DNA of 64,000 nt from an uncultured Gemmatimonadaceae bacterium (GTDB lineage: Bacteria; Gemmatimonadota; Gemmatimonadetes; Gemmatimonadales; GWC2-71-9). Below are positions 1 to 64,000 of this stretch, piece after piece (positions within the stretch are counted from its first letter, which is position 1; each line of letters begins with the position of its first letter). The DNA lies in NCBI GenBank assembly GCA_964638035.1, contig CAZWXD010000011.1, positions 24,875 through 88,874 on the forward strand, written 5' to 3'. Position numbers and translations under genes: made by a program. The notes under the pieces are model-generated. The model was not told the DNA's origin. It did not search any database and worked only from the letters and a program-made list of their open reading frames with translations.

Positions 1-1
1 G

Positions 2-1600
2 CGGCTCAGCTATACCGTGGCCCGGATGGGCCTGGTGCCCGAACTCGAGGTCACGAAGCTTCTGGCCCGGCACCACCGGATGCCGGCCGTCGACCTGTCG
101 CGTTTCGAGGTCGATCCCAAGATCCTGAAGCTGATCCCCAACGACATGGCGTCCAAGCACGTCGTGCTGCCCCTGAAGCGGGAAGGACGCACGCTCACGG
201 TGGCGGTGGCGGATCCCTCCGACCACGGCGTGCTCGACGACCTGAAGTTCATCACCCGCTACGACCTCTTCCCGGTGATCGCGGGCGAGGTGACGCTCCG
301 GCAGCTCATCGAGAAGCACTACGAGTCGCAGGGCGCCGAGCAGCAGCTGCAGAACCTGCTCAAGGACATGGCCGAGGACGAGGACGTCGAGGTCGTGGAC
401 GAGCAGGAAGACGAGGTGGCGACCCAGGCGCAGATCGACGACGCGCCGGTCGTGAAGCTCATCAACGGCATCCTGACCGAGGCGGTGCGGCGCGGCGCGA
501 GCGACATCCACGTCGAGCCGTTCGAGCACGAGATCCGGGTGCGGTACCGCATCGACGGCGCGCTGGTCGAGGTCATGAAGCCGCCGCTCAAGCTCAAGGC
601 GGCGCTCACCAGCCGCGTGAAGATCCTCTCCCAGCTCAACATCGCCGAGCGCCGGGTGCCGCAGGACGGGCGCCTCAAGCTCAAGATGGGCAACCGCGTC
701 ATCGACTTCCGGGTCTCGACCCTGCCCTGCCTGTTCGGCGAGAAGATCGTGATGCGAATCCTGGACAAGGGGAACCTGACGCTCGACCTCACCAAGTTCG
801 GCTTCGAGCCCAGGGCCGAGGCCGACCTGATGAAGGCGATCCTCAACCCCTACGGGATGGTGCTGGTGACGGGGCCGACAGGGTCGGGCAAGACCACCAC
901 GCTGTACTCCTGCCTGCAGCGGATCAACACGATCGAGACGAACATCATGACCGCCGAGGATCCCGTCGAGTACAACCTGATGGGGATCAACCAGGTCCTG
1001 GTGCGGAACGAGATCGGGCTCACCTTCGCGGCGGCGCTGAAGGCGTTCCTCCGGCAGGACCCCAACATCATCATGATCGGCGAGATCCGTGACCTGGAGA
1101 CGGGCGGCATCGCGATCAAGGCGGCGCTCACCGGCCACCTGGTGCTCTCGACGCTCCACACCAACGACGCCCCCAGCACCATCACCCGCATGATCGACAT
1201 GGGGCTCGAGGCGTTCAACGTGGCGAGTGCCGTGAACCTGGTGGTGGCGCAGCGGCTGGTCCGCCGGATCTGCAAGCAGTGCAAGGAACCCACGACCTAC
1301 TCCGACGAGATCCTGCACTCGCTGGGCACGGATCTTGATAGCCTCCGGAAGATCCCGTTCATGAAGGGCAAGGGATGCGAGGCGTGCGGCGGGCTCGGCT
1401 ACAAGGGCCGCGCCGGCCTCTATGAGGTCATGGCGATGACGCCGTCGGTTCGCCGGATGATCCTGCGGGGCGAGTCGTCGGCCGAGCTTCGGGACCAGGC
1501 AGTGTCGGAGGGGATGCTCACGCTCCGGATGGACGGCATGGTCAAGATCGAGAAGGGCATCACCACCCTCGAGGAAGTCGTGAAGGAGACGGCGGCATGA
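2..1600 (+). CDS. pilB: Type IV pilus assembly ATPase PilB (GspE/T2SS-E family); 5' end cut by window edge
   Basis: ORF 17..1600 stays open back to base 2 (RLSYTV...), so the GTG at 17 is probably internal. T2SSE_N-type N-domain (HVVLPLKREGRTLTVAVADPSD), Walker A GPTGSGKTTT, tetracysteine CKQC...CEAC. Followed by pilT and pilC. Confidence 0.93.
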   Translation, partial: RLSYTVARMGLVPELEVTKLLARHHRMPAVDLSRFEVDPKILKLIPNDMASKHVVLPLKREGRTLTVAVADPSDHGVLDDLKFITRYDLFPVIAGEVTLRQLIEKHYESQGAEQQLQNLLKDMAEDEDVEVVDEQEDEVATQAQIDDAPVVKLINGILTEAVRRGASDIHVEPFEHEIRVRYRIDGALVEVMKPPLKLKAALTSRVKILSQLNIAERRVPQDGRLKLKMGNRVIDFRVSTLPCLFGEKIVMRILDKGNLTLDLTKFGFEPRAEADLMKAILNPYGMVLVTGPTGSGKTTTLYSCLQRINTIETNIMTAEDPVEYNLMGINQVLVRNEIGLTFAAALKAFLRQDPNIIMIGEIRDLETGGIAIKAALTGHLVLSTLHTNDAPSTITRMIDMGLEAFNVASAVNLVVAQRLVRRICKQCKEPTTYSDEILHSLGTDLDSLRKIPFMKGKGCEACGGLGYKGRAGLYEVMAMTPSVRRMILRGESSAELRDQAVSEGMLTLRMDGMVKIEKGITTLEEVVKETAA

Positions 1601-2739
1601 GCGCGAACATCAACCTCAGGACCCTGCTCGAGGAGATGATCGAGCGCGAGGCCTCGGACCTGCACCTCACCGCTGGTGAGCGGCCGAAGCTCCGGATCGA
1701 CGGTGACATCACCAACGCGAACTCCTGCACCGAGGTCCTGGTGCCGAAGGACACGCTGTCCCTCGCCTATTCGGTGCTGACCGAGAACCAGAAGAAGCGG
1801 TTCGAGACCGAGGATGAGCTCGACTTCTCCTTCGGCATCCAGAACCTCGCGCGCTTCCGCGGCAACGTCTTCAAGCAGCGGGGCTGCGTCTCGGTGGCCA
1901 TCCGCATGATCCCGTTCAACGTGCGCACCTTCCAGGAGCTGGGGCTGCCCCCGGTCATGTCGAAGCTGGCGGAGCGCCCGCGCGGGCTCATCCTGGTGAC
2001 GGGCCCGACCGGCTCGGGCAAGTCCACCACGCTGGCCGCCATCATCGACAAGATCAACAAGGACCGGAAGGGCCACATCATCACGGTGGAGGACCCGATC
2101 GAGTTCATCCACCGCCACCAGAACTGCATCGTGAACCAGCGCGAGGTGGGGACTGACACGAAGAGCTTCGCGTCAGCGCTCAAGTACTGCCTGCGCGAGG
2201 ATCCCGACGTCATCCTGGTGGGCGAAATGCGCGACCTCGAGACGGTGGCCGCGGCACTCACCATCGCCGAGACCGGCCACCTGGCGCTCGCGACGCTGCA
2301 CACCAACTCGGCGGCGGAGTCCATCAACCGCATCATCGACGTCTTCCCGTCCAACCAGCAGTCGCAGGTCCGGGCCCAGCTCGCCTTCGTGCTGGAGGGC
2401 GTGCTGACCCAGGCGCTGCTGCCCCGGGCCCGGGGTCGCGGGCGCGCCATGGCCTGCGAGATCATGGTGGCGACGCCGGCGATCCGCGCGCTGATCCGGG
2501 ACGACAAGGTGCACCAGATCCAGTCGGCCCTGCAGTCGGGAAAGAAGTTCGGCATGCAGACGATGAACGACTCGTTGTACTCTTTGTACATGAACCGCGA
2601 GGTGGCGCAGGAGGAATGCCTGCGCGTCTCGCCCGACCCGAACGAGTTCCTCCGGATGATCGGCGAGAAGCCGGTGGAGGAGCAGGAGATCGGGGCAGCA
2701 CCTGCCGGCAGGCACGCTTCCGCCGGCGGCCGGCGTTAA
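1597..2739 (+). CDS. pilT: Twitching-motility retraction ATPase PilT
   Basis: 380 aa; Walker A GPTGSGKSTT; PilT-type segment LATLHTNSAAESINRIIDVFP. ATG overlaps the pilB stop (ATGA). Confidence 0.92.
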   Translation: MSANINLRTLLEEMIEREASDLHLTAGERPKLRIDGDITNANSCTEVLVPKDTLSLAYSVLTENQKKRFETEDELDFSFGIQNLARFRGNVFKQRGCVSVAIRMIPFNVRTFQELGLPPVMSKLAERPRGLILVTGPTGSGKSTTLAAIIDKINKDRKGHIITVEDPIEFIHRHQNCIVNQREVGTDTKSFASALKYCLREDPDVILVGEMRDLETVAAALTIAETGHLALATLHTNSAAESINRIIDVFPSNQQSQVRAQLAFVLEGVLTQALLPRARGRGRAMACEIMVATPAIRALIRDDKVHQIQSALQSGKKFGMQTMNDSLYSLYMNREVAQEECLRVSPDPNEFLRMIGEKPVEEQEIGAAPAGRHASAGGRR

Positions 2740-2754
2740 CCGGGAGAGGGACCG

Positions 2755-3957
2755 ATGCCGCTTTTCGAGTACACCGCGCGCAACCCGAGTGGCCAGATCC
2801 AGAAGGGCCAGGTCGATGTTGCCACCAGGGAGGACGTGACCGCGTACCTCCGCAAGCAGCGCATGGCGCTGGTGAGCGTCCGCGAGGCGCCCAAGCCCAT
2901 CAAGTTCAGCATGGGCGCCAAGTCGGTGAAGACACGCGACATCGTGATCTTCACCCGGCAGTTCGCGACCATGATCAACGCCGGCCTGCCGCTGGTCCAG
3001 TCCCTGGACATCCTGAGCAAGCAGACCGAGAACCCGACGCTCAAGGACGTGACCCGGAGCGTGGTGTTCGACGTGGAGGCCGGCAACACCCTGGCCGACG
3101 CGTTCCGGAAGCACCCCAAGGCGTTCAGCGACCTCTACGTGAACATGATCGCCGCCGGCGAGGCGGGCGGCATCCTGGACACGATCCTGGTCCGGCTGGC
3201 CACGTTCATGGAGAAGAACGACGCGCTGGTCCGGAAGGTGAAGGGCGCCATGGTCTACCCGCTCGTCATCATGAGCGTCGCGGCCATCGCCGTCACCGTG
3301 CTCCTCATCTTCGTGATCCCGACCTTCGCCAGCATGTTCGCCTCGGTGAACATGGAGCTGCCGCTCCCCACCCGGATCGTGATCGGGCTCTCCGACTTCC
3401 TGATGGGCTACTGGTGGGCGATCCTGGCGTCGATCGGCTTCGCCATCTTCATGATCCGGCGCTACTACGCCACCCCGCCGGGCCGGAAGCAGATCGACGG
3501 CATGCTGCTCAAGGCCCCGGTGCTGGGCGACGTGATCCGGAAGTCGGCCGTGAGCCGGTTCACCCGGACGCTCGGCACGCTCATCAGCTCGGGCGTGTCC
3601 ATCCTGGATGGCCTCGAGATCACCGCCAAGACGGCGGGCAACCAGGTCATCCACGACGCCGTCATGGAGTCCCGGGCCTCGATCGCCGGCGGCGAGACCA
3701 TTGCCGCCCCACTCGAGAAGTCGAAGGTGTTCCCGCCCATGGTCATCAGCATGATCGCAGTGGGTGAGCAGACCGGCGGCCTGGACGAGATGCTCTCGAA
3801 GATCGCCGACTTCTACGACGAGGAGGTGGACGTGGCGGTGAGCGCCCTCCTCTCCCTCATGGAACCGATGATGATCGTGGTCCTGGGTGTCGTGGTCGGT
3901 GGCATGGTGGTGGCGATGTACCTGCCGATCTTCGACATGATGAACGCGATTCAGTAG
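2755..3957 (+). CDS. pilC: Type IV pilus platform protein PilC (GspF family)
   Basis: 400 aa polytopic protein with duplicated GspF-type domains. Sits directly after pilB-pilT. Confidence 0.92.
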   Translation: MPLFEYTARNPSGQIQKGQVDVATREDVTAYLRKQRMALVSVREAPKPIKFSMGAKSVKTRDIVIFTRQFATMINAGLPLVQSLDILSKQTENPTLKDVTRSVVFDVEAGNTLADAFRKHPKAFSDLYVNMIAAGEAGGILDTILVRLATFMEKNDALVRKVKGAMVYPLVIMSVAAIAVTVLLIFVIPTFASMFASVNMELPLPTRIVIGLSDFLMGYWWAILASIGFAIFMIRRYYATPPGRKQIDGMLLKAPVLGDVIRKSAVSRFTRTLGTLISSGVSILDGLEITAKTAGNQVIHDAVMESRASIAGGETIAAPLEKSKVFPPMVISMIAVGEQTGGLDEMLSKIADFYDEEVDVAVSALLSLMEPMMIVVLGVVVGGMVVAMYLPIFDMMNAIQ

Positions 3958-3960
3958 CAG

Positions 3961-3992
3961 GACGGCGAGACGGCGAGACGCCGAGACGGCGA
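3961..3992 (+). repeat. Tandem octamer array, family 1 (GACGGCGA x4, one GACGCCGA variant), single arm
   Basis: Read directly: gacggcga gacggcga gacgccga gacggcga, beginning 4 nt after the pilC stop. The same unit recurs at 46288.. and, as its complement, at 47979... Confidence 0.85.
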
Positions 3993-3993
3993 G

Positions 3994-4024
3994 GGCCCCA
4001 GGGGAGTGATCCCCGGGGCTTTTC
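3994..4024 (+). terminator. Rho-independent terminator after pilC
   Basis: GCCCC(A)GGGGA - gtga - TCCCCGGGGC stem-loop followed by TTTT. Confidence 0.75.
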
Positions 4025-4027
4025 GTC

Positions 4028-4210
4028 GTGCCCCCAGCGGTGGTCACTGCCGTCCAGCCCGGCGGAGTTCAGGGCGTGGCGCTGCACGAGATGGGGCACG
4101 TCCTGGGCTTCGGGAGCATCTGGGAAGAGCGCGGCCTCCTCGCCGATGCGAGCTGGAGCGGCGGCCTGGACCCGCACTTCGTCATGCCCATGGGGGCTCG
4201 GCACCGATCC
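4028..4210 (+). pseudogene. Relic of a zincin metallopeptidase (leishmanolysin/M8-like HExxHxxGF core)
   Basis: Translation ...GVQGVALHEMGHVLGFGSIWEERGLLADASWSGGLDPHF... carries a catalytic-helix motif. There is no N-terminal domain or signal peptide. The ORF starts inside the terminator tail and runs out of frame into the M48 gene. Confidence 0.35.
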
Positions 4211-4284
4211 CCGCCCGTCGGTTACACCCTTGACCGTGACTGGCCCGGGGCGGATATGTATTCGGCTCCCGGACTGGAGGATCC

Positions 4285-5274
4285 ATGCACGCCAGGGCGC
4301 TCCTGCTGGCCACGCTGGCCGTGGGCGGCACCCCGCTCGGCGCGGGTGACGTCAAACTCGAAGCCGTCGTGGATTTCGTCCGCGGCGACACGCTCTTCGT
4401 GGACGGCCAGCGTCTGGTGCTCGGCGCCGGCACGAGGTACAAGGGTTCCAGGCCTTCCGGAGCGGGGGAGGTTCCACCGGGGTCCTGGGCGAAGGGCAAG
4501 GGTCCGCGCGACGCGAACGGAGCGATTCTCGCCGCCGAGGTGGAGCTTCGTGCTGCGAATCCCGACGAATCACACGAGGCCGAGTTGAAGGCCGCCTCCG
4601 ACCAGGCCGAGGAGGCATGGGTGTCCAAGGGCATGATGTACATGCCGGCGGGAGACGGGAAGGTGGCCAAGATCGGCGACCTGGTGACCAAGGGGCCCTA
4701 TGTCGTGCGGGCCCGGAAGATCATGGACAAGCTCCGGCCGCCCTACGTCAAGTCCAGCGACCTCCGGGTCCACATCGTGAAGACCGAGGAATGGAATGCC
4801 TCGGCGATGGCCAACGGGGCCGTCTGGGTGTACACCGGCCTCATGGACGACTTCGACGACGACGAGCTGGCCATCGTGCTCGGGCACGAGCTGGCACACT
4901 ACACGAACGAGCATTCCCGCCGGAACGCCGGAAAGAGTTCCCTGGGCCAGATCCTTGGCGCCGGCGCAGCGGTCGCTGGCGCGGCCCTGGGCGGCACGGC
5001 CGGCCAGATGGCACAGCTCGGTGGCCAGCTGGGCGCCTCGGCACTCCTGTCGGGCTACAGCCGGTCCTTCGAGGACCAGGCCGACCGCGTGGGGCTCCGG
5101 TATGTGTACGAGGCCGGCTACGACGTGAACAAGGGGCCGCAGCTCTGGGAAAAATTCCGCACCAAGTACGGTGAGACCGACCAGGTCTCGAACTTCTTCA
5201 CGGGAGACCACTCGCGGCCAACCGATCGCATCAAGAACATCCAGAACCAGATCGCCTGGAACTACGCTGGCTGA
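4285..5274 (+). CDS. M48 family zinc metallopeptidase, secreted/periplasmic
   Basis: Signal peptide MHARALLLATLAVGG; HExxH in LGHELAHYTNEH; downstream FEDQADRVG. N-terminal OB-like region. Confidence 0.85.
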   Translation: MHARALLLATLAVGGTPLGAGDVKLEAVVDFVRGDTLFVDGQRLVLGAGTRYKGSRPSGAGEVPPGSWAKGKGPRDANGAILAAEVELRAANPDESHEAELKAASDQAEEAWVSKGMMYMPAGDGKVAKIGDLVTKGPYVVRARKIMDKLRPPYVKSSDLRVHIVKTEEWNASAMANGAVWVYTGLMDDFDDDELAIVLGHELAHYTNEHSRRNAGKSSLGQILGAGAAVAGAALGGTAGQMAQLGGQLGASALLSGYSRSFEDQADRVGLRYVYEAGYDVNKGPQLWEKFRTKYGETDQVSNFFTGDHSRPTDRIKNIQNQIAWNYAG

Positions 5275-5987
5275 ACCCCGCGCAGGCCGGGCGATCCCAG
5301 CACCCTCCTCCCGAGCGCCCCGCCGTGCAGGTCGATCGCGGTGTGCAGGATCATGGGCCAGAGCAGCGACCCGGTGAGGATGTAGAGCCCCGTCAGCAGG
5401 GCACCGACGACGCCTGTCTTGACCATGCCCATCGCACCCTGGTAGGCGTGCCCCGCCGCAAACGCGAGCACGGCAACAGTGACGCCAGGCCAGGGGCCCA
5501 GGAGCGTCACGGCGTACCAGAGCAGGAACCCGCGGTAAATGATCTCCTCTGCTGTGCCAGCCGTGAGTGCCAGCCAGCGAAACAGCCGGTGCTCGCGGTC
5601 ATCGTGGGGCAGCAGCAACTCCACAGGTGCAAGCTGCGCCCGGAGCCGGGTCAGGCCCTCGTCGCCGATGCGGCGCAGTGACACCCACTGGAACCAGAGG
5701 CCGGCCAGGGCGCCAAGCAACGGCGGCACGCCCCACAGCAGGCGGCGGTCCATCGGCAGCTGGAAGCCGAGCCCCGCGAGTTGCCGCCCTGCCAGCAGCC
5801 AGCCGGTGAGGATCAGCAGCACCAGGGCCCACTCGATCACGATGCTGCGCCAGTACTCCCGCATGCGCGCATCGGGATCGTTTGCGGCCACGGAACGCGC
5901 CAGGACCCGCCAGCCCCAGGTTCCCCAGATCGGCACCGCGACCACGATCACGACGGCAAGGACATGATCGAGCGGCCCGGGCGTCAT
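5262..5987 (-). CDS. CPBP (CAAX) family intramembrane glutamic endopeptidase
   Basis: C-terminal 241 aa of the 580-aa ORF 5262..7004, starting MTPGPLDHV. Motifs EEIIYRGF, FAAGH, HTAIDL; multiple TM helices. Its ATG overlaps the stop of the upstream dapA-like gene (ATGA). Confidence 0.8.
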   Translation of the reverse strand: MTPGPLDHVLAVVIVVAVPIWGTWGWRVLARSVAANDPDARMREYWRSIVIEWALVLLILTGWLLAGRQLAGLGFQLPMDRRLLWGVPPLLGALAGLWFQWVSLRRIGDEGLTRLRAQLAPVELLLPHDDREHRLFRWLALTAGTAEEIIYRGFLLWYAVTLLGPWPGVTVAVLAFAAGHAYQGAMGMVKTGVVGALLTGLYILTGSLLWPMILHTAIDLHGGALGRRVLGSPGLRGVQPA

Positions 5988-6928
5988 CGCAGGCCCTCGC
6001 GGAGGCCTGGCATGGTGAGGCCTGCCGCCGTTGCGTCCGCCACCACCCGCGCTGCCTCGTCGGGAGCGAGTTCCGCGAGTGGCGGCCGCACCGTACGCCA
6101 CGCGGGATCGGCGGCATGGTGTGCAATGCAGGCCTTGAGCGCCGGGATCATCGACGACGCTCGCTGGAGCGCGGTACGCACCTGGTTCGCGGCCTCCTGC
6201 GCGGCAGGCGCGTCCTGCCCCTGGCGGTGCGCCCGAAGGACCGCGGCAATGCCATGGGGGTTCACGTTGGCGCCCGCCGTGATGCACCCGGCACCACCGG
6301 CGGCAAGGGTCCGCAGGAGGAACACTTCGCTCCCCGCAAAGACGTCGAAGCCCCGCGGCCCGAACTGCCGGATGAGCGACCCGGTGTTGCTCCAGTCGCC
6401 CGAACTGTCCTTGAGGCCCGCCACCGTTCCGGGAAAGGCGTCGAGCAGCCGGGCGATGAGGCCCGGGGCAATCCCCACCACGGCCACCGGCGGAATGTGG
6501 TAGAGGTAGAGTCGGAGCCTGGGGTCGCCCACGCGCCCGATGACCTCGCTGAAGTGCCGGAAGAGCCCATCCTCCGGCACGCCCTTGTAGTAGAAGGGCG
6601 GGAGGGCCAGGACGCCGGCACAGCCAAGCCTCGTGGCATGCGCGGAAAGCCGCGCCGTCTCGGTGATGGAACAGCACCCGGTACCGGGCATGAGTCGCCC
6701 GGCAGGAATGCCCGCCGCAATGATGGCCTCCAGGAGGTCCATGCGCTCCTCTGCGGCCATCGAGTTGGCCTCGCTGTTGGTCCCGAAGACGGCGAGGCCA
6801 TCGCAACCCAGGTCCAGCAACCAGCGACAATGCCGGGCGAGGCGTGCTGGATCCGGGGCGAGCGCTGCAGTGAATGGCGTGACCACCGGTGCGAGGACGC
6901 CGCGGATGGGGGGGGCGGGGATGCTCAT
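5984..6928 (-). CDS. Dihydrodipicolinate synthase/N-acetylneuraminate lyase family (class I aldolase) protein
   Basis: VVTPF..., GTNSEANSM, Schiff-base Lys context GLKDSSG, YHIP. Start is ambiguous among ATGs at 6979, 6940 and 6928; 6928 gives the usual family length. Confidence 0.75.
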   Translation of the reverse strand: MSIPAPPIRGVLAPVVTPFTAALAPDPARLARHCRWLLDLGCDGLAVFGTNSEANSMAAEERMDLLEAIIAAGIPAGRLMPGTGCCSITETARLSAHATRLGCAGVLALPPFYYKGVPEDGLFRHFSEVIGRVGDPRLRLYLYHIPPVAVVGIAPGLIARLLDAFPGTVAGLKDSSGDWSNTGSLIRQFGPRGFDVFAGSEVFLLRTLAAGGAGCITAGANVNPHGIAAVLRAHRQGQDAPAAQEAANQVRTALQRASSMIPALKACIAHHAADPAWRTVRPPLAELAPDEAARVVADATAAGLTMPGLREGLR

Positions 6929-7018
6929 GGCAGGAAGCATAGCCCCGGCGCCGGGCGAGTTCGTACCTGCGGCAGCCACGGGCTAGGCTCAGGCGTCCCG
7001 GCATCGTACAATTCAGCC

Positions 7019-7501
7019 ATGCTAACTGCCTTCCTGATCGAGGTGACCGCTGTCGTGGCCTGCCTCGTCCTCGCCTGCACCGGGCTCAGCCACCTTCCTC
7101 CCACGGGCTGGCTGCTCAACGTGACGCCCGGCGAGCACCACTGGAACCTGGCGTATGTGGCGCTGGTGCTGGGATCGCTCGGGCTGGGCGCGTTCCTCCT
7201 CCGCCGCGCGATTGCGCGGCCGCTCTCGCTCGGGATCATCCCCGGCGTGTCGGCCCGCACCAGTGGCTTCGTGGCGTTTGTCCTGGCGATTCCCGCTGCA
7301 CTCACGCTGTTCTGGTGGATCGCCGCCGACACCAAGGGTGTGCTGCCCGTGGGCCCGGTCGGCTATGCGCTGGGGCTGGTGGCGCTCGTCTCGCTCAGCT
7401 GGTTCACCGTCGCGGCAGGGGCGCTCTGGATCGGGCGCGAGTCACAGCGGGAGCGGGACGTGGCCGAGTCCGGCGTCGGCGAGCCCATCGGATTGCCATG
7501 A
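7019..7501 (+). CDS. Hypothetical polytopic membrane protein
   Basis: 160-aa tail of ORF 5882..7501 from an internal ATG. 4-5 hydrophobic helices. First gene of a three-gene set coupled by ATGA overlaps. Confidence 0.6.
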   Translation: MLTAFLIEVTAVVACLVLACTGLSHLPPTGWLLNVTPGEHHWNLAYVALVLGSLGLGAFLLRRAIARPLSLGIIPGVSARTSGFVAFVLAIPAALTLFWWIAADTKGVLPVGPVGYALGLVALVSLSWFTVAAGALWIGRESQRERDVAESGVGEPIGLP

Positions 7502-7965
7502 GGCGCTGGGCACTCCTGGCGCTGCTCCTCGCCGGCTGTGGCAAGGCGGGCGCAGACAAGGCAAGTGCGGGGCCGCCGCCGTCCATCATGGGCCTGATCC
7601 TGGCCGGGACGATGGACTCTGCGCTGGCGGGGGTTGAGCCGGAGCGGCGCGACATGCCAGCCACGGCCGGCGAGCCCGCGCGCAACCTCCAGCTGTGGCG
7701 GCTCAACGGGAAGCCGGCGAAGCTGGTGTTGAACGAGGTGAGCGAAGTGCGCGGCAAGCTGCTGCAGTCCACCTGGTACTTCAAGGACGGCGCCATCGTC
7801 TTTGCTTCTGACCCGGACAGCCGCTACGCCTACGCCGACGGCCACCTGGCCGAGGTCAGCGATGCCTCGGGTGTGGTCACCGAAACGACGACAGATGTCT
7901 TGCGCACCACCGAAGACGGCCTGCGCGTCGAGGCAGACGGCTGGCTGAAGGAGTTTGGCCCATGA
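7498..7965 (+). CDS. Hypothetical lipoprotein
   Basis: MRRWALLALLLAGCG lipobox. ATG overlaps the upstream stop. Confidence 0.6.
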   Translation: MRRWALLALLLAGCGKAGADKASAGPPPSIMGLILAGTMDSALAGVEPERRDMPATAGEPARNLQLWRLNGKPAKLVLNEVSEVRGKLLQSTWYFKDGAIVFASDPDSRYAYADGHLAEVSDASGVVTETTTDVLRTTEDGLRVEADGWLKEFGP

Positions 7966-8210
7966 GCACGCCAGTGACACAAGCGCGCGATGCGGAGTAC
8001 CAGCGTTACCTCGCCGAGGCCCGCGCGGAGGTGGAGGCATTGCTGGCCCCGGACACCACGCCGGATCCCGAGCCAGTCTCGATCCGGGAACCAGCCGGGC
8101 CCGTCCTGAAGGTGCTGATCATTGCCGCCATTACGGGGGTCGTCGGCGTGCTGGTGCTGATGGCATGGCTGGTGTTCAAGGGCCGCCGGCCCGCCCGCTC
8201 GATCGCCTGA
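7962..8210 (+). CDS. Hypothetical small C-terminally anchored membrane protein
   Basis: 82 aa with one TM helix (VLKVLIIAAITGVVGVLVLMAWLVF). ATGA overlap with the upstream gene. Confidence 0.5.
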   Translation: MSTPVTQARDAEYQRYLAEARAEVEALLAPDTTPDPEPVSIREPAGPVLKVLIIAAITGVVGVLVLMAWLVFKGRRPARSIA

Positions 8211-8234
8211 CCGTCGCAAGCTGAAACAATGCCA

Positions 8235-8268
8235 GAACGCCGGCCGTAAGGTCGGCGTTCCTGTTTTC
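8235..8268 (+). terminator. Rho-independent terminator
   Basis: GAACGCCGGCC - gtaa - GGTCGGCGTTC (11 bp, one G-U pair) followed by CTGTTTTCT. Confidence 0.7.
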
Positions 8269-8288
8269 TACGCTGTCAGGAGGTGCCC

Positions 8289-8966
8289 ATGGGACGGAAA
8301 TTCTGGCTCCGGGTTGCCGGCGGGGCCCTGGTGGTGTTCCTGCTCGGGTTTGCCTTGTTCACCGGCGCCCGGGCCGCCAAGCAGGAGGCGGGTCATGCCA
8401 TCGCCGAGGTCGCCTCGAGCCTGGGCGGCGAGGTGCCGGCGATGCTGGCAGGGCTCAAGGACTCGGTGACCGTCTCATTGAATGGGGAGCGCCTGGGCCG
8501 GCTGCAGCACCTCACGGTCGAGCGACCGGTGGAGGGAAAGCTGCCGGAGGTGCGGGCCCTGTTGCGACTGGACGACCTGGGCCGGCTTCGCGAGCTGGCA
8601 TCGTGCAGCCTGACACCGGCCAACGGGCGCGACCTTCACCAGTTCCGCTGCGCCGCTGCCGGAGAGACGGGCCTGGACCAGTTGGGCACGGTTGATATCC
8701 AGGGGGAGGACCTCGAGCTGCCGCTGCTGGTGAGCGACTCCCTCGCGGCCGAGCTGCGGAAGGGCGGGCCCATCCATGCCAGCCTGGACCTGACCGAGAA
8801 CGTAAGGGCCCTGGTCAAGGTCGGGGACCACAAGGTCGTCGACATCAAGGCCGACAGCAACGGGGCCCGGATCGTGGTGAACGACGAGAAGGGCAACAAG
8901 GTCGTCCGCATGCAGGCCGACTCGACAGGATTCTCCCTCACCGTGGACTCGGCGCGGCCGCGATAG
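8289..8966 (+). CDS. Hypothetical N-terminally anchored protein
   Basis: AGGAGG lies 5 nt before the ATG at 8289 (the ORF track starts at GTG 8283). N-terminal TM LRVAGGALVVFLLGFALF. No recognisable domain. Confidence 0.55.
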   Translation: MGRKFWLRVAGGALVVFLLGFALFTGARAAKQEAGHAIAEVASSLGGEVPAMLAGLKDSVTVSLNGERLGRLQHLTVERPVEGKLPEVRALLRLDDLGRLRELASCSLTPANGRDLHQFRCAAAGETGLDQLGTVDIQGEDLELPLLVSDSLAAELRKGGPIHASLDLTENVRALVKVGDHKVVDIKADSNGARIVVNDEKGNKVVRMQADSTGFSLTVDSARPR

Positions 8967-8973
8967 GACGCCC

Positions 8974-9480
8974 TCAGTAGCCGAGCGGGGCCGGAGTGGT
9001 GATGACCGGCCCCCGGAAGAAGTCGTAGGACGCCACCCGGTACACCCCATCATCCTCCTTCATGAACACCACGGTTTCCACGCCGAGCGTCTCGTTCATG
9101 AAATGCACGACCACCTGGAACGTGACCGCGTCGGCGGTGGACACCGGCCGGAGCAGGCGGGTGAAGGTCGTGCCCATGAGCTCGCGGCGCGTGATGGGTG
9201 AGATGGTGTCGCGCAGGCGGTAGAGGGTGGTGATCCACATGTTCCGGTCCTTGTCCTTCTTGAACAGGGCGGAACTCTGGTCCCAGGCTGCCTCGAAGGC
9301 CCGGGCGTCAATAAGCCCGATCCACTTGTCGTAGGCGTCGCCTGCCTCGCCGACCTCATGGCTCATCGTGGCCCGGCTCGCGGCGGACACGACCTGGGAT
9401 GGCAGGGGCGCGGTGGCGGTGCACAGGGCAAGGATGGCGACAGCCCCGGCAATGCACGGGCGGCGGGTGCGCGTTTCCAC
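8974..9480 (-). CDS. DUF4019-like secreted protein
   Basis: Internal GTG start (VETRTRRPCIAGAVAILALC signal). KWIGLIDARAFEAAWDQSSALFKK resembles DUF4019. The longer ORF to 9681 overlaps the divergent ldt gene region. Confidence 0.55.
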   Translation of the reverse strand: METRTRRPCIAGAVAILALCTATAPLPSQVVSAASRATMSHEVGEAGDAYDKWIGLIDARAFEAAWDQSSALFKKDKDRNMWITTLYRLRDTISPITRRELMGTTFTRLLRPVSTADAVTFQVVVHFMNETLGVETVVFMKEDDGVYRVASYDFFRGPVITTPAPLGY

Positions 9481-9551
9481 GGGGGCGCTCCGGAAGGGGA
9501 CCGCGTATACTAGCGCCCGGTTCGGGGCCCCCGCTTTCTTTAGCCCCTGTG

Positions 9552-11315
9552 ATGACACGACTGGCTCTACCCCGACTTCCTGCCGGGCAGCTCCTGACCG
9601 TCCTGGCCCTCGCGGCACCCCTCTCTGCCCAGGCGGTCCCCGACGTCGAGGCCTCCCCCGCAGTCGCGATGGAGGATGCACTCAAGGCCTCGATGGCAGC
9701 GAGGCGGCTCCCGGCCATGCGCTTCGGCGACATTTCAGACGTCCGGGCGGCGGCACGCGGACTCTATGAGGCCGGGGGCTGGACGCCCCTCTGGCTCGAC
9801 TCGGCGGGGATGCCCACTCCTGCCGCCAAGGCGTTGGTGGGACGACTGGGGGCCCTGGCGGCCCATGGCCTCGACCCCGACGACTACGATGCCGCGCTGC
9901 ACAAGCAGGTGCTGGCCCGTATCGAGGCCGGGACACCCTGGATGGGAACGGTGGCCCTGGCCGAGTTCGACACCCGCCTCACAGCCGATGGCCTGCGCTA
10001 CCTCGGCGCGATGCGCCACGGAAGGGTCCGGCTCCGGTGGAAGGATTCGCTCGCGATCGAGCGGTCATTCATGACCGTGCGTCGTGCGCCAACCGATAGC
10101 GTCGCCGAGCTGATCTCGGCGCTCCGGCTGGCCCAGGATCCGGGACGGGAGCTGCTCACCATCGAGGACCGTGGCCCATCCTACCGTGCGTTGCAGGCGG
10201 GGCTTGCCGACTACCGCGCACGCGCGGCGGACACCGCGGGACAGGTACCGCTGCGGCTGCCGACCCGCCTCGTGCCCGGCGCTCACTGGGACGGCATTGC
10301 TGCCTTGCGTGCACTGCTGCGCCGCACCGGCGACCTCATCGACACGCTGCCAGCGCCGTCGGCGGAGGCTGACACCACCTACTCACCGGAACTGGTGGCC
10401 GCGATCAAGCGCCTGCAGCGCCGCGAGGGCCTTGCGCCCGATGGCGTCATCGGCACGAAGACGGCGCAGCACCTGGCCAACCCATTCCGGACGCCGGTTC
10501 GCGCGCTGGTGCTGGCCCTGGAGCGGGCGCGCACCCTCCCCGACCCTCCCACGGACAGCGTGTACATCGAGGTGAACATCCCCGAGTTCCGGCTCCGGGT
10601 GCGGGATCCAATGCGCGACACAACCCTGTTCGGCATGAACGTGGTCGTGGGCGGAAAGGGCCGGAACGAGACGCCGGAACTCGCCAGCACGGTGGACATG
10701 ATCGTGTTCAGCCCCACCTGGCGCATCCCGCCCAGGATCCTGCGGGAGGACATCATCCCCAAGGTGCTGCAGGACACGAACTACCTGACCAAGCAGGGGA
10801 TGGAGCTGGTGCGGGACGGCAAGGTGGTCCAGGCCACCTTCGACAATGTGGCGCTCATCGGCGACTCGGTGGGGGTCCGGCAGCGTTCCGGCGGGGGCAA
10901 CTCCCTCGGCAAGGTCAAGTTCCTCTTCGCCAATTCGTACGGCGTGTACCTGCACGATACGCCGACCCGCTCCACCTTCCGCCGGGCCCAGCGGGCCGAG
11001 AGCCATGGCTGCGTTCGCCTGGAGGATGCGCCGTCCCTGGCGACCTGGCTCCTGCGGGACGACGGGACCTGGGACCAGCAGCGGCTCAGGGAGGCGATGA
11101 AGGCCCCGGAGCCGGTGGACGTGGACCTCACCGCGACCGTGCCCGTGCGGCTCGTGTACCAGACGGCGTCGCTCGGTCCTCATGGGACCGTCGAGTTCCA
11201 TCCCGACGTGTATGGGCGCGACCGGTACCTCGAGCAGGCGCTCGGGACTGGCTATCCCTTCCCATCCAGGGCCACGCCGTTGCAGCAACTGCAACGTGTG
11301 CGGAAAAACCACTGA
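9552..11315 (+). CDS. L,D-transpeptidase, YcbB/LdtD-like
   Basis: Signal peptide MTRLALPRLPAGQLLTVLALAAPLSAQA. PG-binding repeat LQRREGLAPDGVIGTKTAQHL. YkuD catalytic motif SHGCVRLED. Confidence 0.85.
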   Translation: MTRLALPRLPAGQLLTVLALAAPLSAQAVPDVEASPAVAMEDALKASMAARRLPAMRFGDISDVRAAARGLYEAGGWTPLWLDSAGMPTPAAKALVGRLGALAAHGLDPDDYDAALHKQVLARIEAGTPWMGTVALAEFDTRLTADGLRYLGAMRHGRVRLRWKDSLAIERSFMTVRRAPTDSVAELISALRLAQDPGRELLTIEDRGPSYRALQAGLADYRARAADTAGQVPLRLPTRLVPGAHWDGIAALRALLRRTGDLIDTLPAPSAEADTTYSPELVAAIKRLQRREGLAPDGVIGTKTAQHLANPFRTPVRALVLALERARTLPDPPTDSVYIEVNIPEFRLRVRDPMRDTTLFGMNVVVGGKGRNETPELASTVDMIVFSPTWRIPPRILREDIIPKVLQDTNYLTKQGMELVRDGKVVQATFDNVALIGDSVGVRQRSGGGNSLGKVKFLFANSYGVYLHDTPTRSTFRRAQRAESHGCVRLEDAPSLATWLLRDDGTWDQQRLREAMKAPEPVDVDLTATVPVRLVYQTASLGPHGTVEFHPDVYGRDRYLEQALGTGYPFPSRATPLQQLQRVRKNH

Positions 11316-11385
11316 CATTCCTTGCGCGATCGGGCCGCGGCCCGTTTCTTGTCTCCTGACTTCACCGTACCGGACCCGGGGACGC

Positions 11386-12321
11386 ATGATGTTGCAGGCA
11401 AGGCCGCGCGGCGCCCGAAGCGCCGCCCTTCTGGGGGGACTCGTTCTGCCAGCGCTTCTTGCGCTTGGCACGAGCGTGGCCATGGCGCAAGGGGACGCGG
11501 TACCGGAGCCGGAACCGGTGGAAGTCGCGCCGCGCACCGACCTGACCCACCTCCTCGGTGCGAGTGGGCGCGTGCGCCTGATTGCGGCCACCCCGGAACG
11601 CCTGGCCAGCGATTCGCTGCTGGCACGCGTGTTCGCGGAGCAGGGCATCACCGAGGCCGGGCTGCGGCCGGCGAGCCTGCAGGCGCCAGATGGCTCCCTC
11701 CTCACCCTGGCCCTGCTGATCCCGTTCGAGCAGAAGACCGGTGGGACACTGCAGGGGTACCGCGTGGGCTACTGGCCCAGTGAGAAGCGGGCCTCGGTGC
11801 ACACGGCGCTGCCGGTGGGCTTCATCGAGGTCAATGAGCTGACCCAGGATGCGCTGCTGTCACGGCACTTCCGCGCCCGGCAGTTCCTCACCAAGGACCA
11901 GTTCGACACCTGGCCCAAGTACCTGCTGGTGGACCCCAAGCTGCTGGACAAGCTGGAGCTCGTCATTGCCCAGCTGGAGGAAATGGGCCACTCGGCCGGG
12001 ATCAGGGTGCTGTCGGGCTTCCGCTCACCACAGTACAACCAGCGGGGCGTGTGCCGCCGCTGTCGGCGGGCGAAGGACAGCCGGCACATGTACGGGGACG
12101 CGGCCGACATCTTCATCGATGCCGACAGCAACGGGGTGATGGACGACCTGAACGGTGACGGGAAGGTGACGACCGAGGATGCGCGCTACCTGGCCCGGGT
12201 GGTGGAGCGGGTCGAGGCGGCGCACCCCGAACTGGTGGGCGGGCTCGGCATCTACCGCGCGCGCCGCGGGCATGGCCCCTTCATCCACGTGGACACGCGA
12301 GGGCACGTGGCGAGGTGGTAG
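11386..12321 (+). CDS. Peptidase M15A family (DUF882/YcbK/MepK-like) murein endopeptidase
   Basis: Signal peptide. SGFRSPQYN, HMYGDAADI and FIHVDTRG (zinc-ligand pattern of M15A). Lies directly downstream of the ycbB-like gene, as in E. coli. Confidence 0.8.
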   Translation: MMLQARPRGARSAALLGGLVLPALLALGTSVAMAQGDAVPEPEPVEVAPRTDLTHLLGASGRVRLIAATPERLASDSLLARVFAEQGITEAGLRPASLQAPDGSLLTLALLIPFEQKTGGTLQGYRVGYWPSEKRASVHTALPVGFIEVNELTQDALLSRHFRARQFLTKDQFDTWPKYLLVDPKLLDKLELVIAQLEEMGHSAGIRVLSGFRSPQYNQRGVCRRCRRAKDSRHMYGDAADIFIDADSNGVMDDLNGDGKVTTEDARYLARVVERVEAAHPELVGGLGIYRARRGHGPFIHVDTRGHVARW

Positions 12322-12325
12322 AAGA

Positions 12326-12480
12326 GGGCGTCAGGGCGTCAGGGCGTCAGGGCGTCAGGGCGTCAAGATGCCTGGAAAAACGTGCGGGGCGGTCCATCGG
12401 ACCGCCCCGCACTGTCATCCACCTTGACGTCCTGACGTCCTGACGTCCTGACGTCCTGACGCCTTGACGCCCTGACGCCT
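12326..12480. repeat. Inverted pair of tandem octamer arrays, family 2: (GGGCGTCA)x5 - 59-nt spacer - (TGACGYCY)x7
   Basis: Read directly. Left arm is 12326..12365 and right arm 12425..12480. The right unit is the reverse complement of the left, and its C-to-T variants still allow G-U pairing. The array fills the gap between two convergent stop codons. Confidence 0.9.
12382..12412. terminator. Perfect 14-bp hairpin at the centre of the octamer palindrome; likely bidirectional terminator
   Basis: GTGCGGGGCGGTCC - atc - GGACCGCCCCGCAC, between convergent genes. No clear U-tract. Confidence 0.6.
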
Positions 12481-14203
12481 ACTGCCGGCACTGCCCGTTC
12501 GGGTCGGGCTTCGGCTTGTCCACCACCGGCCGGTGGTCGGCGTTGGCCACGCCCAGCGCCACGGTGGACACGAAGGTGGCGATGCGCGCCATCTTCGGGA
12601 AGTTGATGTACTCGACCTCGTCGGTGGACTCGTGGTAGTCGCGGTGCACACCCGTGGTGAAGAACACGACCGGAATCCCCCAGCGCGCGTACATGTAGTG
12701 GTCGCTGCGGCAGTAGATGTTGGCCGGGTGGCCATTCTGGTCGAAGGTGTAGTCGAACTGGAAGCCGAAGTGTCCGTCGGTGTTCACCCTCTCGACCAGG
12801 TCACCCAGCTCGGTGGAGAGGCGGCGCGAACCCACCAGTTGCAGGTAGTCGGGACCACCCACGGTGCCCGGCTCACCCAGCACCATGTCGGTGGCATCGC
12901 CACGGCCCACCATGTCCATGTTGAGCTGCGCCACGATCGAGTCGCGCGGGACGGTGGGGTTGTCGGTGAAGTACTTCGAGCCCCAGAGGCCCTTTTCCTC
13001 GCCGGTGTGCCACACGAACAGCACCGAGCGCTTCGGCCGCACCTTCGACTGCTGCAGGGCCTGGGCGATCGCCAGCACGGTCACGGTGCCGGAGCCGTCG
13101 TCATCGGCACCGTTCCGGACCGAGTCGAGGCGCGGCTTCCGGGTCTTCCGCAGGCTGTCCAGGATGGCCTTGACCTTCACCATCTCCTCAGCGGTGGCGG
13201 TGCGCATCTCGCTTTCGGCGCCAGCCGGCCGCACGACCGTATTGAAGGCGCGCAGCGAATCGTGGTCCACCACGACCGACGACATGCCGACATGGTCGTT
13301 GTGCGCGCCGATGGCGACGTACTCGCCCTTGAGCTTCGGGTCGCTCCCCGGGATCATGCCGATGACATTCCGTGCCGGGAACGCCACCGGGCCGCTCACG
13401 GTCGAGATGTTCGCGTTCACCGGACGGCCCGCAGCGCCTGGCGACAGGGTGGCGGGGCTGGCACCCAGGACCTTCGTGGCGGCGCCCTCGGTCAGCATCA
13501 TGGCGAAGAGCTTTCCGCCGGTGCGGGCCTGCGGCTCGGCCGACTTGAGGGCCATCTGCGGCTTGCCCAGGAAGTCGAGCACCGGGGGCGGCACGTCCTC
13601 CAGCGCCACGATCGCGATTGCCGCGGCGTCGGCATAGCGCTTGTCGAGCGACCGCCAGAACTGCCACGTCGGCTGCCCGCCCGATCCCAGCGGCGGAAGG
13701 AGCACGACCACCTTGCCCTTCACCTGTTCGGCGGACACCGTCGAGACCGAATCGCCCAGCCGGCCGCCAAAGACCGATGGGATGTCCGTGCCGGTGAGCC
13801 CGGGCGCGAACCCGAGTTGGGGGATGCCGCCAAAGCTGATGTAGTCGGTGTTGAGGACCAGCGGTGCACCACCGGCTGCCAGCGTGGAGTTTCGGTCCAC
13901 GCCCCGCTCCACCAGGGGCACTTCCTGGAACCAGGTGCCGTTCTCGCCCGCCGGCTTCAGGCCGATCTTCTGCGCCTGTGCCGCAATCCACGCGGTGCCC
14001 TTGAAGTTGCCCCGGGTGCCGGCTTCCCGGCCCTCCATCGAATCGTGGGCAAAGGCGGTCAGCTCGGCCCGCATGGTCGCGGGCGACGCCGCCGGAAAGG
14101 GACCGGCCGGGCTGGGCTGGGACGGGGCGGGGGTGGTCGTGCCGCCGCCGCAGGCGGCCAGGGCGAGGCCCACCAGGACCGAACCCAGGTGACGATTGCT
14201 CAA
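12479..14203 (-). CDS. M28 family aminopeptidase lipoprotein
   Basis: TTG start with AGGAG 6 nt upstream. Lipobox LALAAC. AHNDHVG, GADDDGSG and HTGEEKGLWGS metal-ligand motifs. Confidence 0.85.
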   Translation of the reverse strand: MSNRHLGSVLVGLALAACGGGTTTPAPSQPSPAGPFPAASPATMRAELTAFAHDSMEGREAGTRGNFKGTAWIAAQAQKIGLKPAGENGTWFQEVPLVERGVDRNSTLAAGGAPLVLNTDYISFGGIPQLGFAPGLTGTDIPSVFGGRLGDSVSTVSAEQVKGKVVVLLPPLGSGGQPTWQFWRSLDKRYADAAAIAIVALEDVPPPVLDFLGKPQMALKSAEPQARTGGKLFAMMLTEGAATKVLGASPATLSPGAAGRPVNANISTVSGPVAFPARNVIGMIPGSDPKLKGEYVAIGAHNDHVGMSSVVVDHDSLRAFNTVVRPAGAESEMRTATAEEMVKVKAILDSLRKTRKPRLDSVRNGADDDGSGTVTVLAIAQALQQSKVRPKRSVLFVWHTGEEKGLWGSKYFTDNPTVPRDSIVAQLNMDMVGRGDATDMVLGEPGTVGGPDYLQLVGSRRLSTELGDLVERVNTDGHFGFQFDYTFDQNGHPANIYCRSDHYMYARWGIPVVFFTTGVHRDYHESTDEVEYINFPKMARIATFVSTVALGVANADHRPVVDKPKPDPNGQCRQ

Positions 14204-14373
14204 GTAGCTCTCCTGAGAGGGTGCATGACAGACATGGTGCCGCCCATACGACAGGAGGGGCAGAAAGTTCCCGGCTGGCGCAGCCCCTTGGGTACCAGCA
14301 GCCCGGCGCTAGATTTCCCCCGGCGAACCCGCCGTGCGCGTGGCGACTTCGGGATATCTTCAGGGGGTGGCTG

Positions 14374-15480
14374 ATGGTGATGGGCGGCGTGGCCGAACCG
14401 CGTGCGAGCTCTCCCGAGCGGGAGCGGGAAGATGCGAGCACTACCCTGCTGCGGCAGACGTTCGACCAGGTCAAGGACCTCATGACCCCACGGCGCGCCG
14501 TGTACTGGGCTGACCTGGGCTTGAGTGTGCTCCTGGGCTATGCCAGTTTCGCGGTCGCCGTCGCCTCGTCGTCGCCATGGCTGGCGGCGGCGGCCTTCGT
14601 GGTCGCGGTGCTCGCCCTCTATCGCGGCCTCTCGTTTGTGCATGAACTCACCCACCTGCGCTCCGGCGCCGTCCCGGGCTTCGATTGGGCGTGGAACGCC
14701 ACCATCGGCGTCCCGCTGCTGGTGCCATCGTTCATGTACGACGGCGTGCACCAATTGCACCACGCCAAGACCCGTTACGGCACGGCCGACGACCCCGAGT
14801 ACCTGCCGCTGGCCTGGCGATCGCCGGCATACCTCGTGTGGTTCATCATGTGCTCGGTGCTGGCGCCCGTGGTCGTCGTGGTGCGGTTCGGCATCCTGAC
14901 CCCCCTGTCGCTGGTGATTCCCGCCGTGCGGCGCTTCAACGTGGCGCAGGCCTCATCGCTCGTCATCAACCCGGGGTTCCGGCGGAAGCCCCCACGCCCG
15001 CAGGACCTGCCGCGTTGGTGGACGCTCGAGCTGCTGTGCTTTGCCTGGGTGTGGACCTTCATCGGCCTGGTAGTGTCCGGGGTGATTCCCCTGCGCGTCG
15101 CGCTCCTCGCGGTGGCGCTTGCCGCGGCGGTGGCGTTGTCCAACCAGGTGCGGACCCTGGCGGCGCACCTCTGGGACAACGAGCACGGCGAGGAGATGAC
15201 CATCGAGGAGCAGCTCCTCGACTCGGTGAACGTCCCGGGCTTCGCCCCGTGGGCGTCGCTCTGGGCGCCGGTGGGCCTCCGCTATCACGGGTTGCACCAC
15301 CTGCTCCCGGGCCTCCCCTACCACAACCTGGGGTCGGCGCACCGCCGGCTGGTGGGTGTGGTGCCGGGCGCGTCACCGTACCGGCGCACGCTCTACGACG
15401 GGCTGGTGCACGTGCTGGACATCCTGTTCCACAAGAGCGCCGCGCGGACGAAGGCCAGGAAGCGGCGGGCGCTCGTCTGA
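14374..15480 (+). CDS. Membrane fatty acid desaturase family protein
   Basis: His boxes HELTHL, HQLHH, HGLHHLL; several TM helices. Start trimmed to ATG 14374; the longest ORF begins at 14221. Confidence 0.8.
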   Translation: MVMGGVAEPRASSPEREREDASTTLLRQTFDQVKDLMTPRRAVYWADLGLSVLLGYASFAVAVASSSPWLAAAAFVVAVLALYRGLSFVHELTHLRSGAVPGFDWAWNATIGVPLLVPSFMYDGVHQLHHAKTRYGTADDPEYLPLAWRSPAYLVWFIMCSVLAPVVVVVRFGILTPLSLVIPAVRRFNVAQASSLVINPGFRRKPPRPQDLPRWWTLELLCFAWVWTFIGLVVSGVIPLRVALLAVALAAAVALSNQVRTLAAHLWDNEHGEEMTIEEQLLDSVNVPGFAPWASLWAPVGLRYHGLHHLLPGLPYHNLGSAHRRLVGVVPGASPYRRTLYDGLVHVLDILFHKSAARTKARKRRALV

Positions 15481-15484
15481 CCGC

Positions 15485-16114
15485 ATGAACATTGGCGTGA
15501 TTGGCGCCGGCAACGTGGGCGGTGCCCTCGGCGGGCTGTGGGCCGCGCGGGGGCACCGCGTGCGTTTTGCCCGACGGCGCGCGGCGGCGGGCGTGCCGGC
15601 CGGAGCGTTGTCGGGCGACGTGGCGGTGACCGACGTGCCGGCGGCCGTGCAGTTCGGGGATGCCGTCCTGCTGGCGACGCCGTGGGACGTCACCGAGGAG
15701 GTGCTCCGTGCCGCCGGTGACTTCGGCGGCCGCGTCCTCATCGATGCCACCAACCCGATCGTGCCCGGCCTCCAGCTCGCCGTGGGGCTCACCGGATCGG
15801 GCGGTGAGCTGGTCGCGGGATGGGCCCGTGGCGCGCGGGTGGTGAAGTGCTTCAATACCCTCGGGGCCAACGCCTTCGCGCGGCCGGGCACGGGCCCCGA
15901 CCAGGCCAGCCTCTTCTTTTGCGGCGATGATCCCGATGCCAAGGCCACGGTGCGTGGGCTGGGCGCGGAACTGGGCTTCGACATGGTGGACTGCGGGCCA
16001 CTGGCTGCGGCAAGGTTCACCGAACCGCTTGCCATGCTGTGGATCTCCCTCTCGATGCAACCCGGCATCGGGCGCGAGATCGCCTTCCGGCTCCTGCGCC
16101 GCGCTGGGGAATAG
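15485..16114 (+). CDS. NAD(P)-binding oxidoreductase (F420-dependent NADP reductase/ProC-like family)
   Basis: MNIGVIGAGNVGGALGG Rossmann motif; 209 aa. ATG lies 4 nt after the desaturase stop. Confidence 0.75.
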   Translation: MNIGVIGAGNVGGALGGLWAARGHRVRFARRRAAAGVPAGALSGDVAVTDVPAAVQFGDAVLLATPWDVTEEVLRAAGDFGGRVLIDATNPIVPGLQLAVGLTGSGGELVAGWARGARVVKCFNTLGANAFARPGTGPDQASLFFCGDDPDAKATVRGLGAELGFDMVDCGPLAAARFTEPLAMLWISLSMQPGIGREIAFRLLRRAGE

Positions 16115-16167
16115 CTCGACCTGTTCCAGCGCTTGATCCTCCGGGCCCACCGGGCCACCCTTCTCCC

Positions 16168-18462
16168 ATGAAGCTTGTCCCATCCCTTGCGCTCGTGGCG
16201 CTTTCGCTGGCGCCATCCACCGCCGCACTCCCGACCGGGCAGCCACGGCCGACCGCAGCGCGCCTGGACTCCGCCGTCACGGCAGCGCGGGAGGCGCTGG
16301 GCGCGGGGCGGCCGTGGCGTGCCACCCGCCTGCTGGTGCCGCTCCTGCGCGACTCGGCGCTGCGCACCCCCGAGGTGGAGTACCTGGCGGCGCGTGCCGC
16401 GGTGGGATGGCAGGGCTGGCGTGAAACGACGCGGCTCCTGGGCAGTGCTGGCTGGCTCGACACCGCCTTCGCGGGGGAGGGCCACGAGCTGCTGGCCCGG
16501 GCGTGGCTCGGCCTCGGGAAGGACAGCAATGCCGTGCGCAGCGCGCGGCGGGCGGTGGACCAGGCTTCCTCTGATTCCGCGCGAGGCGCGCGCCTGGTGC
16601 TCCTGGGCCTGGCGTCGGAAGGTGCCGGCGACTGGGCGGGAGCGCTGGCGGCATGGACCGCCGCGCGCCCCCTCCTTCCCTCGATTGGCGACTGGCTTGC
16701 AGTGCGAGCGATTGCGGTGACGCCGGACTCGGCGGGCCGCGCGGCCCTTTCCGCAACCATCCTCGATTCGCTTCCGCGATCGCGCTGGCCAGTGGCCGAC
16801 GCCACGGGCTTCCTGCGCGCCGGGGACAGTGCGGGGGCCATCATGCGGTTTGCCTCGGCGGGCAGCTCGATCCGTGCCTTGCAGCTACGCCATGCAATGG
16901 CCGATTCGGCGGGGCGCGCCGGGCTCCGGAACGAGCTCGTGGCCTTCATCGAGGACCGGAGCGGCACGTCGGCGGCACGTTCCGCCGTGAACCTGCTGGA
17001 CAGCCTGGGCCTTCCGCTCACGCTGGCGGAGCACCTCACCATTGCGCGAAGCGCCACCAGGTCGGGCCCCCTGGCTCGTGCGAGCAAGGCCTATGGTGCT
17101 GCATTCGCGATCCGGGAACCGACCGCCGAGCAGCGGTATGCGCTGGCGGAGGTGTACTTCCGCCAGGGACGCTACGACGAGGCGATTGCCCAGTACCGGA
17201 AGGTGCGCACACCCGCCGGCCTGGCGGCCGCCGCGTCGTATCGTGCGGCACGCGCCATGGTGCGTGACGGCCGAGCGGGTGAGGGGCGCACGGTGCTGGG
17301 GCAGATCGTGAAGAAGTGGCCCAGGGACTCCTCGGCGGCACAGGCGCTGTACCTCCTGGCCGACCTCTCGACCGACGATCGCCACGATGGTGAGGCGCGG
17401 AGGTACTACGCCCGTATCGTGCGGGAACACCCGAAGAGCCGCCTCGCCGCGCCCGCGGCCTTCCGCGCCGGACTGATCGCGTTCGCGGACGGGCGGCTCG
17501 AGGTGGCCGGGACGGAGCTGGACGAACTCGACAAGCGCTACCCGAACCACAACGAGGCGACGGCCGCAGTGTACTGGGCGGGGCGGGCCTGGGGCGCGGC
17601 AGGTGACGAGGCGCGCGCGCGGGAGCGATGGAGCGAGGTCATCGCACGGGACTCGGCGTCGTACTACGCGGACCTGAGTGCCCGGCGCCTTGGCCTGGCG
17701 GGGTGGGCCCCCGCGGTCGCGCCCGACACCTTTGTCGCGGTTCCCGAGCTGGACCGTGGGGTGGCGCGTGCCGCGCTGCTGGCGCACCTCATGCTGGACG
17801 ACGAGGCCCGGGCGGAGCGTGCGCGGGTGGGGCGCCTGGCGCGGGGGTCAGCGGAGCAACTGCTGGCGGCCGCACACCTCCTGCAGCAGCAGGGCTACCC
17901 ATCGGAGGCGATCACGCTGGCACGACGGGCCCAGTCCGCAGGTGCCGCCCGTGATGCGCGACTCTACCGGTTGCTCTACCCGCTGGGCTTCCCGCTGGCG
18001 CTGATGGGAGAGTCGGAACGGAATGGCGTGGACCCGACGCTGGTGGCGGCACTCATCCGGCAGGAGTCGCTCTTCAACCCGGCGGCGACCTCGTCAGCGG
18101 GCGCGCGCGGGCTGATGCAGGTGATGCCCGACCTGGGCCGGCGGGTGGCGCGGGGGCTGGGCTACGAGGGATGGGACCCGGTCCTGCTCTGGGAAGGGGA
18201 TGCCAACCTGGAAATCGGCACCACGCACCTCAAGGAACTGGTGGATGCCCAGGGCAACCTCGTGGAGGTGCTGGCAGCGTACAACGCGGGGGCGCACCGC
18301 GTCGCGCGGTGGCGGACCCGGCTTGGCGCGGACGACCAGGAATTGTTCGCGGAGCGGATCCCGTTCGTGGAGACGCGGGACTACGTGCGGATCATCCAGC
18401 GAAATCAGGCGTTGTACCGTGCGCTGTACCCCGCCGTCGCCTCCCCCGTACAGGGAGGCTAG
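16168..18462 (+). CDS. slt: Soluble lytic murein transglycosylase (Slt70-like)
   Basis: Signal peptide MKLVPSLALVALSLAPS. Long alpha-superhelical/TPR-like region. C-terminal SLT domain LIRQESLFNPAATSSAGARGLMQVMP. Confidence 0.85.
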   Translation: MKLVPSLALVALSLAPSTAALPTGQPRPTAARLDSAVTAAREALGAGRPWRATRLLVPLLRDSALRTPEVEYLAARAAVGWQGWRETTRLLGSAGWLDTAFAGEGHELLARAWLGLGKDSNAVRSARRAVDQASSDSARGARLVLLGLASEGAGDWAGALAAWTAARPLLPSIGDWLAVRAIAVTPDSAGRAALSATILDSLPRSRWPVADATGFLRAGDSAGAIMRFASAGSSIRALQLRHAMADSAGRAGLRNELVAFIEDRSGTSAARSAVNLLDSLGLPLTLAEHLTIARSATRSGPLARASKAYGAAFAIREPTAEQRYALAEVYFRQGRYDEAIAQYRKVRTPAGLAAAASYRAARAMVRDGRAGEGRTVLGQIVKKWPRDSSAAQALYLLADLSTDDRHDGEARRYYARIVREHPKSRLAAPAAFRAGLIAFADGRLEVAGTELDELDKRYPNHNEATAAVYWAGRAWGAAGDEARARERWSEVIARDSASYYADLSARRLGLAGWAPAVAPDTFVAVPELDRGVARAALLAHLMLDDEARAERARVGRLARGSAEQLLAAAHLLQQQGYPSEAITLARRAQSAGAARDARLYRLLYPLGFPLALMGESERNGVDPTLVAALIRQESLFNPAATSSAGARGLMQVMPDLGRRVARGLGYEGWDPVLLWEGDANLEIGTTHLKELVDAQGNLVEVLAAYNAGAHRVARWRTRLGADDQELFAERIPFVETRDYVRIIQRNQALYRALYPAVASPVQGG

Positions 18463-18857
18463 GGCGAGAAGTCCCCGGCCTGCGCGGGACGGAACGTCAG
18501 GTCGAACGCCAGGAAGAGCAGCTTGGTGAACGGGTAGAACAGCAGCGGCGCCAGGAGCATGAACACCGCCGCCGTCCACGTGAGGAGGTCCCACGGCGGG
18601 GTGGGCCAGCGCCAGACGATGATGGCACCGAAGAGGGCGACGAAAGCCAGTTCCGCGCCAACCAGGTTGAACATGTAGCTCCCCACCCGGTAGCCCTCCT
18701 CGCCACGCTCCACCTTGAGCCCGCAGGTGGGACACCGGGGCCGGGCCGTGAACCAGCCGGAATACATGTCGCCGCCCCCGCAGTGCGGGCACCGCAGGGC
18801 GATGGCGCGGGTGGCCATGAGGAGTGGGTGGGGGCGTCGCGCTGGCATTCGGCTCAA
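18459..18857 (-). CDS. DUF983-like zinc-ribbon membrane protein
   Basis: CPHCGGG...CPTCG followed by two TM helices. The start may instead be the internal ATG at 18818. Confidence 0.55.
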   Translation of the reverse strand: MSRMPARRPHPLLMATRAIALRCPHCGGGDMYSGWFTARPRCPTCGLKVERGEEGYRVGSYMFNLVGAELAFVALFGAIIVWRWPTPPWDLLTWTAAVFMLLAPLLFYPFTKLLFLAFDLTFRPAQAGDFSP

Positions 18858-18938
18858 GACTAAGCGGGGGGCCCTGACCGGCGCTCCGCGGCCCGCGCGC
18901 CCTACCCGCTCCGTTCACCCCGTCATATCGTTCCCCTC

Positions 18939-20624
18939 TTGATGGCCAACTCCCGCACCGTAACCCCGGTCTCCCTTGTGGCCGTGGGACCCGACACCCG
19001 GTCGCTCCCCCGCCAGCGCGCCCTGCTGGGGTGGCTCTTCGGGGCCCGCACGATCGTCGCGATCGTCACGCTCCTCATTGCCGCCCTGCAGTGGACCACC
19101 ACGCCCGACGTCTCGTTCATCCTCAGCATCTCGGTGCTGCTGACGCTGGTGGCCACCGCCTATGGCTGGTGGCGCACGCGCGTCCGGGGCGGGGACGTGA
19201 GCACCAGCTTCCTGCTGGTGCAGGCCCTGGCCGACCTGGCGCTGGTGACCACCCTGGTGCACTTCGCCAGCGCGCCGGCACTGTTCGCGTCGCTGTACGT
19301 GCTGGTGATCGCGGGGTACGCGATCCTCCTGCCGCCCCGCTGGGGGCTTGCGGTGGCAGCCGCGGCAACGGTGCTCTACGTGGGCGATACCCTGCTGGCC
19401 GGGGGACCGGGCGACGCCGCCTTCTGGGTGCAGGTCATCCTCTTCAACGTGGTGTTCGCGATCGTGGCGGTGCTGGGCAGCAGGCTCCGCCGGGCTGACG
19501 TGGAGCAGGTCACGCTGGAGACCGAACTCCGCCGGGTGAGGCTCGAGGCCGACGAGATCCTGCAGAACATCCGCTCCGGCGTGATTACGGTGGACGCCGA
19601 GGGGCGCCTGGCCTTCATCAACCCCACGGCGGAGCGGCTGCTGGGGATCGATGGAGACCGGCTCCTGGGCCGGGCCATCCTCGACAAGCTGCAGGCGCAG
19701 TCGAAGGACCTGGGGAGTGCCATCGTCGCCGGGATAAGGCAGGGGCGAAAGGTGAGCCGGGGCGAGGGCCTGGTGAAGGCAAATGGGCGGGTATTCCCCA
19801 TAGGCCTCAGCACCACCACCTTCCAGCCCGAGGATCGCGAGACCCCCTCGGTGACGGCGATCTTCACTGACATCTCGGAGCTGAAGCAACTGCAGGAGCT
19901 GCAGGCACGGGCCGAGCGGCTCCAGGCGGTTGCCGCGCTCTCGGCGTCGCTGGCGCACGAGATCCGGAACCCGCTCGCGTCCATCCGGAGCTCCTGCGAA
20001 CAGCTCGCACGCGGGAAGCACGCGAACGACGACGACCAGGTCCTGGCGGCGCTGATCGTCCGGGAGAGCGACCGGCTGAGCCGGCTCCTCAACGAGTTCC
20101 TCGACTTTGCGCGCGTGAAGGCGTCGCGGCACGAGGCCGTGGACCTGCTCGAGGTGGCAAAGGCGGCCGTGCGCATGGTCCAGGCGCACCCCGACTGCGG
20201 CCTCACGGCCGACGTGCGGGTCGAGGGCCAGGCCGCGATCCTGGACGGGGATGAGGACCTCCTGCACCGGGTGGTGGCCAACCTGGTGCTCAATGCGGTG
20301 CAGGCAGCGCGCGGCCAGGAGGTCCACGTGACGGTCCGGGTTGGGGGCATCCCCTTGGCCGAGCTGCCCAATGGGGCCGACTTCGAGCGGGCGGTGCGCC
20401 TGCAGGTGGAAGACGACGGCCCCGGGATCCCCGACGAGGTGCGCGAGCGGCTGTTCGAGCCATTTGTCTCAGGGCGGCCCGGTGGCAGCGGCCTGGGACT
20501 CGCCATTGTCCAGCGGGCGGTAGACGTGCACCGCGGGCTGGTCTACGTTGACACGAAGCTCCGGGCTGGCACGACCTTCACCATCCTGCTGCCCGCCAAC
20601 GCGCTGGGAGAGGAACTCGCATGA
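18939..20624 (+). CDS. pilS: PilS-like sensor histidine kinase
   Basis: Six N-terminal TM helices, a PAS-like segment, H-box LAHEIRNPLASI, ATPase boxes EDDGPGIP and GGSGLGLAIV. Overlaps the downstream activator gene. Confidence 0.8.
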   Translation: MMANSRTVTPVSLVAVGPDTRSLPRQRALLGWLFGARTIVAIVTLLIAALQWTTTPDVSFILSISVLLTLVATAYGWWRTRVRGGDVSTSFLLVQALADLALVTTLVHFASAPALFASLYVLVIAGYAILLPPRWGLAVAAAATVLYVGDTLLAGGPGDAAFWVQVILFNVVFAIVAVLGSRLRRADVEQVTLETELRRVRLEADEILQNIRSGVITVDAEGRLAFINPTAERLLGIDGDRLLGRAILDKLQAQSKDLGSAIVAGIRQGRKVSRGEGLVKANGRVFPIGLSTTTFQPEDRETPSVTAIFTDISELKQLQELQARAERLQAVAALSASLAHEIRNPLASIRSSCEQLARGKHANDDDQVLAALIVRESDRLSRLLNEFLDFARVKASRHEAVDLLEVAKAAVRMVQAHPDCGLTADVRVEGQAAILDGDEDLLHRVVANLVLNAVQAARGQEVHVTVRVGGIPLAELPNGADFERAVRLQVEDDGPGIPDEVRERLFEPFVSGRPGGSGLGLAIVQRAVDVHRGLVYVDTKLRAGTTFTILLPANALGEELA

Positions 20625-22009
20625 GCCAGAAGCCATCGGTCCTGGTGATCGACGACGAATCCGGCATTCTCGACACGCTCCGGATCCTCCTCCGGAACGA
20701 GGGATTCGAGGTCACCACGGCGCAGGGAGGGAAGGCCGGCCTGGAGCAGATCCGCACGGGGGCACACGACATCGTGCTCACCGACGTGCGGATGCCGCAG
20801 GTGTCGGGCCTGGACATCCTGAGTGCCGTGAAGGAGCAGGACCCGATGACGCCTGTCATCCTGATGACGGCCCAGGCATCGCTCCAGAGCGCCATCGGGG
20901 CGGTGAACACGGGGGCCTTCTACTACATCCAGAAGCCGTTCTCCAACGATGAACTGGTGGCGATCCTCCGGCGGGCGTGCGAGTTTCGCGCGATCCGGGT
21001 GGAGAACAAGCAGCTCCGTCAGGAGATCAAGCGCAAGGAGCGGGGCGCCGTCTCGCGGCCCATCGGCAAGTCGCGGCGCTTCCTCGACACCCTCAAGCTG
21101 GCCGAGCATGTCGCGCCCACCGATTCCACGGTGCTGATCCAGGGGGAGAGCGGCACGGGCAAGGAGGTGGTGGCGCGGTACATCCACGAGCTGTCCTCCC
21201 GCTCCGGGGGCCCCTTCCTCTCCATCAACTGCGGTGCATTGCCCGAGAGCCTGCTGGAGTCGGAACTGTTCGGCCATGTGAAGGGGAGCTTCACCGGGGC
21301 GGTGCGCGACAAGCAGGGCCTCTTCGCCGCGGCGCGGGGGGGCACCTTCTTCCTCGACGAAGTGGGCGAGATGCCCGCGTCGCTGCAGGTCAAGCTCCTG
21401 CGCGTGCTGCAGGAGCGGGAGGTGATCCCGGTGGGCGCCACCGAGGCGATCCCGGTGGACGTGCGGATCATCGCGGCCACCAACCGCGACCTGGAGGAAG
21501 AAATGCGGCGGGGCAACTTCCGCTCCGACCTCTTCTACCGGCTCAACGTCATTGCCCTGATGCTGCCGCCCCTCCGGGAGCGCCGGGACGACCTCCTCCT
21601 GCTCCTCGAGGGCTTCCTGCAGACGCTGGCCACGGAATCCGGGGGCGAGCCCAAGGCGCTGAGCCAGGAGGCGATGGACGCGGTGATGGTGTACGAGTGG
21701 CCCGGCAACGTGCGCGAGCTGGAGAACGCGCTGGAGCACGCCGTGGTGCTCTGCCGGGGCAGCCTGGTGGAGCCGCAGCACCTCCCGGAGCGGATCACCC
21801 GGCGGCGGAAGGAGCCGCTGGTGGCGGAACGGTCGTACCGCAACCCGACGCTGGAGGTGATCGAGCGGTCGTACATCATGTGGGTGCTGCAAGCGGAGGG
21901 CGGGAACAAGACGCGGGCAGCGGAGGTGCTGGGGATCGACCCCTCCACGCTGTACCGGAAGCTGGCGCGGTACGAGGAGCAGGTGGCGGAACTCCGGGCG
22001 CAGGCCTGA
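20621..22009 (+). CDS. pilR: PilR-like sigma54-dependent response regulator
   Basis: REC domain (HDIVLTDVRMP), AAA+ sigma54-interaction domain (GESGTGKE, GSFTGA), Fis-type HTH (NKTRAAEVLGIDPSTLYRKL). Confidence 0.85.
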   Translation: MSQKPSVLVIDDESGILDTLRILLRNEGFEVTTAQGGKAGLEQIRTGAHDIVLTDVRMPQVSGLDILSAVKEQDPMTPVILMTAQASLQSAIGAVNTGAFYYIQKPFSNDELVAILRRACEFRAIRVENKQLRQEIKRKERGAVSRPIGKSRRFLDTLKLAEHVAPTDSTVLIQGESGTGKEVVARYIHELSSRSGGPFLSINCGALPESLLESELFGHVKGSFTGAVRDKQGLFAAARGGTFFLDEVGEMPASLQVKLLRVLQEREVIPVGATEAIPVDVRIIAATNRDLEEEMRRGNFRSDLFYRLNVIALMLPPLRERRDDLLLLLEGFLQTLATESGGEPKALSQEAMDAVMVYEWPGNVRELENALEHAVVLCRGSLVEPQHLPERITRRRKEPLVAERSYRNPTLEVIERSYIMWVLQAEGGNKTRAAEVLGIDPSTLYRKLARYEEQVAELRAQA

Positions 22010-22010
22010 G

Positions 22011-22733
22011 GTGACTGCCGGGCCGGGGGACGCCGCTGGCGCGGAAACGCTGGAGATCATGTCGGCTGCCCCGCGGTACAACGCGTGGCAGTTCGAGCAG
22101 ATCGCCCCCTTCATCGGGCGGCGGGTGCTCGAGGTCGGCTCGGGTATTGGCAACATGTCCGAGCACATCGTGGCGGGTGGACGGGAGCTCGTGGTGCTCA
22201 CCGACACCGACGAGTGGTACCGGGAGCAGTTGCGCCAGCGGTTTCGCGACCGACCCGAGGTGCGGGTGGACACGCTCACCCTTCCCGATGCCGCGGCGGA
22301 GGCACGCTTCGGGGCCCTCGGCCTCGACACCGTCGTGGCCCTCAACGTGGTGGAGCACATCGACGACCACGTGGGCACCCTCCGCAGCATGGGGTCGCTG
22401 CTGGCCCCCGGTGGCAGGGTCGTCGTGCTGGTGCCGTCGCTCCCGGGCATCTATGGCACCCTCGATGCCGAGCTGGGCCACTTCCGGCGGTACACCCCGG
22501 CGTCGCTCCGCGGTGCGTTCACCGAGGCGGGCCTGCGCACGGAGTCCCTGAGCTGGTTCAATCGGGTGGGGACCCTGGGTTGGTGGTTCAACGCCCGCGT
22601 GCGCAAGGCGACGCGCATCCCGCTGGGGCAGCTCCGCTCCTTCGATGCCCTGGTGCCGCTCCTCCGGCTGGAACGATTCCTTCCGCTGCCGTTTGGCCAG
22701 TCCCTCATCGCGATTGGACGGCGCAATGGCTGA
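22011..22733 (+). CDS. Class I SAM-dependent methyltransferase
   Basis: Motif [11 protein letters not shown]. An alternative ATG start at 22059 is possible. Confidence 0.8.
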
Positions 22734-23445
22734 GTACGAGCTTCCCAGGCTGTCGGTCATCGTGCCCGTGTACAACGAGATTCGCACCCTGCGCACGATC
22801 ATCGACCGGCTGCACTCCGTGCCGTTGCCCATGGAGATCATCTGTGTCAACGATTGCTCGAAGGATGGCAGCGCGGAGCTGGTGGACCAGTTGAAGGCTG
22901 AGGGACTGGTGGAGGTGGCCTTCCACCAACCCGTCAACCGGGGGAAGGGCGCGGCGCTGCGCAAGGGCATCGAGCTTGCCACGGGTGACGTCATCGTGGT
23001 GCAGGACGCCGACCTGGAGTATGACCCGCACGAGTTTGGCCGGCTCCTGAGCCCGATCCTGGAGGGGAAGGCCGACGCGGTGTTCGGGTCCCGCTTTGCG
23101 GGTGGCGAGCGCCGGGTGCTGTACTACTGGCACTCCGTGGGCAACAAGCTGCTGACGCTGGTGTCCAACATGTTCACCAACCTGAACCTGACGGACATGG
23201 AGACCTGCTACAAGATGGTGCGGGCCCCCCTCATGAAGTCGCTGGTGCTCACCAGCGACCGGTTCGGCTTCGAGCCGGAGGTCACGGCGCGCCTGGCACA
23301 GGCGCGGGCCCGCATCTGGGAGATCCCCATCTCGTACTCCGGCCGCACGTATGAGGAAGGGAAGAAGATCGGGTGGAAGGATGGGGTGGCCGCGTTCATG
23401 CACATCCTGCGGTACAACATGTTTCCCCCATCCGCCAAGACCTGA
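22726..23445 (+). CDS. GT2 glycosyltransferase, Dpm1/polyprenyl-phosphate sugar synthase-like
   Basis: [30 protein letters not shown] (DxD). ATG overlaps the methyltransferase stop. Confidence 0.85.
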
Positions 23446-23468
23446 CTGAAGGGGGCGGACGACCCTCC

Positions 23469-25532
23469 GTGGATCACTCCAAGCTGTACGCTGGCACCTG
23501 GCCTGCCCGGGTCGCAGCCATCCTGCTTGGTGCATTCGGCCTCCTCCCACTCGCCTCGTGGATCCCAGGCGGCCCCTCGGCAGACTGGTTCACCGCGGCA
23601 GCAGGGGAGCTGGTCTCGGGCACACTCATCGCCATTGGTGGCGGGGTGGCCATCGCCATCCTCTTCCGGCGCCAGCTCATGCGGCTCGAGCCCTGGGTTG
23701 CGAAGGGCGACATGCAGGGGCCGCCTCCCTGGCGGGTGATAGTGGCGACAGCGGGCGTGGCGGGTGCCACCTACGCCGCGATCGCCGGTCGGGTGTTCTC
23801 GCGGAAGCCGCTCATCATCGATGAGATCGTGCAGGCGTGGCAGGCGCGCGTGTTTGCCTCCGGGCACCTCTGGGCCGACACGCCAGCCCGGCCCGAGTTC
23901 ACCGCGGTCCTGAACATCGTCAATGACGGTGCCAAGACGTACGCGCACTTTCCCCCGGGTGGACCGGCGGCCCTTGCACTGGGCGAGCTCGTCGGTGCGC
24001 AATGGCTGGTCGGGCCGTTCTTCGGCATGCTCTCGGTCCTGCTCGTGGGATGGCTGGCGCGGGAGATGGAGCCTCGCCGGCGAGTCGCCCTCCTGGCCAT
24101 GCTCCTCTTCACCTTCGCGCCGTTCACGGCCTTCATGGCCGGCTCGCACATGAACCATGTGCCGGGCCTGACCTTCCTGTTGCTCGGTGCGGCAGGGACC
24201 ATCGCAGTCCTGCGACAGCATCACCCCAGGCCGGGGATCGCGCTCGCGGCGGGCCTGGGGTTCGGCCTTGCGGCGACGATCCGCCCACTTGATGCGGTGG
24301 CATTCGCTCTCCCTGCAGGTGTGTGGTACCTCATCGAGGCCCGGCGGGATCGCGCCCGCGTGGCGGACCTGCTTGCAGCGGGAATCGGTGTCGCGGTGCC
24401 GATCACGATCCTGCTGCTGGTGCAGGATGCGATGACTGGCTCGCCGCTCAGGTTTGGCTATGAGGTGGAGTGGGGCGCCAACGTCGGGCTGGGATTCCGC
24501 GGAGCGCCCTGGGGAGATGCCCATACGCCGCTCAAGGGTCTCGAGCTCATCAGCCTGTATGTGCTCAGGCTCCAGGTCTATCTCTTCGAGACCCCGTTTC
24601 CCTCGCTCATTCCGGCGACCATTGCGCTGGCGTTCGTGCCGGGGCTGTCCAGGGCAGACAAGTACCTCCTTGCATGTGCCGCCCTGCTGGCCGGGGCATA
24701 TTTTGCCTACTGGCATGACGGCTTCTTCCTCGGCCCCAGGTTCTTCTACCCGCTGCTCCCCCTCCTCGCCCTGTGGACGGCGCGCTTGCCGCCGGTCATT
24801 CGCGACCGGCTCGGCGTGGGCCGGGCCTATTGGGTGGCGGCAGCAGCACTCGTCGTTGGCCTGCTGATTGCCGCGGCCGTCAGCGTGCCAATTCGCTGGC
24901 GGCACTATGCCAACAGCTTCACCACGTCACGATGGGATGCCGACAGCGCGGCGGCCGCTGCAGGCGTGCGCAATGCGCTGGTCCTGGTCCGCGAGAGTTG
25001 GGGCGCCCAACTGATCGCCCGGATGTGGGCGCTGGGCCTGCCGAAGGGCGAGGTGGAGTACCTCTATCGGAAGGTGGACGCCTGCCGCCTGGAGCAGGCC
25101 CTTGCCCGGCTGGAGGCCATGCCGCCCCGGAACAGGCCACCCGTGCCGGGCATCATCGCCGCGTTGCGGCCATTGACGGCAGATTCTTCCCGCCTGGTCA
25201 AGTCGCCGTGGTCAGCCGATACGACCGAGCGTACCCTGCCGGGCTCAGCGTACACGCCAACCTGCCTGCAGCGAATCAGCGAGGACCGGCGGGGCTTTAC
25301 GCTGTTCCCGCCACTACTGCTCGCGCGGGGAGGAGGCAACGTGTACGTGCGCGACCTCGGGGAGCGCAACCGTCCAATGCTCCTTGAACACCCCAGCCGG
25401 CCGCTGTACCTGCTGCGCCCTGACGCAGCGACGATCGGCAGTCCGCCGCGGTTCATCCTGCTCCGGCGGGACTCGCTGCTGGCTGGTGCGCCCGGGAGCA
25501 CGGCCACCCCGGACGTGGCGCCGTTGAGGTGA
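23469..25532 (+). CDS. Polytopic GT-C-fold glycosyltransferase (ArnT/PMT-like), putative
   Basis: 10 or more TM helices. First-loop PLIIDEIVQAWQA, then HFPPGGP. Soluble C-terminal domain. GTG start chosen; the ORF track starts at 23373. Confidence 0.55.
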   Translation: MDHSKLYAGTWPARVAAILLGAFGLLPLASWIPGGPSADWFTAAAGELVSGTLIAIGGGVAIAILFRRQLMRLEPWVAKGDMQGPPPWRVIVATAGVAGATYAAIAGRVFSRKPLIIDEIVQAWQARVFASGHLWADTPARPEFTAVLNIVNDGAKTYAHFPPGGPAALALGELVGAQWLVGPFFGMLSVLLVGWLAREMEPRRRVALLAMLLFTFAPFTAFMAGSHMNHVPGLTFLLLGAAGTIAVLRQHHPRPGIALAAGLGFGLAATIRPLDAVAFALPAGVWYLIEARRDRARVADLLAAGIGVAVPITILLLVQDAMTGSPLRFGYEVEWGANVGLGFRGAPWGDAHTPLKGLELISLYVLRLQVYLFETPFPSLIPATIALAFVPGLSRADKYLLACAALLAGAYFAYWHDGFFLGPRFFYPLLPLLALWTARLPPVIRDRLGVGRAYWVAAAALVVGLLIAAAVSVPIRWRHYANSFTTSRWDADSAAAAAGVRNALVLVRESWGAQLIARMWALGLPKGEVEYLYRKVDACRLEQALARLEAMPPRNRPPVPGIIAALRPLTADSSRLVKSPWSADTTERTLPGSAYTPTCLQRISEDRRGFTLFPPLLLARGGGNVYVRDLGERNRPMLLEHPSRPLYLLRPDAATIGSPPRFILLRRDSLLAGAPGSTATPDVAPLR

Positions 25533-25591
25533 TGGCTTGGCGCCTGATCAGGGGGAGCGCGCCAGCCATCGGCCTCGAGTGGGATCTGCCG

Positions 25592-27208
25592 CTATGGCCC
25601 TGGGGCCGGGTGGCGTGCCAGGAGGCTGTCCGCGCGGGTACGTAGCGGGACGAACTCCTTCAAGCCAAGCTGCTCACCCGCCAGGGCGGTCTCCCGCGCG
25701 GACACGACATCGCCCGTCTCCAATTGGCAGAAGTAGAGCCTGCTGCGCGACACCGTGAGGCTCGAGTCGACGGCGAGCGCCTTCCGCATGAACGGCGTGG
25801 CGTCCGCGCACCCCCGCAGGCGACGCACGATGTGCGACAGCTCCTCGAACACGCGAGGGTCGCCTCCGTACAGCCCAGCCGCCTGCAGGAAATGCTGCTC
25901 GGCTTCGAGCAGGCGGCCCTGACCATTGAGCGTAATCCCCAGCGTGTAGTGCGCCCGGTATCCTCGCGGCGAGTCGGCAACCGCCTGGCGCTGCAGGGTC
26001 AGGTCGTCCCTCCAGGCCAGCTGGCGGCGTGCCGAGTGGATACCGCCGAGGGCGACCAGTGCCGCAGCGGCGACCGGCCCTAGTCGGCGAAGCGCTGTTT
26101 GTCCGTGAGCGCGCTCTGCAAGCCACTGCCAGGTTGCCGCGAAGGCGAGCACGACACCGACGGAAGGCAGGAACAGCGTGCGCTCGGCGATGATGACCCC
26201 CGTCACGAACAGGAGGTTGCTGACCGGGGCAATTGCGATGATGGCCCAACCCAGGCCAAGCGTGATCACGGGCGCACCCTTTCGCGCTACCCAGGCAGCG
26301 AGGATGATGGCGACGAGCAGGGCGAGCCCGGCGAGCCCGGCGGCACCGAGCGTGGTTGCGGCGGTGAACTCGGGAGGGCTGTAGGAGATCCGGAGGTGCG
26401 CCGGCCAGACCAGCAGTCGCAGCCAGCTTGGAACCAGGGCGAGCATGGTGAGCGTGCGGCCCTCGATACCGAGGCCCCGCATCCCGAATGCCGGGGCACC
26501 ACCGCCAAGGCCCCCGAGCACAGCGAGGCGCAACGCAAGGGTGCAGAGGAGCACCACGGTGGCGGGCACGATGGCCTCGAAGATGGCGCGCTTGCGGTCG
26601 TGTGGGCGGGCTTGTGGGGCGACGACGGTGAACTCTGCCAGCAGCAGCAGGGCAGGAACGACAAACCCCTGTTCCTTGCTGAGGGCTGCCAGGGCCACCA
26701 GGCCGAGGAGCCCGAGGCGCGCCCCCGGGCCGGCCGTCCCTCGGCGCAGCTTGATGTAGAGTGCCACCGCGCTGATGCTCATCAGGGTGCAGAGGAGCTC
26801 GGACTGGCCCACCACGCCTGCGACGGCCTCGACGTGAACGGGATGCACGGCAAAGAGGGCCGCTGCCCAGAATGCAGGCCCCACGGGGAGCATCAGGCTT
26901 GCCAGCCAGAAGAGCGCGAGCGTCACGGCAGCGTAGGTCGCGATGCTCACCATGTGGAACACCAGGGGATTGCCGTTCCCGGCAGCCCACTGCAGGGCAA
27001 AGAACTGTACGGTCACCGGGCGATGGAGCGCCCCGCTGTGGTACGGCGGCCAGTAGCTCTGCCCCAGGTACGTCAGTGGTGACCCCAGGGTGTGCACCCG
27101 GGCGTTGTCCCGAACCATCGGCACATCGTCATACGTGAAGTCGTTGCCGATGCCTGGCAGCGCGACCGCCACGGCGAGCAGCGTCACCAGCAGGGCGGCG
27201 ATGCGCAT
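25592..27208 (-). CDS. TMTC-like polytopic glycosyltransferase with C-terminal TPRs (DUF1736-type)
   Basis: Internal ATG (MRIAALLVTLLAV). NDFTYDDVPMVRDN, AVHPVHVEAVAGV, many TM helices, C-terminal TPR-like repeats. Confidence 0.7.
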   Translation of the reverse strand: MRIAALLVTLLAVAVALPGIGNDFTYDDVPMVRDNARVHTLGSPLTYLGQSYWPPYHSGALHRPVTVQFFALQWAAGNGNPLVFHMVSIATYAAVTLALFWLASLMLPVGPAFWAAALFAVHPVHVEAVAGVVGQSELLCTLMSISAVALYIKLRRGTAGPGARLGLLGLVALAALSKEQGFVVPALLLLAEFTVVAPQARPHDRKRAIFEAIVPATVVLLCTLALRLAVLGGLGGGAPAFGMRGLGIEGRTLTMLALVPSWLRLLVWPAHLRISYSPPEFTAATTLGAAGLAGLALLVAIILAAWVARKGAPVITLGLGWAIIAIAPVSNLLFVTGVIIAERTLFLPSVGVVLAFAATWQWLAERAHGQTALRRLGPVAAAALVALGGIHSARRQLAWRDDLTLQRQAVADSPRGYRAHYTLGITLNGQGRLLEAEQHFLQAAGLYGGDPRVFEELSHIVRRLRGCADATPFMRKALAVDSSLTVSRSRLYFCQLETGDVVSARETALAGEQLGLKEFVPLRTRADSLLARHPAPGP

Positions 27209-27213
27209 GTGCC

Positions 27214-28959
27214 TCACTTTGCACCCGTGGCCGGCTTGGGCGTCCCGACGCGCGTGACTCGCGAACCAGCTCCCGCGGGCATCCGGACCGAGAAGGGCGG
27301 TACCGATGCGGTCGCGGCACTGTCCGCGAGGAGCATCGCACGCTCGAACTGCCGACGGTGGAAGTCCCACGCCTTGCCCATGCGCGCCACCCGGTACGCT
27401 TCAGGGTACCGCCCGAGCCAGAGGAGGCAGGCGACGAGCGACAACCTGGCATCCGCCCGGCCCGGTGCAACCTGCAAGGCGCGCTCGTACTCGATGACTG
27501 CCGGTTCACACAGGCCGTTGTCACGATAGAGGTCACCCAGGTCGGTCATGGCGGAGAAGGCACGTGGCCAGAGCGCAATGGCGCGCAGGTAGTGATATTC
27601 TGCCGGCCCGTTCAAGCCATGCGTCCTCGCGAGCTGGGCCGCCGAATGGTGGGCCCGGAAGCTCAGTGGCGCATCCTCAAGCGTGCGCTGCCACAGGTAG
27701 TCGTGGTTGTTCCACACGCCAATTCGCTGTGCACTCCGCGCCATCCCTGCGAGCACCAGCAGGAAGAGTACCGTGATGCCAAGGACCTGCACGCGTGGGC
27801 GCACTGCCGTCCACTGGCTGGCGAACCACGACACCACGACCGCTGCCCCCATGGCAACCCCGATACTCGGAAGCAACAGCGTGCGCTCGGCCACCGTGAT
27901 GCCCGTTGCGAGCAGGATGTTGGACACCGGGGCGAGGGAGATCGCAGCCCACAGGAAGCCAAGGGCGAGGACGGGGGCCCGCCTCCAGGCCATCGTGGTT
28001 ACCAGCGCGCTCCCGGCCAGGATTGCGAGTCCGAACCACTGCCAAGGTCCCATGCTCGTTGTCCCGACAATTTCCTGGGGCGAGTAGTCGGCCTGGAGGT
28101 GGGCGGGCCAGAGGAGGAGCCGGAGCCACGTCGGGACCACGCCGAGCATGGTCGTCAGGCGCCCCGCCGGGCCCAGCCCGTAGAAGGCCTCTGCCGCAAA
28201 GGTGCCGGCAAAGTTGCGGAGGACCAGTGTGCGGATGAGCAGGAATACCGCCGTGACCGTCAGCAGCCACGCGCCCAGCCGGATGCGCTGGCGGCGCATG
28301 GCCGGGTCCGCGTGGACCCCGCGCAGGACCGTCAGCTCACACGCGACGAGGAGCAGTGGAAGCACGATCGCGTGTTCCTTGAACAGGCACGCCACGCCGA
28401 ACGCCAGGAGGAGTGTGACCAGTTGCCGGGTGCTGAAGGCGGCCGCGCGCCGGGCATCGATGTATGCCGTGACGCACAGGGTGAGGATCAGGGCGACCAT
28501 GAGCTCACCCTGGTTCACTGCCGTCGCGACGGACTCGACATGGACTGGATGCACCGCGAACAGTGCAGCGGCAATGAAGGCCGGGGTGGGAGCAACCAGG
28601 CGCCGCAGCAGGCCCCAGACCGCCAGGACCAGGGCCACATACACCAGGATGCTCACGGCATGGAGGGCCGATGGGTGTTGCGCCGACAGGTGCCACTGGA
28701 GCGCAATGGAGAGGGTTCCGAACGGCCGGTACAGGTCCGGTGAGAACCCTGGGGGCCAGTAGGGCTTCTGGAAGACATCCAGCCCCGGCTGGGCGACGGC
28801 CGGATTCTTGAGGATGATGGCTACGTCATCGTGCGCCAACTGGTTGCCCACCCCCAACCCCATCGCTCCGATGGCGGCCAGGACCAGGACGGCCCGTGGC
28901 CTTTGAAGCGCGATTCCCGTCAAGCGGCCGACCGCGCGACTTGCAGATTCCAAGAACAT
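27214..28959 (-). CDS. TMTC-like polytopic glycosyltransferase with C-terminal TPRs (paralogue)
   Basis: NQLAHDDVAIILKN and AVHPVHVESVATAV, same TM/TPR layout as the paralogue. Its stop lies 5 nt before the paralogue's start. Divergent from pilA1. Confidence 0.7.
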   Translation of the reverse strand: MFLESASRAVGRLTGIALQRPRAVLVLAAIGAMGLGVGNQLAHDDVAIILKNPAVAQPGLDVFQKPYWPPGFSPDLYRPFGTLSIALQWHLSAQHPSALHAVSILVYVALVLAVWGLLRRLVAPTPAFIAAALFAVHPVHVESVATAVNQGELMVALILTLCVTAYIDARRAAAFSTRQLVTLLLAFGVACLFKEHAIVLPLLLVACELTVLRGVHADPAMRRQRIRLGAWLLTVTAVFLLIRTLVLRNFAGTFAAEAFYGLGPAGRLTTMLGVVPTWLRLLLWPAHLQADYSPQEIVGTTSMGPWQWFGLAILAGSALVTTMAWRRAPVLALGFLWAAISLAPVSNILLATGITVAERTLLLPSIGVAMGAAVVVSWFASQWTAVRPRVQVLGITVLFLLVLAGMARSAQRIGVWNNHDYLWQRTLEDAPLSFRAHHSAAQLARTHGLNGPAEYHYLRAIALWPRAFSAMTDLGDLYRDNGLCEPAVIEYERALQVAPGRADARLSLVACLLWLGRYPEAYRVARMGKAWDFHRRQFERAMLLADSAATASVPPFSVRMPAGAGSRVTRVGTPKPATGAK

Positions 28960-29041
28960 TCAATACACCGAGGGCTCAGGTTGGTGGTAGCCAGCATCGC
29001 AACTTATTGTAAAACTGTAAGTTAGGTGAGCAGCTGGCTCA

Positions 29042-29057
29042 TGGCATATGCATTGCC
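29042..29057 (+). promoter_or_regulatory. sigma54 (-24/-12) promoter of pilA1
   Basis: TGGCAT-atgca-TTGCC with GG-N10-GC spacing, 73 nt upstream of the pilA1 ATG. Confidence 0.7.
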
Positions 29058-29079
29058 CTTGCCAGCACTGGCGTTGCCA
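29049..29079 (-). promoter_or_regulatory. Two overlapping sigma54-like -24/-12 elements facing the TMTC-like genes
   Basis: The minus strand reads TGGCAA-cgcca-GTGCT and TGGCAA-gggca-ATGCA, both with GG-N10-GC spacing. They arise from the direct repeat TTGCCAGCAC x2 on the plus strand. The -12 boxes are imperfect. Confidence 0.35.
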
Positions 29080-29129
29080 GCACGGACTCGGCTCGAACGG
29101 GTCAAATACAAACTTCTGGGAGGTAGGAC

Positions 29130-29516
29130 ATGTTCAATCGCAAGGGCTTCACCCTCATCGAGCTGCTGATCGTGGTGGTGATCATCGGCATCCTGGCCGC
29201 GATCGCGATCCCGAAGTTCGCAGCGACCAAGGACAAGGCCAAGCTGGCGTCGATCAAGACCGACCTGCGGAACTACATGACCGCGCAGGAGGCGTACTTC
29301 TCCGACTACCAGACCTATGGCAGCTTTGCCAACGTCCAGACGGCGTCGAACTTTACGCTGTCGGCTGGCAACACCGGCGCGGGTGCGGCGGCGGCAGGTG
29401 GCTGGACGGCCGTGTTTACCAACACGTCGATCTCGACCGGTACGTCGAGCTGCAGCCTCGAGGTCGGCAGCAGCGCGGCGACCAGCACGGAAGATGGTGT
29501 GATCGACTGCCCGTGA
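29130..29516 (+). CDS. pilA: Type IVa major pilin
   Basis: MFNRKG/FTLIELLIVVVIIGILAAIAIP class III signal with Glu5. C-terminal Cys...Cys disulfide loop. GGGAGG Shine-Dalgarno sequence. Confidence 0.92.
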   Translation: MFNRKGFTLIELLIVVVIIGILAAIAIPKFAATKDKAKLASIKTDLRNYMTAQEAYFSDYQTYGSFANVQTASNFTLSAGNTGAGAAAAGGWTAVFTNTSISTGTSSCSLEVGSSAATSTEDGVIDCP

Positions 29517-29543
29517 GTTAGCACGGCAGGCGGGATTCCAGGG

Positions 29544-29590
29544 GCGGGCGGTAGCGACCAGTCGCTGCTGCCCGCTCTGCCTTTCCTGGT
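29544..29590 (+). terminator. Probable terminator hairpin after pilA1
   Basis: About 13-bp stem (GCGGGCGGTAGCG / CGCTGCTGCCCGC, two G-U pairs) followed by TCTGCCTTTCC. Confidence 0.45.
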
Positions 29591-29732
29591 AGTCAGGGGC
29601 CACACGCATCGTGGCCTTGAGCGTCGTCACCGGGGCGCAGAATACAAGCGAGGAACTGCACGAGTAGCTCCCATCATTGCATCTCCATGCGCAACTGCCA
29701 TTCGGCCAGCAGGTTAGCTCGCCAGCGGATCA

Positions 29733-29748
29733 TGGCATCCCGGTTGCA
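29733..29748 (+). promoter_or_regulatory. sigma54 (-24/-12) promoter of the second pilin gene
   Basis: TGGCAT-cccgg-TTGCA, a full consensus core, 64 nt upstream of the GTG at 29812. An 8-bp leader hairpin GGGGAGGC/GCCTCCCC lies at about 29766..29786. Confidence 0.75.
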
Positions 29749-29811
29749 TGTTCCTGAGTTCAGCCGGGGAGGCTCGGGGCCTCCCCAAGGATCTCCAACC
29801 AGGGGAACACG

Positions 29812-30204
29812 GTGCCAGCCGCTCGCAGGGGCTTTACGCTGATCGAACTGCTGATCGTGGTCGTGATCGTCGGCCTCCTGGCCGCGATTGCGATCCCGAA
29901 GTTCGCGAGCACGAAGGGAAACGCCGCCGTAGCGAAGATGAAGGGTGACTTGAGGAACCTCGCAACGGCGCAGGAAGCGTACTATGGCGACGCGAACACC
30001 TTTTATTCAGGCGTGGTGCCGTCCGCGGCCCTGGTCTACAACCCCTCGGAGGGAGTGACCATCACGATGGACCATGCCGACGCCACGGGATGGGGTGCGA
30101 CCGCCAGTTACGCTTCCCTGACACCCCGCACATGTGCCCTCTTTGCGGGACCCACGCCCGTGGCTCCCGCGACCGTCGAGGGCATGATCGCCTGCACCAA
30201 CTGA
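29812..30204 (+). CDS. Type IVa pilin (second, divergent copy)
   Basis: MPAARRG/FTLIELLIVVVIVGLLAAIAIP with Glu5. C-terminal Cys...Cys loop. Confidence 0.9.
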   Translation: MPAARRGFTLIELLIVVVIVGLLAAIAIPKFASTKGNAAVAKMKGDLRNLATAQEAYYGDANTFYSGVVPSAALVYNPSEGVTITMDHADATGWGATASYASLTPRTCALFAGPTPVAPATVEGMIACTN

Positions 30205-30213
30205 CCACGGCAC

Positions 30214-30234
30214 GGCCGGAACTTCCTTCCGGCC
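30214..30234 (+). terminator. Hairpin after pilin 2 (possible terminator)
   Basis: GGCCGGAA - cttcc - TTCCGGCC. No U-tract. Confidence 0.45.
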
Positions 30235-30268
30235 CCCTGGTCGTGCAGTCAGGAAGGGTCAGTAAGCG

Positions 30269-31408
30269 ATGCCGGATCGCCCGCCACAGTCCCTCCGGTC
30301 CCAACTCCTCTTCCAGCTTGGCGTCCTTGCCTCCGCCGCCGTCCTCGTGACCGGCGTCACCACGCTCCTGCTCTCGGCGTTCGGCATCGAGCGGTCCCTC
30401 GGGGCGCTGCTGGTCCTCTGGATCGGCAGCTCGGTGATCTTCGTGCTCTTCGGCACCTGGCTCGTGGGCCGGCTGGTCCTGACGCCCATGGCCCGCCTGG
30501 CCCGTGAGGCGGACGCCCTCGAGGAGGGGCACGACCCCGGGGACCCCGCGGTGTACGAGAGCCTGGAGTTCGCCTCGCTCTCCGACCGCTACCGCCGGAT
30601 GGCGGCGAGCCTGCTCGAAATCCAGGCACAGGTGGCACGCGTCGAGAAATTGGCCGGTCTCGGGACATTGGCTGCAGGCGTGGCACACGAGGTGCGCAAT
30701 CCCCTCGGAGCGCTGGCCAATTACGTGGAAGTGCTTGATCGGCGGGCGCATGGCCCGGCGGATCCTGCAATTCTCGCGGCGATGCGCGGCGAGATCGAGC
30801 GCATCGACCGCACGATCCGCAGCCTCCTCGAGTACGCACGGCCGGGCGTGGTGTCGGGTGTGTCCGATCTCAACGCCCTGGTGACGGGTACGCTGGAGTT
30901 CCTGGGCGCCCAGGGGGCATTCAAGGCAGTCGAGGTCCGGAGCGAGCTCGATGGCGAGGCGCGACCGGTGCGTGGCAGTCGAAACATTCTCGAACAGGTG
31001 ATCGTGAACCTGGTCCTCAACGCGCGCGACGCGGCCCCGACGGGCCAGATCACCATCGGCACCCGCCTGGCGCCGTATGCGACCGAAGGCGTGATCATCC
31101 GCCGGGCGGACGAGGCGCGTGGCGGCAGTGGCCAGCTGGTCACGAGGTCCCCGCGCCGGCAGATCCCTGCCGGAACGCCGGGCGTGCTGCTGTACGTGGC
31201 GGACAACGGCCCGGGCGTGCCGGACGAGTTCCGCGAGCGGGTGTTCGACCCGTTCTTCACGACCAAGGGACCCGCGGATGGCGTTGGCCTCGGGCTCGCG
31301 ATCGTGGCGCGCAACGCCTACGAGGCCGGTGGCACGGTCTGGGTGGACCGGGCCCGCGAGGGCGGCGCGGTCTTCAAGGTCTTCCTGCCCCTGGCGGAGG
31401 CGGCATAG
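30269..31408 (+). CDS. Sensor histidine kinase (PilS2-like)
   Basis: Two adjacent TM helices without a periplasmic domain. H-box VAHEVRNPLGAL, ADNGPGVP, GVGLGLAIV. Confidence 0.85.
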   Translation: MPDRPPQSLRSQLLFQLGVLASAAVLVTGVTTLLLSAFGIERSLGALLVLWIGSSVIFVLFGTWLVGRLVLTPMARLAREADALEEGHDPGDPAVYESLEFASLSDRYRRMAASLLEIQAQVARVEKLAGLGTLAAGVAHEVRNPLGALANYVEVLDRRAHGPADPAILAAMRGEIERIDRTIRSLLEYARPGVVSGVSDLNALVTGTLEFLGAQGAFKAVEVRSELDGEARPVRGSRNILEQVIVNLVLNARDAAPTGQITIGTRLAPYATEGVIIRRADEARGGSGQLVTRSPRRQIPAGTPGVLLYVADNGPGVPDEFRERVFDPFFTTKGPADGVGLGLAIVARNAYEAGGTVWVDRAREGGAVFKVFLPLAEAA

Positions 31409-32770
31409 ATGCGGCTCCTCATCGTTGACGATGACGCCGGCCTGCGGCAGTCCCTGGGGCTGCTGCTGAGCGAATCGGGCTACGACGTCGTGAGCGAGGG
31501 CGACCCCGATGCGGGGCTCGCGCGTGCGGTGGCGGAGCCATTCGACCTGATCCTCTGCGACGTGAAGATGCCGAAGATGGACGGGCTCACCTTCCTCCGG
31601 CGCTACCGCGCCGACAAGGGTGCCGGCCTGCTCATCATGATGAGCGCCTACGGCGGTGAGGACACCGCCATCGCGGCCATGCGTGAGGGCGCGTACGACT
31701 ACCTGCACAAGCCCTTCAAGCCCGATGAAGTGACGCTCACGCTGCGGAAGGCGGAGGAGCGCGAGCGCCTGAAGCGCGAGGTGGAGCAGCTCCGTGCCTC
31801 GCTCGGTGCCGATGCCGTGCGCGACCTGCTCATCGCCGAGTCGCCGGCGCTCCGGAGCGTGCTGGAGCTGGCCGAGCGGGTCGCAGCGCATGACACGACG
31901 GTGCTGCTCACCGGCGAGTCGGGCACCGGAAAGGAAGTCCTGGCCCGGGCGATCCACCGGATGAGCCCGCGGAGCGCCGGCCCCTTCACCGCGGTGAACT
32001 GCGCCGCCATCCCGGAGCAGCTGCTCGAGTCGGAACTCTTCGGCCACGTGAAGGGCGCCTTCACCGGCGCGGCGACCGACCGGCCCGGCATCTTCGAGTC
32101 CACCAACGGCGGCACCCTGATGCTGGACGAGATCGGCGACATGCCGCTGTCGCTGCAGGCCAAGCTGCTCCGTGCCCTGGAGGACGGCGAGATCCGTCGC
32201 CTGGGTGGCCAGGAGAGCCGGGCAGTGGACGTGCGCGTGGTCGCCGCGACGGCCAGGGACCTCGAGAAGGCCGTGTCCCAGGGCGTCTTCCGCGACGACC
32301 TCTACTACCGCCTCAACGTGGTGCGGCTGCACCTGCCGCCCCTGCGTGAACGGCCGCAGGACATTCCTGCCCTCGTGGCTCACTTTGCCCGCCAGACGGC
32401 CGAGAAGCTGGGTCGCCCCGTGAGCCTGACCCCGCGCGCCCTCGCTGCACTCTCGGCGCACTCCTGGCACGGCAACGTGCGCGAGCTGCGGAATGCGGTG
32501 GAGCGCGCGGCGGTGCTGAGCGCCACCGGACGGCTCGACGTGGAGGACTTCCCGCTCCACAACGGCAATGGGAACGGCCGCCCCGTCAACGGGACCTACA
32601 TCCCGGTGCCGGGCACCTACGAGCTCAAGCCGCAGATCGAGCAGCTCGAGCGGGCGACGATCGTCCGGGCCCTGGACGCCTCGAAGGGAAGTCGTCGCGA
32701 GGCGGCCCAGTTGCTTGGCGTGAGCCTCCGGACCCTGTTCTACAAGCTGCGGCGGTATCGCCTCGAGTAG
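31409..32770 (+). CDS. sigma54-dependent response regulator (PilR2-like)
   Basis: REC domain (FDLILCDVKMP), GESGTGKE, GAFTGA, HTH GSRREAAQLLGVSLRTLFYKL. Confidence 0.88.
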   Translation: MRLLIVDDDAGLRQSLGLLLSESGYDVVSEGDPDAGLARAVAEPFDLILCDVKMPKMDGLTFLRRYRADKGAGLLIMMSAYGGEDTAIAAMREGAYDYLHKPFKPDEVTLTLRKAEERERLKREVEQLRASLGADAVRDLLIAESPALRSVLELAERVAAHDTTVLLTGESGTGKEVLARAIHRMSPRSAGPFTAVNCAAIPEQLLESELFGHVKGAFTGAATDRPGIFESTNGGTLMLDEIGDMPLSLQAKLLRALEDGEIRRLGGQESRAVDVRVVAATARDLEKAVSQGVFRDDLYYRLNVVRLHLPPLRERPQDIPALVAHFARQTAEKLGRPVSLTPRALAALSAHSWHGNVRELRNAVERAAVLSATGRLDVEDFPLHNGNGNGRPVNGTYIPVPGTYELKPQIEQLERATIVRALDASKGSRREAAQLLGVSLRTLFYKLRRYRLE

Positions 32771-32877
32771 CCCCGTGCCGCCGGGCTGCGCGTTTTCCAT
32801 CCGGCCTGCGCTCCCACGCTGACGAACCTCCCTCACTGAACCACTATCGTGGTGCCTCCACATCCTGGAGCACCCCG

Positions 32878-33222
32878 ATGGCCACCCGCAGCGGCTTCTC
32901 CCTGGTCGAGGTCATCCTCGCCCTGTTTGTCCTCTCCGTGGGGCTCCTCGCCGTCGCCCGTGCACTGGGCCTCGCCGAGGGTGTCGGTGGGAGGCTGCGC
33001 GAGCGGAGCCGCGCGGTCTTCGACATGCACGACGCGGCTGCGCGCTATCACCGGGCGGACACGGTGTGCCTGGCTTCATCGGGGAGCCGCCGTGCGGGAC
33101 GCATCACGTTCTCCTGGGCACCGGGGCCGGCCGCCGCCACGCGTCGCACGACGATCGTGTCCGAGCCGCCGTACCAAGGGGCGCGGCCCGAGTCGGCCGC
33201 GTCGGTGGTGGCGTGCCCATGA
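32878..33222 (+). CDS. Minor pilin (PilV/GspH-like prepilin)
   Basis: MATRSG/FSLVEVILALFVLSVGLL prepilin cleavage/methylation motif with Glu5. Confidence 0.7.
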   Translation: MATRSGFSLVEVILALFVLSVGLLAVARALGLAEGVGGRLRERSRAVFDMHDAAARYHRADTVCLASSGSRRAGRITFSWAPGPAAATRRTTIVSEPPYQGARPESAASVVACP

Positions 33223-34016
33223 CCGCCCATGCCGGTGCACGGCGTTATGGGGCCACGCTCATTGAGCTGCTCGTGGCGCTCACCATCAGCGCAATAGTCC
33301 TCGGCGCTGCCGTTCGCCTCATGCTCGGCGCCGTACGCAGCAGCGACCGGACGCACGAACGCGCGCGACAGCAGGCCATGTTCCGGGCCGTTGGCAGGAT
33401 GCTGTCGCACGAGATCGCCGGCATCGATCCCGCCAGCGACATCGGCGGCATCGCGCCGGAGAGCCTCACGGTGCGCGCCCTTCGGGGCTCCGGCCGCACG
33501 TGCGGCACCGATGCCGGCGCGCTGGTGGTCGCCACCGCCACGTTCCACGGCTGGCGGTTGCCCGATATGCGGCGCGACAGCCTCCGCGTGCCAGCCGCCA
33601 CGGGCGATGCGTGGACCACCGAGCCGCTGCTCGGTGCGGTGTCGAGTTCGCGCTGCGCCGACGGCACGCCCGGGCTGCGCCTTCCGGTTGGCCGCGCGCT
33701 CGCGGCGCGGGCAGCCGTGGCAAGCATCGCGGTGCGCGTGACGGAATGGGTGCGGTTCCGGGTCTATGCCAACGCAGAGGGCTGGTGGCTGGGCCAGCGC
33801 TCGCTCCGGCGCGCCGACGTCGTCCAGCCCATTGCCGGGCCGTTCTCCAGCGGGGCACTCACGTTCCAGGCGCTCGATGGCGCCGGAGCGCCAACGGTCG
33901 ACGCGCGTGCCCTTCGGAGCCTCGCGGTGGCCATGCGGACCAGGCACGATGGCACCATGCGGGGCGTTGCAGCCGATTCGGTGCTGGCATGGGTGTGGTC
34001 GGGGGGTGGCCCATGA
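33219..34016 (+). CDS. Minor pilin (PilW-like prepilin)
   Basis: Internal ATG overlapping the upstream stop. RRYG/ATLIELLVALTISAIVLG. Confidence 0.7.
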   Translation: MTAHAGARRYGATLIELLVALTISAIVLGAAVRLMLGAVRSSDRTHERARQQAMFRAVGRMLSHEIAGIDPASDIGGIAPESLTVRALRGSGRTCGTDAGALVVATATFHGWRLPDMRRDSLRVPAATGDAWTTEPLLGAVSSSRCADGTPGLRLPVGRALAARAAVASIAVRVTEWVRFRVYANAEGWWLGQRSLRRADVVQPIAGPFSSGALTFQALDGAGAPTVDARALRSLAVAMRTRHDGTMRGVAADSVLAWVWSGGGP

Positions 34017-34477
34017 CGCCACGTCGTGGCATCACCCTGGTGGCGGTGCTGGTCCTGCTCCTGGTCCTCGGTGCCGTGCTGGGCGGCCTGCCCTGGATCC
34101 TCAAGGCAGAGGCCGTCGCGGCCCGGGACGACCTTGCCGCCCTCCGTGCCGACCTTGCCGCGCGAGCCGTGGTGGCCATGTCCCGCCGCTACCTGGAGGG
34201 GGCGCCACCCGAGAGCCTGGCGTCGCTGGTGGCGCAAATGCCACCGCCGGTGCACCTCGCGGGGGGCGCCATTGGCTACGCCGAGCTGGAGTTGCTGGAC
34301 AGCATCCAGCTCGAGGTCGTGGCCCAGGGGTTCGCCGGCGAGCGCGGGGCCTCCCTGGCGCGGCAGCAGTTGTGTGTGCTGTTCGCGGTGCGGCAGGTGC
34401 CTGACTCGACCGGATCCCGGACGGCGATTCGTGCCGAGCTTCCGGCGGCGCAGGTGGAATGCGGGAGCGGCCCCTGA
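34013..34477 (+). CDS. PilX-like pilus minor component
   Basis: Internal ATG overlapping the upstream stop. RRG/ITLVAVLVLLLVLGAVL hydrophobic N-terminus lacking Glu5. Confidence 0.55.
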   Translation: MTPRRGITLVAVLVLLLVLGAVLGGLPWILKAEAVAARDDLAALRADLAARAVVAMSRRYLEGAPPESLASLVAQMPPPVHLAGGAIGYAELELLDSIQLEVVAQGFAGERGASLARQQLCVLFAVRQVPDSTGSRTAIRAELPAAQVECGSGP

Positions 34478-34668
34478 GGCCAGCGGCCGGATCGGTGCAG
34501 TATGTGGGGCTGGGGTGCAGCTTTTGGCCCGCCCGATTGTTGGCGCGGCAAGGTGAGAAAGGCCATGCATTTGGGAGGGTGAGGCGGTTCCCCGGACGGC
34601 CCGCCGGAGCTAAGGTGATGCTGGTCAACTCCTTGCGGTACCAAGACATATCCTTCCAATGCAACGCA

Positions 34669-34684
34669 TGGCATATGGGTTGCT
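34669..34684 (+). promoter_or_regulatory. sigma54 (-24/-12) promoter about 270 nt upstream of pilM
   Basis: TGGCAT-atggg-TTGCT with GG-N10-GC spacing, sharing the CATGGCAT flank of both pilin promoters. Confidence 0.6.
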
Positions 34685-34951
34685 CCTACCCCTAACGCCT
34701 TGCACCCCAGCGCGATCGGCTCGCCGGGCATGCTCCAGAAACTGGCTGGTGACTCAGAGCTTGACGATCCAGTTTGTCATGGAGTCGGTGACCGAGGGTT
34801 GGCGGCGCGGGCGGTACATCCTGACAGTATCACATAAGCTATTGATATCATTGAGCTTGTTGGGTGCAAGCTCAGCTTGGATTGGCGTTGACAAGCGGCG
34901 CAGGACTCGCCTGGCGTGGTCCTGCATAACCCCCCAACAACCGGGCACCAC

Positions 34952-35995
34952 ATGGCAATGTTCGGCCGGAAGCGGACAACCGTCGCTCTCGATATCGGCA
35001 GCGGGCTGATCAAGCTCGTGGCGATCCAGCACGGCTCGGGTGAGCCGGTGCTGACGAAGGTGGCGTTCACGTCGGTGGTGGACGACGCCATCGTCGAGGG
35101 TGAGGTCATGGACCCGGGCATCGTCGCGGACGCGATCCGCGGGCTGATGGCATCGGCCGGGGTCAAGGCGAAGCAGGTGGTGACGGCGGTGGGCGGCCGT
35201 GACGTGATCATCAAGAAGATCACGATGGACCGGATGAAGGAGGCCGAGGCGCGCGAGGTGATCCGCTGGGAGGCGGAGCAGCACGTGCCGTTCGACATGG
35301 AGAACGTCGAGCTCGACTTCCAGATCCTGGATCCCGAGGGCGACGGCCTCCAGATGACGGTGCTGCTGGTGGCGGCCAAGCGGGAGCTGATCGAGACGAA
35401 GTTGACGCTCCTCTCGGACGTGGGCCTCGAGCCGAGCATCATCGACGTCGACGCCTTTGCGCTGCACAACGCGTTCGCCCTCAACTACCCCGAGGCGATG
35501 CGCGGCCTGGTGGGGCTGGTGAACATCGGGCACGAGGTGACCAACGTGAACGTGCTGGACGACGGGGTGCCGGTGCTCACGCGTGACATCGCGGTGGGCG
35601 TGCGGCGGTTCCGCGAGGACATGCAGCGCGAGCGCGGCATGTCGGCGGACGAGGCCGACCGGATCCTGCAGGGTGGCGACACCACCCCGGAGCTCGAGCC
35701 GTTCCTGGAGACGCGGGGTGAGGAGATCGCGGTGGGCATCGAGCGCGCCGCGGCCTTCCTGCAGTCCTCGTCCCGCTCGTCCAGCACGCTGGGCCGGCTC
35801 TTCACCACGGGCGGCGGCGCCCGCATCCCGGGGCTCAACCGGGTGCTGGCCGACCGCCTGCGCCTCCCGGTGCAGCTGGCCAACCCGCTGGAGAAGCTGC
35901 GCGTCGCGGACGGCGTGCTCGACATGATGGTGATGGACGACGTCGCGCCGCTCCTGATGCTGCCGGTTGGCCTGGCCCTTCGTTCCGCCGCGTGA
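34952..35995 (+). CDS. pilM: Type IV pilus assembly protein PilM
   Basis: Actin-like ATPase fold signature TVALDIGSGLIKLV. Start trimmed to ATG 34952. Confidence 0.9.
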   Translation: MAMFGRKRTTVALDIGSGLIKLVAIQHGSGEPVLTKVAFTSVVDDAIVEGEVMDPGIVADAIRGLMASAGVKAKQVVTAVGGRDVIIKKITMDRMKEAEAREVIRWEAEQHVPFDMENVELDFQILDPEGDGLQMTVLLVAAKRELIETKLTLLSDVGLEPSIIDVDAFALHNAFALNYPEAMRGLVGLVNIGHEVTNVNVLDDGVPVLTRDIAVGVRRFREDMQRERGMSADEADRILQGGDTTPELEPFLETRGEEIAVGIERAAAFLQSSSRSSSTLGRLFTTGGGARIPGLNRVLADRLRLPVQLANPLEKLRVADGVLDMMVMDDVAPLLMLPVGLALRSAA

Positions 35996-36014
35996 TCCCG
36001 GGAGCCCAACAGCC

Positions 36015-36725
36015 ATGATGATCACTGTCAATCTGAAGCCAGGCCTCAAGCGCAAGTCGGGGGGGTCGCCCCTTGCCGGCATCGGCGACCGGGTCAAGTC
36101 GGCCGTCGCGCAGGTCAGGGACCCGCTGCTCATCGCCGCCGTGGTGGCGTGGGTGGCGGTCGGGGGCTGGCTCTTCACCGTGTGGCAGAAGCAGAGTTCC
36201 GAGCTGGGTGACCTCGAGCCGCGGCTGGAGCAGGCCCGCGCCGAGAACCGCCGCTTCAAGGCGTTCATCCAGCAGAAGAAGAAGCAGGAGCTGATCCGCG
36301 ACTCGCTCCTGGCGCAGATCGGCGTGATCAGCGAGGTGGACCGCGACCGCTACGTGTGGTCGCACGTGCTGGACGAGGTGGCGCAGGCGCTGCCGGCGTA
36401 CACCTGGCTCACCGAGATCGCCCATGAGGGCCCGGCGGCGGGCGCGCCGGCCCAGCCGCAGCAGCGGGACACCACGACCACGGACAGCACGGTCACCCCG
36501 CCGCCCAGCTTCCGCATCCAGGGCCGCACGGTGGACATCCAGGCCTACACCAAGTTCCTGCGCCAGCTCGAGGCGTCACCGTGGATCGGGAATGTCCAGC
36601 CGGTGTCGGTCACGACGGTGGTGGAGCAGGAGCGGCCGGTGACCGCGTTCACCGTGAAGGCCAACTTCGTCACGGCCGATTCGGCGTACATCCGGACCGT
36701 GCCCCTCAGTCAGTCGGTGAGGTAA
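36015..36725 (+). CDS. pilN: Type IV pilus assembly protein PilN
   Basis: Single TM helix (LLIAAVVAWVAVGGWLF) plus coiled coil. GGGAG lies before ATG 36015. Position in pilMNOPQ. Confidence 0.85.
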   Translation: MMITVNLKPGLKRKSGGSPLAGIGDRVKSAVAQVRDPLLIAAVVAWVAVGGWLFTVWQKQSSELGDLEPRLEQARAENRRFKAFIQQKKKQELIRDSLLAQIGVISEVDRDRYVWSHVLDEVAQALPAYTWLTEIAHEGPAAGAPAQPQQRDTTTTDSTVTPPPSFRIQGRTVDIQAYTKFLRQLEASPWIGNVQPVSVTTVVEQERPVTAFTVKANFVTADSAYIRTVPLSQSVR

Positions 36726-36728
36726 GCC

Positions 36729-37358
36729 ATGGCACTCACGCTTTCCGGCGACAAGCGCTCCAGTTCGATCCTGCTGATCCTGCTGGCGCTGGGCCTGGGC
36801 TATGTCGGCTACAACGGGCTCGAGGTGGCCAAGATCGGCGGGCTCAAGGCGCGCAAGGTGCGCATCGCGGCGATCCAGGACACCGTGCGGCAGCTCGAGG
36901 CCCAGACCGACACCGCCAAGAAGGAACTGGCACAGGGCACCGTGGAGGACCTGCGGCAGAAGCTCGAGGGGTACCGGGCGAGCCTGGGCCTGCTGCGCCG
37001 GCTCGTGCCCGAGCGCAACGAGGTGCCGAACCTGATCGACGACATCAGCACGCGGGCCAAGATCCGCGGCGTGAGCGTGGCCGACCTGCAGCCCCTGGGC
37101 GAGGTGGGCGGCCCGGCGCCGTTCAGCACGCAGCGCTACAACATGCGGGTCACCGGCCACTATGACCAGATCGGCGAGTTCCTGGCCGACATTGCCTCGC
37201 TGCAGCGGGTGATCGTGCCGGGCGACCTGGTCCTGACACCGGCCGCCGCAAATGCGGCCAGGGCCCTGGGTGACTCCACCGGGGCGCTGCTCGACGCGAA
37301 GTTCCAGATCCGTACTTACGTGAAGTCCGCCGCGGAGGGAGACCCCAGTGGCACCTGA
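36729..37358 (+). CDS. pilO: Type IV pilus assembly protein PilO
   Basis: N-terminal TM helix, coiled coil, PilO-type C-terminal domain (VPNLIDDIS...). Confidence 0.85.
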   Translation: MALTLSGDKRSSSILLILLALGLGYVGYNGLEVAKIGGLKARKVRIAAIQDTVRQLEAQTDTAKKELAQGTVEDLRQKLEGYRASLGLLRRLVPERNEVPNLIDDISTRAKIRGVSVADLQPLGEVGGPAPFSTQRYNMRVTGHYDQIGEFLADIASLQRVIVPGDLVLTPAAANAARALGDSTGALLDAKFQIRTYVKSAAEGDPSGT

Positions 37359-38211
37359 TCGCCGATGGGCCGCGCTGCTGCTTGCCGTGGTGGTGGCGGC
37401 ATGTGGCAGCTCGAAGAAGCAGGCCGAACTCGAGGCCGCCGAGGCTGCGAAGCTGGCGACACTCCGGGCGCGCACCGACAGCATCCGGAAGGCGCGCACG
37501 GCCGACTCCCTGCAGGCCGTGCAGTGGGCCGCGTGCAGCGACTCCACCCTGGCGGCGCTCAGCAAGACCGCCGCGGGTCGCCGCGCCCTCAAGAAGGTGC
37601 CGGCGGGTCAGGTGGCACCGGAAGTGACGGGCGCGTGCGGCGCGCAGAAGCTCACCCAGGCCGCCCTGGCTGCCCGTGGGGACTCGGCGGCGAGCAAGGC
37701 GGGTGGGGTAGACCAGCCGGCAGGTACCGCGGCAGGTACCGCGGCAGGAACCGCTGCAGCGGCAGCGCCAGCGGCGCCCCAGCAGGTCGCCCGGGCTGAC
37801 TCTGCCCCGGCCATGCCGGCGCCCAGGGCGGTCGATTCACTCGACCCGCCGGCACCCGCGGAGCAGCAGGCGGAGGCATCGAGCGGCGACGTGCTCCGCG
37901 AGACCTACGCCTACGGCGGTGGCGCCCGCGACCCGTTCATGTCGCTGATCAACACGAAGTCGGCCGGTCCCGAGCTGGTGGACCTCCAGCTCGTGGCCAT
38001 CTACCAGGACATGCGGTCGTCGGCGAACAGCGTCGTCGTGCTGCGTGAGAAGCAATCGGGCAAGCGGCACAAGCTGCGCACGGGCGACCAGATCGGCCGG
38101 CTGCGCGTGGCGCAGGTTCGTGCGAAGGATGTGGTGTTCACGGTGGAAGACTTCGGGTTCGAGCGCCAGGAAACTCTCTCGCTCCGCAAGCAGGAGGATG
38201 TAGCCCAATGA
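37348..38211 (+). CDS. pilP: Type IV pilus assembly lipoprotein PilP
   Basis: Lipobox LAVVVAAC, Ala/Pro-rich linker, C-terminal PilP beta domain (RDPF...VVLREKQSGKRHKLRTGDQIG). Confidence 0.75.
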   Translation: MAPDRRWAALLLAVVVAACGSSKKQAELEAAEAAKLATLRARTDSIRKARTADSLQAVQWAACSDSTLAALSKTAAGRRALKKVPAGQVAPEVTGACGAQKLTQAALAARGDSAASKAGGVDQPAGTAAGTAAGTAAAAAPAAPQQVARADSAPAMPAPRAVDSLDPPAPAEQQAEASSGDVLRETYAYGGGARDPFMSLINTKSAGPELVDLQLVAIYQDMRSSANSVVVLREKQSGKRHKLRTGDQIGRLRVAQVRAKDVVFTVEDFGFERQETLSLRKQEDVAQ

Positions 38212-40067
38212 CGCGCCTGTTCCGTACACTGCTGGCTGCCGCCCTGGTCATGGGCGCGGCTCCCGCCCACGCGGCGGCGCCTCCGGCCGGCGAGCTGACG
38301 GCCGTACGCATCGTTGCGGCGCCTGGCCGGGTCGACTTCGTGCTCCGGGTGTCTGGCCCGGTGGAAGTCAGCGACTTCCTCCTGTCCTCGCCCGACCGCC
38401 TCGTGCTCGACCTCATGGGTACCACGCTTGGTGATGCCGGCGTGAAGCTCTACGACGGGGTCAACCGCGGCGGGATCACCAACGTTCGCTATGCCCAGTA
38501 CAAGCCCGACGTGGTGCGGGTGGTGCTCGACCTCGAGTCGGCCCGGACCTACAAGGTCGAGAAGGCCGGCGGGGAGATCCGGGTGTCCTTCGGCACCGCG
38601 TCACCGGTGGCGTTCGCCGAGTGGAGCACGGACGGCAACGCCGCTGCGCAGGTGGTCAGGGCCTCGGCGTCCCGGACGGTCGCGGCGGCCGACGAGCCCG
38701 TTGCGAGCGAGGTTGACGCGGCCAGCCAGTTGCCGCGCGCCGCGTCGGCCCCGCAGTATGCCGGCCCCGAGGTGGGCGTGCCCCTGGAGCAGTCGACCGC
38801 CATGCGGTCGCGGCAGGAGCCGCGCATCACCGTCACGTGGGACCGGGCGAGCATCGCCGACGTGGTGGCGGGCTTTGCCGCCTTCAGCGGGCGCACCATC
38901 ATCCTGGGCAAGGACATCAAGGGTGAGGTGAACGCCGAGATCAAGAACCAGCCCTGGCCGCAGGCGTTCCAGGCCGTGCTGGCCACGCAGGGCCTCACGG
39001 CGCAGGAGATGCCCGGCGGGATCATCCGGGTGGATGCCCCGCAGGTGCTGGCCGCGCTCGACTCGCTCGAGCCGCTGGAGACCAGCGTGGTGCGGATCAA
39101 CTATGCCCAGGCGGCTTCGCTGAGCAAGACGGTGGAGTCGATCCTGACCAAGGGGCGCGGCCGCGTGATTGCGGACACGGCAAGCAACTCGCTCATCATC
39201 ACCGACACGCGGAGCCGCGTGGGGCAGATCGCGGAGTTCACCCGCGGCCTCGACCTCAAGACGCCGCAGCTGTCCATCCAGGCCAAGATCATCTTCGTGG
39301 ACCGCTCGGACATCGAGCAGCTGGGCGTGCGGTACGACCTTGGCAGCGGCACCCAGTTCTTCAACAAGGTGGTGCAGCGCGTGGACCCGGCCACGGGTGA
39401 GTCGTTCGACCGGAACACCACCGTCGTGGACCTGGGCGGCAACCAGGTGGCTGCGGTTGGCAACGCCGACCAGAACATCATCGGCTCGGCGCTCGACCTG
39501 GTCTTCTCGACGGCGCTGGGCGGGTTCGACCTGACCGCGTTCCTCACCGCCCTCGAGACGGTCCAGCTCTCCGACGTGCAGGCCGAGCCGGTCATCTCGA
39601 CCCTCGACAACCGCCCGGCCGACATCCTGGTCGGTGAGGAAGTCCCGCTCCGCGTGATCGACGCGAGCTCGGTGGGTGTCGCCGGCCAGGCCCCGCGCGC
39701 GACGGTGCAGTTCCGCGAGGTGGGTATCCGCCTCACGGTGACGCCGCACGTGACGGCCAACCGGCAGATCCTGATGAACCTGCGGACCGAGCGCTCGGCG
39801 GTGGTGCCCCTTGCCGCCGCGGACCTTGGCTTCATCTTCTCGAAGCAGCTCGCGACCAACCAGCTCCTGGTGAACGATGGCGAGACGGCCGTGATCGGCG
39901 GCCTGACCGTCACCGAGGTGACCAAGGCCCGGTCCGGCATCCCGCTCCTGGGTGGCCTGCCGATCGTGGGCAAGCTGTTCTCCTTCAGCAAGGAAGAGGA
40001 GCGCCGCCGCGACCTGATTATCTTGGTCACGCCGCGGATCATCGACGACGGCCAGCCGACGAACTAG
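38208..40067 (+). CDS. pilQ: Type IV pilus secretin PilQ
   Basis: Signal peptide, AMIN domain (RVDFVLRVSG...LSSPDRLVLDLMG), secretin C-domain (GIPLLGGLPIVGKLFS...LIILVTPRII). Confidence 0.92.
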   Translation: MTRLFRTLLAAALVMGAAPAHAAAPPAGELTAVRIVAAPGRVDFVLRVSGPVEVSDFLLSSPDRLVLDLMGTTLGDAGVKLYDGVNRGGITNVRYAQYKPDVVRVVLDLESARTYKVEKAGGEIRVSFGTASPVAFAEWSTDGNAAAQVVRASASRTVAAADEPVASEVDAASQLPRAASAPQYAGPEVGVPLEQSTAMRSRQEPRITVTWDRASIADVVAGFAAFSGRTIILGKDIKGEVNAEIKNQPWPQAFQAVLATQGLTAQEMPGGIIRVDAPQVLAALDSLEPLETSVVRINYAQAASLSKTVESILTKGRGRVIADTASNSLIITDTRSRVGQIAEFTRGLDLKTPQLSIQAKIIFVDRSDIEQLGVRYDLGSGTQFFNKVVQRVDPATGESFDRNTTVVDLGGNQVAAVGNADQNIIGSALDLVFSTALGGFDLTAFLTALETVQLSDVQAEPVISTLDNRPADILVGEEVPLRVIDASSVGVAGQAPRATVQFREVGIRLTVTPHVTANRQILMNLRTERSAVVPLAAADLGFIFSKQLATNQLLVNDGETAVIGGLTVTEVTKARSGIPLLGGLPIVGKLFSFSKEEERRRDLIILVTPRIIDDGQPTN

Positions 40068-40099
40068 CTGGGCGCGGCCGTCCCGAGCAGTACCACGAG

Positions 40100-40126
40100 C
40101 CCGGCTGGCAAGGCCGGGCTTGTGTC
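40100..40126 (+). terminator. Rho-independent terminator after pilQ
   Basis: GCCCGGC - tggcaag - GCCGGGC followed by TTGTGT. Confidence 0.65.
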
Positions 40127-40233
40127 GTCAAGGCGTCAGGGCGTCAAGGCGTCAGGAGTCATATGTTCACGATCGTGCACCCGGGCGTCCTGACGCCCTG
40201 ACGCCTTGACGCCCTGACGTCCTGACGTCCCCC
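40125..40233. repeat. Inverted pair of tandem octamer arrays, family 2: (GGCGTCAR)x3-4 - 27-nt spacer - (TGACGYCY)x5-6
   Basis: Read directly. The spacer contains the perfect palindrome CACGATCGTG. The array ends about 13 nt before the aroC start. Coordinates here may be 1 nt high relative to the ORF track. Confidence 0.85.
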
Positions 40234-40245
40234 AGGAGCGACGAA

Positions 40246-41508
40246 TTGCACCTGACCTTCACCACCGCTGGCGAGTCCCATGGCAAGGCCCTCGTCGCCA
40301 TCGTCGAGGGGCTGCCGGCCGGGCTTCGCATCGCGGCGGAGTGGGTAGACCACGACCTGGCGCGGCGGATGCAAGGCTATGGCCGCGGTGCGCGGATGAA
40401 GATCGAGCAGGACCGGGTCGAGTGGATCTCGGGCGTGCGCGCTGGCGAGACCCTGGGGACCCCGGTGGCCATGCTGGTTGCCAATCGCGACTGGGCCAAC
40501 TGGGAAGACGTGATGGCCGCCGAAGGCTCCGGGGAGGTGCGCCGCCGACGCGTGACCCGTCCGCGGCCCGGCCATGCCGACCTGGTGGGCGTGCTCAAGT
40601 ACGACCGGGTGGATGCACGCGATATCCTGGAACGCGCCAGCGCACGCGAGACGGTGGCACGCGTCGCCGCCGGTGCACTGGCCCGGCGCCTGCTTGACGA
40701 GTTCGGGGTCGAGGTGGGGAGCCATGTGGTCTCGCTGGGCGGGATCGATGCGGCCCCCGCCGCCGTCCTCCCGGTGCCCCTCAACGAGCACGCCGACCAG
40801 TCGCCCGTCCGCGTGCTCGACCGGGCGTGCGAGGCGCGCATCGTGGCACGCATCGACCAGGCGAAGAAGGACGGCGACACCCTGGGCGGCGAGGTCGAGG
40901 TCGTGGTGCGCGGCCTGGTGCTGGGGCTCGGCAGCCACGTGAGCTGGGACCGGAAGCTCGATGGCCGCCTGGCGCAGGCGCTCATGTCCATCCCGGCGGT
41001 GAAGTCGGTTGAGGTGGGGCTGGGGCGTGAGGCCGCCCGCCATCCGGGATCGGCGGTGCACGATCCCATCGATGCCGATGGCGAGGGCGTGTCGCCCCAT
41101 GGTGGCGATGCTCGCGGCGGGTTTCGGCGGCGGTCGAACAATGCAGGCGGGCTCGAGGGGGGAATGACCACGGGCGAGCCGCTGGTGGTGCGGGTGGGCA
41201 TGAAGCCCATCGCCACCCTCATGAGCCCGCTGCCCACGGTCGACCTGGTGAGCGGGGCCGCGGCGACTGCGCAGAGCGAGCGCAGCGACGTGACGGCGGT
41301 GCCGGCAATGGGGGTGATCGCCGAGGCGATGGTGGCACTGGTGCTGGCGGATGCAATGCGGGAGAAGTTCGGGGGAGACAGCGTGGCCGAGATGCGCCGG
41401 AATTACGACAGCTATGTGCAGGCCCTCGGGGTCCGCTGGCGTGCACTCGCGAGCGACGTGACACCGCTGGCTGGCGAGGCACACGCGGCGCCAGGGGTGC
41501 CCCGGTGA
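40246..41508 (+). CDS. aroC: Chorismate synthase
   Basis: FTTAGESHGKALVAIVEGLPAG N-terminus and family-wide similarity over 420 aa. Confidence 0.93.
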   Translation: MHLTFTTAGESHGKALVAIVEGLPAGLRIAAEWVDHDLARRMQGYGRGARMKIEQDRVEWISGVRAGETLGTPVAMLVANRDWANWEDVMAAEGSGEVRRRRVTRPRPGHADLVGVLKYDRVDARDILERASARETVARVAAGALARRLLDEFGVEVGSHVVSLGGIDAAPAAVLPVPLNEHADQSPVRVLDRACEARIVARIDQAKKDGDTLGGEVEVVVRGLVLGLGSHVSWDRKLDGRLAQALMSIPAVKSVEVGLGREAARHPGSAVHDPIDADGEGVSPHGGDARGGFRRRSNNAGGLEGGMTTGEPLVVRVGMKPIATLMSPLPTVDLVSGAAATAQSERSDVTAVPAMGVIAEAMVALVLADAMREKFGGDSVAEMRRNYDSYVQALGVRWRALASDVTPLAGEAHAAPGVPR

Positions 41509-42029
41509 GCGCGCGGCGGCACGTGATCCTCGTGGGCCTGCCCGGGGCGGGGAAGACCACCGTGGGCAAGCAGGTCGCCGAGCGCCTCAGGTGCGAGTTC
41601 GTCGACGTGGACGCCATCATGACGCGGAAGATGCAGATGCCCGTGACCCGCATCTTCGCGGAGTACGGCGAGCCGCGATTCCGGGTGGTCGAGCACGAGG
41701 CGGTGATGGAGGCCCTTGGCAATGACCCCGCCATCCTTGTCCCCGGCGGCGGCTGGGCCGCACAGGAGGGCAACCTCGCGGCCGTGGGCGCCCGGGCGTT
41801 CGTGGTCTACCTCAAGTGCATGGCGACCACTGCGGTCAAGCGCGTGCAGGGGGGCGAGGCGCGTCCCGTCCTGACCGGCGAGGACCCATTCGCTCGCATG
41901 CGGGCCCTGCTGCAGGAGCGCGAGGCGTTCTACGCGCAGGCCGACGCCGAGGTCAAGACCGACATGAAGAGCGCGCCCCAGGTAGCCGAGGAAGTGGCGA
42001 GGCTGGCCCAGGCGCGTGCCGGCTGGTAG
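41505..42029 (+). CDS. aroK: Shikimate kinase
   Basis: ILVGLPGAGKTTVGKQVAERL P-loop; 174 aa. Overlaps the aroC stop. Confidence 0.9.
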   Translation: MSARRHVILVGLPGAGKTTVGKQVAERLRCEFVDVDAIMTRKMQMPVTRIFAEYGEPRFRVVEHEAVMEALGNDPAILVPGGGWAAQEGNLAAVGARAFVVYLKCMATTAVKRVQGGEARPVLTGEDPFARMRALLQEREAFYAQADAEVKTDMKSAPQVAEEVARLAQARAGW

Positions 42030-42140
42030 CGCAGGGGCCACGCTGCTCCAGCACTGCCGGGCGAAAATGATGGGTGCGGCGCGCGCCGGAGTTGCGTGGC
42101 CGGGGCCGGTCGCGTTAGATAGGGCGCCCTGAGGGAGGCT

Positions 42141-44993
42141 ATGAAGCGAAGCAAGTCGGGCAAGTCCAAGGCGCGCACCGCGGCCAGGACAAGAACGGCG
42201 GCCAAGGCGCCGAAGGCGGCCAAGCCAGCGGCACGGGCACCGAAAGCTGCCAAGGCGCCGGTGGCGAAGCGTGCGCCCGCGAAGGCCTCATCGAGCACAC
42301 CCACCCGGGCTGCTCCCGCTGCACGCACCCCTGTGCGGGCCCGCAAGGTCGGCGGCACGCACCTCGTCATCGTCGAGTCGCCCACCAAGGCACGCACCAT
42401 CAAGGGCTTCCTCCCCGCCGGGTACCGCGTGGAGGCCTCGATGGGCCACGTGCGCGACCTGCCGGGCGATGCCAAGGAAATCCCCGCCAAGTTCAAGGCG
42501 CTCGACTGGTCCCGCCTGGGCGTCAACGTCGACCAGGACTTCGAGCCCCTCTACATCGTCCCCTCCGACAAGAAGTCGGTGGTGCGGGAACTCAAGGAAG
42601 CGCTCGACGACGCCGACGAGCTGATCCTCGCCACCGACGAAGACCGCGAGGGGGAGAGCATCTCCTGGCACCTGCAGGAGTTGCTCAAGCCGCGCGTACC
42701 GGTGCGTCGCATGGTGTTCCACGAGATCACGCGTGACGCCATCCAGGAGGCGCTGGAGCACACTCGCGAGGTGGACGACCGGCTGGTGCGCGCCCAGGAA
42801 ACTCGGCGCATCCTCGACCGGCTCGTGGGTTACACCCTCTCACCGCTCCTCTGGAAGAAGATCGCCTGGGGCCTCTCGGCGGGGCGGGTGCAGTCAGTCG
42901 CCATGCGGCTGCTGGTGGTGCGGGAGCGCGAGCGGCGGGCGTTCCGCTCGGCCACCTACTGGGACCTGGTGGCGCAGCTGCTCCACGCGAAACAGGAATT
43001 CAAGGCCGAACTCACGGCCGTGGGCGGGAAGAAGGTGGCCACCGGCCGCGACTTCGACGAGTCCACCGGCAAGCTCGCCCAGGGGCGCGACGTGGTGCTG
43101 CTGGGTGCTGATGAGGCCGAGGCCCTTCGCACCCGCCTGCTCAAGGCCACCTGGACGGTGAGTGCAACGGAGGAGAAGCCCTCCATCCGGCGACCCTGGC
43201 CACCCTTCACCACGTCCACGCTGCAGCAGGAAGCCAACCGCAAGCTCCGGCTCTCGGCGCGTGATGCCATGCGCACGGCGCAGAACCTCTACGAGCAGGG
43301 CTTCATCACCTACATGCGCACCGACTCGGTCCACCTGTCGGACCAGGCGGTCTCGGCGGCGCGCAATGCGGTGACCGGCCTGTACGGCAAGGAGTACCTG
43401 CCAGCCGAGCCGAGGCGCTACACCAACAAGAGCGCCAACGCGCAGGAAGCGCACGAGGCCATTCGTCCGGCCGGCCAGTTTTTCAAGCTGCCGAGCCAGA
43501 CGAAGCTGGGTGGGCGCGAGCTGGCGCTGTACGACCTGATCTGGAAGCGCACGGTGGCGAGCCAGATGGCCGACGCGCGGCAGACGGCGCTCAGCGTCAC
43601 CATCGATGCAGCCGATGCCACCTTCCGGGCGTCGGGGAAGCGGATCGACTTCGCCGGCTTCCTCCGGGCGTACGTGGAGGGGTCGGACGATCCCGAGGCG
43701 GCGCTGGAAGACCAGGAAGTCATCCTCCCGCCGCTCAAGGAAGGCGACCGGCCCACCTGCCAGTCGCTCGAGGCGGTGTCGCACGACACCCAGCCGCCGG
43801 CACGCTATACCGAGGCAACCCTGGTGAAGGCCCTCGAGGCGGACGGGGTGGGGCGTCCCAGCACCTACGCCAGCATCATCGGCACCATCCTCGAGCGCGG
43901 GTACGCCCAGCGCGCGGGGCAGGCGCTGGTGCCCACCTTCACCGCCTTTGCGGTGACGGCGCTGCTGGAGGAGCACTTTCCCCACCTGGTGGATGAGGGG
44001 TTCACCGCCAGCATGGAAGAGACGCTCGACGAGATCTCCGAGGGCCACGCCGAGTGGCTCCCGTACCTGCGCGAGTTCTACTTCGGGCCCGAGGGGCTCA
44101 AGGCACAGGTGGGGCTGCACGAGAAGCAGATCGACCCCACCCTCGCCCGGACGGTGGACCTGGGCGGCCTCGATGCCAGGGTGAAGATCGGGAAGTTCGG
44201 GCCCTACGTTGAGGTGGAGCGCGGCGGCGAGACGATCAAGGCGTCGATTCCCCGGGACGCGGCGCCTGCAGACCTCTCCCCTGACCAGGTGGAGACGATC
44301 CTGCGCCAGAAGATCGAGGGTCCCGACGAGCTGGGGCGGCACCCCGAAACGAAGCAGCCCATCTACCTCCTCACCGGCCAGTACGGGCCGTACCTGCAGC
44401 TGGGTGAGGTGGTGGATGGAGAACCCAAGCCCAAGCGCGCGTCGCTGCCCCGCGGAGTGAAGCCCGAGGACGTCACCATGGAGATGGCGGTGGGGCTGCT
44501 CTCGCTGCCGCGCCACCTGGGTGACCATCCCGCCGACGGGCGTTCGGTGATGGCGGGGCTCGGACGGTTCGGGCCCTACATCGTCCATGACAAGGGCAAG
44601 GACGGCAAGGACTACCGCTCCATCAAGGGAGAGGACAACGTCCTCACCATCGCGCTGCCCCGCGCGCTGGAGTTGCTCGCCCAACCCAAGCAGGCGCGCG
44701 GGCGCCGCGCCGCACCCACGCCGGTGCGCGTCGTGGGCAGCCACCCCGACGACCAGCAGCCCGTCGGCCTCTACGATGGCCAGTACGGGCCCTACGTGAA
44801 GCACGGTGACGTGAGCGCCAGCCTGCCCAAGGGGAGCGACCCGGCACAGCTGACGCTTGCGGAAGCCATCGAGCTGCTCGCTGCGCGCCGGGCATCTGGA
44901 GGAGGCCGGCGCGGCAGGGGCAGCAAGGGTGGGCGGGGCGGGCGGGGTGGTGGTCCCGCGACCCCGCGGAGAAGGAAGGCCGCGGCGACGTGA
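42141..44993 (+). CDS. topA: DNA topoisomerase I with Lys/Ala-rich N-terminal and Arg/Gly-rich C-terminal tails
   Basis: Toprim [10 protein letters not shown]; active-site Tyr context [11 protein letters not shown]-terminal cysteine-free repeats (G.HPE...GQYGPY) of the actinobacterial type. GGGAGG Shine-Dalgarno sequence before ATG 42141. Confidence 0.93.
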
Positions 44994-46285
44994 CGGTGAC
45001 CGTGGTCGGTGGCGGCCTGGCGGGAAGTGAAGCCGCCTGGGCGCTGGCCGAGCGCGGTTACGAAGTGCTCCTCTCCGAGATGCGGCCCCTGGTGCCCACG
45101 GCGGCGCACCAGTCGGGCCGACTGGCCGAGCTGGTCTGCTCCAACTCCTTCAAGTCCATCGAAGTCGAGAATGCCCACGGGCTCCTGAAGCACGAGCTTC
45201 GCCTGCTCGGCAGCCTGCTCCTGCCCCTGGCCGACCAGGCACGGGTGCCGGGTGGCGCCGCGCTGGCCGTGGATCGCGAGGTGTTCTCGCGCCTGGTCGA
45301 TGCGCGCATCCGCTCGCACCCGCGCATCCGCGTGCACACGGCCGAAGTGACCTCGCTCCCGAGCCCGGGCATCGTGGCCACGGGGCCACTCACGTCCCCG
45401 GGGCTCGCCCAGGCGATCGCAGGGCGGCTCGGGGCGGAGTCGCTCGCGTTCTACGATGCCATCGCGCCCATCGTGAGCCGAGACTCGCTCGATGGCGAGC
45501 GCATCTACGCCCGCTCCCGCTATGGCAAGGGCGAGGGGGATGACTACCTCAATGCTCCCTTCGGGCGGGAGGAGTATGAGGCCTTCGTGGATGCGCTGGT
45601 GGCGGCCGACCAGCACGCAGGCCATGACTTCGACACGGTGCCCTACTTCGAGGGCTGCCTGCCGGTCGAGGAGATGGCGCGGCGCGGGCGGGAGACGCTG
45701 CGATTCGGGCCGATGAAGCCGGTGGGCCTCGCCGACCCGCGGACCGGCCGCGAGCCGTACGCCGTGGTGCAGTTCCGGCGGGAGGACCAGGCAGGGCAGA
45801 TGTGGAACCTGGTCGGCTTCCAGACCCGCCTCCGCATTCCCGAACAGCAGCGTGTCTTCCGCATGATCCCGGGGCTCGAGCACACCGAGTTCCTGCGCTA
45901 CGGCAGCATCCACCGGAACTCGTACCTCAACAGCCCGGCGAGCCTCGGGCCCGGGCTGGCGGCACGGGACGACGCAGCGCTCTTCTTCGCGGGCCAGCTC
46001 ACCGGTGTCGAGGGCTACACTGAATCGCTCGGCACCGGCCTCCTGGCCGGGATCAACCTGGCGCGGGTGCTGCAGGGAAAGCCGGTGCGCGTGCCGCCTG
46101 CCACCACCATGCTGGGTGGGCTGTACCGCTACCTAAGCGACGCCAACCCGGCACATTTCCAGCCGATGAATGCCAACTTCGGGTTGCTGGATCCGCTACC
46201 TGGCAAGGTGCGGAAGGACGACAGGAAGCGGCTGCTGGCGGAACGGGCGGTTGCCGACTTCGGGGCGTGGATGGAGGGGGTGTGA
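44990..46285 (+). CDS. trmFO: Methylenetetrahydrofolate--tRNA-(uracil-5-)-methyltransferase TrmFO
   Basis: [22 protein letters not shown] motif; full-length family similarity. Confidence 0.92.
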
Positions 46286-46287
46286 GG

Positions 46288-46423
46288 GACGGCGAGACGG
46301 CGGGACGGCGGGACGGCGGGATGGCGAGGCGGCGAGACGGCGGGATGGCGAGACGGCGAGACGGCGAGGAGCGTCCGTCAATCACTCCCGGCGTCCCGCC
46401 GTCCCGCCGTCCCGCCGTCCCGG
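46288..46423. repeat. Inverted pair of tandem octamer arrays, family 1: (GACGGCGR)x10 - 24-nt spacer - (CCGCCGTC-type)x4
   Basis: Read directly. Left arm is 46288..46367, with variants GATGGCGA x2 and GGCGGCGA x1. Right arm is 46392..46423. The array starts 3 nt after the trmFO stop and runs into the xerC reading frame. Confidence 0.9.
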
Positions 46424-47310
46424 AGTTCCTCGCCCACCTCGAGCACGAGAAACAGCAGTCGCCCAACACCGTCAAGGCGTACGCGCGCGACCTCGAGGCG
46501 TTCACCGGGTTCCTCGACCGGCACACCGGCGGGGCGTGGGCGTGGGAGACGGTGGACCGCACGGCGATCCGTGGCTTCCTGGGCGAGATGCAGCGGCGTG
46601 GGCTCTCCAAGCGCAGTTCGGCCCGTGCGCTCTCGGCGGTGCGGAGTTTCTATCGCTACCTGCAGCTGCACCACGGGATCGAGACCGTGGTGGCGCGCGC
46701 GGCGCGGGTGCCGAAGCTCGACAAGCGGCTCCCTACCTGGCTCGACCGATCGCGGACCGACCGGCTCTTCGAGCAGGCGGAGGCACGGGCGCACGGAGAT
46801 GACCCCGGGGCGGTGCGCGACCTGGCGATCCTCGAGGTGTTCTACTCCAGCGGCATGCGGCTCTCCGAGCTGTCGGGGCTCAACCTGGCCGACGTTGACC
46901 TGCTCTCGGACCAGGTGAAGGTGCGAGGCAAGGGCCGGAAGGAGCGGATCGTGCCGCTCGGGAGCCGGGCGGTGCAGGCGCTCCGGCGCTGGATGCCGCT
47001 CCGGGCGGAGCTCACGAAGCGGCCGGGCACCGAGCGGCAGGCGGTGTTCGTGAACCTGCGCGGGACGCGGCTCTCGCCGCGGGGGGTGCAGCGCGCGATG
47101 CACCGGCTCTTCGAGACCATCGGGGCCGATGAGCTTCGCGTGCACAGCCTGCGGCACACCTTTGCGACCCACCTGCTCGACGCGGGTGCGGACTTGAGGG
47201 CGGTGCAGGAGCTCCTGGGGCATGCGAGCCTGAGCACCACCCAGGTGTACACGCACACGAGCGTGGAGCGGTTGAAGGCGGTGTACCGGAAGGCGCACCC
47301 GCGGGCTTGA
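46345..47310 (+). CDS. xerC: Tyrosine recombinase XerC/XerD family
   Basis: FLAHLEHEKQQSPNTVKAYARDLEAF core-binding helix. Catalytic HSLRHTFATH...GHASLSTTQVYTH. Start uncertain (ATG 46345, ATG 46321 or GTG 46267), and all lie inside the repeat array. Confidence 0.85.
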   Translation: MARRRDGEERPSITPGVPPSRRPAVPEFLAHLEHEKQQSPNTVKAYARDLEAFTGFLDRHTGGAWAWETVDRTAIRGFLGEMQRRGLSKRSSARALSAVRSFYRYLQLHHGIETVVARAARVPKLDKRLPTWLDRSRTDRLFEQAEARAHGDDPGAVRDLAILEVFYSSGMRLSELSGLNLADVDLLSDQVKVRGKGRKERIVPLGSRAVQALRRWMPLRAELTKRPGTERQAVFVNLRGTRLSPRGVQRAMHRLFETIGADELRVHSLRHTFATHLLDAGADLRAVQELLGHASLSTTQVYTHTSVERLKAVYRKAHPRA

Positions 47311-47412
47311 GGCGTCCACGTCCGGTGGGCGGCCCATGCTGGCATTTGCCCCCGGAAGAATGCACTATACCGGGGCGACCTGGGCGCCCCGGGTCTCCCC
47401 CCAGGCAACCGC

Positions 47413-47961
47413 ATGCGAGGCCAGGTGCCCTACCACGGAACCACCATCTGCTGTGTCCGCCGCAACGGTCGCGTCGCCCTGGGCGGCGACGGCCAGGTCA
47501 GCATCGGCGACTCCATCATGAAGTCGAACGCGGTGAAGGTCCGGACACTCAAGGGCGGCCGGGTCCTGGCCGGATTTGCAGGTTCCGTGGCCGATGCCAT
47601 CACGCTGTTCGAGAAGTTCGAGGAGAAACTCGAGCGCCATCCGGGCAACCTGCCCCGGGCCGCGGTCGAGCTGGCCAAGGACTGGCGGAGTGACCGGGTG
47701 CTCCGGCGCCTGGAGGCATTGCTCTGCGTGGCCGACCTGGAGCACAGCTACCTGCTGAGCGGGGCGGGGGAGCTGATCGAACCCGACGACGGGGTGCTCG
47801 CCATCGGGTCGGGTGGCAACTACGCCCTGGCCGCGGCGCGGGCCCTGGTTTCGTCTACCGAGCTGTCGGCGCGCGACATCGTACAGCGGTCGCTGGAGAT
47901 TGCCGCAGACATCTGTGTGTTCACCAACCGGAGCATCTCGATTGTAGAGCTTGGGGCCTAG
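47413..47961 (+). CDS. hslV: ATP-dependent protease subunit HslV
   Basis: [12 protein letters not shown] (N-terminal Thr nucleophile) and [14 protein letters not shown]. Confidence 0.92.
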
Positions 47962-47978
47962 ACGTTTCATCGTCGTCG

Positions 47979-48018
47979 CCGTCCCGCCGTCCCGCCGCCC
48001 CGCCGTCCCGCCGTCCCG
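47979..48018. repeat. Tandem octamer array, family 1 complement (CCGTCCCG x5, one CCGCCCCG variant), single arm
   Basis: Read directly in the 75-nt hslV-hslU spacer. Confidence 0.85.
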
Positions 48019-48036
48019 GCCTTACATTCTCCCCCC

Positions 48037-49494
48037 ATGACCCAACCGCACCCCACCCCGTCCACTGACCAGCCGCCGCCGCCCTGGCTCGAGGAGCTTC
48101 CGCCCCGCCAGATCGTCGCCGAGCTCGACCGCTACATCGTGGGCCAGGACGCGGCCAAGAAGGCCGTGGCCATCGCGGTGCGAAACCGCTGGCGCCGGGC
48201 GCAGGCTCCCGACGATATCCGGGACGAGATCACCCCGTACAACATCATCATGATCGGCCCCACCGGGGTGGGAAAGACGGAGGTCGCGCGCCGGCTGGCC
48301 CGCCTGGCGGGTGCGCCCTTCCTCAAGGTGGAGGCCTCGAAGTTCACCGAGGTGGGCTACGTGGGCCGCGACGTGGAGTCCATGGTGCGCGACCTCGTGG
48401 ATGCGGCCATCAACATGGTGCGCACCGAACGGGAGGACGAGGTCTTTCCCCAGGCGGAGGCTCGCGCCGAGGACCGCCTGCTTGACCTGCTGCTGCCGGA
48501 ACCCGGACCAGCGGCCGACACCAGCGGCAAGGCGGCGGGTCGGCCCGGTGACAAGGTCTTTGTGGTTGGCGCGGCGGGCCAGGCCAGCATCGAGGCCGAC
48601 CCCGAGCGTCGCGCACGGTCGCGCGCCAAGCTCCGGGAGATGCTCAAGCAGGGCAAGCTGGACGACCGCGAGGTGGAGGTGGAGGTGACGCCGCCCAACG
48701 CGCCGGGGATGGAGATGCTGCCGGTGCCCCAGGGGATGGAGGGCGCCGACTTCAACTTCACCGAGTGGCTGCAGGACATGATGCCCCGCCGGAAGAAGCG
48801 GCGCACCGTGCGGATTCCCGAGGCACGCCGGCTCCTGGTTGACGAGGAGCTGCGCAAGATGGTGGACATGGACGACACGGTGAACGAGGCGCTGGACCGG
48901 GTGGAGAACCACGGCATCCTCTTCATCGACGAGATCGACAAGATCGCCGGGGAGCGCTCCACCACCGGGCCCGACGTATCCCGGCAGGGCGTGCAGCGCG
49001 ACCTGCTGCCGATCGTGGAGGGCTCCACGGTGCAGACGCGCTACGGCTACGTCCGCACCGACCACGTGCTGTTCATTGCGGCGGGCGCGTTCCACATCGC
49101 CAAGCCCAGCGACCTCATTCCCGAACTGCAGGGCCGCTTCCCCATCCGGGTGGAGCTGCAACCCCTCACCGAGGCCGACTTCATCCGGATCCTGACCGAG
49201 CCGGAGGGATCGCTCACCCGGCAGTACCAGGCGCTGGTCGCCGCGGAGGGGAGGGAGCTCGTGTTCGAGCAGGGCGCCATCGCCGAGATCGCGCGGCTGG
49301 CACGGGAGGCAAATGACCGGCTGGAGAACATCGGGGCCCGCCGGCTCCACACGGTGATGGCCACGCTGATGGAAGAGATCCTGTTCGCGTTGCCGGAGTG
49401 GAAGGCGAACCCGATCGTGATCGGTGCAGACCAGGTGCGGGAGAAGGTGGGAGCGGTACTGGGGAACGAGGATCTGAGGCGGTACATCCTGTAG
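48037..49494 (+). CDS. hslU: ATP-dependent protease ATPase subunit HslU
   Basis: PRQIVAELDRYIVGQDAAKKAVAIA, Walker A GPTGVGKTEVARRLA, C-terminal ...LGNEDLRRYIL. Confidence 0.94.
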   Translation: MTQPHPTPSTDQPPPPWLEELPPRQIVAELDRYIVGQDAAKKAVAIAVRNRWRRAQAPDDIRDEITPYNIIMIGPTGVGKTEVARRLARLAGAPFLKVEASKFTEVGYVGRDVESMVRDLVDAAINMVRTEREDEVFPQAEARAEDRLLDLLLPEPGPAADTSGKAAGRPGDKVFVVGAAGQASIEADPERRARSRAKLREMLKQGKLDDREVEVEVTPPNAPGMEMLPVPQGMEGADFNFTEWLQDMMPRRKKRRTVRIPEARRLLVDEELRKMVDMDDTVNEALDRVENHGILFIDEIDKIAGERSTTGPDVSRQGVQRDLLPIVEGSTVQTRYGYVRTDHVLFIAAGAFHIAKPSDLIPELQGRFPIRVELQPLTEADFIRILTEPEGSLTRQYQALVAAEGRELVFEQGAIAEIARLAREANDRLENIGARRLHTVMATLMEEILFALPEWKANPIVIGADQVREKVGAVLGNEDLRRYIL

Positions 49495-49496
49495 CT

Positions 49497-49516
49497 CGCC
49501 CGGCGGCTGCCGGGCG
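49497..49516 (+). terminator. Hairpin after hslU (possible terminator)
   Basis: CGCCCGGC - ggct - GCCGGGCG. No U-tract. Confidence 0.4.
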
Positions 49517-49630
49517 TGGCTCGATTGACCCCACGCCGACACCACGTCACGCATCCAAGCCTTGCTGTGCCGGGGCCGGAGGGCTACTCTCCCTGCCACT
49601 CTGACAGCCCCTGCCAGCGGCAGAACTCCC

Positions 49631-50530
49631 ATGCCCAAGCGCGATTTCCTCGCCGTTTCCGACCTCAGCAGGCCCGACCTCACGGCCCTCCTCGACCTTG
49701 CCGCGCGAATGAAGCGCGGGGAGTACCGGGACCGGCCGCTCGCGGGGAAGTCGCTGGCCATGATCTTCACCAAGTCGTCCACCCGCACCCGGGTGTCGTT
49801 CGAGGTGGGTACGGCCCAACTTGGCGGGCACGCCCTGTTCCTGTCGTCACGTGACATCCAGTTGGGCCGGGGTGAGCCGATCCGTGACATGGCGCGGGTG
49901 CTCTCGCGCTACGTGAACGGCATCATGATCCGCACCTTCGCCCACGCCGACGTGGAGGAACTCGCGAAGTACGCGACGGTGCCGGTCATCAACGGGCTCA
50001 CCGACTACAACCATCCCTGCCAGATCCTGGCCGACCTGCAGACGGTGCAGGAGAACCTGGGTGATCCCTCCAGGCTGGTGATCGCCTGGATCGGTGACGG
50101 GAACAACATGGCGCACAGCTGGATCGAGGCGGCGATGGTGCTGGGCTTCGAGCTCCGCCTCGCCTGCCCTGCGGGCTACGACCCTGATGCGACCCTTCTC
50201 GCCACGGCCCAACGGTCGGCGCGCGTGGTGCTCACGCGCTCGCCCCAGGAAGCCGCGCGCGGCGCCCACGTGGTGAACACCGACGTGTGGGCCTCGATGG
50301 GACAGGAGGCTGAACAGGCCGAACGCGAGAAGGCCTTCCGCGGGTTCCTGGTGGATGACCGGCTCATGAAGCTGGCCCGCCCGGAGGCGATCTTCCTGCA
50401 CTGCCTGCCGGCCCACCGCGGTGAGGAAGTAGCCGAGTCGGTGCTGGAAGGGCCGCAGTCGCGGGTGTTCGACCAGGCGGGGAACCGCCTGCATGCGCAG
50501 AAGGCCCTGATGGCGATGCTGATGTCATGA
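49631..50530 (+). CDS. argF: Ornithine carbamoyltransferase
   Basis: STRTRVSFE, HPCQILADL, DVWASMGQE, HCLPAHRGEE. Start trimmed to ATG 49631. Confidence 0.9.
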   Translation: MPKRDFLAVSDLSRPDLTALLDLAARMKRGEYRDRPLAGKSLAMIFTKSSTRTRVSFEVGTAQLGGHALFLSSRDIQLGRGEPIRDMARVLSRYVNGIMIRTFAHADVEELAKYATVPVINGLTDYNHPCQILADLQTVQENLGDPSRLVIAWIGDGNNMAHSWIEAAMVLGFELRLACPAGYDPDATLLATAQRSARVVLTRSPQEAARGAHVVNTDVWASMGQEAEQAEREKAFRGFLVDDRLMKLARPEAIFLHCLPAHRGEEVAESVLEGPQSRVFDQAGNRLHAQKALMAMLMS

Positions 50531-50569
50531 TGGCCACTGAACCTGTTTCCCCCGTGATCGGATGAAGCC

Positions 50570-51667
50570 ATGAGCGAGCTGTTGCGGACCCCGCTGTTCG
50601 AGACCCACAAGCGCCTGGGCGGCAAGATGGTGGCGTATGCCGGCTGGGAGATGCCGGTGCTGTATCCCACGGGCATCATGGCCGAGCACCAGGCGGTGCG
50701 GAGCAACGTCGGGATCTTCGACGTGTCGCACATGGGCGAGTTCGAGGTGACGGGCCCCGACCGGAATGCGTTCGTGAACCGCATCACCTGCAACGACGTG
50801 GGTGTGCTCGCTGCTGGGCAGGTGCAGTACTCGGCGATCCTCACGAAGGAAGGCACCTTCGTGGACGACTGCACGGTGTACCGCTTCGATGACAAGCTGA
50901 TGATCGTGGTGAACGCCGCGAACGTCGCCTCGGCGTGGGAGCACATCGTGGAGCAGAAGGGCGGCGCCAACGTGCGGCTCAAGGACATCTCGTCCGATGT
51001 GGGCCTCATTGCGGTGCAGGGGCCCAACGCCGAGCCGGTGCTGCAGCCGCTCGCAGGCGTGATGCTGTCGAGCATCGGGTACTACCACTTCGACACCGGC
51101 TCGATTGCCGGCTGCCAGTGCTTCATCTCCCGCACCGGCTACACTGGCGAGGATGGCTTCGAGCTGTACTGCCGGTGGAAGGACACGCCGGCCATCTGGG
51201 AGGCGCTCCTCCAGGCCGGTGCACTGCCGATCGGGCTCGGCGCCCGCGACTCGCTGCGGCTGGAGATGGGCTACGCGCTCTACGGCAACGAGATTGACCG
51301 CACCATCACGCCCCTCGAGGCCACGCTGGGCTGGATCGTGAAGCTCGACAAGGGCGCCCCGTTCGTGGGCGCCGACGCGCTGCGGGCGCAGAAGGCGCGG
51401 GGGGTGACCCGGAAGCTGGTGGGCTTCAAGCTCAACGGGCGGGGAATCGCCCGCCACGGGTATCCGGTGTGGCACGACGGCAAGCCGGTGGACATCGTGC
51501 GCAGCGGCACTCAGAGCCCCTCGCTCGGTGCCGCGATCGGCACGACCTTCCTCCCCGCCGCCGTGGCCAAGGTGGGCACGACCTTCGAGATCGAGTGCCG
51601 GAACGAGAAGATCCCGGCCGAGGTGGTGGGCCGGCCGTTCTGGAAGAACGGCACGGTGAAGAAGTAG
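50570..51667 (+). CDS. gcvT: Glycine cleavage system aminomethyltransferase (T protein)
   Basis: LRTPLFETHKRLGGKMVAYAGWEMPVLY N-terminus; 365 aa. Confidence 0.92.
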   Translation: MSELLRTPLFETHKRLGGKMVAYAGWEMPVLYPTGIMAEHQAVRSNVGIFDVSHMGEFEVTGPDRNAFVNRITCNDVGVLAAGQVQYSAILTKEGTFVDDCTVYRFDDKLMIVVNAANVASAWEHIVEQKGGANVRLKDISSDVGLIAVQGPNAEPVLQPLAGVMLSSIGYYHFDTGSIAGCQCFISRTGYTGEDGFELYCRWKDTPAIWEALLQAGALPIGLGARDSLRLEMGYALYGNEIDRTITPLEATLGWIVKLDKGAPFVGADALRAQKARGVTRKLVGFKLNGRGIARHGYPVWHDGKPVDIVRSGTQSPSLGAAIGTTFLPAAVAKVGTTFEIECRNEKIPAEVVGRPFWKNGTVKK

Positions 51668-51675
51668 GGCCTGCC

Positions 51676-52160
51676 ATGCGCGTGGCGGTGCTGACCGTTT
51701 CCGATGCCGGCGCGAGGGGCGAGCGCGCCGACGCGTCGGGTGATGCCATTGCGGCATGGGCCTCGGCGCGCGGGTTCGTGCTCGCGATGCGGGAGCTGGT
51801 GCCCGACGAGACGGTGCACGTGACACGCACCCTCGTGGCCTGGTCCGACGGCGACGTGGCCGACCTCATCCTGACCACCGGGGGCACCGGCCTTACCGCA
51901 CGTGATGTCACCCCCGAAGCCACCCGCGCCGCGCTCGAGAAGGAGGCGCCCGGCATTGCGGAGGCACTCCGCTTCGCAGCGTACGCCGGCTTTCCCCGTG
52001 CCGCCCTCTCGCGCGGCGTGGCCGGGGTCCGGGCGCGCACCCTCATCGTGAACCTCCCGGGGAGCCCCTCGGGGGTGCGCGATGGCCTCACCGTGCTCGG
52101 CGGGATCGTGGAGCACGCCGTGGAACTGGTGCGCGGCACCGGCGTGGAGCACCCGACCCC

Positions 52161-52164
<4 letters not shown>
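51676..52164 (+). CDS. Molybdenum cofactor biosynthesis protein, MogA/MoaB family
   Basis: Internal ATG. LILTTGGTGLTARDVTPEAT signature; 162 aa. Confidence 0.85.
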
Positions 52165-53684
<1,520 letters not shown>

Positions 53685-53744
53685 GCCGGGCGATTCCGAT
53701 GCCGCTAAACGCCTTGCTGTCAAGATTTTGCACTAGTGTGACCC

Positions 53745-53774
53745 TTGACACTTGTCAAACCCTTAACCGATATT
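53745..53774 (+). promoter_or_regulatory. sigma70-like promoter candidate overlapping palindromic operator
   Basis: TTGACA - 18 nt - GATATT. The -35 box is the left half of the perfect inverted repeat TTGACAcTTGTCAA. The palindrome CACTAGTG lies just upstream. Confidence 0.35.
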
Positions 53775-53814
53775 CCGGGGCGCAGTTTCCTCGCCTCTCC
53801 CCACGGGAAAGTCA

Positions 53815-55542
53815 TTGCTGACCTTTCGGATCGACGCTGAGCGTTGCGTCGCCTGCCTCGCCTGTGTGCGGGTCTGCCCGACCGCCGCCATCGAGGTGGT
53901 GGGAGAGGCACCAACCTTGCGCATCGACGATGCATCGTGCGTCAGGTGCGGGGAGTGCGTTCCGGTCTGCGCCCACGAGGCGGTCCTCGTGAGCGGTGAA
54001 CTGGGCAAGGCTTTGACACTGGCCGCCCAGGGCTCGGCGGCGCTGATCCTGAGCCCCGAATCGGCGGCCCATTTCTACCCAGCAACCCCGGAGCAGGTGG
54101 TGAATGCCTGCTACGCTGCCGGGTTCCGGGTGGTGACCCGGGGCGTCATCGGCGACGAATTGGTGGCGGCCGAATACCTCCGGCTGTGGGAAGAGGAGTC
54201 CTGGGGAACGCTGGTCCGGTCGAGCGACCCGGTGGTGGTCGAGACGGTCCGGCGGCAGTATCCCGAACTGGTGCCCTACCTGGCGCCAGTGACCACGCCG
54301 GCGGTGGCGGAAGCGCGGTACCTGCGGGCGCGGTATGGCGAGGCGTTGCCCGTGGTCTATGCCGGGTACGTGGCGCCGCCCGGGAGCGATGGCATCGATG
54401 CCGCGCTCACCTTCGACGACCTGGAGCAGCTGCTCCGGATGCGCTCGGTGGTGGCGCTGTCGCAGCCCACGTTCTTCCAGCGAATCCCGGAAGAGCGGCG
54501 CCGGCACCTGAGTGCGGCGGGCGGGATGCCGCTGGCGATGCTGGAGGAGGCTCGGCACTCGAGCCACCGCTTCAAGACGCTGCGTGGGCTCGATGCCCTG
54601 CCAGCGCTGGCGCGGGCCGTGGCGGTGGATCGGCTGGAGCTGGGCTTCGTCGACATCCTGTCGACCGAGCGGGCCTTGGCGCATCCGCTCTCGGGTCCGC
54701 CCGAGGAGCTGTACTGGCGCCGGGCGCTGGTGGCGAGCACGGAGCCGCCGCGGAGCCGGCTACCGGTGGTTGACCGGGGCGTCGTGCCCGACGTGGGTGC
54801 GACGTTCACGATCGAGCCGCTGCCCGGCCCGCCCGATCCGCGGGCAGTGACAGCGGTGCTGGAGATGATCGGCACCGGTCCCAATGGGCGGCCGTGGGAC
54901 TGTGGGGCGTGCGGGTTCAGCACGTGCCAGCGGTTTGCGGAGGCCGAGGTGATGGGCCGGGCCACGTTACGCCTGTGCCCGCCATACCAGGAGCGGCGCG
55001 CCGACGAGGCGCTGCGCGAGGCGGCGGTCGACCGGCTGACGGGGCTGGCGACGTACAAGGTGCTGCAGGAGCGGCTCCAGTACGAGATCGAGCGCAGCAA
55101 GCGGAGCGACGACCACTTCGCGGTGCTGTTCCTGGACCTGGATTCGTTCAAGGCCGTGAACGACCGGTACGGGCACCAGGCAGGCAATGACATCCTGCGG
55201 GGCGTGGCAGCGGAGATACGCGCGGCGGTGCGCGCGTCCGACGTCGCGGCACGCTACGGCGGCGACGAGTTCGTGGTGATCCTCACGCGCACCGACCTGC
55301 CGGGCGCCACCCGCGTGGCGGAGGCGCTCCGGGCCGGCATCGAGGGAGTGGGCCGTCGCCTGGGCTACCCGCACGGCATGGTGACGGTGAGCGTGGGTGT
55401 GGCGGAGTTCAACCCGCGGCACCCGACCGATGGAGACCTGCTGGTGGCAGCTGACCGGGCGCTCTATCGCGCCAAGGCCGGGGGGCGCAATCTCATTGCC
55501 GGGGCAGAGATGCCGCGGCAGCACGAGGTGACACAGGCGTGA
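53815..55542 (+). CDS. Fe-S / [FeFe]-hydrogenase-like sensor domain fused to a GGDEF diguanylate cyclase
   Basis: Two ferredoxin motifs (CVACLACVRVCP, CVRCGECVPVCA). Fe_hyd_lg_C-like region with SSDP in place of SCCP. CGACGFSTCQRF...LCPP (PF04060-type Fe-S motif). GGDEF domain with RASD I-site and RYGGDEFVV. TTG start. Confidence 0.85.
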   Translation: MLTFRIDAERCVACLACVRVCPTAAIEVVGEAPTLRIDDASCVRCGECVPVCAHEAVLVSGELGKALTLAAQGSAALILSPESAAHFYPATPEQVVNACYAAGFRVVTRGVIGDELVAAEYLRLWEEESWGTLVRSSDPVVVETVRRQYPELVPYLAPVTTPAVAEARYLRARYGEALPVVYAGYVAPPGSDGIDAALTFDDLEQLLRMRSVVALSQPTFFQRIPEERRRHLSAAGGMPLAMLEEARHSSHRFKTLRGLDALPALARAVAVDRLELGFVDILSTERALAHPLSGPPEELYWRRALVASTEPPRSRLPVVDRGVVPDVGATFTIEPLPGPPDPRAVTAVLEMIGTGPNGRPWDCGACGFSTCQRFAEAEVMGRATLRLCPPYQERRADEALREAAVDRLTGLATYKVLQERLQYEIERSKRSDDHFAVLFLDLDSFKAVNDRYGHQAGNDILRGVAAEIRAAVRASDVAARYGGDEFVVILTRTDLPGATRVAEALRAGIEGVGRRLGYPHGMVTVSVGVAEFNPRHPTDGDLLVAADRALYRAKAGGRNLIAGAEMPRQHEVTQA

Positions 55543-56285
55543 GCGGATTCTCGTCGAGGCAACCCGCGCAGGGCAGCATGGGCCAGGCGCCGAAGGCACA
55601 GGCTCCCGACGTCCAGGATCCATGGGGCGTACGGCGGGCCGAGAACCTCCTGACCACGCTCGAGGGCATCCTCTCGGCGCGGGTGGTGACCACCCCGCTG
55701 GGTGAGGTCAGCGAGGTTCACGTGCTGGCACAGGCGGGGTTGCAGCCCAAGCAGCTGGTGCGCAACATCGAGTCCGCCCTGCTGGCGCACCTTGGCCTCA
55801 AGGTAGACCACCGCAAGATCAGCATTGCGCAGACGGCCGATGTCAAGCCGATCGATGCGCTCGACACCGTCGCGGTGCGGGATCGCTCGCTCCAGCGGGC
55901 GATGCTGTTCGAGAACGTCACGGTCCTCGCCGGACGACGGCCGCACCGGGTCACGGTGCAGGTATCGCTCAGCATGAATGGCCAGGTGGAGCACGCCGAG
56001 GAAGAGGCGATGGACAACACCAAGGGCCGGGTCGAGGCGGCGGCCAAGGCGGCGCTCGCCGCGGTGGACCGGCTGCTGGGCGACCACAGCCTGGCGCTCG
56101 AGGGCGTTCGCCTGGTGGAGGAGTTCGACCGCCAGTTCGTGTTCGTGGCAGCGCAGGGGTTGAGCGGCCGGGAGACGGTGCTGCTCACAGGCACCGCCGA
56201 AGTCCGCGAGAGTGCGGAACGGGCGGCGGTGTTTGCCATCATGGATGCAACCAATCGCTGGACCGACCTGCGGCGGCCGGCCTGA
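55539..56285 (+). CDS. Hypothetical protein translationally coupled to the diguanylate cyclase
   Basis: GTG overlaps the upstream TGA (GTGA). 248 aa, coding-like GC3 bias, no domain I can name. Confidence 0.6.
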   Translation: MSGFSSRQPAQGSMGQAPKAQAPDVQDPWGVRRAENLLTTLEGILSARVVTTPLGEVSEVHVLAQAGLQPKQLVRNIESALLAHLGLKVDHRKISIAQTADVKPIDALDTVAVRDRSLQRAMLFENVTVLAGRRPHRVTVQVSLSMNGQVEHAEEEAMDNTKGRVEAAAKAALAAVDRLLGDHSLALEGVRLVEEFDRQFVFVAAQGLSGRETVLLTGTAEVRESAERAAVFAIMDATNRWTDLRRPA

Positions 56286-56507
56286 CGGCTGGCGGCGGAC
56301 GCCATATGGAGTGCGCGCAACCCGGGTCCGCGCCCGGGCGGCATGGTAAGGACACTCAACGGAATAAGGGGGCCCCGGTCAACGCACAGCAGGTGCAGTA
56401 GCGGAGACTAGCGGGGAAAAAAGCGGAGCGTCACGGAGAGCCATAGCGGGGCTCGCCACTTCAGGGATTCGATGTGCGAAGTGGTACCCGAGGGGAGGTG
56501 ACGCTCA

Positions 56508-56585
56508 ATGACCAAGCGCAACGATGATGTGAACATCATCGCCTGGTTGGTTGCCGTCCTGACCGGCGGCGAGAACTGGGTCTAA
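56508..56585 (+). CDS. Candidate 25-aa small protein (MTKRNDDVNIIAWLVAVLTGGENWV)
   Basis: GGAGGTG lies 7 nt upstream of the ATG. 21 of 24 sense codons after the ATG end in G/C. TAA stop 37 nt before the HD-GYP gene. Below the ORF-track length cutoff. Confidence 0.4.
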   Translation: MTKRNDDVNIIAWLVAVLTGGENWV

Positions 56586-56622
56586 GCGGTGGTCCGGGGC
56601 CCCAGTCCTACTCGGAGGTACC

Positions 56623-58017
56623 ATGGCGTTGCTTCGCAGGCATGGCGTGGCAGTCTACGTCGGGGCGGTCGCCGCGGCTGCGATTGCAGCCGGTGCCATG
56701 GCCTACCAGCTCCGGCTGCCCTTCCCGGGGATCTGGCCGCTGCTCAGTACCTGCCTGGTCGCCTTCATCCTCGAGCGCTCGGCCCTGAACCTCCGGGTAT
56801 CGGCCTCAGGCTCCACGAGCTTCGTGGTGCACATTGCCTCGGTGGTGCTCTTTGGGGGGTTCTGGGGAGCGCTGGTCACGGCTATCTCGGTACTCGCTGA
56901 CAGCATCGGCCGACGGCAGAGCGCCCAGAAGATGGTCTTCAATACATCGCAGCGGGCGCTCTCTGTCCTTGTCGGAGCACTGGTTTACCAGACCATCCTG
57001 GGCGGCTCGGTGCCGCCCGCCTTCCTTTCGACTGGTGCGGTGACGGCGGCCGAGGTCCAGCGGGACCTGTTCTTCTTCTTCGTATTGTCCACGATATACA
57101 TCATCCTGAACAAGCTCCTGGTGTCAGGGGTGGTGGCGCTCAGCACCGAGCGGCGGTTCAGGGACGTCTGGTACCTGAATTCCAGGGGCCTCGTGGCCTA
57201 CGACCTTGGCGCCGGCGTGCTGTCGGCGGTCGTTGCCTGGCTCTACGTGCGGCTCGATGTGTACGGGTATGGCCCGGTCGGGCTCCTGGCAGTCATCCTG
57301 CCGTTTGTCGGCCTGCGGCAACTGTACGTGCTGTATCACGACGTGGAGGAGAGCGGGCAGGAGCTGCTGCAGGTGATGGTCAAGGCCATCGAGGCGCGCG
57401 ATCCGTACACCTCCGGTCATTCCCTCCGGGTGCGCGAGCTCTCGCGGGCCATTGCGCTCGAGCTCGACCTCCCGGCGAGCCAGGTCGAGGAAGTCGAGAC
57501 TGCCGCGCTGCTGCACGATGTGGGAAAGATCCACGAGGAGTTTGCGCCGCTGCTCCGGAAGGAGGCGCGCCTCACCGACGAGGAGACGGCGCTCATGCAA
57601 ACGCACGCCGGCAAGAGCGCCGAACTGGTGGGGATCATCCGCAAGTTCAGGGGCAGGGTCCAGCGCGCCGTTCGGCACCACCACGAGCGGTGGGATGGCC
57701 GGGGGTATCCCGATGGCCTGCGGGCACAGGACATTCCGCTGGCGGCCCGAATCATCCTGATCGCCGACACGGTAGACGCCATGACGACCGACAGGCCCTA
57801 CCGCAAGCGCCTGTCGCTGGAGGTCGTCGTTGCCGAGTTGCAGAAGTGCCGGGGAACCCAGTTCGACCCCGAGATCGTGGACGTGGCAGTCTCATCGGTG
57901 GCCGTACGACGCCTCATCCAAGGCCCTGCGGCAGCGGGGGGCGTGGAGCCGCTTTCCCCCAGGTCGCTCAGGGTGCAGCGGACGTCCGGAGCCTTCTGGC
58001 GCACGAAGAGGGCATAG
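56623..58017 (+). CDS. HD-GYP domain c-di-GMP phosphodiesterase with polytopic N-terminal sensor
   Basis: About 7 TM helices, then HDVGKIHEEF and HHERWDGRGYPDGL. GGAGGT Shine-Dalgarno sequence. Confidence 0.88.
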   Translation: MALLRRHGVAVYVGAVAAAAIAAGAMAYQLRLPFPGIWPLLSTCLVAFILERSALNLRVSASGSTSFVVHIASVVLFGGFWGALVTAISVLADSIGRRQSAQKMVFNTSQRALSVLVGALVYQTILGGSVPPAFLSTGAVTAAEVQRDLFFFFVLSTIYIILNKLLVSGVVALSTERRFRDVWYLNSRGLVAYDLGAGVLSAVVAWLYVRLDVYGYGPVGLLAVILPFVGLRQLYVLYHDVEESGQELLQVMVKAIEARDPYTSGHSLRVRELSRAIALELDLPASQVEEVETAALLHDVGKIHEEFAPLLRKEARLTDEETALMQTHAGKSAELVGIIRKFRGRVQRAVRHHHERWDGRGYPDGLRAQDIPLAARIILIADTVDAMTTDRPYRKRLSLEVVVAELQKCRGTQFDPEIVDVAVSSVAVRRLIQGPAAAGGVEPLSPRSLRVQRTSGAFWRTKRA

Positions 58018-58046
58018 GAGGCTGTGAGCGTCTCCCGACGCGCCAC

Positions 58047-61000
58047 TCACACCAGCTCGAAGCGCTGGAGATGAGCCGTCGCAGCAGGGGGTAGCGCGGC
58101 AAGGACTGATTCAAGTGTCTCCGGCGTTCCTCCTGGCGGCTGGCCAAGCTGCTTGGCGATCTCCAGTTTCGCAGCCACAACCTCAGCATGGTCCCACAGG
58201 TCAGCTGCCCCGAACCGCCAGCTCAACACTTGCTGGCCATAGCCTCCCTGACGGGGATCCGCTCGCAGCAGGAGTGCCGCCCAACGACTGAAGGGCCCTA
58301 CCACGGTTCTGTAGAGTGGCGCGCCGTCGTTGATAGCCATCGCCCGGCTGGCTGTCCTGTATGCTGGGGCCTGTCGCGAACAGAGCCAGTAGATGTCTGC
58401 TGCGTGGAGCAGCGCCAGTTGTGCCTCCGAATCGTATGTGGAGTGCGCCCAAGCGACCAGTTGATCTGCAACATCTAGGGCGCGCCGGTGACTCCCGGTG
58501 GCTGCAAGCGCCATCCCCCCATAGTACTGTGCAAGCGGTATCACTCCTCGATCCGGTTCGCCAGCTAGGGCACGTTCGGCGAACTCGCGCTGCATGTCAG
58601 TATCTCCAGTTTCCATGCCGAATGTGGCGAGGTGTGTACTGGTTGTGGCGATTCTGCCTGCATGCTCAAGCTGAGTTGCCAGCACGAAGGCATGACGAAG
58701 GAACGGTAGCGCCTGCTCGTACCTACCCAACCCTCGGTGCATCAGGCCCGCGCCAGCCAACAGCCGAACGTTGCGAATATTGGCTACATTTCTGTAGTCG
58801 CTTCGCTCCAGCAATTCGATGAGTTGACTTAGCGTTCGCTCCCTAGCAATCCAAATGTTGGCCTCGGGATCAACGGCGAAGAAGTCCACGTATGCCATCT
58901 GGGTGCGCAACTCGATATCGTCGTCGCCAGCCCACTGCTCATGGGGCATGCAATGCAAAGTTTGCTGGATTCGATGGGGTAGGCCGGTGTCACGTCCACT
59001 GTAAACGATATTGGCTGCCAGGCGTAGCAGGCTGAGTGCCGCATTACGTGGTGCCAGGCGATCCATGAGCTTGGGTCGTGCCCAGTCCCATACGGTAGTG
59101 AGGGTTTCTGGCGTGTGGCTCGCCGTGTGGATGTCCGCAATGCGCCAGAGTGCCTCGCCATGGAGGCTGTCCCGCGCGGCCTGGTCACGGTTCAAGGCCG
59201 CAACCGATTCACTGTACCTTCCCTGTTCCTGGAGCAGCTCAGCCAGCAGCAATGAGGCTTCGGTGCGTTGCATCCCGGACAGCGCGCCAAGCGCGGACGT
59301 GAGCCTCACCTCCGCTTCGTGAACCGCCCCCCTCCGTATCGCAGACCGGCCTCCCTGCAGCAGGTGCGATGTCGCCTGTTCCTCGCGACGGGATCGCATG
59401 GCATGCCAGGCAATGGCGAAGTCGAGTGACTCATCGCCCGACTCGGCGCGCTGCAAAAGGGCATCGGCAAAGAGGGAATGCAGGCGGCGGCGCACCGGGC
59501 CCGCCACCCGCATGTAGACATGACCGCGCACCAGGTCATTGGCAAACTCGACCCGCCCATCCTGTTCGCGCAGGAGGCGCAGGTCGCACAGCCGTGACAT
59601 GCCGCTCATGACCGCTCCCATCTTGAGGTCGGCGGCAGCGTAGAGGCCGGTTTCGCCAAGGTGCGGACCCAGCACAGCGGCCACCTCGAGCACCCGGCGC
59701 GTGGTGGGGTCCAGGTGCGCCATCAGGCGCTCCACGACCAGGCGGTAGGCGTCGGTCGGTGCCTTGGGCCGCCCGGGATCGGCAATCACCGCATCCAGCG
59801 ACATCACCATGGAGCCTTCACCACCCTCGGCCCAGTCCTCCACCAGCAGTTCCAGCACCAGGGGGTAGCCGGCCGCGGCCGTGAGCAACGTGCGCCGCAC
59901 CGGGGGTGGAACCTCGGGCAGCCCCCGCAGGACGATGCCATCGAGCAGCTCACCGCACTCCTCCCGGCTGAGCGGCACCACACTCATCTGGGTAATGCCG
60001 AGGCTCGCCCCCTGCTCCCGCAGGCGCGCGGCCTGCGGCGACTGGTGCAGCTCACCTTCACGGGCCAGGAAGATCACCAGCACCGCCTGCCGCTCCGCCA
60101 GCCGGATCACGCGGTGCAGCACGGCGAGGCTCACGTCGTCGGCATGGTGGACGTCGTCCACCACAAGGATGACCGGATGCTCCTCGGCAAGGACCGTCAC
60201 CAGCGCGTGGGTGGATTCGGTGAACCGGATGCGGGCGGCGTCGCCGTGCGTCTCGAGCGGCGGCGGCAGCACCGGGAAGCGGCGCCGGACCTCGGGGATG
60301 GTCTGGGCAAGTTCGGCCAGCGCTTCCGGCGGGGCGGCCGAGGCGCCGGGCCGGTCGGTGAGTTGCGCGATGAGGCCCGACACCATGGCGTAGGGAATCT
60401 CACGCTCGGCCTCGTGGCACTGGACCCGCGCCACCGTGGCCCCCTCCAGGCCCGCGGCCGTGGTCATGCGGTCCACCAGCGTGCTCTTGCCGATCCCGGA
60501 ATCACCGAGGAGGAGGCGGTGCGCCGGCTCGCAGCGCTGCGCCGACTCCCATGCTTCGTAGAGTGCGCGGTACTCCCTGGCCCGGCCCACGAAGGGGCGA
60601 TCCTTCCAGTGGTCGGTGCGCACCGTCGGCACGTCGGCCGTGCCCGCCTGCTCCCACCCCCTGCGCCGCAAGCGGATCGCCATGCCCTCCACCAGCTCGG
60701 ACGGCGCCGCCTGGAGCTGGTGCGCGAGTTCCGCCTTCCACTGCTCGAAGAGGCGCAGGGCGGTGAGGCGGTCACCCGAGAGGGCGCGTGCCTCCATGCG
60801 TGCACGCACGGCATGCTCGCTCAGCGGCTCGAAGCGCTGCAGCCGAAGGGCGAGGTGCTCGATCTGGCGGAAGTCACCCCGGCGGCGGCACCGGTCGAGC
60901 AGCAGGACCAGGGCGTCGAGCACGTGGGGCATGAGCCGGGCCCGCTCGCCGTCGCGCCAGTGGGCAAAGGGCACGACGTCCGGAACCTCGAACCCCTCCA

Positions 61001-61409
61001 GGAACCCGTCCACGTCGAGCGGAACCTCGGTGTCCGAGCCCAGGATGTCACCCGCGAGGAGGCGATCGATGTCGAGGGAGAGGCTGCCGGGTCGTATACG
61101 CACCCGTTCATGCTCCGACTCCAGCACCTCCCGGCCCAGCTTGCCACGGAGCGCCGAAAGGGCCGTCGCCAGGGAATGACGGCTCTCCTTGTGGGGGCGA
61201 TCCGGCCAGAGCAGTTCCGCGAGTGCGTCACGCGTGTGCCACCCGGTCTCCACGGCCAGGTAGCAGACCAGGGCCAGCTCCTTCCTGGTGCGGAGCCGCA
61301 CCGTCCGGTCTCCGACGGAGAGGAGGGCCGGCTCGCCGAGGGTGCGCAGCTGGAATCGTGGGCGAGGTGCGTTGGGCATGGGGATGAGGAGGATATGCTG
61401 CAGCATCAA
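58047..61409 (-). CDS. SARP/BTAD-family regulator fused to AAA (STAND-type) NTPase and TPR array
   Basis: OmpR/PhoB-type wHTH (LRTRKELALVCYLAV...LWPD...SRHSLATALSALRGKLG), BTAD domain, P-loop LLLGDSGIGKSTLVDR, about 600 aa of TPR-like repeats. An alternative ATG lies at 61379. Confidence 0.85.
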   Translation of the reverse strand: MMLQHILLIPMPNAPRPRFQLRTLGEPALLSVGDRTVRLRTRKELALVCYLAVETGWHTRDALAELLWPDRPHKESRHSLATALSALRGKLGREVLESEHERVRIRPGSLSLDIDRLLAGDILGSDTEVPLDVDGFLEGFEVPDVVPFAHWRDGERARLMPHVLDALVLLLDRCRRRGDFRQIEHLALRLQRFEPLSEHAVRARMEARALSGDRLTALRLFEQWKAELAHQLQAAPSELVEGMAIRLRRRGWEQAGTADVPTVRTDHWKDRPFVGRAREYRALYEAWESAQRCEPAHRLLLGDSGIGKSTLVDRMTTAAGLEGATVARVQCHEAEREIPYAMVSGLIAQLTDRPGASAAPPEALAELAQTIPEVRRRFPVLPPPLETHGDAARIRFTESTHALVTVLAEEHPVILVVDDVHHADDVSLAVLHRVIRLAERQAVLVIFLAREGELHQSPQAARLREQGASLGITQMSVVPLSREECGELLDGIVLRGLPEVPPPVRRTLLTAAAGYPLVLELLVEDWAEGGEGSMVMSLDAVIADPGRPKAPTDAYRLVVERLMAHLDPTTRRVLEVAAVLGPHLGETGLYAAADLKMGAVMSGMSRLCDLRLLREQDGRVEFANDLVRGHVYMRVAGPVRRRLHSLFADALLQRAESGDESLDFAIAWHAMRSRREEQATSHLLQGGRSAIRRGAVHEAEVRLTSALGALSGMQRTEASLLLAELLQEQGRYSESVAALNRDQAARDSLHGEALWRIADIHTASHTPETLTTVWDWARPKLMDRLAPRNAALSLLRLAANIVYSGRDTGLPHRIQQTLHCMPHEQWAGDDDIELRTQMAYVDFFAVDPEANIWIARERTLSQLIELLERSDYRNVANIRNVRLLAGAGLMHRGLGRYEQALPFLRHAFVLATQLEHAGRIATTSTHLATFGMETGDTDMQREFAERALAGEPDRGVIPLAQYYGGMALAATGSHRRALDVADQLVAWAHSTYDSEAQLALLHAADIYWLCSRQAPAYRTASRAMAINDGAPLYRTVVGPFSRWAALLLRADPRQGGYGQQVLSWRFGAADLWDHAEVVAAKLEIAKQLGQPPGGTPETLESVLAALPPAATAHLQRFELV

Positions 61410-61491
61410 CCGGCCGTCAAATCGAGCCCATGCAATCTCTGTCTCGTCACTGTCCAGTCCGTGTTCGGTGTCGGCTCCGGCGACCAGTCAC

Positions 61492-61507
61492 TGGCACTGC
61501 CGTTGCC
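61492..61507 (+). promoter_or_regulatory. sigma54 (-24/-12) promoter of lipoprotein paralogue A
   Basis: TGGCAC-tgccg-TTGCC, a consensus core, about 135 nt upstream of the ATG. Confidence 0.7.
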
Positions 61508-61642
61508 CAACATGGGGTGTCGCCTCCGGGTTCGGGAGGTTGCTGCAATAATCAAGTCGTTGTAGCACAACAGGTTGCGGTACTGGTGCGGCGCGCTGGC
61601 GCCATCCAGGCCGCCCACCACAGGCCACATTTCGAGGTGCAG

Positions 61643-62713
61643 ATGTCCATGATCCGGTACTCCACCACCCGTTCCCTCTTCCTGACACCCATGCTGGGCC
61701 TGCTGCTCGCTGCCTGCGGCGGGGACGACGACGCCCCCTTCAACGCCCAGGGCACCAGCGAGGACGTGCAGGTGATGGCAGCGGCGTTCGACGCCCCGGC
61801 CGTCCAGAGCTTCGGCGCCATGGGTGATGCCATGGATGGTGCCTTTGCCCTGCCGCTGGTCCGGCATAGCTCCGGCCTGGTGGCGTCCGCCGTGAAGGGG
61901 CCGCGGTTGATGACCGCTGGTGCCTCCATTGCGCGCTCAGTCCGCGCCCTGGCTGGTCCTGTCGGCGGGGTGTCGCTCGCCGTGATCCCCGAGGAGTACC
62001 TCGGCGACACCTACGAATACGACGCCGTGGACCAGCGCTACGAGCTGAGTGAGCGCGCCGGCGCGCCCGCCAATGGCGTGCGCTTCATCCTGTACACGGT
62101 GAACCCGGTATCGGGTGAGCCCGTGACGCCGCTGGAGGAGATCGGGTACGCGGACATCCTCGATGAAAGCACCGCCACCTCCGATGCTGTCCGGCTCGTG
62201 GTGGTTTCCGGCGACGTGACGTACCTCAACTACGGGGTGGCAGCCTCTGCGGGCGAGGCCGAGGCACGCGCCACCATCAACGGCTTCGTCACCAACGGCT
62301 CCACCCAGGTGGACTTCGACCTCGACCACGTTGCCTCGAACACCGAGGGCGGGGACCTGACGCTCGACTACGAGCTGGACGTGCCCACGCGCGACGTGTC
62401 GCTGGACTACCTGGTCCAGCTCACCAATGCCATGGCCAATGCAAACGTTGACCTGTCCCTCGCGGGCCCGCACGGGTCGGTCGGGATCACGGGCTCCGCG
62501 GCGAGCGGCAATGGCCGCCTGGTGGCGCGCACCAACGGGTCGGACTTCGCCTACATGAACTTCGTGGAGGGCGAACTGGACACGGTCACCAAGCCGGACG
62601 GGTCGGCACTGACCGAGCAGGAGCAGGGTGTGCTCGTGGGCATCTGGGCGCTGGTCCTGCAGGGCTTCGATGTCTTCGAAGACCTCGTGGACCCGATCGA
62701 CAACCTGATCTAA
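61643..62713 (+). CDS. Lipoprotein of unknown function, paralogue A
   Basis: Internal ATG preceded by GAGGTG. Lipobox LLLAAC. Acidic, beta-rich sequence with no recognisable domain. About 45% identical by eye to the next gene. Confidence 0.75.
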   Translation: MSMIRYSTTRSLFLTPMLGLLLAACGGDDDAPFNAQGTSEDVQVMAAAFDAPAVQSFGAMGDAMDGAFALPLVRHSSGLVASAVKGPRLMTAGASIARSVRALAGPVGGVSLAVIPEEYLGDTYEYDAVDQRYELSERAGAPANGVRFILYTVNPVSGEPVTPLEEIGYADILDESTATSDAVRLVVVSGDVTYLNYGVAASAGEAEARATINGFVTNGSTQVDFDLDHVASNTEGGDLTLDYELDVPTRDVSLDYLVQLTNAMANANVDLSLAGPHGSVGITGSAASGNGRLVARTNGSDFAYMNFVEGELDTVTKPDGSALTEQEQGVLVGIWALVLQGFDVFEDLVDPIDNLI

Positions 62714-62738
62714 GCCCGCAGGCGAGGGCTGGATGCGC

Positions 62739-62770
62739 AAACGGGGAGGCGTCATCGCCTCCCCGTTTTG
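62739..62770 (+). terminator. Rho-independent terminator after paralogue A
   Basis: AAACGGGGAGGCG - tcat - CGCCTCCCCGTTT, a perfect 13-bp stem ending in TTT. Confidence 0.8.
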
Positions 62771-62776
62771 CATGGC

Positions 62777-62792
62777 TGGCACCCACGTTGCA
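62777..62792 (+). promoter_or_regulatory. sigma54 (-24/-12) promoter of lipoprotein paralogue B
   Basis: TGGCAC-ccacg-TTGCA, a full consensus core, about 135 nt upstream of the ATG. Confidence 0.75.
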
Positions 62793-62926
62793 CCCGGACG
62801 GGTATCCCAACCCGGCCGCCGCCGGTGGAAACTGGCGTAACAAATTGATATTCAACGGCTTACGGAGTACTGGCGGTTCGCGCACGGCCACCGGCAGCGT
62901 TCCAGGGCCCCCTTCGCGAGGTGCAG

Positions 62927-64000
62927 ATGTCCATGCTCCGGTCCTCTCCCATGCGGGCCCTGACGGGCCTGGCCCTGGCCCTTTCCCTTGCGGCGTGCAG
63001 CAGCGATACCGGCAGCAATAGCGACCCGTTCGACGCCGAGGGTACGACGGAGGCCATGGATGCGCTGTCCGCCCCGTTTGATGCCCCGATCGTCCAGAGC
63101 TTCAATGCCCTGGGCGACGACATGGACAACACCTTCCCATCGTCGCTCGTACGCGCCAGCGTGGCCCTGGTCGGGGATGCCGCCCGCGGCCGGGGCATCA
63201 CGGGCAAGGCGGGCTCGATTGCCGGGGTGGTGCGCGCTCTCCCTAGCGCCCGCAACGGGGTGGCGTTCGCCGTGCTCCCTCCCGAGGTGCTGGGCCTGAC
63301 CTACGAGTACGACACCGCCTCTGATGGCTACGTGGCAAGCGCACGCACCGGCGCGCCGCCCAACGGCGTCCGCTTCATCGTGTATGCCACGAACCCCGCC
63401 TCGGGCGCGCCGGTCGAGCCGCTCCAGGAAGTCGGCTACGCGGACCTCCGGGATGAAGGCACCGGATCGACCGAGTCGCTCAACCTGCAGCTGGTCTCGG
63501 ATGCGACGACCTACCTGGACTACACGATCACAGCCTCGCAGGGCGCCACCGACGCCACGGTGGGGATCGCCGGGTTCGCCACGGACGGCACGACGCGAAC
63601 GAACTTCGACCTCGCCAATGTGGCCTCGTCGGGTGGGGATGAGCTTCGCGCCTTCTACCAGCTCGACGTGCCGTCGCGCGGGATCTCTCTCGACTACCTC
63701 ATCAACATGACTGATGCGCTCGCCGATTCCGAGGTGAACGTGACCCTCGCCGGGCCCGATGGTTCCGTTGCCATCACCGGGATGCTGGACGACGGCACGG
63801 GCGCGCTCGCCACACAGGTCAACAGCTCGACCTTTGCCATCATCAATGTCGTCGGCAACGACGTCACGGCGGTCACGAACCCCGATGGCGGGGCGCTGAC
63901 GGCCCAGGAGCAGGGCGCGGTGCTGGCTATCTGGTCCATGGTGCTGCGCGGGTTCGACATCTTCGAGGACCTGCTCGACCCGGTCGTCACGCACATCTAG
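62927..64000 (+). CDS. Lipoprotein of unknown function, paralogue B
   Basis: The same CGAGGTGCAGATGTCCATG start context as paralogue A. Lipobox LSLAAC. Stop TAG at the last base of the window. Confidence 0.75.
   Translation: MSMLRSSPMRALTGLALALSLAACSSDTGSNSDPFDAEGTTEAMDALSAPFDAPIVQSFNALGDDMDNTFPSSLVRASVALVGDAARGRGITGKAGSIAGVVRALPSARNGVAFAVLPPEVLGLTYEYDTASDGYVASARTGAPPNGVRFIVYATNPASGAPVEPLQEVGYADLRDEGTGSTESLNLQLVSDATTYLDYTITASQGATDATVGIAGFATDGTTRTNFDLANVASSGGDELRAFYQLDVPSRGISLDYLINMTDALADSEVNVTLAGPDGSVAITGMLDDGTGALATQVNSSTFAIINVVGNDVTAVTNPDGGALTAQEQGAVLAIWSMVLRGFDIFEDLLDPVVTHI

What the first reader, a model, noticed from the sequence alone, without database searches (positions are those of the whole stretch)
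12326..12480. Inverted arrays of tandem 8-nt repeats around a perfect hairpin: archetype of a recurrent intergenic element
Seen: (GGGCGTCA)x5 occupies 12326..12365. A 59-nt spacer contains a perfect 14-bp stem with a 3-nt loop (12382..12412). (TGACGYCY)x7 occupies 12425..12480. The right unit is the reverse complement of the left, and its C-to-T variants (TGACGTCC) would still pair as G-U in RNA. The element exactly fills the gap between two convergent stop codons, and the right arm includes the M28 gene stop.

The same design recurs at 40125..40233 (same unit) and 46288..46423 (unit GACGGCGR). Single arms occur at 3961..3992 and 47979..48018. That makes five copies in 64 kb, all at gene boundaries and none inside a gene body.

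Inference: the arms can pair in any 8-nt register, giving a register-slippable long stem (cruciform or RNA hairpin). Possible roles are terminator or mRNA-end protection, RNase III or REP-like processing sites, a protein binding array, or a slippage-prone VNTR. The left arm also fits a G3-N5 quadruplex pattern. I do not recognise this as a described repeat family.
Basis: seen in the sequence. Interest (0 to 1): 0.65.

Follow-up and report, generated by a model that had tools for sequence, protein, structure and literature searches.

The report
Octamer repeat arms flanking a terminator
Two head-to-head runs of an 8-base repeat enclose the transcription terminator between two converging genes of a Gemmatimonadales bacterium. 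It is one copy of a genome-wide short-tandem-repeat family of a kind already described in Xanthomonas, cyanobacteria and Geobacter, and the origin and function of that kind are still unknown.

Summary
(GGGCGTCA)x5 and (TGACGYCY)x7 flank a perfect 14-bp hairpin and fill the spacer between the stops of a DUF882/M15_2 gene and an M28 peptidase gene. The hairpin is the canonical Rho-independent terminator of the M28 gene.

The window holds eight period-8 arrays at five loci, in two unit families. No arrays of neighbouring periods (5-7, 9-11) are present.

The source is an activated-sludge Gemmatimonadales bacterium. Orthologous spacers in four relatives keep the same layout (array, terminator, array) with an 8-nt period. 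Their unit sequences differ, yet the arms are always complementary. One relative has the terminator alone.

Array words are about 100-200x over-represented in the source metagenomes, so the family has many other loci.

Arrays follow a strand rule. They are G-rich on the sense strand just after stops and C-rich just before starts. One pair is translated as an N-terminal extension of XerC.

This design matches the abundant 7-9-nt intergenic repeats of Xanthomonas, Nostoc (STRR) and Geobacter, including their convergent inverted pairs. It is therefore a new member of a known, mechanistically unexplained kind. How the unit spreads and what it does remain unexplained, and no usable RNA data exist.

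The parts
12319..12321 (+). Stop codon (TAG) of the DUF882 / Peptidase_M15_2 gene (11182-12321)
   Evidence: ORF list. Pfam PF05951, E = 4.9e-11.
12326..12365 (+). Left arm, (GGGCGTCA)x5. It is G-rich on the sense strand of the gene it follows.
   Evidence: (100% match).
12374..12381 (-). T-tract of the M28 terminator (GTTTTTCC on the - strand, GGAAAAAC on the + strand)
12382..12412 (-). Perfect 14-bp stem with a 3-nt loop. This is the Rho-independent terminator hairpin of the M28 gene. On the + strand it is followed by TGTCATCC, which is not a T-tract.
   Evidence: Terminator scan: 14 pairs, 12 of them G-C, tail GTTTTTCCAG. Analogous central terminators are present in the orthologous spacers.
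12425..12480 (+). Right arm, (TGACGTCC)x4 then TGACGCCT, TGACGCCC, TGACGCCT. It is the reverse complement of the left unit and is G-rich on the sense strand of the M28 gene. The last unit overlaps the M28 stop codon.
12479..12481 (-). Stop codon (TAG) of the M28 peptidase gene (12479-14203)
   Evidence: PF04389.
3961..3993 (+). Single family-B arm, (GACGGCGA)x4, starting 4 nt after the pilC/T2SSF stop. It runs into a G+C-rich hairpin with a short T-run (about 3994-4030).
   Evidence: and the fold. The hairpin is not called by the consensus terminator scan.
40126..40156 (+). Family-A left arm of the second pair. It lies just after the pilQ terminator-like hairpin (about 40094-40124).
40189..40230 (+). 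Family-A right arm of the second pair. It ends 16 nt before the aroC start (TTG 40246), next to the Shine-Dalgarno sequence AGGAG.
46288..46368 (+). Family-B left arm, (GACGGCGR)x10, starting 3 nt after the trmFO stop. It lies inside the xerC reading frame. Two variant units (GATGGCGA) supply in-frame ATG codons.
46386..46422 (+). Family-B right arm, (YCCCGCCG)x4.6. It is translated as part of the XerC N-terminal extension and ends 1 nt before the conserved EFLAHLE motif.
47977..48018 (+). Single family-B arm in the C-rich orientation, (CGCCGTCC)x5, between the hslV stop (47961) and the hslU start (48037). The orthologue L120 has 3 units.

Best explanation
The element is one locus of a genome-wide, lineage-specific family of short-unit tandem repeat arrays. 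The unit is 8 nt here and 7-9 nt in related Gemmatimonadales. This is the same kind of repeat as cyanobacterial STRR, the Xanthomonas GGGAATC repeats and the Geobacter 'paired sites'.

At this locus two arrays of one unit sit head to head on either side of the Rho-independent terminator of the M28 gene. The whole spacer between the converging genes is therefore one long interrupted palindrome.

Shown:
- the arrays, their complementarity and their excess over chance;
- the terminator;
- the same array-terminator-array layout, with different units, in four orthologous spacers;
- a family with many loci;
- an intergenic and gene-end location with a strand rule: G-rich sense strand after stops, C-rich sense strand before starts.

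Inferred mechanism:
- Arrays grow and shrink in 8-nt steps by slipped-strand mispairing.
- The two arms are kept complementary mainly by a DNA-level process. The likeliest is hairpin-templated (intrastrand template-switch) repair at palindromes. The way the arrays are laid down could also produce this.
- RNA selection is the less likely cause, because the M28 transcript should terminate before the second arm is transcribed.

Expected effect on RNA:
- M28 mRNA ends at the central hairpin and carries only the G-rich array in its 3' UTR.
- Transcripts from the opposite gene meet no U-tract, read through, and fold into a stem of about -140 kcal/mol. That stem would block 3' exonucleases, be cut by RNase III, or limit antisense read-through.

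The arrays are probably tolerated, semi-selfish passengers of intergenic DNA. Any function would be generic (3'-end or insulator), not a regulator specific to these two genes.
For: - Arrays and statistics.
- Terminator.
- Folding: + strand RNA -139.8 kcal/mol, z = -15.3. The - strand RNA gives -124.9, z = -12.9. DNA gives -75.5, z = -12.1.
- Source lineage is Gemmatimonadales, from activated sludge.
- Orthologous M28 spacers: L123 and L124 (units GGGCGTCA/GGACTTCA), L125 (GGTCKGAK) and L127 (GCGCCAGG) keep arrays around a central terminator hairpin. L126 has the hairpin only.
- Covariation of the arms: 89% of cells paired. 22 of 37 pairs changed on both sides, against 8.9 +/- 2.1 in shuffles (0 of 500 reach it) and at most 6 when the partners are slid.
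- Many loci: array words have 110-214x the flank depth in three metagenomes. At least 7 other loci join the two arms through unrelated spacers of 5-24 nt. Family B is at 15-27x.
- Intergenic bias: the window is about 90% coding, yet arrays sit in 4 of 23 spacers plus the xerC 5' end.
- Strand rule: 17:4 and 11:1, Fisher p = 1.2e-4.
- Copy-number change between relatives.
- Some genomes are rich in arrays and others poor.
- The same design and the same strand rule are published for Xanthomonas and Nostoc (PMC4692102). Paired tandem 7-9-nt sites are published for Geobacter (PMC2700814). STRR hairpins are reported in cyanobacterial operon spacers (PMC2670836).
Against: - Slippage plus template switching cannot move one octamer to more than 100 loci.
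- It also does not explain the wholesale replacement of the array cassette between relatives whose flanks are 95-100% identical. The unit is GGCGTCAR in one and GRCGTTCA in the other, with unrelated spacers.
- There are no usable RNA data. The only metatranscriptome holds a 38-nt pure-array contig and no single-copy sequence of this organism. Transcript ends and processing are therefore untested.
- A near-identical strain (run X8) shows the same array length at the 46288 locus, so rapid strain-level length variation is not demonstrated.
- Arms are not always symmetric. The 46288 pair has 10 units against 4.6.
- The persistence of the layout at 65-82% protein identity could equally mean selection for a function.
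Confidence: 0.6

Rival explanations
1. It is a dedicated RNA element under selection. The arms extend the terminator stem to strengthen or make bidirectional the termination between converging genes. Alternatively they form a long double-stranded 3' hairpin that stabilises mRNA or is a defined RNase III site, working like REP/BIME or ERIC elements.
For: - The whole spacer folds into one hairpin in all four array-bearing orthologues.
- Compensatory changes keep the arms paired.
- C-to-T variants in the right arm keep G-U pairs in + strand RNA but give A.C mismatches in - strand RNA (-139.8 against -124.9 kcal/mol).
- The layout is retained down to 65% protein identity.
Against: - In the window and in L127 a canonical terminator with a T-tract lies between the arms in the M28 sense. 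Most M28 transcripts should therefore never contain both arms.
- Single arms are common: 3961 and 47977 in the window, and three in L123.
- Arrays also sit in divergent promoter spacers and inside the xerC reading frame.
- A close relative (L126) has only a plain terminator.
- Array richness is a trait of the genome, not of the locus.
Confidence: 0.2
2. It is a non-autonomous mobile element (MITE- or REPIN-like). The array hairpins would be copied to new intergenic sites by a trans-acting transposase encoded elsewhere in the genome, for example a Y1/RAYT-type enzyme.
For: - The unit is genome-specific and shared by very many loci.
- Other loci consist of the two arms joined by short unrelated loops (section 5c).
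- The cassette is replaced at orthologous sites while the flanks stay nearly identical.
- Genomes are either array-rich or array-poor.
- In Geobacter, IS elements sit at a fixed distance from comparable paired sites.
Against: - There are no target-site duplications and no conserved termini or internal sequence. Spacers are unrelated at every locus.
- Arm lengths vary freely and single arms are frequent.
- At the M28 locus the 'internal' part is the terminator expected at that position.
- No transposase, reverse transcriptase or Y1 gene is found in the 64-kb window. This is a weak argument, because such a gene could lie elsewhere in the genome.
Confidence: 0.15
3. The arrays are binding sites for a protein. 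It could be a nucleoid-associated or global regulator on DNA, as proposed for Geobacter. It could also be a single-strand RNA-binding protein of the S1, Csp or CsrA type, as proposed for the Beggiatoaceae heptamers, that acts at gene ends.
For: - The strand rule relative to stops and starts argues for a transcription- or translation-linked reading of one strand.
- The same rule holds for two non-complementary arrays that abut each other in L125 4757-4820.
- The same unit recurs at many loci.
- Published proposals exist: PMC2700814, PMC4679880 and bioRxiv 10.1101/2022.06.06.494920.
Against: - The unit sequence differs between close relatives and between loci of one genome. There are at least two families here, and 7-, 8- and 9-mers in L121 and L125.
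- A single binder would have to co-evolve very fast, or there would have to be several binders.
- An 8-bp spacing puts successive duplex sites on different faces of the helix.
- No binder is known in any of the published cases.
Confidence: 0.15
4. It is a G-quadruplex element. The G3-N5 left arm would fold into a quadruplex in DNA or RNA that modulates transcription or translation, as argued for the Xanthomonas and Nostoc repeats.
For: - (GGGCGTCA)x5 fits the pattern of four or more G3 runs separated by 1-7 nt.
- Some family-B units (GACGGCGG) also give GGG-N5.
- Quadruplex formation was shown in vitro for the heptamer repeats (PMC4692102).
Against: - G3 runs are not conserved. Orthologous arms use GGACTTCA, GGTCTGAG, GCGCCAGG and GGTGAGC.
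- Within the window, units alternate between AGG and GGG.
- No preference for four units is seen.
Confidence: 0.05
5. The arrays are contingency (phase-variation) loci. Changes in unit number would switch neighbouring genes on and off, for example by frameshifting xerC or by altering the aroC leader.
For: - An 8-nt unit is not a multiple of three.
- The 46288 pair is inside the xerC frame.
- Copy number differs between relatives.
Against: - The neighbours are housekeeping genes (aroC, xerC, hslU, pilC, a peptidase), not surface or adaptation genes.
- Most arrays lie after stop codons.
- The same argument was made against phase variation for the heptamer repeats.
- Run X8 shows no length change at the xerC locus.
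Confidence: 0.05

Closest known systems
Xanthomonas GGGAATC and Nostoc GGGGA(C/T)T heptamer repeats (Rehm et al. 2015, PMC4692102)
   Same: - Tandem short-unit arrays at about 185 dispersed loci per genome, with a strong non-coding bias.
- 70-75 cases per Xanthomonas genome of two arrays in convergent orientation on opposite strands that can form stem-loops.
[quoted passage not shown]
- Length varies between related genomes while the locus type is kept.
- No link to IS elements, and the function is unresolved.
   Different: - The unit here is 8 nt (7-9 nt in relatives), not 7.
- The sequence is unrelated.
- There are at least two unit families per genome.
- G3 runs are not conserved, so quadruplex formation is not a shared property.
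- The unit sequence differs between close relatives at the same locus.
- The phylum is Gemmatimonadota.
- Here the pair encloses a terminator.
Cyanobacterial STRR (short tandemly repeated repetitive) sequences (Mazel et al. 1990, recalled from memory; PMC2670836 read here)
   Same: Lineage-specific short-unit tandem arrays at many intergenic loci. Inverted sets form hairpins inside operon spacers such as hupS-hupL. Proposed roles are transcript stability or translational coupling.
   Different: The units are heptamers of different sequence. According to Rehm et al., paired inverted arrays are few in Nostoc, whereas they are the majority form here.
Geobacter metallireducens 'paired global-regulator sites', classes 1-3 (Aklujkar et al. 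2009, PMC2700814)
   Same: Pairs of sites on opposite strands. Each site is 3-5 tandem copies of a 7-9-nt unit (GTTGCTYN, TCTCCGTS[Y], MTYCTGA). The distance between the two sites varies. There are tens of pairs per genome, and they are unique to one species of the genus.
   Different: - Unrelated sequences with fewer copies per site.
- They were interpreted as IHF/HU-type binding sites, without a test.
- IS elements lie at a fixed distance from them, which is not seen here.
REP / BIME / REPIN extragenic palindromes
   Same: Genome-specific and high in copy number. Extragenic, often between converging genes or inside operons. Inverted doublets fold into long hairpins that can stabilise upstream mRNA. 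This is established knowledge of the family.
   Different: - A REP unit is itself a 20-40-nt imperfect palindrome, not a tandem array.
- REPINs depend on a RAYT transposase, which could not be tested here.
- REPs do not slip in register or vary by unit number.
Beggiatoaceae / cyanobacterial TAACTGA heptamer direct repeats (MacGregor 2015, PMC4679880)
   Same: 169 intergenic sets of tandem short units close to start codons, with a patchy phylogenetic distribution. A post-transcriptional role was proposed.
   Different: They are A+T-rich heptamers, and almost all are direct repeats (only one indirect repeat). They lie mainly upstream of start codons.

Membership tests
Abundant intergenic short-unit tandem repeats (STRR / long SSR; Rehm 2015, Mazel 1990) | Head-to-tail copies of a unit of up to 9 nt, three or more copies | tested here: met
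   Period 8 with 3.6-10.1 copies and 86-100% match at eight arrays.
Abundant intergenic short-unit tandem repeats (STRR / long SSR; Rehm 2015, Mazel 1990) | The same unit at many dispersed loci of one genome | tested here: met
   Family A is at 2 loci and family B at 3 loci in 64 kb. Array words are at 110-214x (A) and 15-27x (B) the flank depth. At least 7 other arm-spacer-arm joints are seen. Caveat: these are metagenomes, so relatives in the same community may contribute.
Abundant intergenic short-unit tandem repeats (STRR / long SSR; Rehm 2015, Mazel 1990) | Strong bias to non-coding DNA close to ORF ends | tested here: met
   The window is about 90% coding. All arrays lie in 4 of 23 spacers or in the first 47 codons of xerC. 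Only one pattern hit, with 2 mismatches, lies in a gene body.
Abundant intergenic short-unit tandem repeats (STRR / long SSR; Rehm 2015, Mazel 1990) | Strand rule: G-rich strand on the coding strand just after stops, and on the non-coding strand just before starts | tested here: met
   After stops, 17 arrays are G-rich and 4 C-rich. Before starts, 11 are C-rich and 1 G-rich. Fisher p = 1.2e-4 over the window and five related loci. The loci are partly orthologous and so not independent.
Abundant intergenic short-unit tandem repeats (STRR / long SSR; Rehm 2015, Mazel 1990) | Frequent convergent inverted pairs able to form stem-loops | tested here: met
   3 pairs in the window and 9 in relatives. 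In 11 of the 12 pairs the G-rich arm comes first. Folds have z = -4.5 to -15.
Abundant intergenic short-unit tandem repeats (STRR / long SSR; Rehm 2015, Mazel 1990) | Length varies between related genomes while the locus type is kept | tested here: met
   hslV-hslU has 5 units against 3. The M28 spacer has 7+5 against 4+4 units. No change was seen in a near-identical strain.
Quadruplex-forming repeats (subset defined by Rehm 2015) | Four or more G3 runs with short loops, conserved, with a preference for four units | tested here: not met
   The pattern is present in 12326-12365. It is absent from the orthologous arms and from many units in the window.
REP / BIME / REPIN | The unit is a conserved 20-40-nt imperfect palindrome | tested here: not met
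   The arms are tandem octamers with no palindrome inside the arm.
REP / BIME / REPIN | A cognate RAYT (Y1 transposase) gene in the genome | not testable with these tools
   None is found among the window ORFs. The rest of the genome is not available.
MITE | Defined terminal inverted repeats, target-site duplication, and a conserved internal sequence | tested here: not met
   Spacers are unrelated at every locus. No duplicated flank is seen. Arm length is variable.
Intrinsic (Rho-independent) terminator | G+C-rich stem-loop followed at once by a T-tract | tested here: met
   Met for the central hairpin on the - strand only (M28 sense): 14 bp followed by GTTTTTCC. Not met on the + strand, where the tail is TGTCATCC. 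L127 has the equivalent hairpin.
Geobacter-type paired tandem sites (PMC2700814) | Two sites on opposite strands, each 3-5 tandem 7-9-nt units, at a variable distance, in tens of copies | tested here: met
   The design matches. There is no sequence similarity. The proposed protein binding is untested in both cases.
Phase-variation (contingency) SSR | The repeat lies in the promoter or ORF of surface or adaptation genes, and its length is heterogeneous within populations | tested here: inconclusive
   The neighbours are housekeeping genes. The xerC pair is in frame. Short-read contigs break in the arrays, so heterogeneity cannot be read.
Rfam RNA families | A match at the gathering score | tested here: not met
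   No match in the whole window.

The most novel reading that the evidence does not exclude
The arrays are written by a trans-acting system that carries the unit as a template. It could resemble a telomerase or reverse transcriptase, or be a recombinase with a guide. It would be specific to each genome and would add tandem units at DNA ends or at hairpin bases.

This reading would explain four things:
- one octamer is present at more than 100 loci;
- the unit differs between relatives with 95-100% identical flanks, and is replaced as a whole cassette at orthologous sites;
- pairs are head to head with the G-rich strand running 5'-3' towards the centre, like fused telomeres;
- related genomes are either full of arrays or nearly free of them.
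Probability: 0.08. Interest if true: 0.9.

Novelty: new member of a known kind. Interest (0 to 1): 0.5.

Why it matters
Short-unit (7-9 nt) tandem arrays that crowd the intergenic DNA of some bacteria have been known since 1990. They still have no accepted origin or function.

This locus extends the phenomenon to Gemmatimonadota. More usefully, it gives a comparative series: the same spacer carries four different octamers, and one relative carries none. There are also array-rich and array-poor genomes within one order.

That contrast makes two questions testable by phylogenetic profiling and by experiment in cultured Gemmatimonas:
- Which gene, or which lost repair function, goes with the arrays?
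- Do the arms act on transcript ends?

Three practical points follow:
- The arrays break k-mer assemblies, so they are under-represented in short-read metagenome assemblies.
- They can be translated into low-complexity N-terminal extensions, as in XerC, which confuses start-codon annotation.
- Their variable length makes them candidate strain-typing markers.

Tried and rejected
- **Scan of species genomes for (GGCGTCAR)x3.** All are solitary arrays without an inverted partner. It did not return the source genome. I read these as sporadic repeats, not as the same family.
- **Metagenome scan for the inverted-pair pattern.** Only two trivial two-unit hairpins were found. Short-read contigs break in such arrays, so the scan says little.
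- **Viral contig scans for both units.** They gave 2 and 1 hits, so there is no sign of a phage link.
- **Rfam and tRNA scans of the window.** Nothing was found.
- **RNA evidence.** The only run offered (X24) holds a 38-nt pure-array contig and otherwise only short conserved-domain fragments from other organisms. It is compatible with DNA carry-over from a multi-copy repeat, so it cannot be used.
- **Strain-level length variation.** Contigs end inside perfect arrays. Where run X8 crosses the imperfect 46288 array, the length is unchanged.
- **MITE or transposon reading.** Rejected for lack of target-site duplications, conserved ends or conserved interior.
- **CRISPR.** Rejected, because the units are contiguous with no spacers.
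- **Quadruplex as the common property.** Rejected on the orthologous units.
- **Consensus terminator scan of the hairpins next to the 3961 and 40126 arrays.** It does not call them, because one has a bulged stem and both have a T-run below the scan's threshold. I therefore call them terminator-like only, on the strength of the fold.
Full report
**1. What is in the sequence**

Positions 12326-12365 are five exact copies of GGGCGTCA. Positions 12425-12480 are seven copies of TGACGYCY, the reverse complement of that unit (TGACGTCC x4, then TGACGCCT, TGACGCCC, TGACGCCT).

The 59-nt spacer holds a perfect 14-bp stem with a 3-nt loop at 12382-12412. On the - strand this stem is followed by GTTTTTCC. 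The consensus scan calls it a Rho-independent terminator, and it is the only strong call in 1.7 kb.

The element fills the gap between two converging genes:
- a DUF882/Peptidase_M15_2 gene (11182-12321, +; Pfam PF05951), whose stop is 4 nt before the left arm;
- an M28 peptidase gene (12479-14203, -; PF04389), whose stop lies in the last repeat unit.

- 3961-3993;
- 40126-40156 with 40189-40230;
- 46288-46368 with 46386-46422;
- 47977-48018.

**2. More than chance, and not an artefact**

A simple autocorrelation scan finds seven arrays of period 8, none of periods 5, 6, 7, 9, 10 or 11, and one of period 12. Two-unit patterns with up to two mismatches occur 17 times (family A, GGCGTCAR) against 0.52 expected. 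Family B (GACGGCGR) occurs 20 times against 1.59 expected. Only one weak hit lies inside a gene body.

Independent Logan contigs from several sequencing runs carry the same junctions. Orthologous loci in JGI, ENA and NCBI assemblies show the same layout.

**3. Structure**

| Molecule folded (175 nt around the element) | Energy (kcal/mol) | z-score |
|---|---|---|
| + strand RNA | -139.8 | -15.3 |
| - strand RNA | -124.9 | -12.9 |
| single-stranded DNA | -75.5 | -12.1 |

The strand difference comes from the C-to-T variants in the right arm. They give G-U pairs in + strand RNA and A.C mismatches in - strand RNA.

The other two pairs also fold into long stems (z = -9.2 and -8.6). The single arm at 47977 is unstructured (z = -0.7).

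**4. Source and surroundings**

XerC and M28 homologues are named Gemmatimonadota or Gemmatimonadales by their sources. The DNA is found in activated-sludge, bioreactor and soil metagenomes.

The window is ordinary chromosome. It carries:
- type IV pilus genes;
- aroC-aroK-topA-trmFO-xerC-hslV-hslU;
- two-component systems;
- cell-wall enzymes.

No transposase, reverse transcriptase or Y1 gene was found. Rfam and tRNA scans found nothing.

**5. The same spacer in relatives**

I fetched the M28 / M15_2 converging spacer from relatives at 82%, 69%, 65% and 64% M28 identity.

| Locus | M28 identity | Left arm | Centre | Right arm |
|---|---|---|---|---|
| L123 (L124 shows the same left arm before its contig ends) | 82% | GGGCGTCC GCACGTCA GGACTTCA TGCCTTCA | terminator hairpin | CCTGAAGC CCTGAAGT CCTGACGC CCTGAACG |
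| L125 | 69% | (GGTCKGAK)x4 | hairpin | (GRCCRYCA)x4 |
| L127 | 65% | (GCGCCAGG)x3-4 | canonical terminator | (GCGCCCTG)x3 |
| L126 | 64% | none | terminator-like hairpin only | none |

Every array-bearing spacer folds as one long hairpin that encloses the terminator.

On an alignment of the four array-bearing spacers, 89% of cells are paired. 22 of 37 pairs carry changes on both sides, against 8.9 +/- 2.1 in shuffles (0 of 500 reach it) and at most 6 when the partners are slid. One caveat applies: a change in a repeated unit is counted once per copy.

So the period (8 nt), the layout and the complementarity are retained while the unit sequence is not.

**6. Other loci in relatives**

The block pilMNOPQ-aroC-aroK-topA-trmFO-xerC-hslV-hslU is syntenic in L120, L121 and L122.

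*L120* is the closest relative, with flanks 95-100% identical.
- It has pairs at the same two spacers.
- At pilQ-aroC its unit is GRCGTTCA instead of GGCGTCAR. The spacer is unrelated and aroC starts with ATG instead of TTG.
- The upstream terminator-like hairpin is identical base for base.
- That unit is absent from the window.
- At hslV-hslU both genomes share the unit CGCCGTCC, with 3 copies in L120 and 5 in the window.

*L121* has pairs in four consecutive spacers, built from 7-mers and 9-mers.

*L122 and L126* come from long contigs of 1.1 Mb and 3.5 Mb and have essentially no arrays.

Array richness is thus a property of the genome, not of the locus.

**7. Copy number of the family**

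Contigs of three metagenomes were laid on the locus. Flank depth is 21, 10 and 8. The array bins reach 3815, 2099 and 922, which is 110-214 times the flank. At least seven 'joints' are other loci where the left arm is joined to the right arm through unrelated spacers of 5-24 nt.

Family B words are 15-27 times over flank depth. The typical element is therefore a long hairpin of octamer repeats with a short loop, present at roughly a hundred loci. Relatives in the same community may add to these numbers.

**8. Position and polarity**

About 90% of the window is coding. The arrays lie in 4 of 23 spacers and in the 5' end of xerC.

Over 34 arrays in the window and five related loci:
- arrays nearest a stop codon are G-rich on that gene's sense strand 17 times out of 21;
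- arrays nearest a start codon are C-rich on the sense strand 11 times out of 12 (Fisher p = 1.2e-4);
- in 11 of 12 pairs the G-rich arm comes first.

The loci are partly orthologous, so these are not independent events. The rule holds even for two non-complementary arrays of different families that abut in a converging spacer (L125 4757-4820).

**9. An array pair inside a reading frame**

Most Gemmatimonadota XerC proteins start about 8 residues before the motif EFLTHLEKE. In the window no start codon lies between the right arm and this motif. The only in-frame starts are GTG 46267, GTG 46282, ATG 46321 and ATG 46345. GTG 46282 overlaps the trmFO stop as GTGA, which is the same arrangement as the annotated start in L120. 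The two ATG codons are variant repeat units.

At least 78 nt of the pair, and probably all of it, is therefore translated as a low-complexity N-terminal extension. Similar extensions occur in other orthologues: P0001, P0002, P0004, P0006, P0076 and P0117. The arrays behave as invaders of gene ends, not as precisely placed signals.

**10. How it most likely works**

*Shown:* the anatomy, the many-locus family, the retained complementarity, the polarity, and the terminator.

*Inferred:*
- Arrays change length by slipped-strand mispairing in 8-nt steps. This is supported only by differences between relatives.
- The arms are probably kept complementary by a DNA-level process. In the window and in L127 a canonical terminator lies between the arms in the M28 sense, so most M28 transcripts should never contain both arms.
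- The best candidate process is intrastrand template switching at quasi-palindromes, an established mutational mechanism in E. coli. I know this from memory and did not test it here.
- Transcripts of the opposite gene meet no T-tract after the hairpin. They should read through and form the full stem. That stem would block 3' exonucleases, attract RNase III, or curb antisense transcription into the M28 gene.

None of this explains how one unit reaches a hundred loci, or why it is replaced wholesale between close relatives. That part is unexplained.

**11. Comparison with what is known**

- **Rehm et al. 2015 (PMC4692102).** Xanthomonas carries about 185 GGGAATC heptamer arrays per genome, and Nostoc carries related GGGGAYT arrays. 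They show a non-coding bias. There are 70-75 cases per Xanthomonas genome of two arrays in convergent orientation on opposite strands that can form stem-loops. The strand rule relative to stops and starts is the same as here, and length varies between Xcc and Xac. There is no link to IS elements and no established function.
- **Aklujkar et al. 2009 (PMC2700814).** Geobacter metallireducens has three classes of 'paired sites' on opposite strands. Each site has 3-5 tandem 7-9-nt units, at a variable distance, and they were proposed without a test to be global-regulator sites.
- **Cyanobacterial STRR arrays** form hairpins in operon spacers (PMC2670836).
- **TAACTGA heptamers** crowd Beggiatoaceae leaders (PMC4679880).
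- **Nostoc recF/recO.** Deletion tests of heptamer repeats upstream of recO gave modest, unexplained effects on promoter activity; the role of those upstream of recF was left as speculation (bioRxiv 10.1101/2022.06.06.494920).

The element here meets every descriptive feature of this kind. It fails the defining features of REP/REPIN (no palindromic unit), MITE (no duplicated target site or conserved interior) and quadruplex repeats (G3 runs not conserved).

**12. Verdict**

This is a real, statistically robust repeat and a new member of a known but unexplained kind. Five points are new:
- the phylum;
- the 8-nt unit;
- several unit families per genome;
- an orthologous series in which the unit turns over while period, layout and arm pairing persist around a terminator;
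- translation of a pair into XerC.

Interest is moderate. It is not a new category, but it is a good system for attacking an old open question.

Noticed in passing
window 46267-46422 (xerC 5' end): The whole family-B array pair lies in the xerC reading frame. The only in-frame starts are GTG 46267, GTG 46282 (GTGA overlap with the trmFO stop), ATG 46321 and ATG 46345. The two ATG codons are variant repeat units. Several Gemmatimonadota XerC orthologues (P0001, P0002, P0004, P0006, P0076, P0117) have comparable low-complexity N-terminal extensions.
   Followed up: yes
L121 5985-6021 and 12302-12383: Arrays of a 9-nt unit sit in frame inside genes (the topA N-terminus and hslU). The 7- and 8-nt arrays stay outside genes or at their extreme ends. 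This is as expected if frame preservation decides where arrays are tolerated.
   Followed up: partly
L125 4757-4820: Two arrays of different families, (GACGCCTG)x5 and (CTAGACC)x4, abut in one converging spacer. They are not complementary, yet each is G-rich on the sense strand of the gene it follows.
   Followed up: partly
L126 11730-11775 compared with L125 11786-11897: The array-free relative carries GGTCGGAG...CTCCGACC once, as the stem of its terminator-like hairpin. L125 has the same octamer amplified about four times on both arms. This could be the seed of an array, a collapsed array, or coincidence.
   Followed up: partly
L120 11038-13193: A roughly 2.3-kb insert lies between xerC and hslV. 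It holds an Eco57I/N6-methyltransferase-type gene and a second ORF. It is absent from the window and from L121 and L122, and is probably a restriction-modification island.
   Followed up: no
window 42141-44993 (topA): Topoisomerase I has a Lys/Ala-rich N-terminal tail that resembles a histone H1 tail, and an RGG-rich C-terminal tail.
   Followed up: no
L001 5648-5679, L002 4327-4358; window 12325-12480: Logan (k = 31) contigs stop 31 nt into the array. Short-read assemblies therefore lose these spacers systematically. The metagenome scan for pairs found only two trivial hits.
   Followed up: yes
L003-L117 (species genome scan): (GGCGTCAR)x3 or longer occurs as solitary arrays in more than 115 species of other phyla, mostly Streptomyces and Kitasatospora, never with an inverted partner within 8 kb. 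I did not check whether these are coding or intergenic.
   Followed up: partly
window 37718-37759: (CGGCAGGTACCG)x3.5, an in-frame 12-nt repeat in the gene between pilO and pilQ.
   Followed up: no
L123 1520-1576 and 19523-19623: Long single arrays, (GGCGTCCA)x7 and (GCGTCCAA)x12, almost fill two divergent (promoter) spacers and end 8-21 nt before start codons. Arrays are therefore not confined to terminator contexts.
   Followed up: partly

Follow-up and report, generated by a model that had tools for sequence, protein, structure and literature searches.

TfpW of Pseudomonas aeruginosa and P. paraeruginosa is the D-arabinofuranosyltransferase of group IV pilin, described as a GT-C enzyme with 11 TM helices and a periplasmic C-terminal TPR domain. 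It is encoded beside pilA and glycosylates pilin Ser/Thr residues from a polyprenyl-phosphate-linked sugar. The TMTC-like paralogues analyzed here resemble it, as judged from its description, in combining an 11-TM GT-C domain with TPRs and in being encoded beside pilA. They differ in that the tfpW gene lies 3′ of pilA, whereas the present genes lie between pilR and pilA, and in donor supply: TfpW uses decaprenyl/polyprenyl-P-D-Araf derived from PRPP by DprE1/E2-type enzymes, whereas a Dpm1/GtrB/ArnC-type GT2 is encoded here, and the GtrA-like protein that belongs to the TfpW system is not seen. The initial annotation was aware of no bacterial TMTC-like protein with an assigned substrate; TfpW, of the same architecture, has one, the pilin, so the idea developed below is not unprecedented and its novelty is weakened.

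Cyanobacterial Ogt (Synechococcus elongatus Synpcc7942_0051) is likewise a TPR-bearing glycosyltransferase encoded beside pilA genes and is required for pilin glycosylation, but it is a soluble GT41 enzyme of GT-B fold whose TPRs are N-terminal and whose donor is a nucleotide sugar, whereas the present proteins are predicted membrane GT-C enzymes with a lipid-linked donor. PglL and TfpO (PilO) are, like the proteins here, polytopic enzymes of the inner membrane; they carry out periplasmic O-glycosylation of pilins, and tfpO adjoins pilA. The initial annotation placed TfpW, TfpO and PglL all beside pilA, which is correct for the first two but not for pglL, unlinked to pilE in Neisseria. The GtrA/GtrB/GtrV and ArnC/ArnEF/ArnT systems, like this locus, pair a GT2 polyprenyl-phosphate sugar synthase with a GT-C enzyme acting outside the cytoplasm. 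These three-component systems include a flippase, whereas the cassette here has no flippase gene; GtrB and ArnC have C-terminal TM helices that the present GT2 lacks; and their acceptors are O-antigen or lipid A, not protein. Against this background we propose, at roughly even odds (probability about 0.5), that the locus encodes a polyprenyl-phosphate-sugar-dependent module for periplasmic protein O-glycosylation, with the adjacent pilins as the most likely acceptors.

Gene content of the cassette

In the window (the whole 64,000-nucleotide stretch analyzed), five genes separate pilSR from a pair of pilin genes; this cassette is part of a complete pilBTC...pilSR...pilA...pilMNOPQ cluster in a soil bacterium (Gemmatimonadota).

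18939..20624, forward strand: pilS-type sensor histidine kinase (HATPase_c, HisKA, PAS, weak 6TM_PilS match)
20621..22009, forward strand: pilR-type sigma-54 response regulator (Sigma54_activat E 8.5e-71, Response_reg, HTH_8)
22011..22733, forward strand: MT, SAM-dependent methyltransferase, accessory and clade-restricted (Methyltransf_23 E 5.9e-15; Methyltransf_12/11 also match)
22726..23445, forward strand: GT2, predicted polyprenyl-phosphate sugar synthase (Dpm1/GtrB/ArnC-like), soluble (PF00535 E 1e-32)
23469..25532, forward strand: polytopic membrane protein of 687 aa, a probable GT-C of ArnT/PMT-like type with an extracytoplasmic domain at its C-terminus (23.9 bits to Pfam PMT, cut-off 22.7)
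25592..27208, reverse strand: TMTC-like GT-C paralogue A, 538 aa, TM domain and C-terminal TPRs (TPR_16/TPR_19 matches)
27214..28959, reverse strand: TMTC-like GT-C paralogue B, 581 aa, 11 modeled TM helices and a TPR domain of ~130 aa (PMT_2 32.4 bits, above the Pfam cut-off of 26.1; TPR matches)
29042..29056, forward strand: sigma-54-type promoter motif TGGCATATGCATTGC, 74 nt before the pilA1 ATG (1 mismatch to TGGCAC-N5-TTGC)
29130..29516, forward strand: pilA1, type IVa major-pilin-like prepilin, candidate acceptor (N_methyl motif; NCBIfam PilA_Myxo E 7.9e-19, with a score far under that model's cut-off)
29733..29747, forward strand: sigma-54-type promoter motif TGGCATCCCGGTTGC, 65 nt before the pilA2 start codon (1 mismatch to TGGCAC-N5-TTGC)
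29812..30204, forward strand: pilA2, second prepilin (N_methyl motif)

All genes are present where the initial annotation placed them, and the lengths of the five cassette proteins (240, 239, 687, 538 and 581/549 aa) match those of genes called independently on public contigs of identical sequence. MT starts ~1–2 nt past the pilR stop, and its own stop overlaps the GT2 start by 8 nt. The remaining intergenic gaps are 23 nt (GT2/687-aa gene), 59 nt (687-aa gene/paralogue A) and 5 nt (paralogues A/B), which leave no room in the cassette for a GtrA/ArnEF-like flippase gene. Paralogue B and pilA1 are divergently oriented, and 170 nt separate their starts.

The translated GT2 contains a DAD motif, and no TM helices are predicted in it. 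Among NCBIfam models it matches AglJ, PpgS and ArnC best, and its nearest solved relatives in a PDB sequence search are ArnC, the Pyrococcus Dol-P-Man synthase (5mlz) and GtrB (5ekp), all polyprenyl-phosphate sugar synthases, in keeping with the Dpm1/Ppm1-like identity first given to it. GT2 is thus predicted to make the lipid-linked sugar donor of the TMTC-like proteins. MT has no predicted TM segment, and among the related loci compared its close orthologues are confined to three (L003, L011 and L012).

Homology and predicted fold of the polytopic proteins

Paralogues A and B are 38% identical (E 1e-81) and share the DD motif, AVHPVHVE and C-terminal TPRs. A profile of their family matches the N-domains of human, fly and fish TMTC1–4 (E 2e-39 to 2.5e-30) and does not detect ArnT; hhalign of the bacterial family against the TMTC N-domains gives E 7e-39 and 100% probability over 393 columns at 24% identity. 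Pfam TMTC_DUF1736 matches the family only below threshold (best E 0.0033). By these comparisons, both paralogues are true homologues of the catalytic domain of eukaryotic TMTC1–4, the cadherin O-mannosyltransferases of CAZy GT105. Homology extends over the whole 11-TM GT-C N-domain, with shared motif cores DD, YRP, LFAVHP(V/I)H(T/V)E, KE, D-[W/Y], PxSN and AER, and a C-terminal TPR domain, predicted to be non-cytoplasmic in the bacterial proteins, is common to both groups. The bacterial proteins differ in having ~3–4 TPRs (~130 aa) rather than long arrays, in replacing the His-Lys of TMTC SHKSYRP with P-D-L and RxD with QxE, and in a donor lipid that would be undecaprenyl rather than dolichyl.

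The AlphaFold model of paralogue B has a positively charged N-terminus, 11 TM helices and then TPRs; pLDDT is 86 over the whole protein and 83 over the TM domain. When the TM domain is compared with the PDB in Foldseek, its 30 best matches are all GT-C enzymes (STT3/AglB/PglB, ArnT, Pmt1/2/4, EmbB, AftA, DPY19 and ALG9/12), with the protein-glycosylating STT3/AglB/PglB at the top. The TM domain of this TPR-bearing protein is therefore confidently predicted to adopt a GT-C fold. The initial annotation had left its GT-C placement to be judged by structure searches, and it holds in these matches as well as in the TMTC homology.

Could these proteins instead be noncatalytic pilus assembly or stability factors, functional analogs of PilF/PilW/Tgl in which GT-C ancestry is vestigial? 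The TPR part of paralogue A gives a weak match to a PilW TPR model (E 3e-5, far below cut-off), and paralogue A, while retaining DD, HPxHxE, KE and ER, departs from two motif residues (Y77H and D291S). However, across 111 copies the putative catalytic and donor-binding residues of the TMTC motif cores are nearly invariant (D44 in 109/109, D45 in 104/109, K194-E195 in 110/110, [D/E]291 in 101/110; YRP and E358-R359 are also conserved), the donor-synthesizing GT2 is co-conserved, and PilF, PilW and Tgl are lipoproteins lacking a TM domain. We consider this explanation highly improbable.

Of the three GT-C enzymes originally claimed, the two TMTC-like proteins are borne out, whereas the 687-aa protein is only marginally assignable to GT-C. 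It contains the IIDE and HFPPGGP motifs and barely exceeds the Pfam PMT cut-off; its DUF2142 and NCBIfam LA_3751/3752 matches are all subthreshold, and PDB and profile comparisons gave no link to ArnT or TMTC. No variation is seen among 31 homologues at D118, E119, F161-P162-G164-G165-P166, C539 or C599.

The ArnT/PMT-like loop motifs of this protein, together with the ArnC and GtrB relatives of GT2, which serve lipid or polysaccharide acceptors, would suit a pathway of ArnC/ArnT or GtrB/GtrV style acting on lipid A/LPS core, exopolysaccharide or peptidoglycan and merely co-regulated with pili through PilSR. Moreover, MT, GT2 and the 687-aa gene are joined to pilR by 1-nt or overlapping junctions, so their operon is probably that of pilSR and not that of pilA. 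Yet the enzymes nearest pilA are homologous to TMTC protein O-mannosyltransferases, not ArnT, and carry a protein-binding TPR domain; their best structural matches glycosylate proteins; and no LPS/EPS biosynthesis genes were identified among the scanned neighbors. A nonprotein acceptor is accordingly quite unlikely. As for oligosaccharide transfer, PglL and TfpO, members of the O-antigen-ligase-like (Wzy_C) family, use oligosaccharides that are preassembled on undecaprenyl diphosphate; a Pfam scan of the neighborhood proteins found no Wzy_C match.

Conservation of the pilus neighborhood

The initial annotation proposed a survey of related genomes, and the neighborhood proved to be conserved across Gemmatimonadota, including Longimicrobiales. 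In 79 related loci the recurrent order is pilS-pilR-(polytopic protein)-GT2-TMTC-like(1–3 copies)-pilA-pilMN, kept through inversions and copy-number changes. Among the 29 evaluable loci (flank of at least 6 kb), the pilus cluster holds TMTC-like genes in 26, a pilin gene is found no more than 1.2 kb from them in 24 (60/79 overall), and a GT2 orthologue (at least 55% identity) lies less than 9 kb away in 20; the GT2 orthologue is absent in 6 of the 24 pilin-linked loci. TMTC-like and pilin genes are co-directional in 41 cases and divergent in 20. Orthologues of the pilS-type gene also lie 5′ of the cassette in related loci, and pilR-type orthologues (61–85% identity) flank it. The second polytopic protein differs by clade: it is the 687-aa protein here and an unrelated 524-aa protein in Gemmatimonadaceae. 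TMTC-like copy number did not correlate significantly with pilin gene number (rho 0.34, p 0.087). Recurrence in dozens of related genomes indicates that these genes do not lie together by chance, although the synteny, coming from one phylum, may be partly inherited rather than selected.

Because TMTC-like paralogues also occur away from pilus loci (L029, L033, L040 and L048), one of them directly 3′ of a gene for a secreted FG-GAP/ASPIC-UnbV protein of 1253 aa, the family is not specific to pilins. With its very large size (6544 representative clusters at E ≤ 1e-30) and the generic protein-binding nature of TPR domains, this would fit a general periplasmic O-glycosylation system, or one with other pilus targets (minor pilins, PilQ, PilO/P), in which pilins, as for Neisseria PglL, would be no more than one of many substrates. 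Such a system is possible but unlikely: the pilus-linked subgroup stays adjacent to pilA, not to pilQ or minor pilin genes, through inversions and duplications, whereas PglL-type general systems are as a rule encoded apart from the pilin gene.

Candidate acceptors and proposed pathway

Type IV pilins are commonly Ser/Thr-rich. The description of both pilins here as such suits PilA1 (21.9% Ser+Thr overall) and much less so PilA2 (14.6%), against ~10% in neighboring proteins; the globular parts of the pilins average 30% Ser+Thr, again against ~10%. Among 70 related pilin genes, 14 are preceded by the sigma-54-type motif, versus 15 of 5000 control windows, and PilSR may regulate the pilins through sigma-54.

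Fold, TMTC homology, neighborhood and GT2 relatives together support the original reading of a lipid-phosphate-sugar glycosylation module, from which we infer the pilin substrate. Because TMTC-like and donor-GT2 genes lie beside pilins in a layout kept phylum-wide, pilins are the likely, though unproven, target. At the cytoplasmic face, soluble GT2 would load undecaprenyl phosphate with a sugar (probably hexose or HexNAc) taken from a nucleotide-sugar donor; in the clade that bears it, the translationally coupled MT may methylate this sugar. A factor encoded outside the cassette would flip the lipid-linked sugar to the TMTC-like active site (DD/KE/D-Y/ER), expected at the periplasmic membrane surface. 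There, the C-terminal TPR domain, likewise expected to be periplasmic, may dock the globular domain of the membrane-anchored prepilin or pilin, and the TMTC-like enzymes would transfer the sugar to pilin Ser/Thr before pilus assembly, with the second polytopic protein (687 or 524 aa) perhaps extending the glycan or serving other sites.

A glycosyltransferase cassette enclosed by a type IVa pilus cluster

Domain searches of the window's genes showed that a complete type IVa pilus cluster encloses the cassette, in DNA of approximately 70% G+C that homologues assign to the phylum Gemmatimonadota. We take the overall order pilB-pilT-pilC, pilS-pilR, pilA, pilS2-pilR2, and pilMNOPQ (17-40067) to resemble the Myxococcus xanthus pil locus. 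The genes described in the initial annotation were all recovered at the coordinates it gave, with lengths matching the gene calls on identical public contigs, and every protein motif it quoted was found in the cassette proteins. Paralogues A and B share 38% identity (E 1e-81), and B starts 170 nt from pilA1.

Genes of the cassette and the enclosing pilus cluster (coordinates, strand where given, and gene)
17-1600: pilB, followed by pilT, pilC, pilSR, the cassette, and pilA1/2
18939-20624, +: pilS-like kinase
20621-22009, +: pilR-like sigma-54 activator
22011-22733, +: Methyltransf_23 methyltransferase
22726-23445, +: GT2 glycosyltransferase
23469-25532, +: 687-aa polytopic protein
25592-27208, -: polytopic protein with TPRs, paralogue A
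27214-28959, -: polytopic protein with TPRs, paralogue B
29130-29516, +: prepilin pilA1
29812-30204, +: prepilin pilA2
30269-32770: second kinase/sigma-54 regulator pair, downstream of pilA1/2
34916-40067: pilM-N-O-(P)-Q

Between the second regulator and pilM, positions 32800-34900 (G+C 71-74%) lack clear gene calls by third-position GC and contain a prepilin-like ORF (32878-33222; MATRSGFSLVEV...); this is presumably a minor-pilin region. Just upstream of pilS, a 132-aa zinc-ribbon protein with two TM segments (18459-18857, - strand), which we label DUF983-like from its sequence, is encoded convergently with an 807-aa TPR/lytic transglycosylase-like gene (16039-18462), the two ends overlapping by 4 nt.

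The best NCBIfam match of the pilins is the Myxococcus PilA model, with a score far under its cut-off. Their globular parts are rich in serine and threonine, at a mean of 30% (range 16-48%) versus approximately 10% in neighboring proteins. Searching with the motif TGGCA[CT]-N5-TTGC, we found sigma-54-type sites upstream of both pilin genes and of pilM.

Sigma-54-type motifs in the pilus cluster
29042-29056, +: 74 nt upstream of pilA1
29733-29747, +: 65 nt upstream of pilA2
34669-34683, +: upstream of pilM

Among 70 related pilin genes, 14 carry this motif upstream, as against 15 of 5000 control windows, an approximately 67-fold enrichment that fits putative control by PilR. Perfect matches also occur elsewhere in the window, at 61492-61506 and 62777-62791. 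On the opposite strand, two weaker GG-N10-GC-type matches (29050-29079, -) lie 90 to 120 nt upstream of paralogue B, a hint that the 170-nt intergenic region may hold divergent sigma-54 promoters common to the glycosyltransferase operon and pilA1. A scan of the cassette for sigma-70 promoters and terminators gave counts at or below chance.

Fold, homology, and motifs of the TMTC-like paralogues

Paralogue B passes the Pfam PMT_2 cut-off and carries TPRs at its C-terminus. Sequence searches of the PDB for the TM domains, whether by individual protein or by profile, gave TPR proteins alone or no match, and Foldseek with the full-length model of paralogue B was likewise swamped by TPR matches. 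We therefore modeled its TM domain alone (pLDDT 83, pTM 0.88). With this model, the best 30 Foldseek matches in the PDB were GT-C enzymes only (STT3, AglB, PglB, ArnT, Pmt1/2/4, EmbB, AftA, DPY19, and ALG9/12), in keeping with the placement first proposed from sequence; no TMTC structure was among the matches of the PDB searches, whether by sequence or by Foldseek.

The relationship to TMTC proteins was examined by profile comparison with the N-domains of TMTC1-4 from human, zebrafish, and fly, rebuilt from the supplementary alignment of PMC7801869. The Gemmatimonadota TM-domain profile matched 10 of 10 TMTC N-domains, with E values of 2e-39 to 2.5e-30, calculated for a nominal one million database sequences (Z=1e6), and hhalign gave a probability of 100% (E 7e-39) over 393 columns at 24% identity. 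This link is specific, because ArnT, taken from the same alignment as a control, was not detected by the profile. The Pfam model TMTC_DUF1736 gave sub-threshold matches only, in 17 of 32 members (best E 0.0033), and scored the window protein at 12.7 bits, where the cut-off is 27. In the AlphaFold model, a positively charged N-terminal tail and 11 long helices precede a TPR domain at residues 419 to 550 (approximately three to four TPRs), with an orientation that is predicted; published TMTC topology has the same number of TM helices. The family is large: 85,212 representative clusters pass a threshold of E<=1e-3, and 6,544 pass E<=1e-30. No match appeared among 72,556 plasmids searched by tblastn with the TM domain.

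Seven motifs (M1-M7) have been published for TMTC proteins: DD, SHKSYRP, RxD, KE(T/Q)xxT, DW, PxxP, and ERxxY. Over 111 Gemmatimonadota copies, the cores DD, YRP, KE, D-Y, and ER are near-invariant.

TMTC motifs in the Gemmatimonadota copies
DD: D44 in 109/109, D45 in 104/109
SHKSYRP: YRP retained, P-D-L in place of SHK
LFAVHP(I/V)HTE: retained, the copies having been selected by this very motif
RxD: QxE instead
KE(T/Q)xxT: K194-E195 in 110/110
DW: D or E at 291 in 101/110, followed by Y292
PxxP: a single Pro retained
ERxxY: E358-R359 retained, F or L in place of Y

Set beside motif cores conserved to this degree, a non-catalytic role in assembly appears very improbable. Paralogue A is atypical at putative catalytic or donor-binding positions, with Y77H (LYRP to LHRP) and D291S (D-Y to S-Y); of the 110 copies from related loci, only 2 have serine at position 291. 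Its specificity may be altered, or its activity reduced, as a result.

Predicted donor synthase, second polytopic protein, and conserved neighborhood

The GT2 protein (239 aa) has no TM segment. Its top sequence matches in the PDB are ArnC, Pyrococcus dolichyl-phosphate mannose synthase, and GtrB, all of them polyprenyl-phosphate glycosyltransferases, and its top NCBIfam models are AglJ, PpgS, and ArnC, with scores far under their cut-offs. From these relatives, GT2 is predicted to be a lipid-sugar synthase of the Dpm1/GtrB/ArnC type. The cassette encodes no other donor-type enzyme. Among the window genes that were scanned, none resembled DprE1/E2, and between 22011 and 29130 there is neither an ORF nor space for a small flippase gene (GtrA, ArnE/F).

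The 687-aa polytopic protein had been counted as a third GT-C enzyme, an assignment that we retain as probable. In its favor, it scores just over the Pfam PMT cut-off (23.9 bits versus 22.7, across 117 residues only), gives sub-threshold matches to DUF2142 and to the NCBIfam LA_3751/3752 "putative glycosyltransferase" model, and has an invariant D118-E119 and FPxGGP, together with two invariant cysteines within a 200-aa C-terminal domain. The status remains tentative because profile comparisons gave no link to ArnT or TMTC, and profile-profile comparison with the TMTC-like family was non-significant; no link to the PDB was found either. In 30 of the loci listed from related genomes, of Gemmatimonadaceae type, its slot between pilR and GT2 is occupied by an unrelated 524-aa polytopic protein (e.g. 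7567-9141 of locus L059). This protein has first-loop YDD and HFPPGYP motifs, and its start and stop codons overlap those of its neighbors; it has no Pfam match and resembles the 687-aa protein at the motif level only.

A GTDB scan with one genome per species yielded 79 loci among the best 80, all in Gemmatimonadota including Longimicrobiales, onto which we mapped the window proteins by tblastn. The recurring order is pilS-pilR-(polytopic protein)-GT2-TMTC-like (1-3 copies)-pilA (1-4 copies)-(kinase/regulator 2)-pilM-pilN. Among the loci listed, 29 had at least 6 kb on each side of the TMTC-like gene; 26 of these lie within a pilus cluster, 24 have a pilin gene at most 1.2 kb away, and 20 have an orthologous GT2. 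Overall, a pilin gene lies within 1.2 kb of the TMTC-like gene in 60 of the 79 loci among the best 80, and the adjacency to pilA seen in the window recurs across Gemmatimonadota. In 41 of the loci listed (Gemmatimonadaceae and Longimicrobiales), the TMTC-like genes run in the same direction as pilA; in 20, from the window's clade, they are divergent from it. The genus Gemmatimonas has the co-directional order pilR-polytopic-GT2-TMTC-pilA in the MAG loci L019, L030, L064, L074, and L075. Both orientations and a varying copy number beside pilA indicate that the adjacency has outlasted inversion and duplication. Copy number correlated weakly and non-significantly with pilin gene number when phylogeny was ignored, and the methyltransferase is restricted to a few close relatives among the loci listed.

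TMTC-like paralogues also occur away from pilus loci, in L029, L033, L040, and L048. A broader or different range of protein substrates would accommodate such copies; given the prevalence of pilin neighbors, we regard it as unlikely. In L033 (6126-11632), the non-pilus paralogue lies directly 3′ of a gene for a 1253-aa FG-GAP/ASPIC-UnbV repeat protein, a possible alternative acceptor.

A candidate route for pilin O-glycosylation

The results above show the protein families, the fold, the motif conservation, and the synteny; for the acceptor, the sugar, the topology, and the division of labor, we infer the following two-step scheme, which has the best support of the models considered. GT2 would charge undecaprenyl phosphate on the cytoplasmic side, and a flippase encoded outside the cassette would export the lipid-linked sugar. 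The TMTC-like enzymes, recognizing the acceptor through their TPR domain, would then pass the sugar to Ser/Thr in the globular, periplasmic part of membrane-anchored pilin. The second polytopic protein might extend or diversify the glycan, and the methyltransferase might decorate the sugar.

The closest functional precedent, by analogy, is TfpW (GenBank AAM52060.1), encoded beside pilA and described as a 646-aa GT-C enzyme. Its N-terminus is placed in the cytoplasm and is followed by 11 TM helices; the first periplasmic loop carries a DDx motif, and a TPR domain also lies in the periplasm. Arabinosylation of pilin from a polyprenyl-phosphate-linked donor depends on it, and it has homologues in Azotobacter, Acinetobacter venetianus, Teredinibacter, and Kingella. 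The initial annotation knew of no experimentally assigned substrate for bacterial TMTC-like proteins; as a statement on architecture this goes too far, because TfpW has both a TMTC-like architecture and a pilin substrate. In the cassette, as with TfpW, a TMTC-like gene adjoins the major pilin gene (170 nt to pilA1), and the GT-C fold, 11 TM helices, DD motif, and C-terminal TPRs match TfpW's published description, a likeness by description in which the orientation here is predicted. The TfpW motif YX6PFX7P was not evident by eye in the loop after D291-Y292. Whereas the TfpW system uses a PRPP transferase, DprE1/E2, and polyprenyl-P-D-Araf, the donor enzyme here is a Dpm1-type GT2; the cassette also differs in the position of its genes between pilR and pilA, its second polytopic enzyme, and its phylum-wide conserved arrangement. 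The literature searched contained no paper linking TfpW with TMTC or DUF1736, and no functional description of bacterial GT105/TMTC-like enzymes.

Other systems provide partial parallels. Like the three-component Gtr and Arn systems, the cassette combines a GT2 polyprenyl-phosphate sugar synthase with a GT-C transferase, but unlike them it has no flippase gene. Unlike PMT enzymes (GT39), the cassette proteins have no MIR domain that we could find, and Pmt1/2/4 were distant structural matches only of the paralogue B TM domain (Foldseek E 6.5e-3 to 5.5e-2). Unlike PglL/TfpO, none of the three polytopic proteins matches Wzy_C or O-antigen ligases. Cyanobacterial Ogt, a GT41 enzyme encoded beside pilA, is a further comparator.

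After every computational test available, the proposal of the initial annotation, a periplasmic O-glycosylation system whose substrate may be the adjacent pilins, stands as a supported hypothesis. We give the full statement, a lipid-donor-dependent periplasmic O-glycosylation module acting on the adjacent pilins, about even odds (roughly 0.5). The narrower claim of a lipid-donor-dependent extracytoplasmic glycosylation module is likely to be correct. An acceptor other than protein seems unlikely, slightly more so than a broader or different range of protein substrates. More tentatively, and with odds a little against it, the orthologue-grade TMTC homologues might be dedicated type IV pilin O-glycosyltransferases, with a Dpm1-like Und-P-sugar synthase as feeder and a pairing that is ancestral to the phylum.

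TMTC1-4 are linked to disease, namely cobblestone lissencephaly and hearing loss. As of a 2021 study of TMTC motifs, direct demonstration of TMTC transferase activity was still lacking. A bacterial TMTC homologue with a probable acceptor gene adjacent, a donor synthase in the same cluster, and a short TPR domain would thus be a simple system in which to reconstitute and crystallize the TMTC-type reaction. Were the enzymes dedicated to pilins, they would provide the first bacterial substrate of a TMTC homologue verified by sequence, along with a genetically tractable model of TMTC acceptor recognition via TPRs, and TfpW and TMTC might join one family that glycosylates membrane-anchored adhesive proteins. 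Glycosylation of pilins by pilA-linked GT-C enzymes is known; what is new, as a hypothesis, is that sequence-verified TMTC homologues carry it out with a synthase of hexose-type lipid donors.

Gemmatimonadota are abundant in soil but have received little study. Their pili are predicted to be glycosylated by a route other than PglL/TfpO, with hexose-type lipid donors as opposed to the arabinofuranose donor of TfpW, and pilus glycosylation is relevant to adhesion, resistance to phages, and surface properties.
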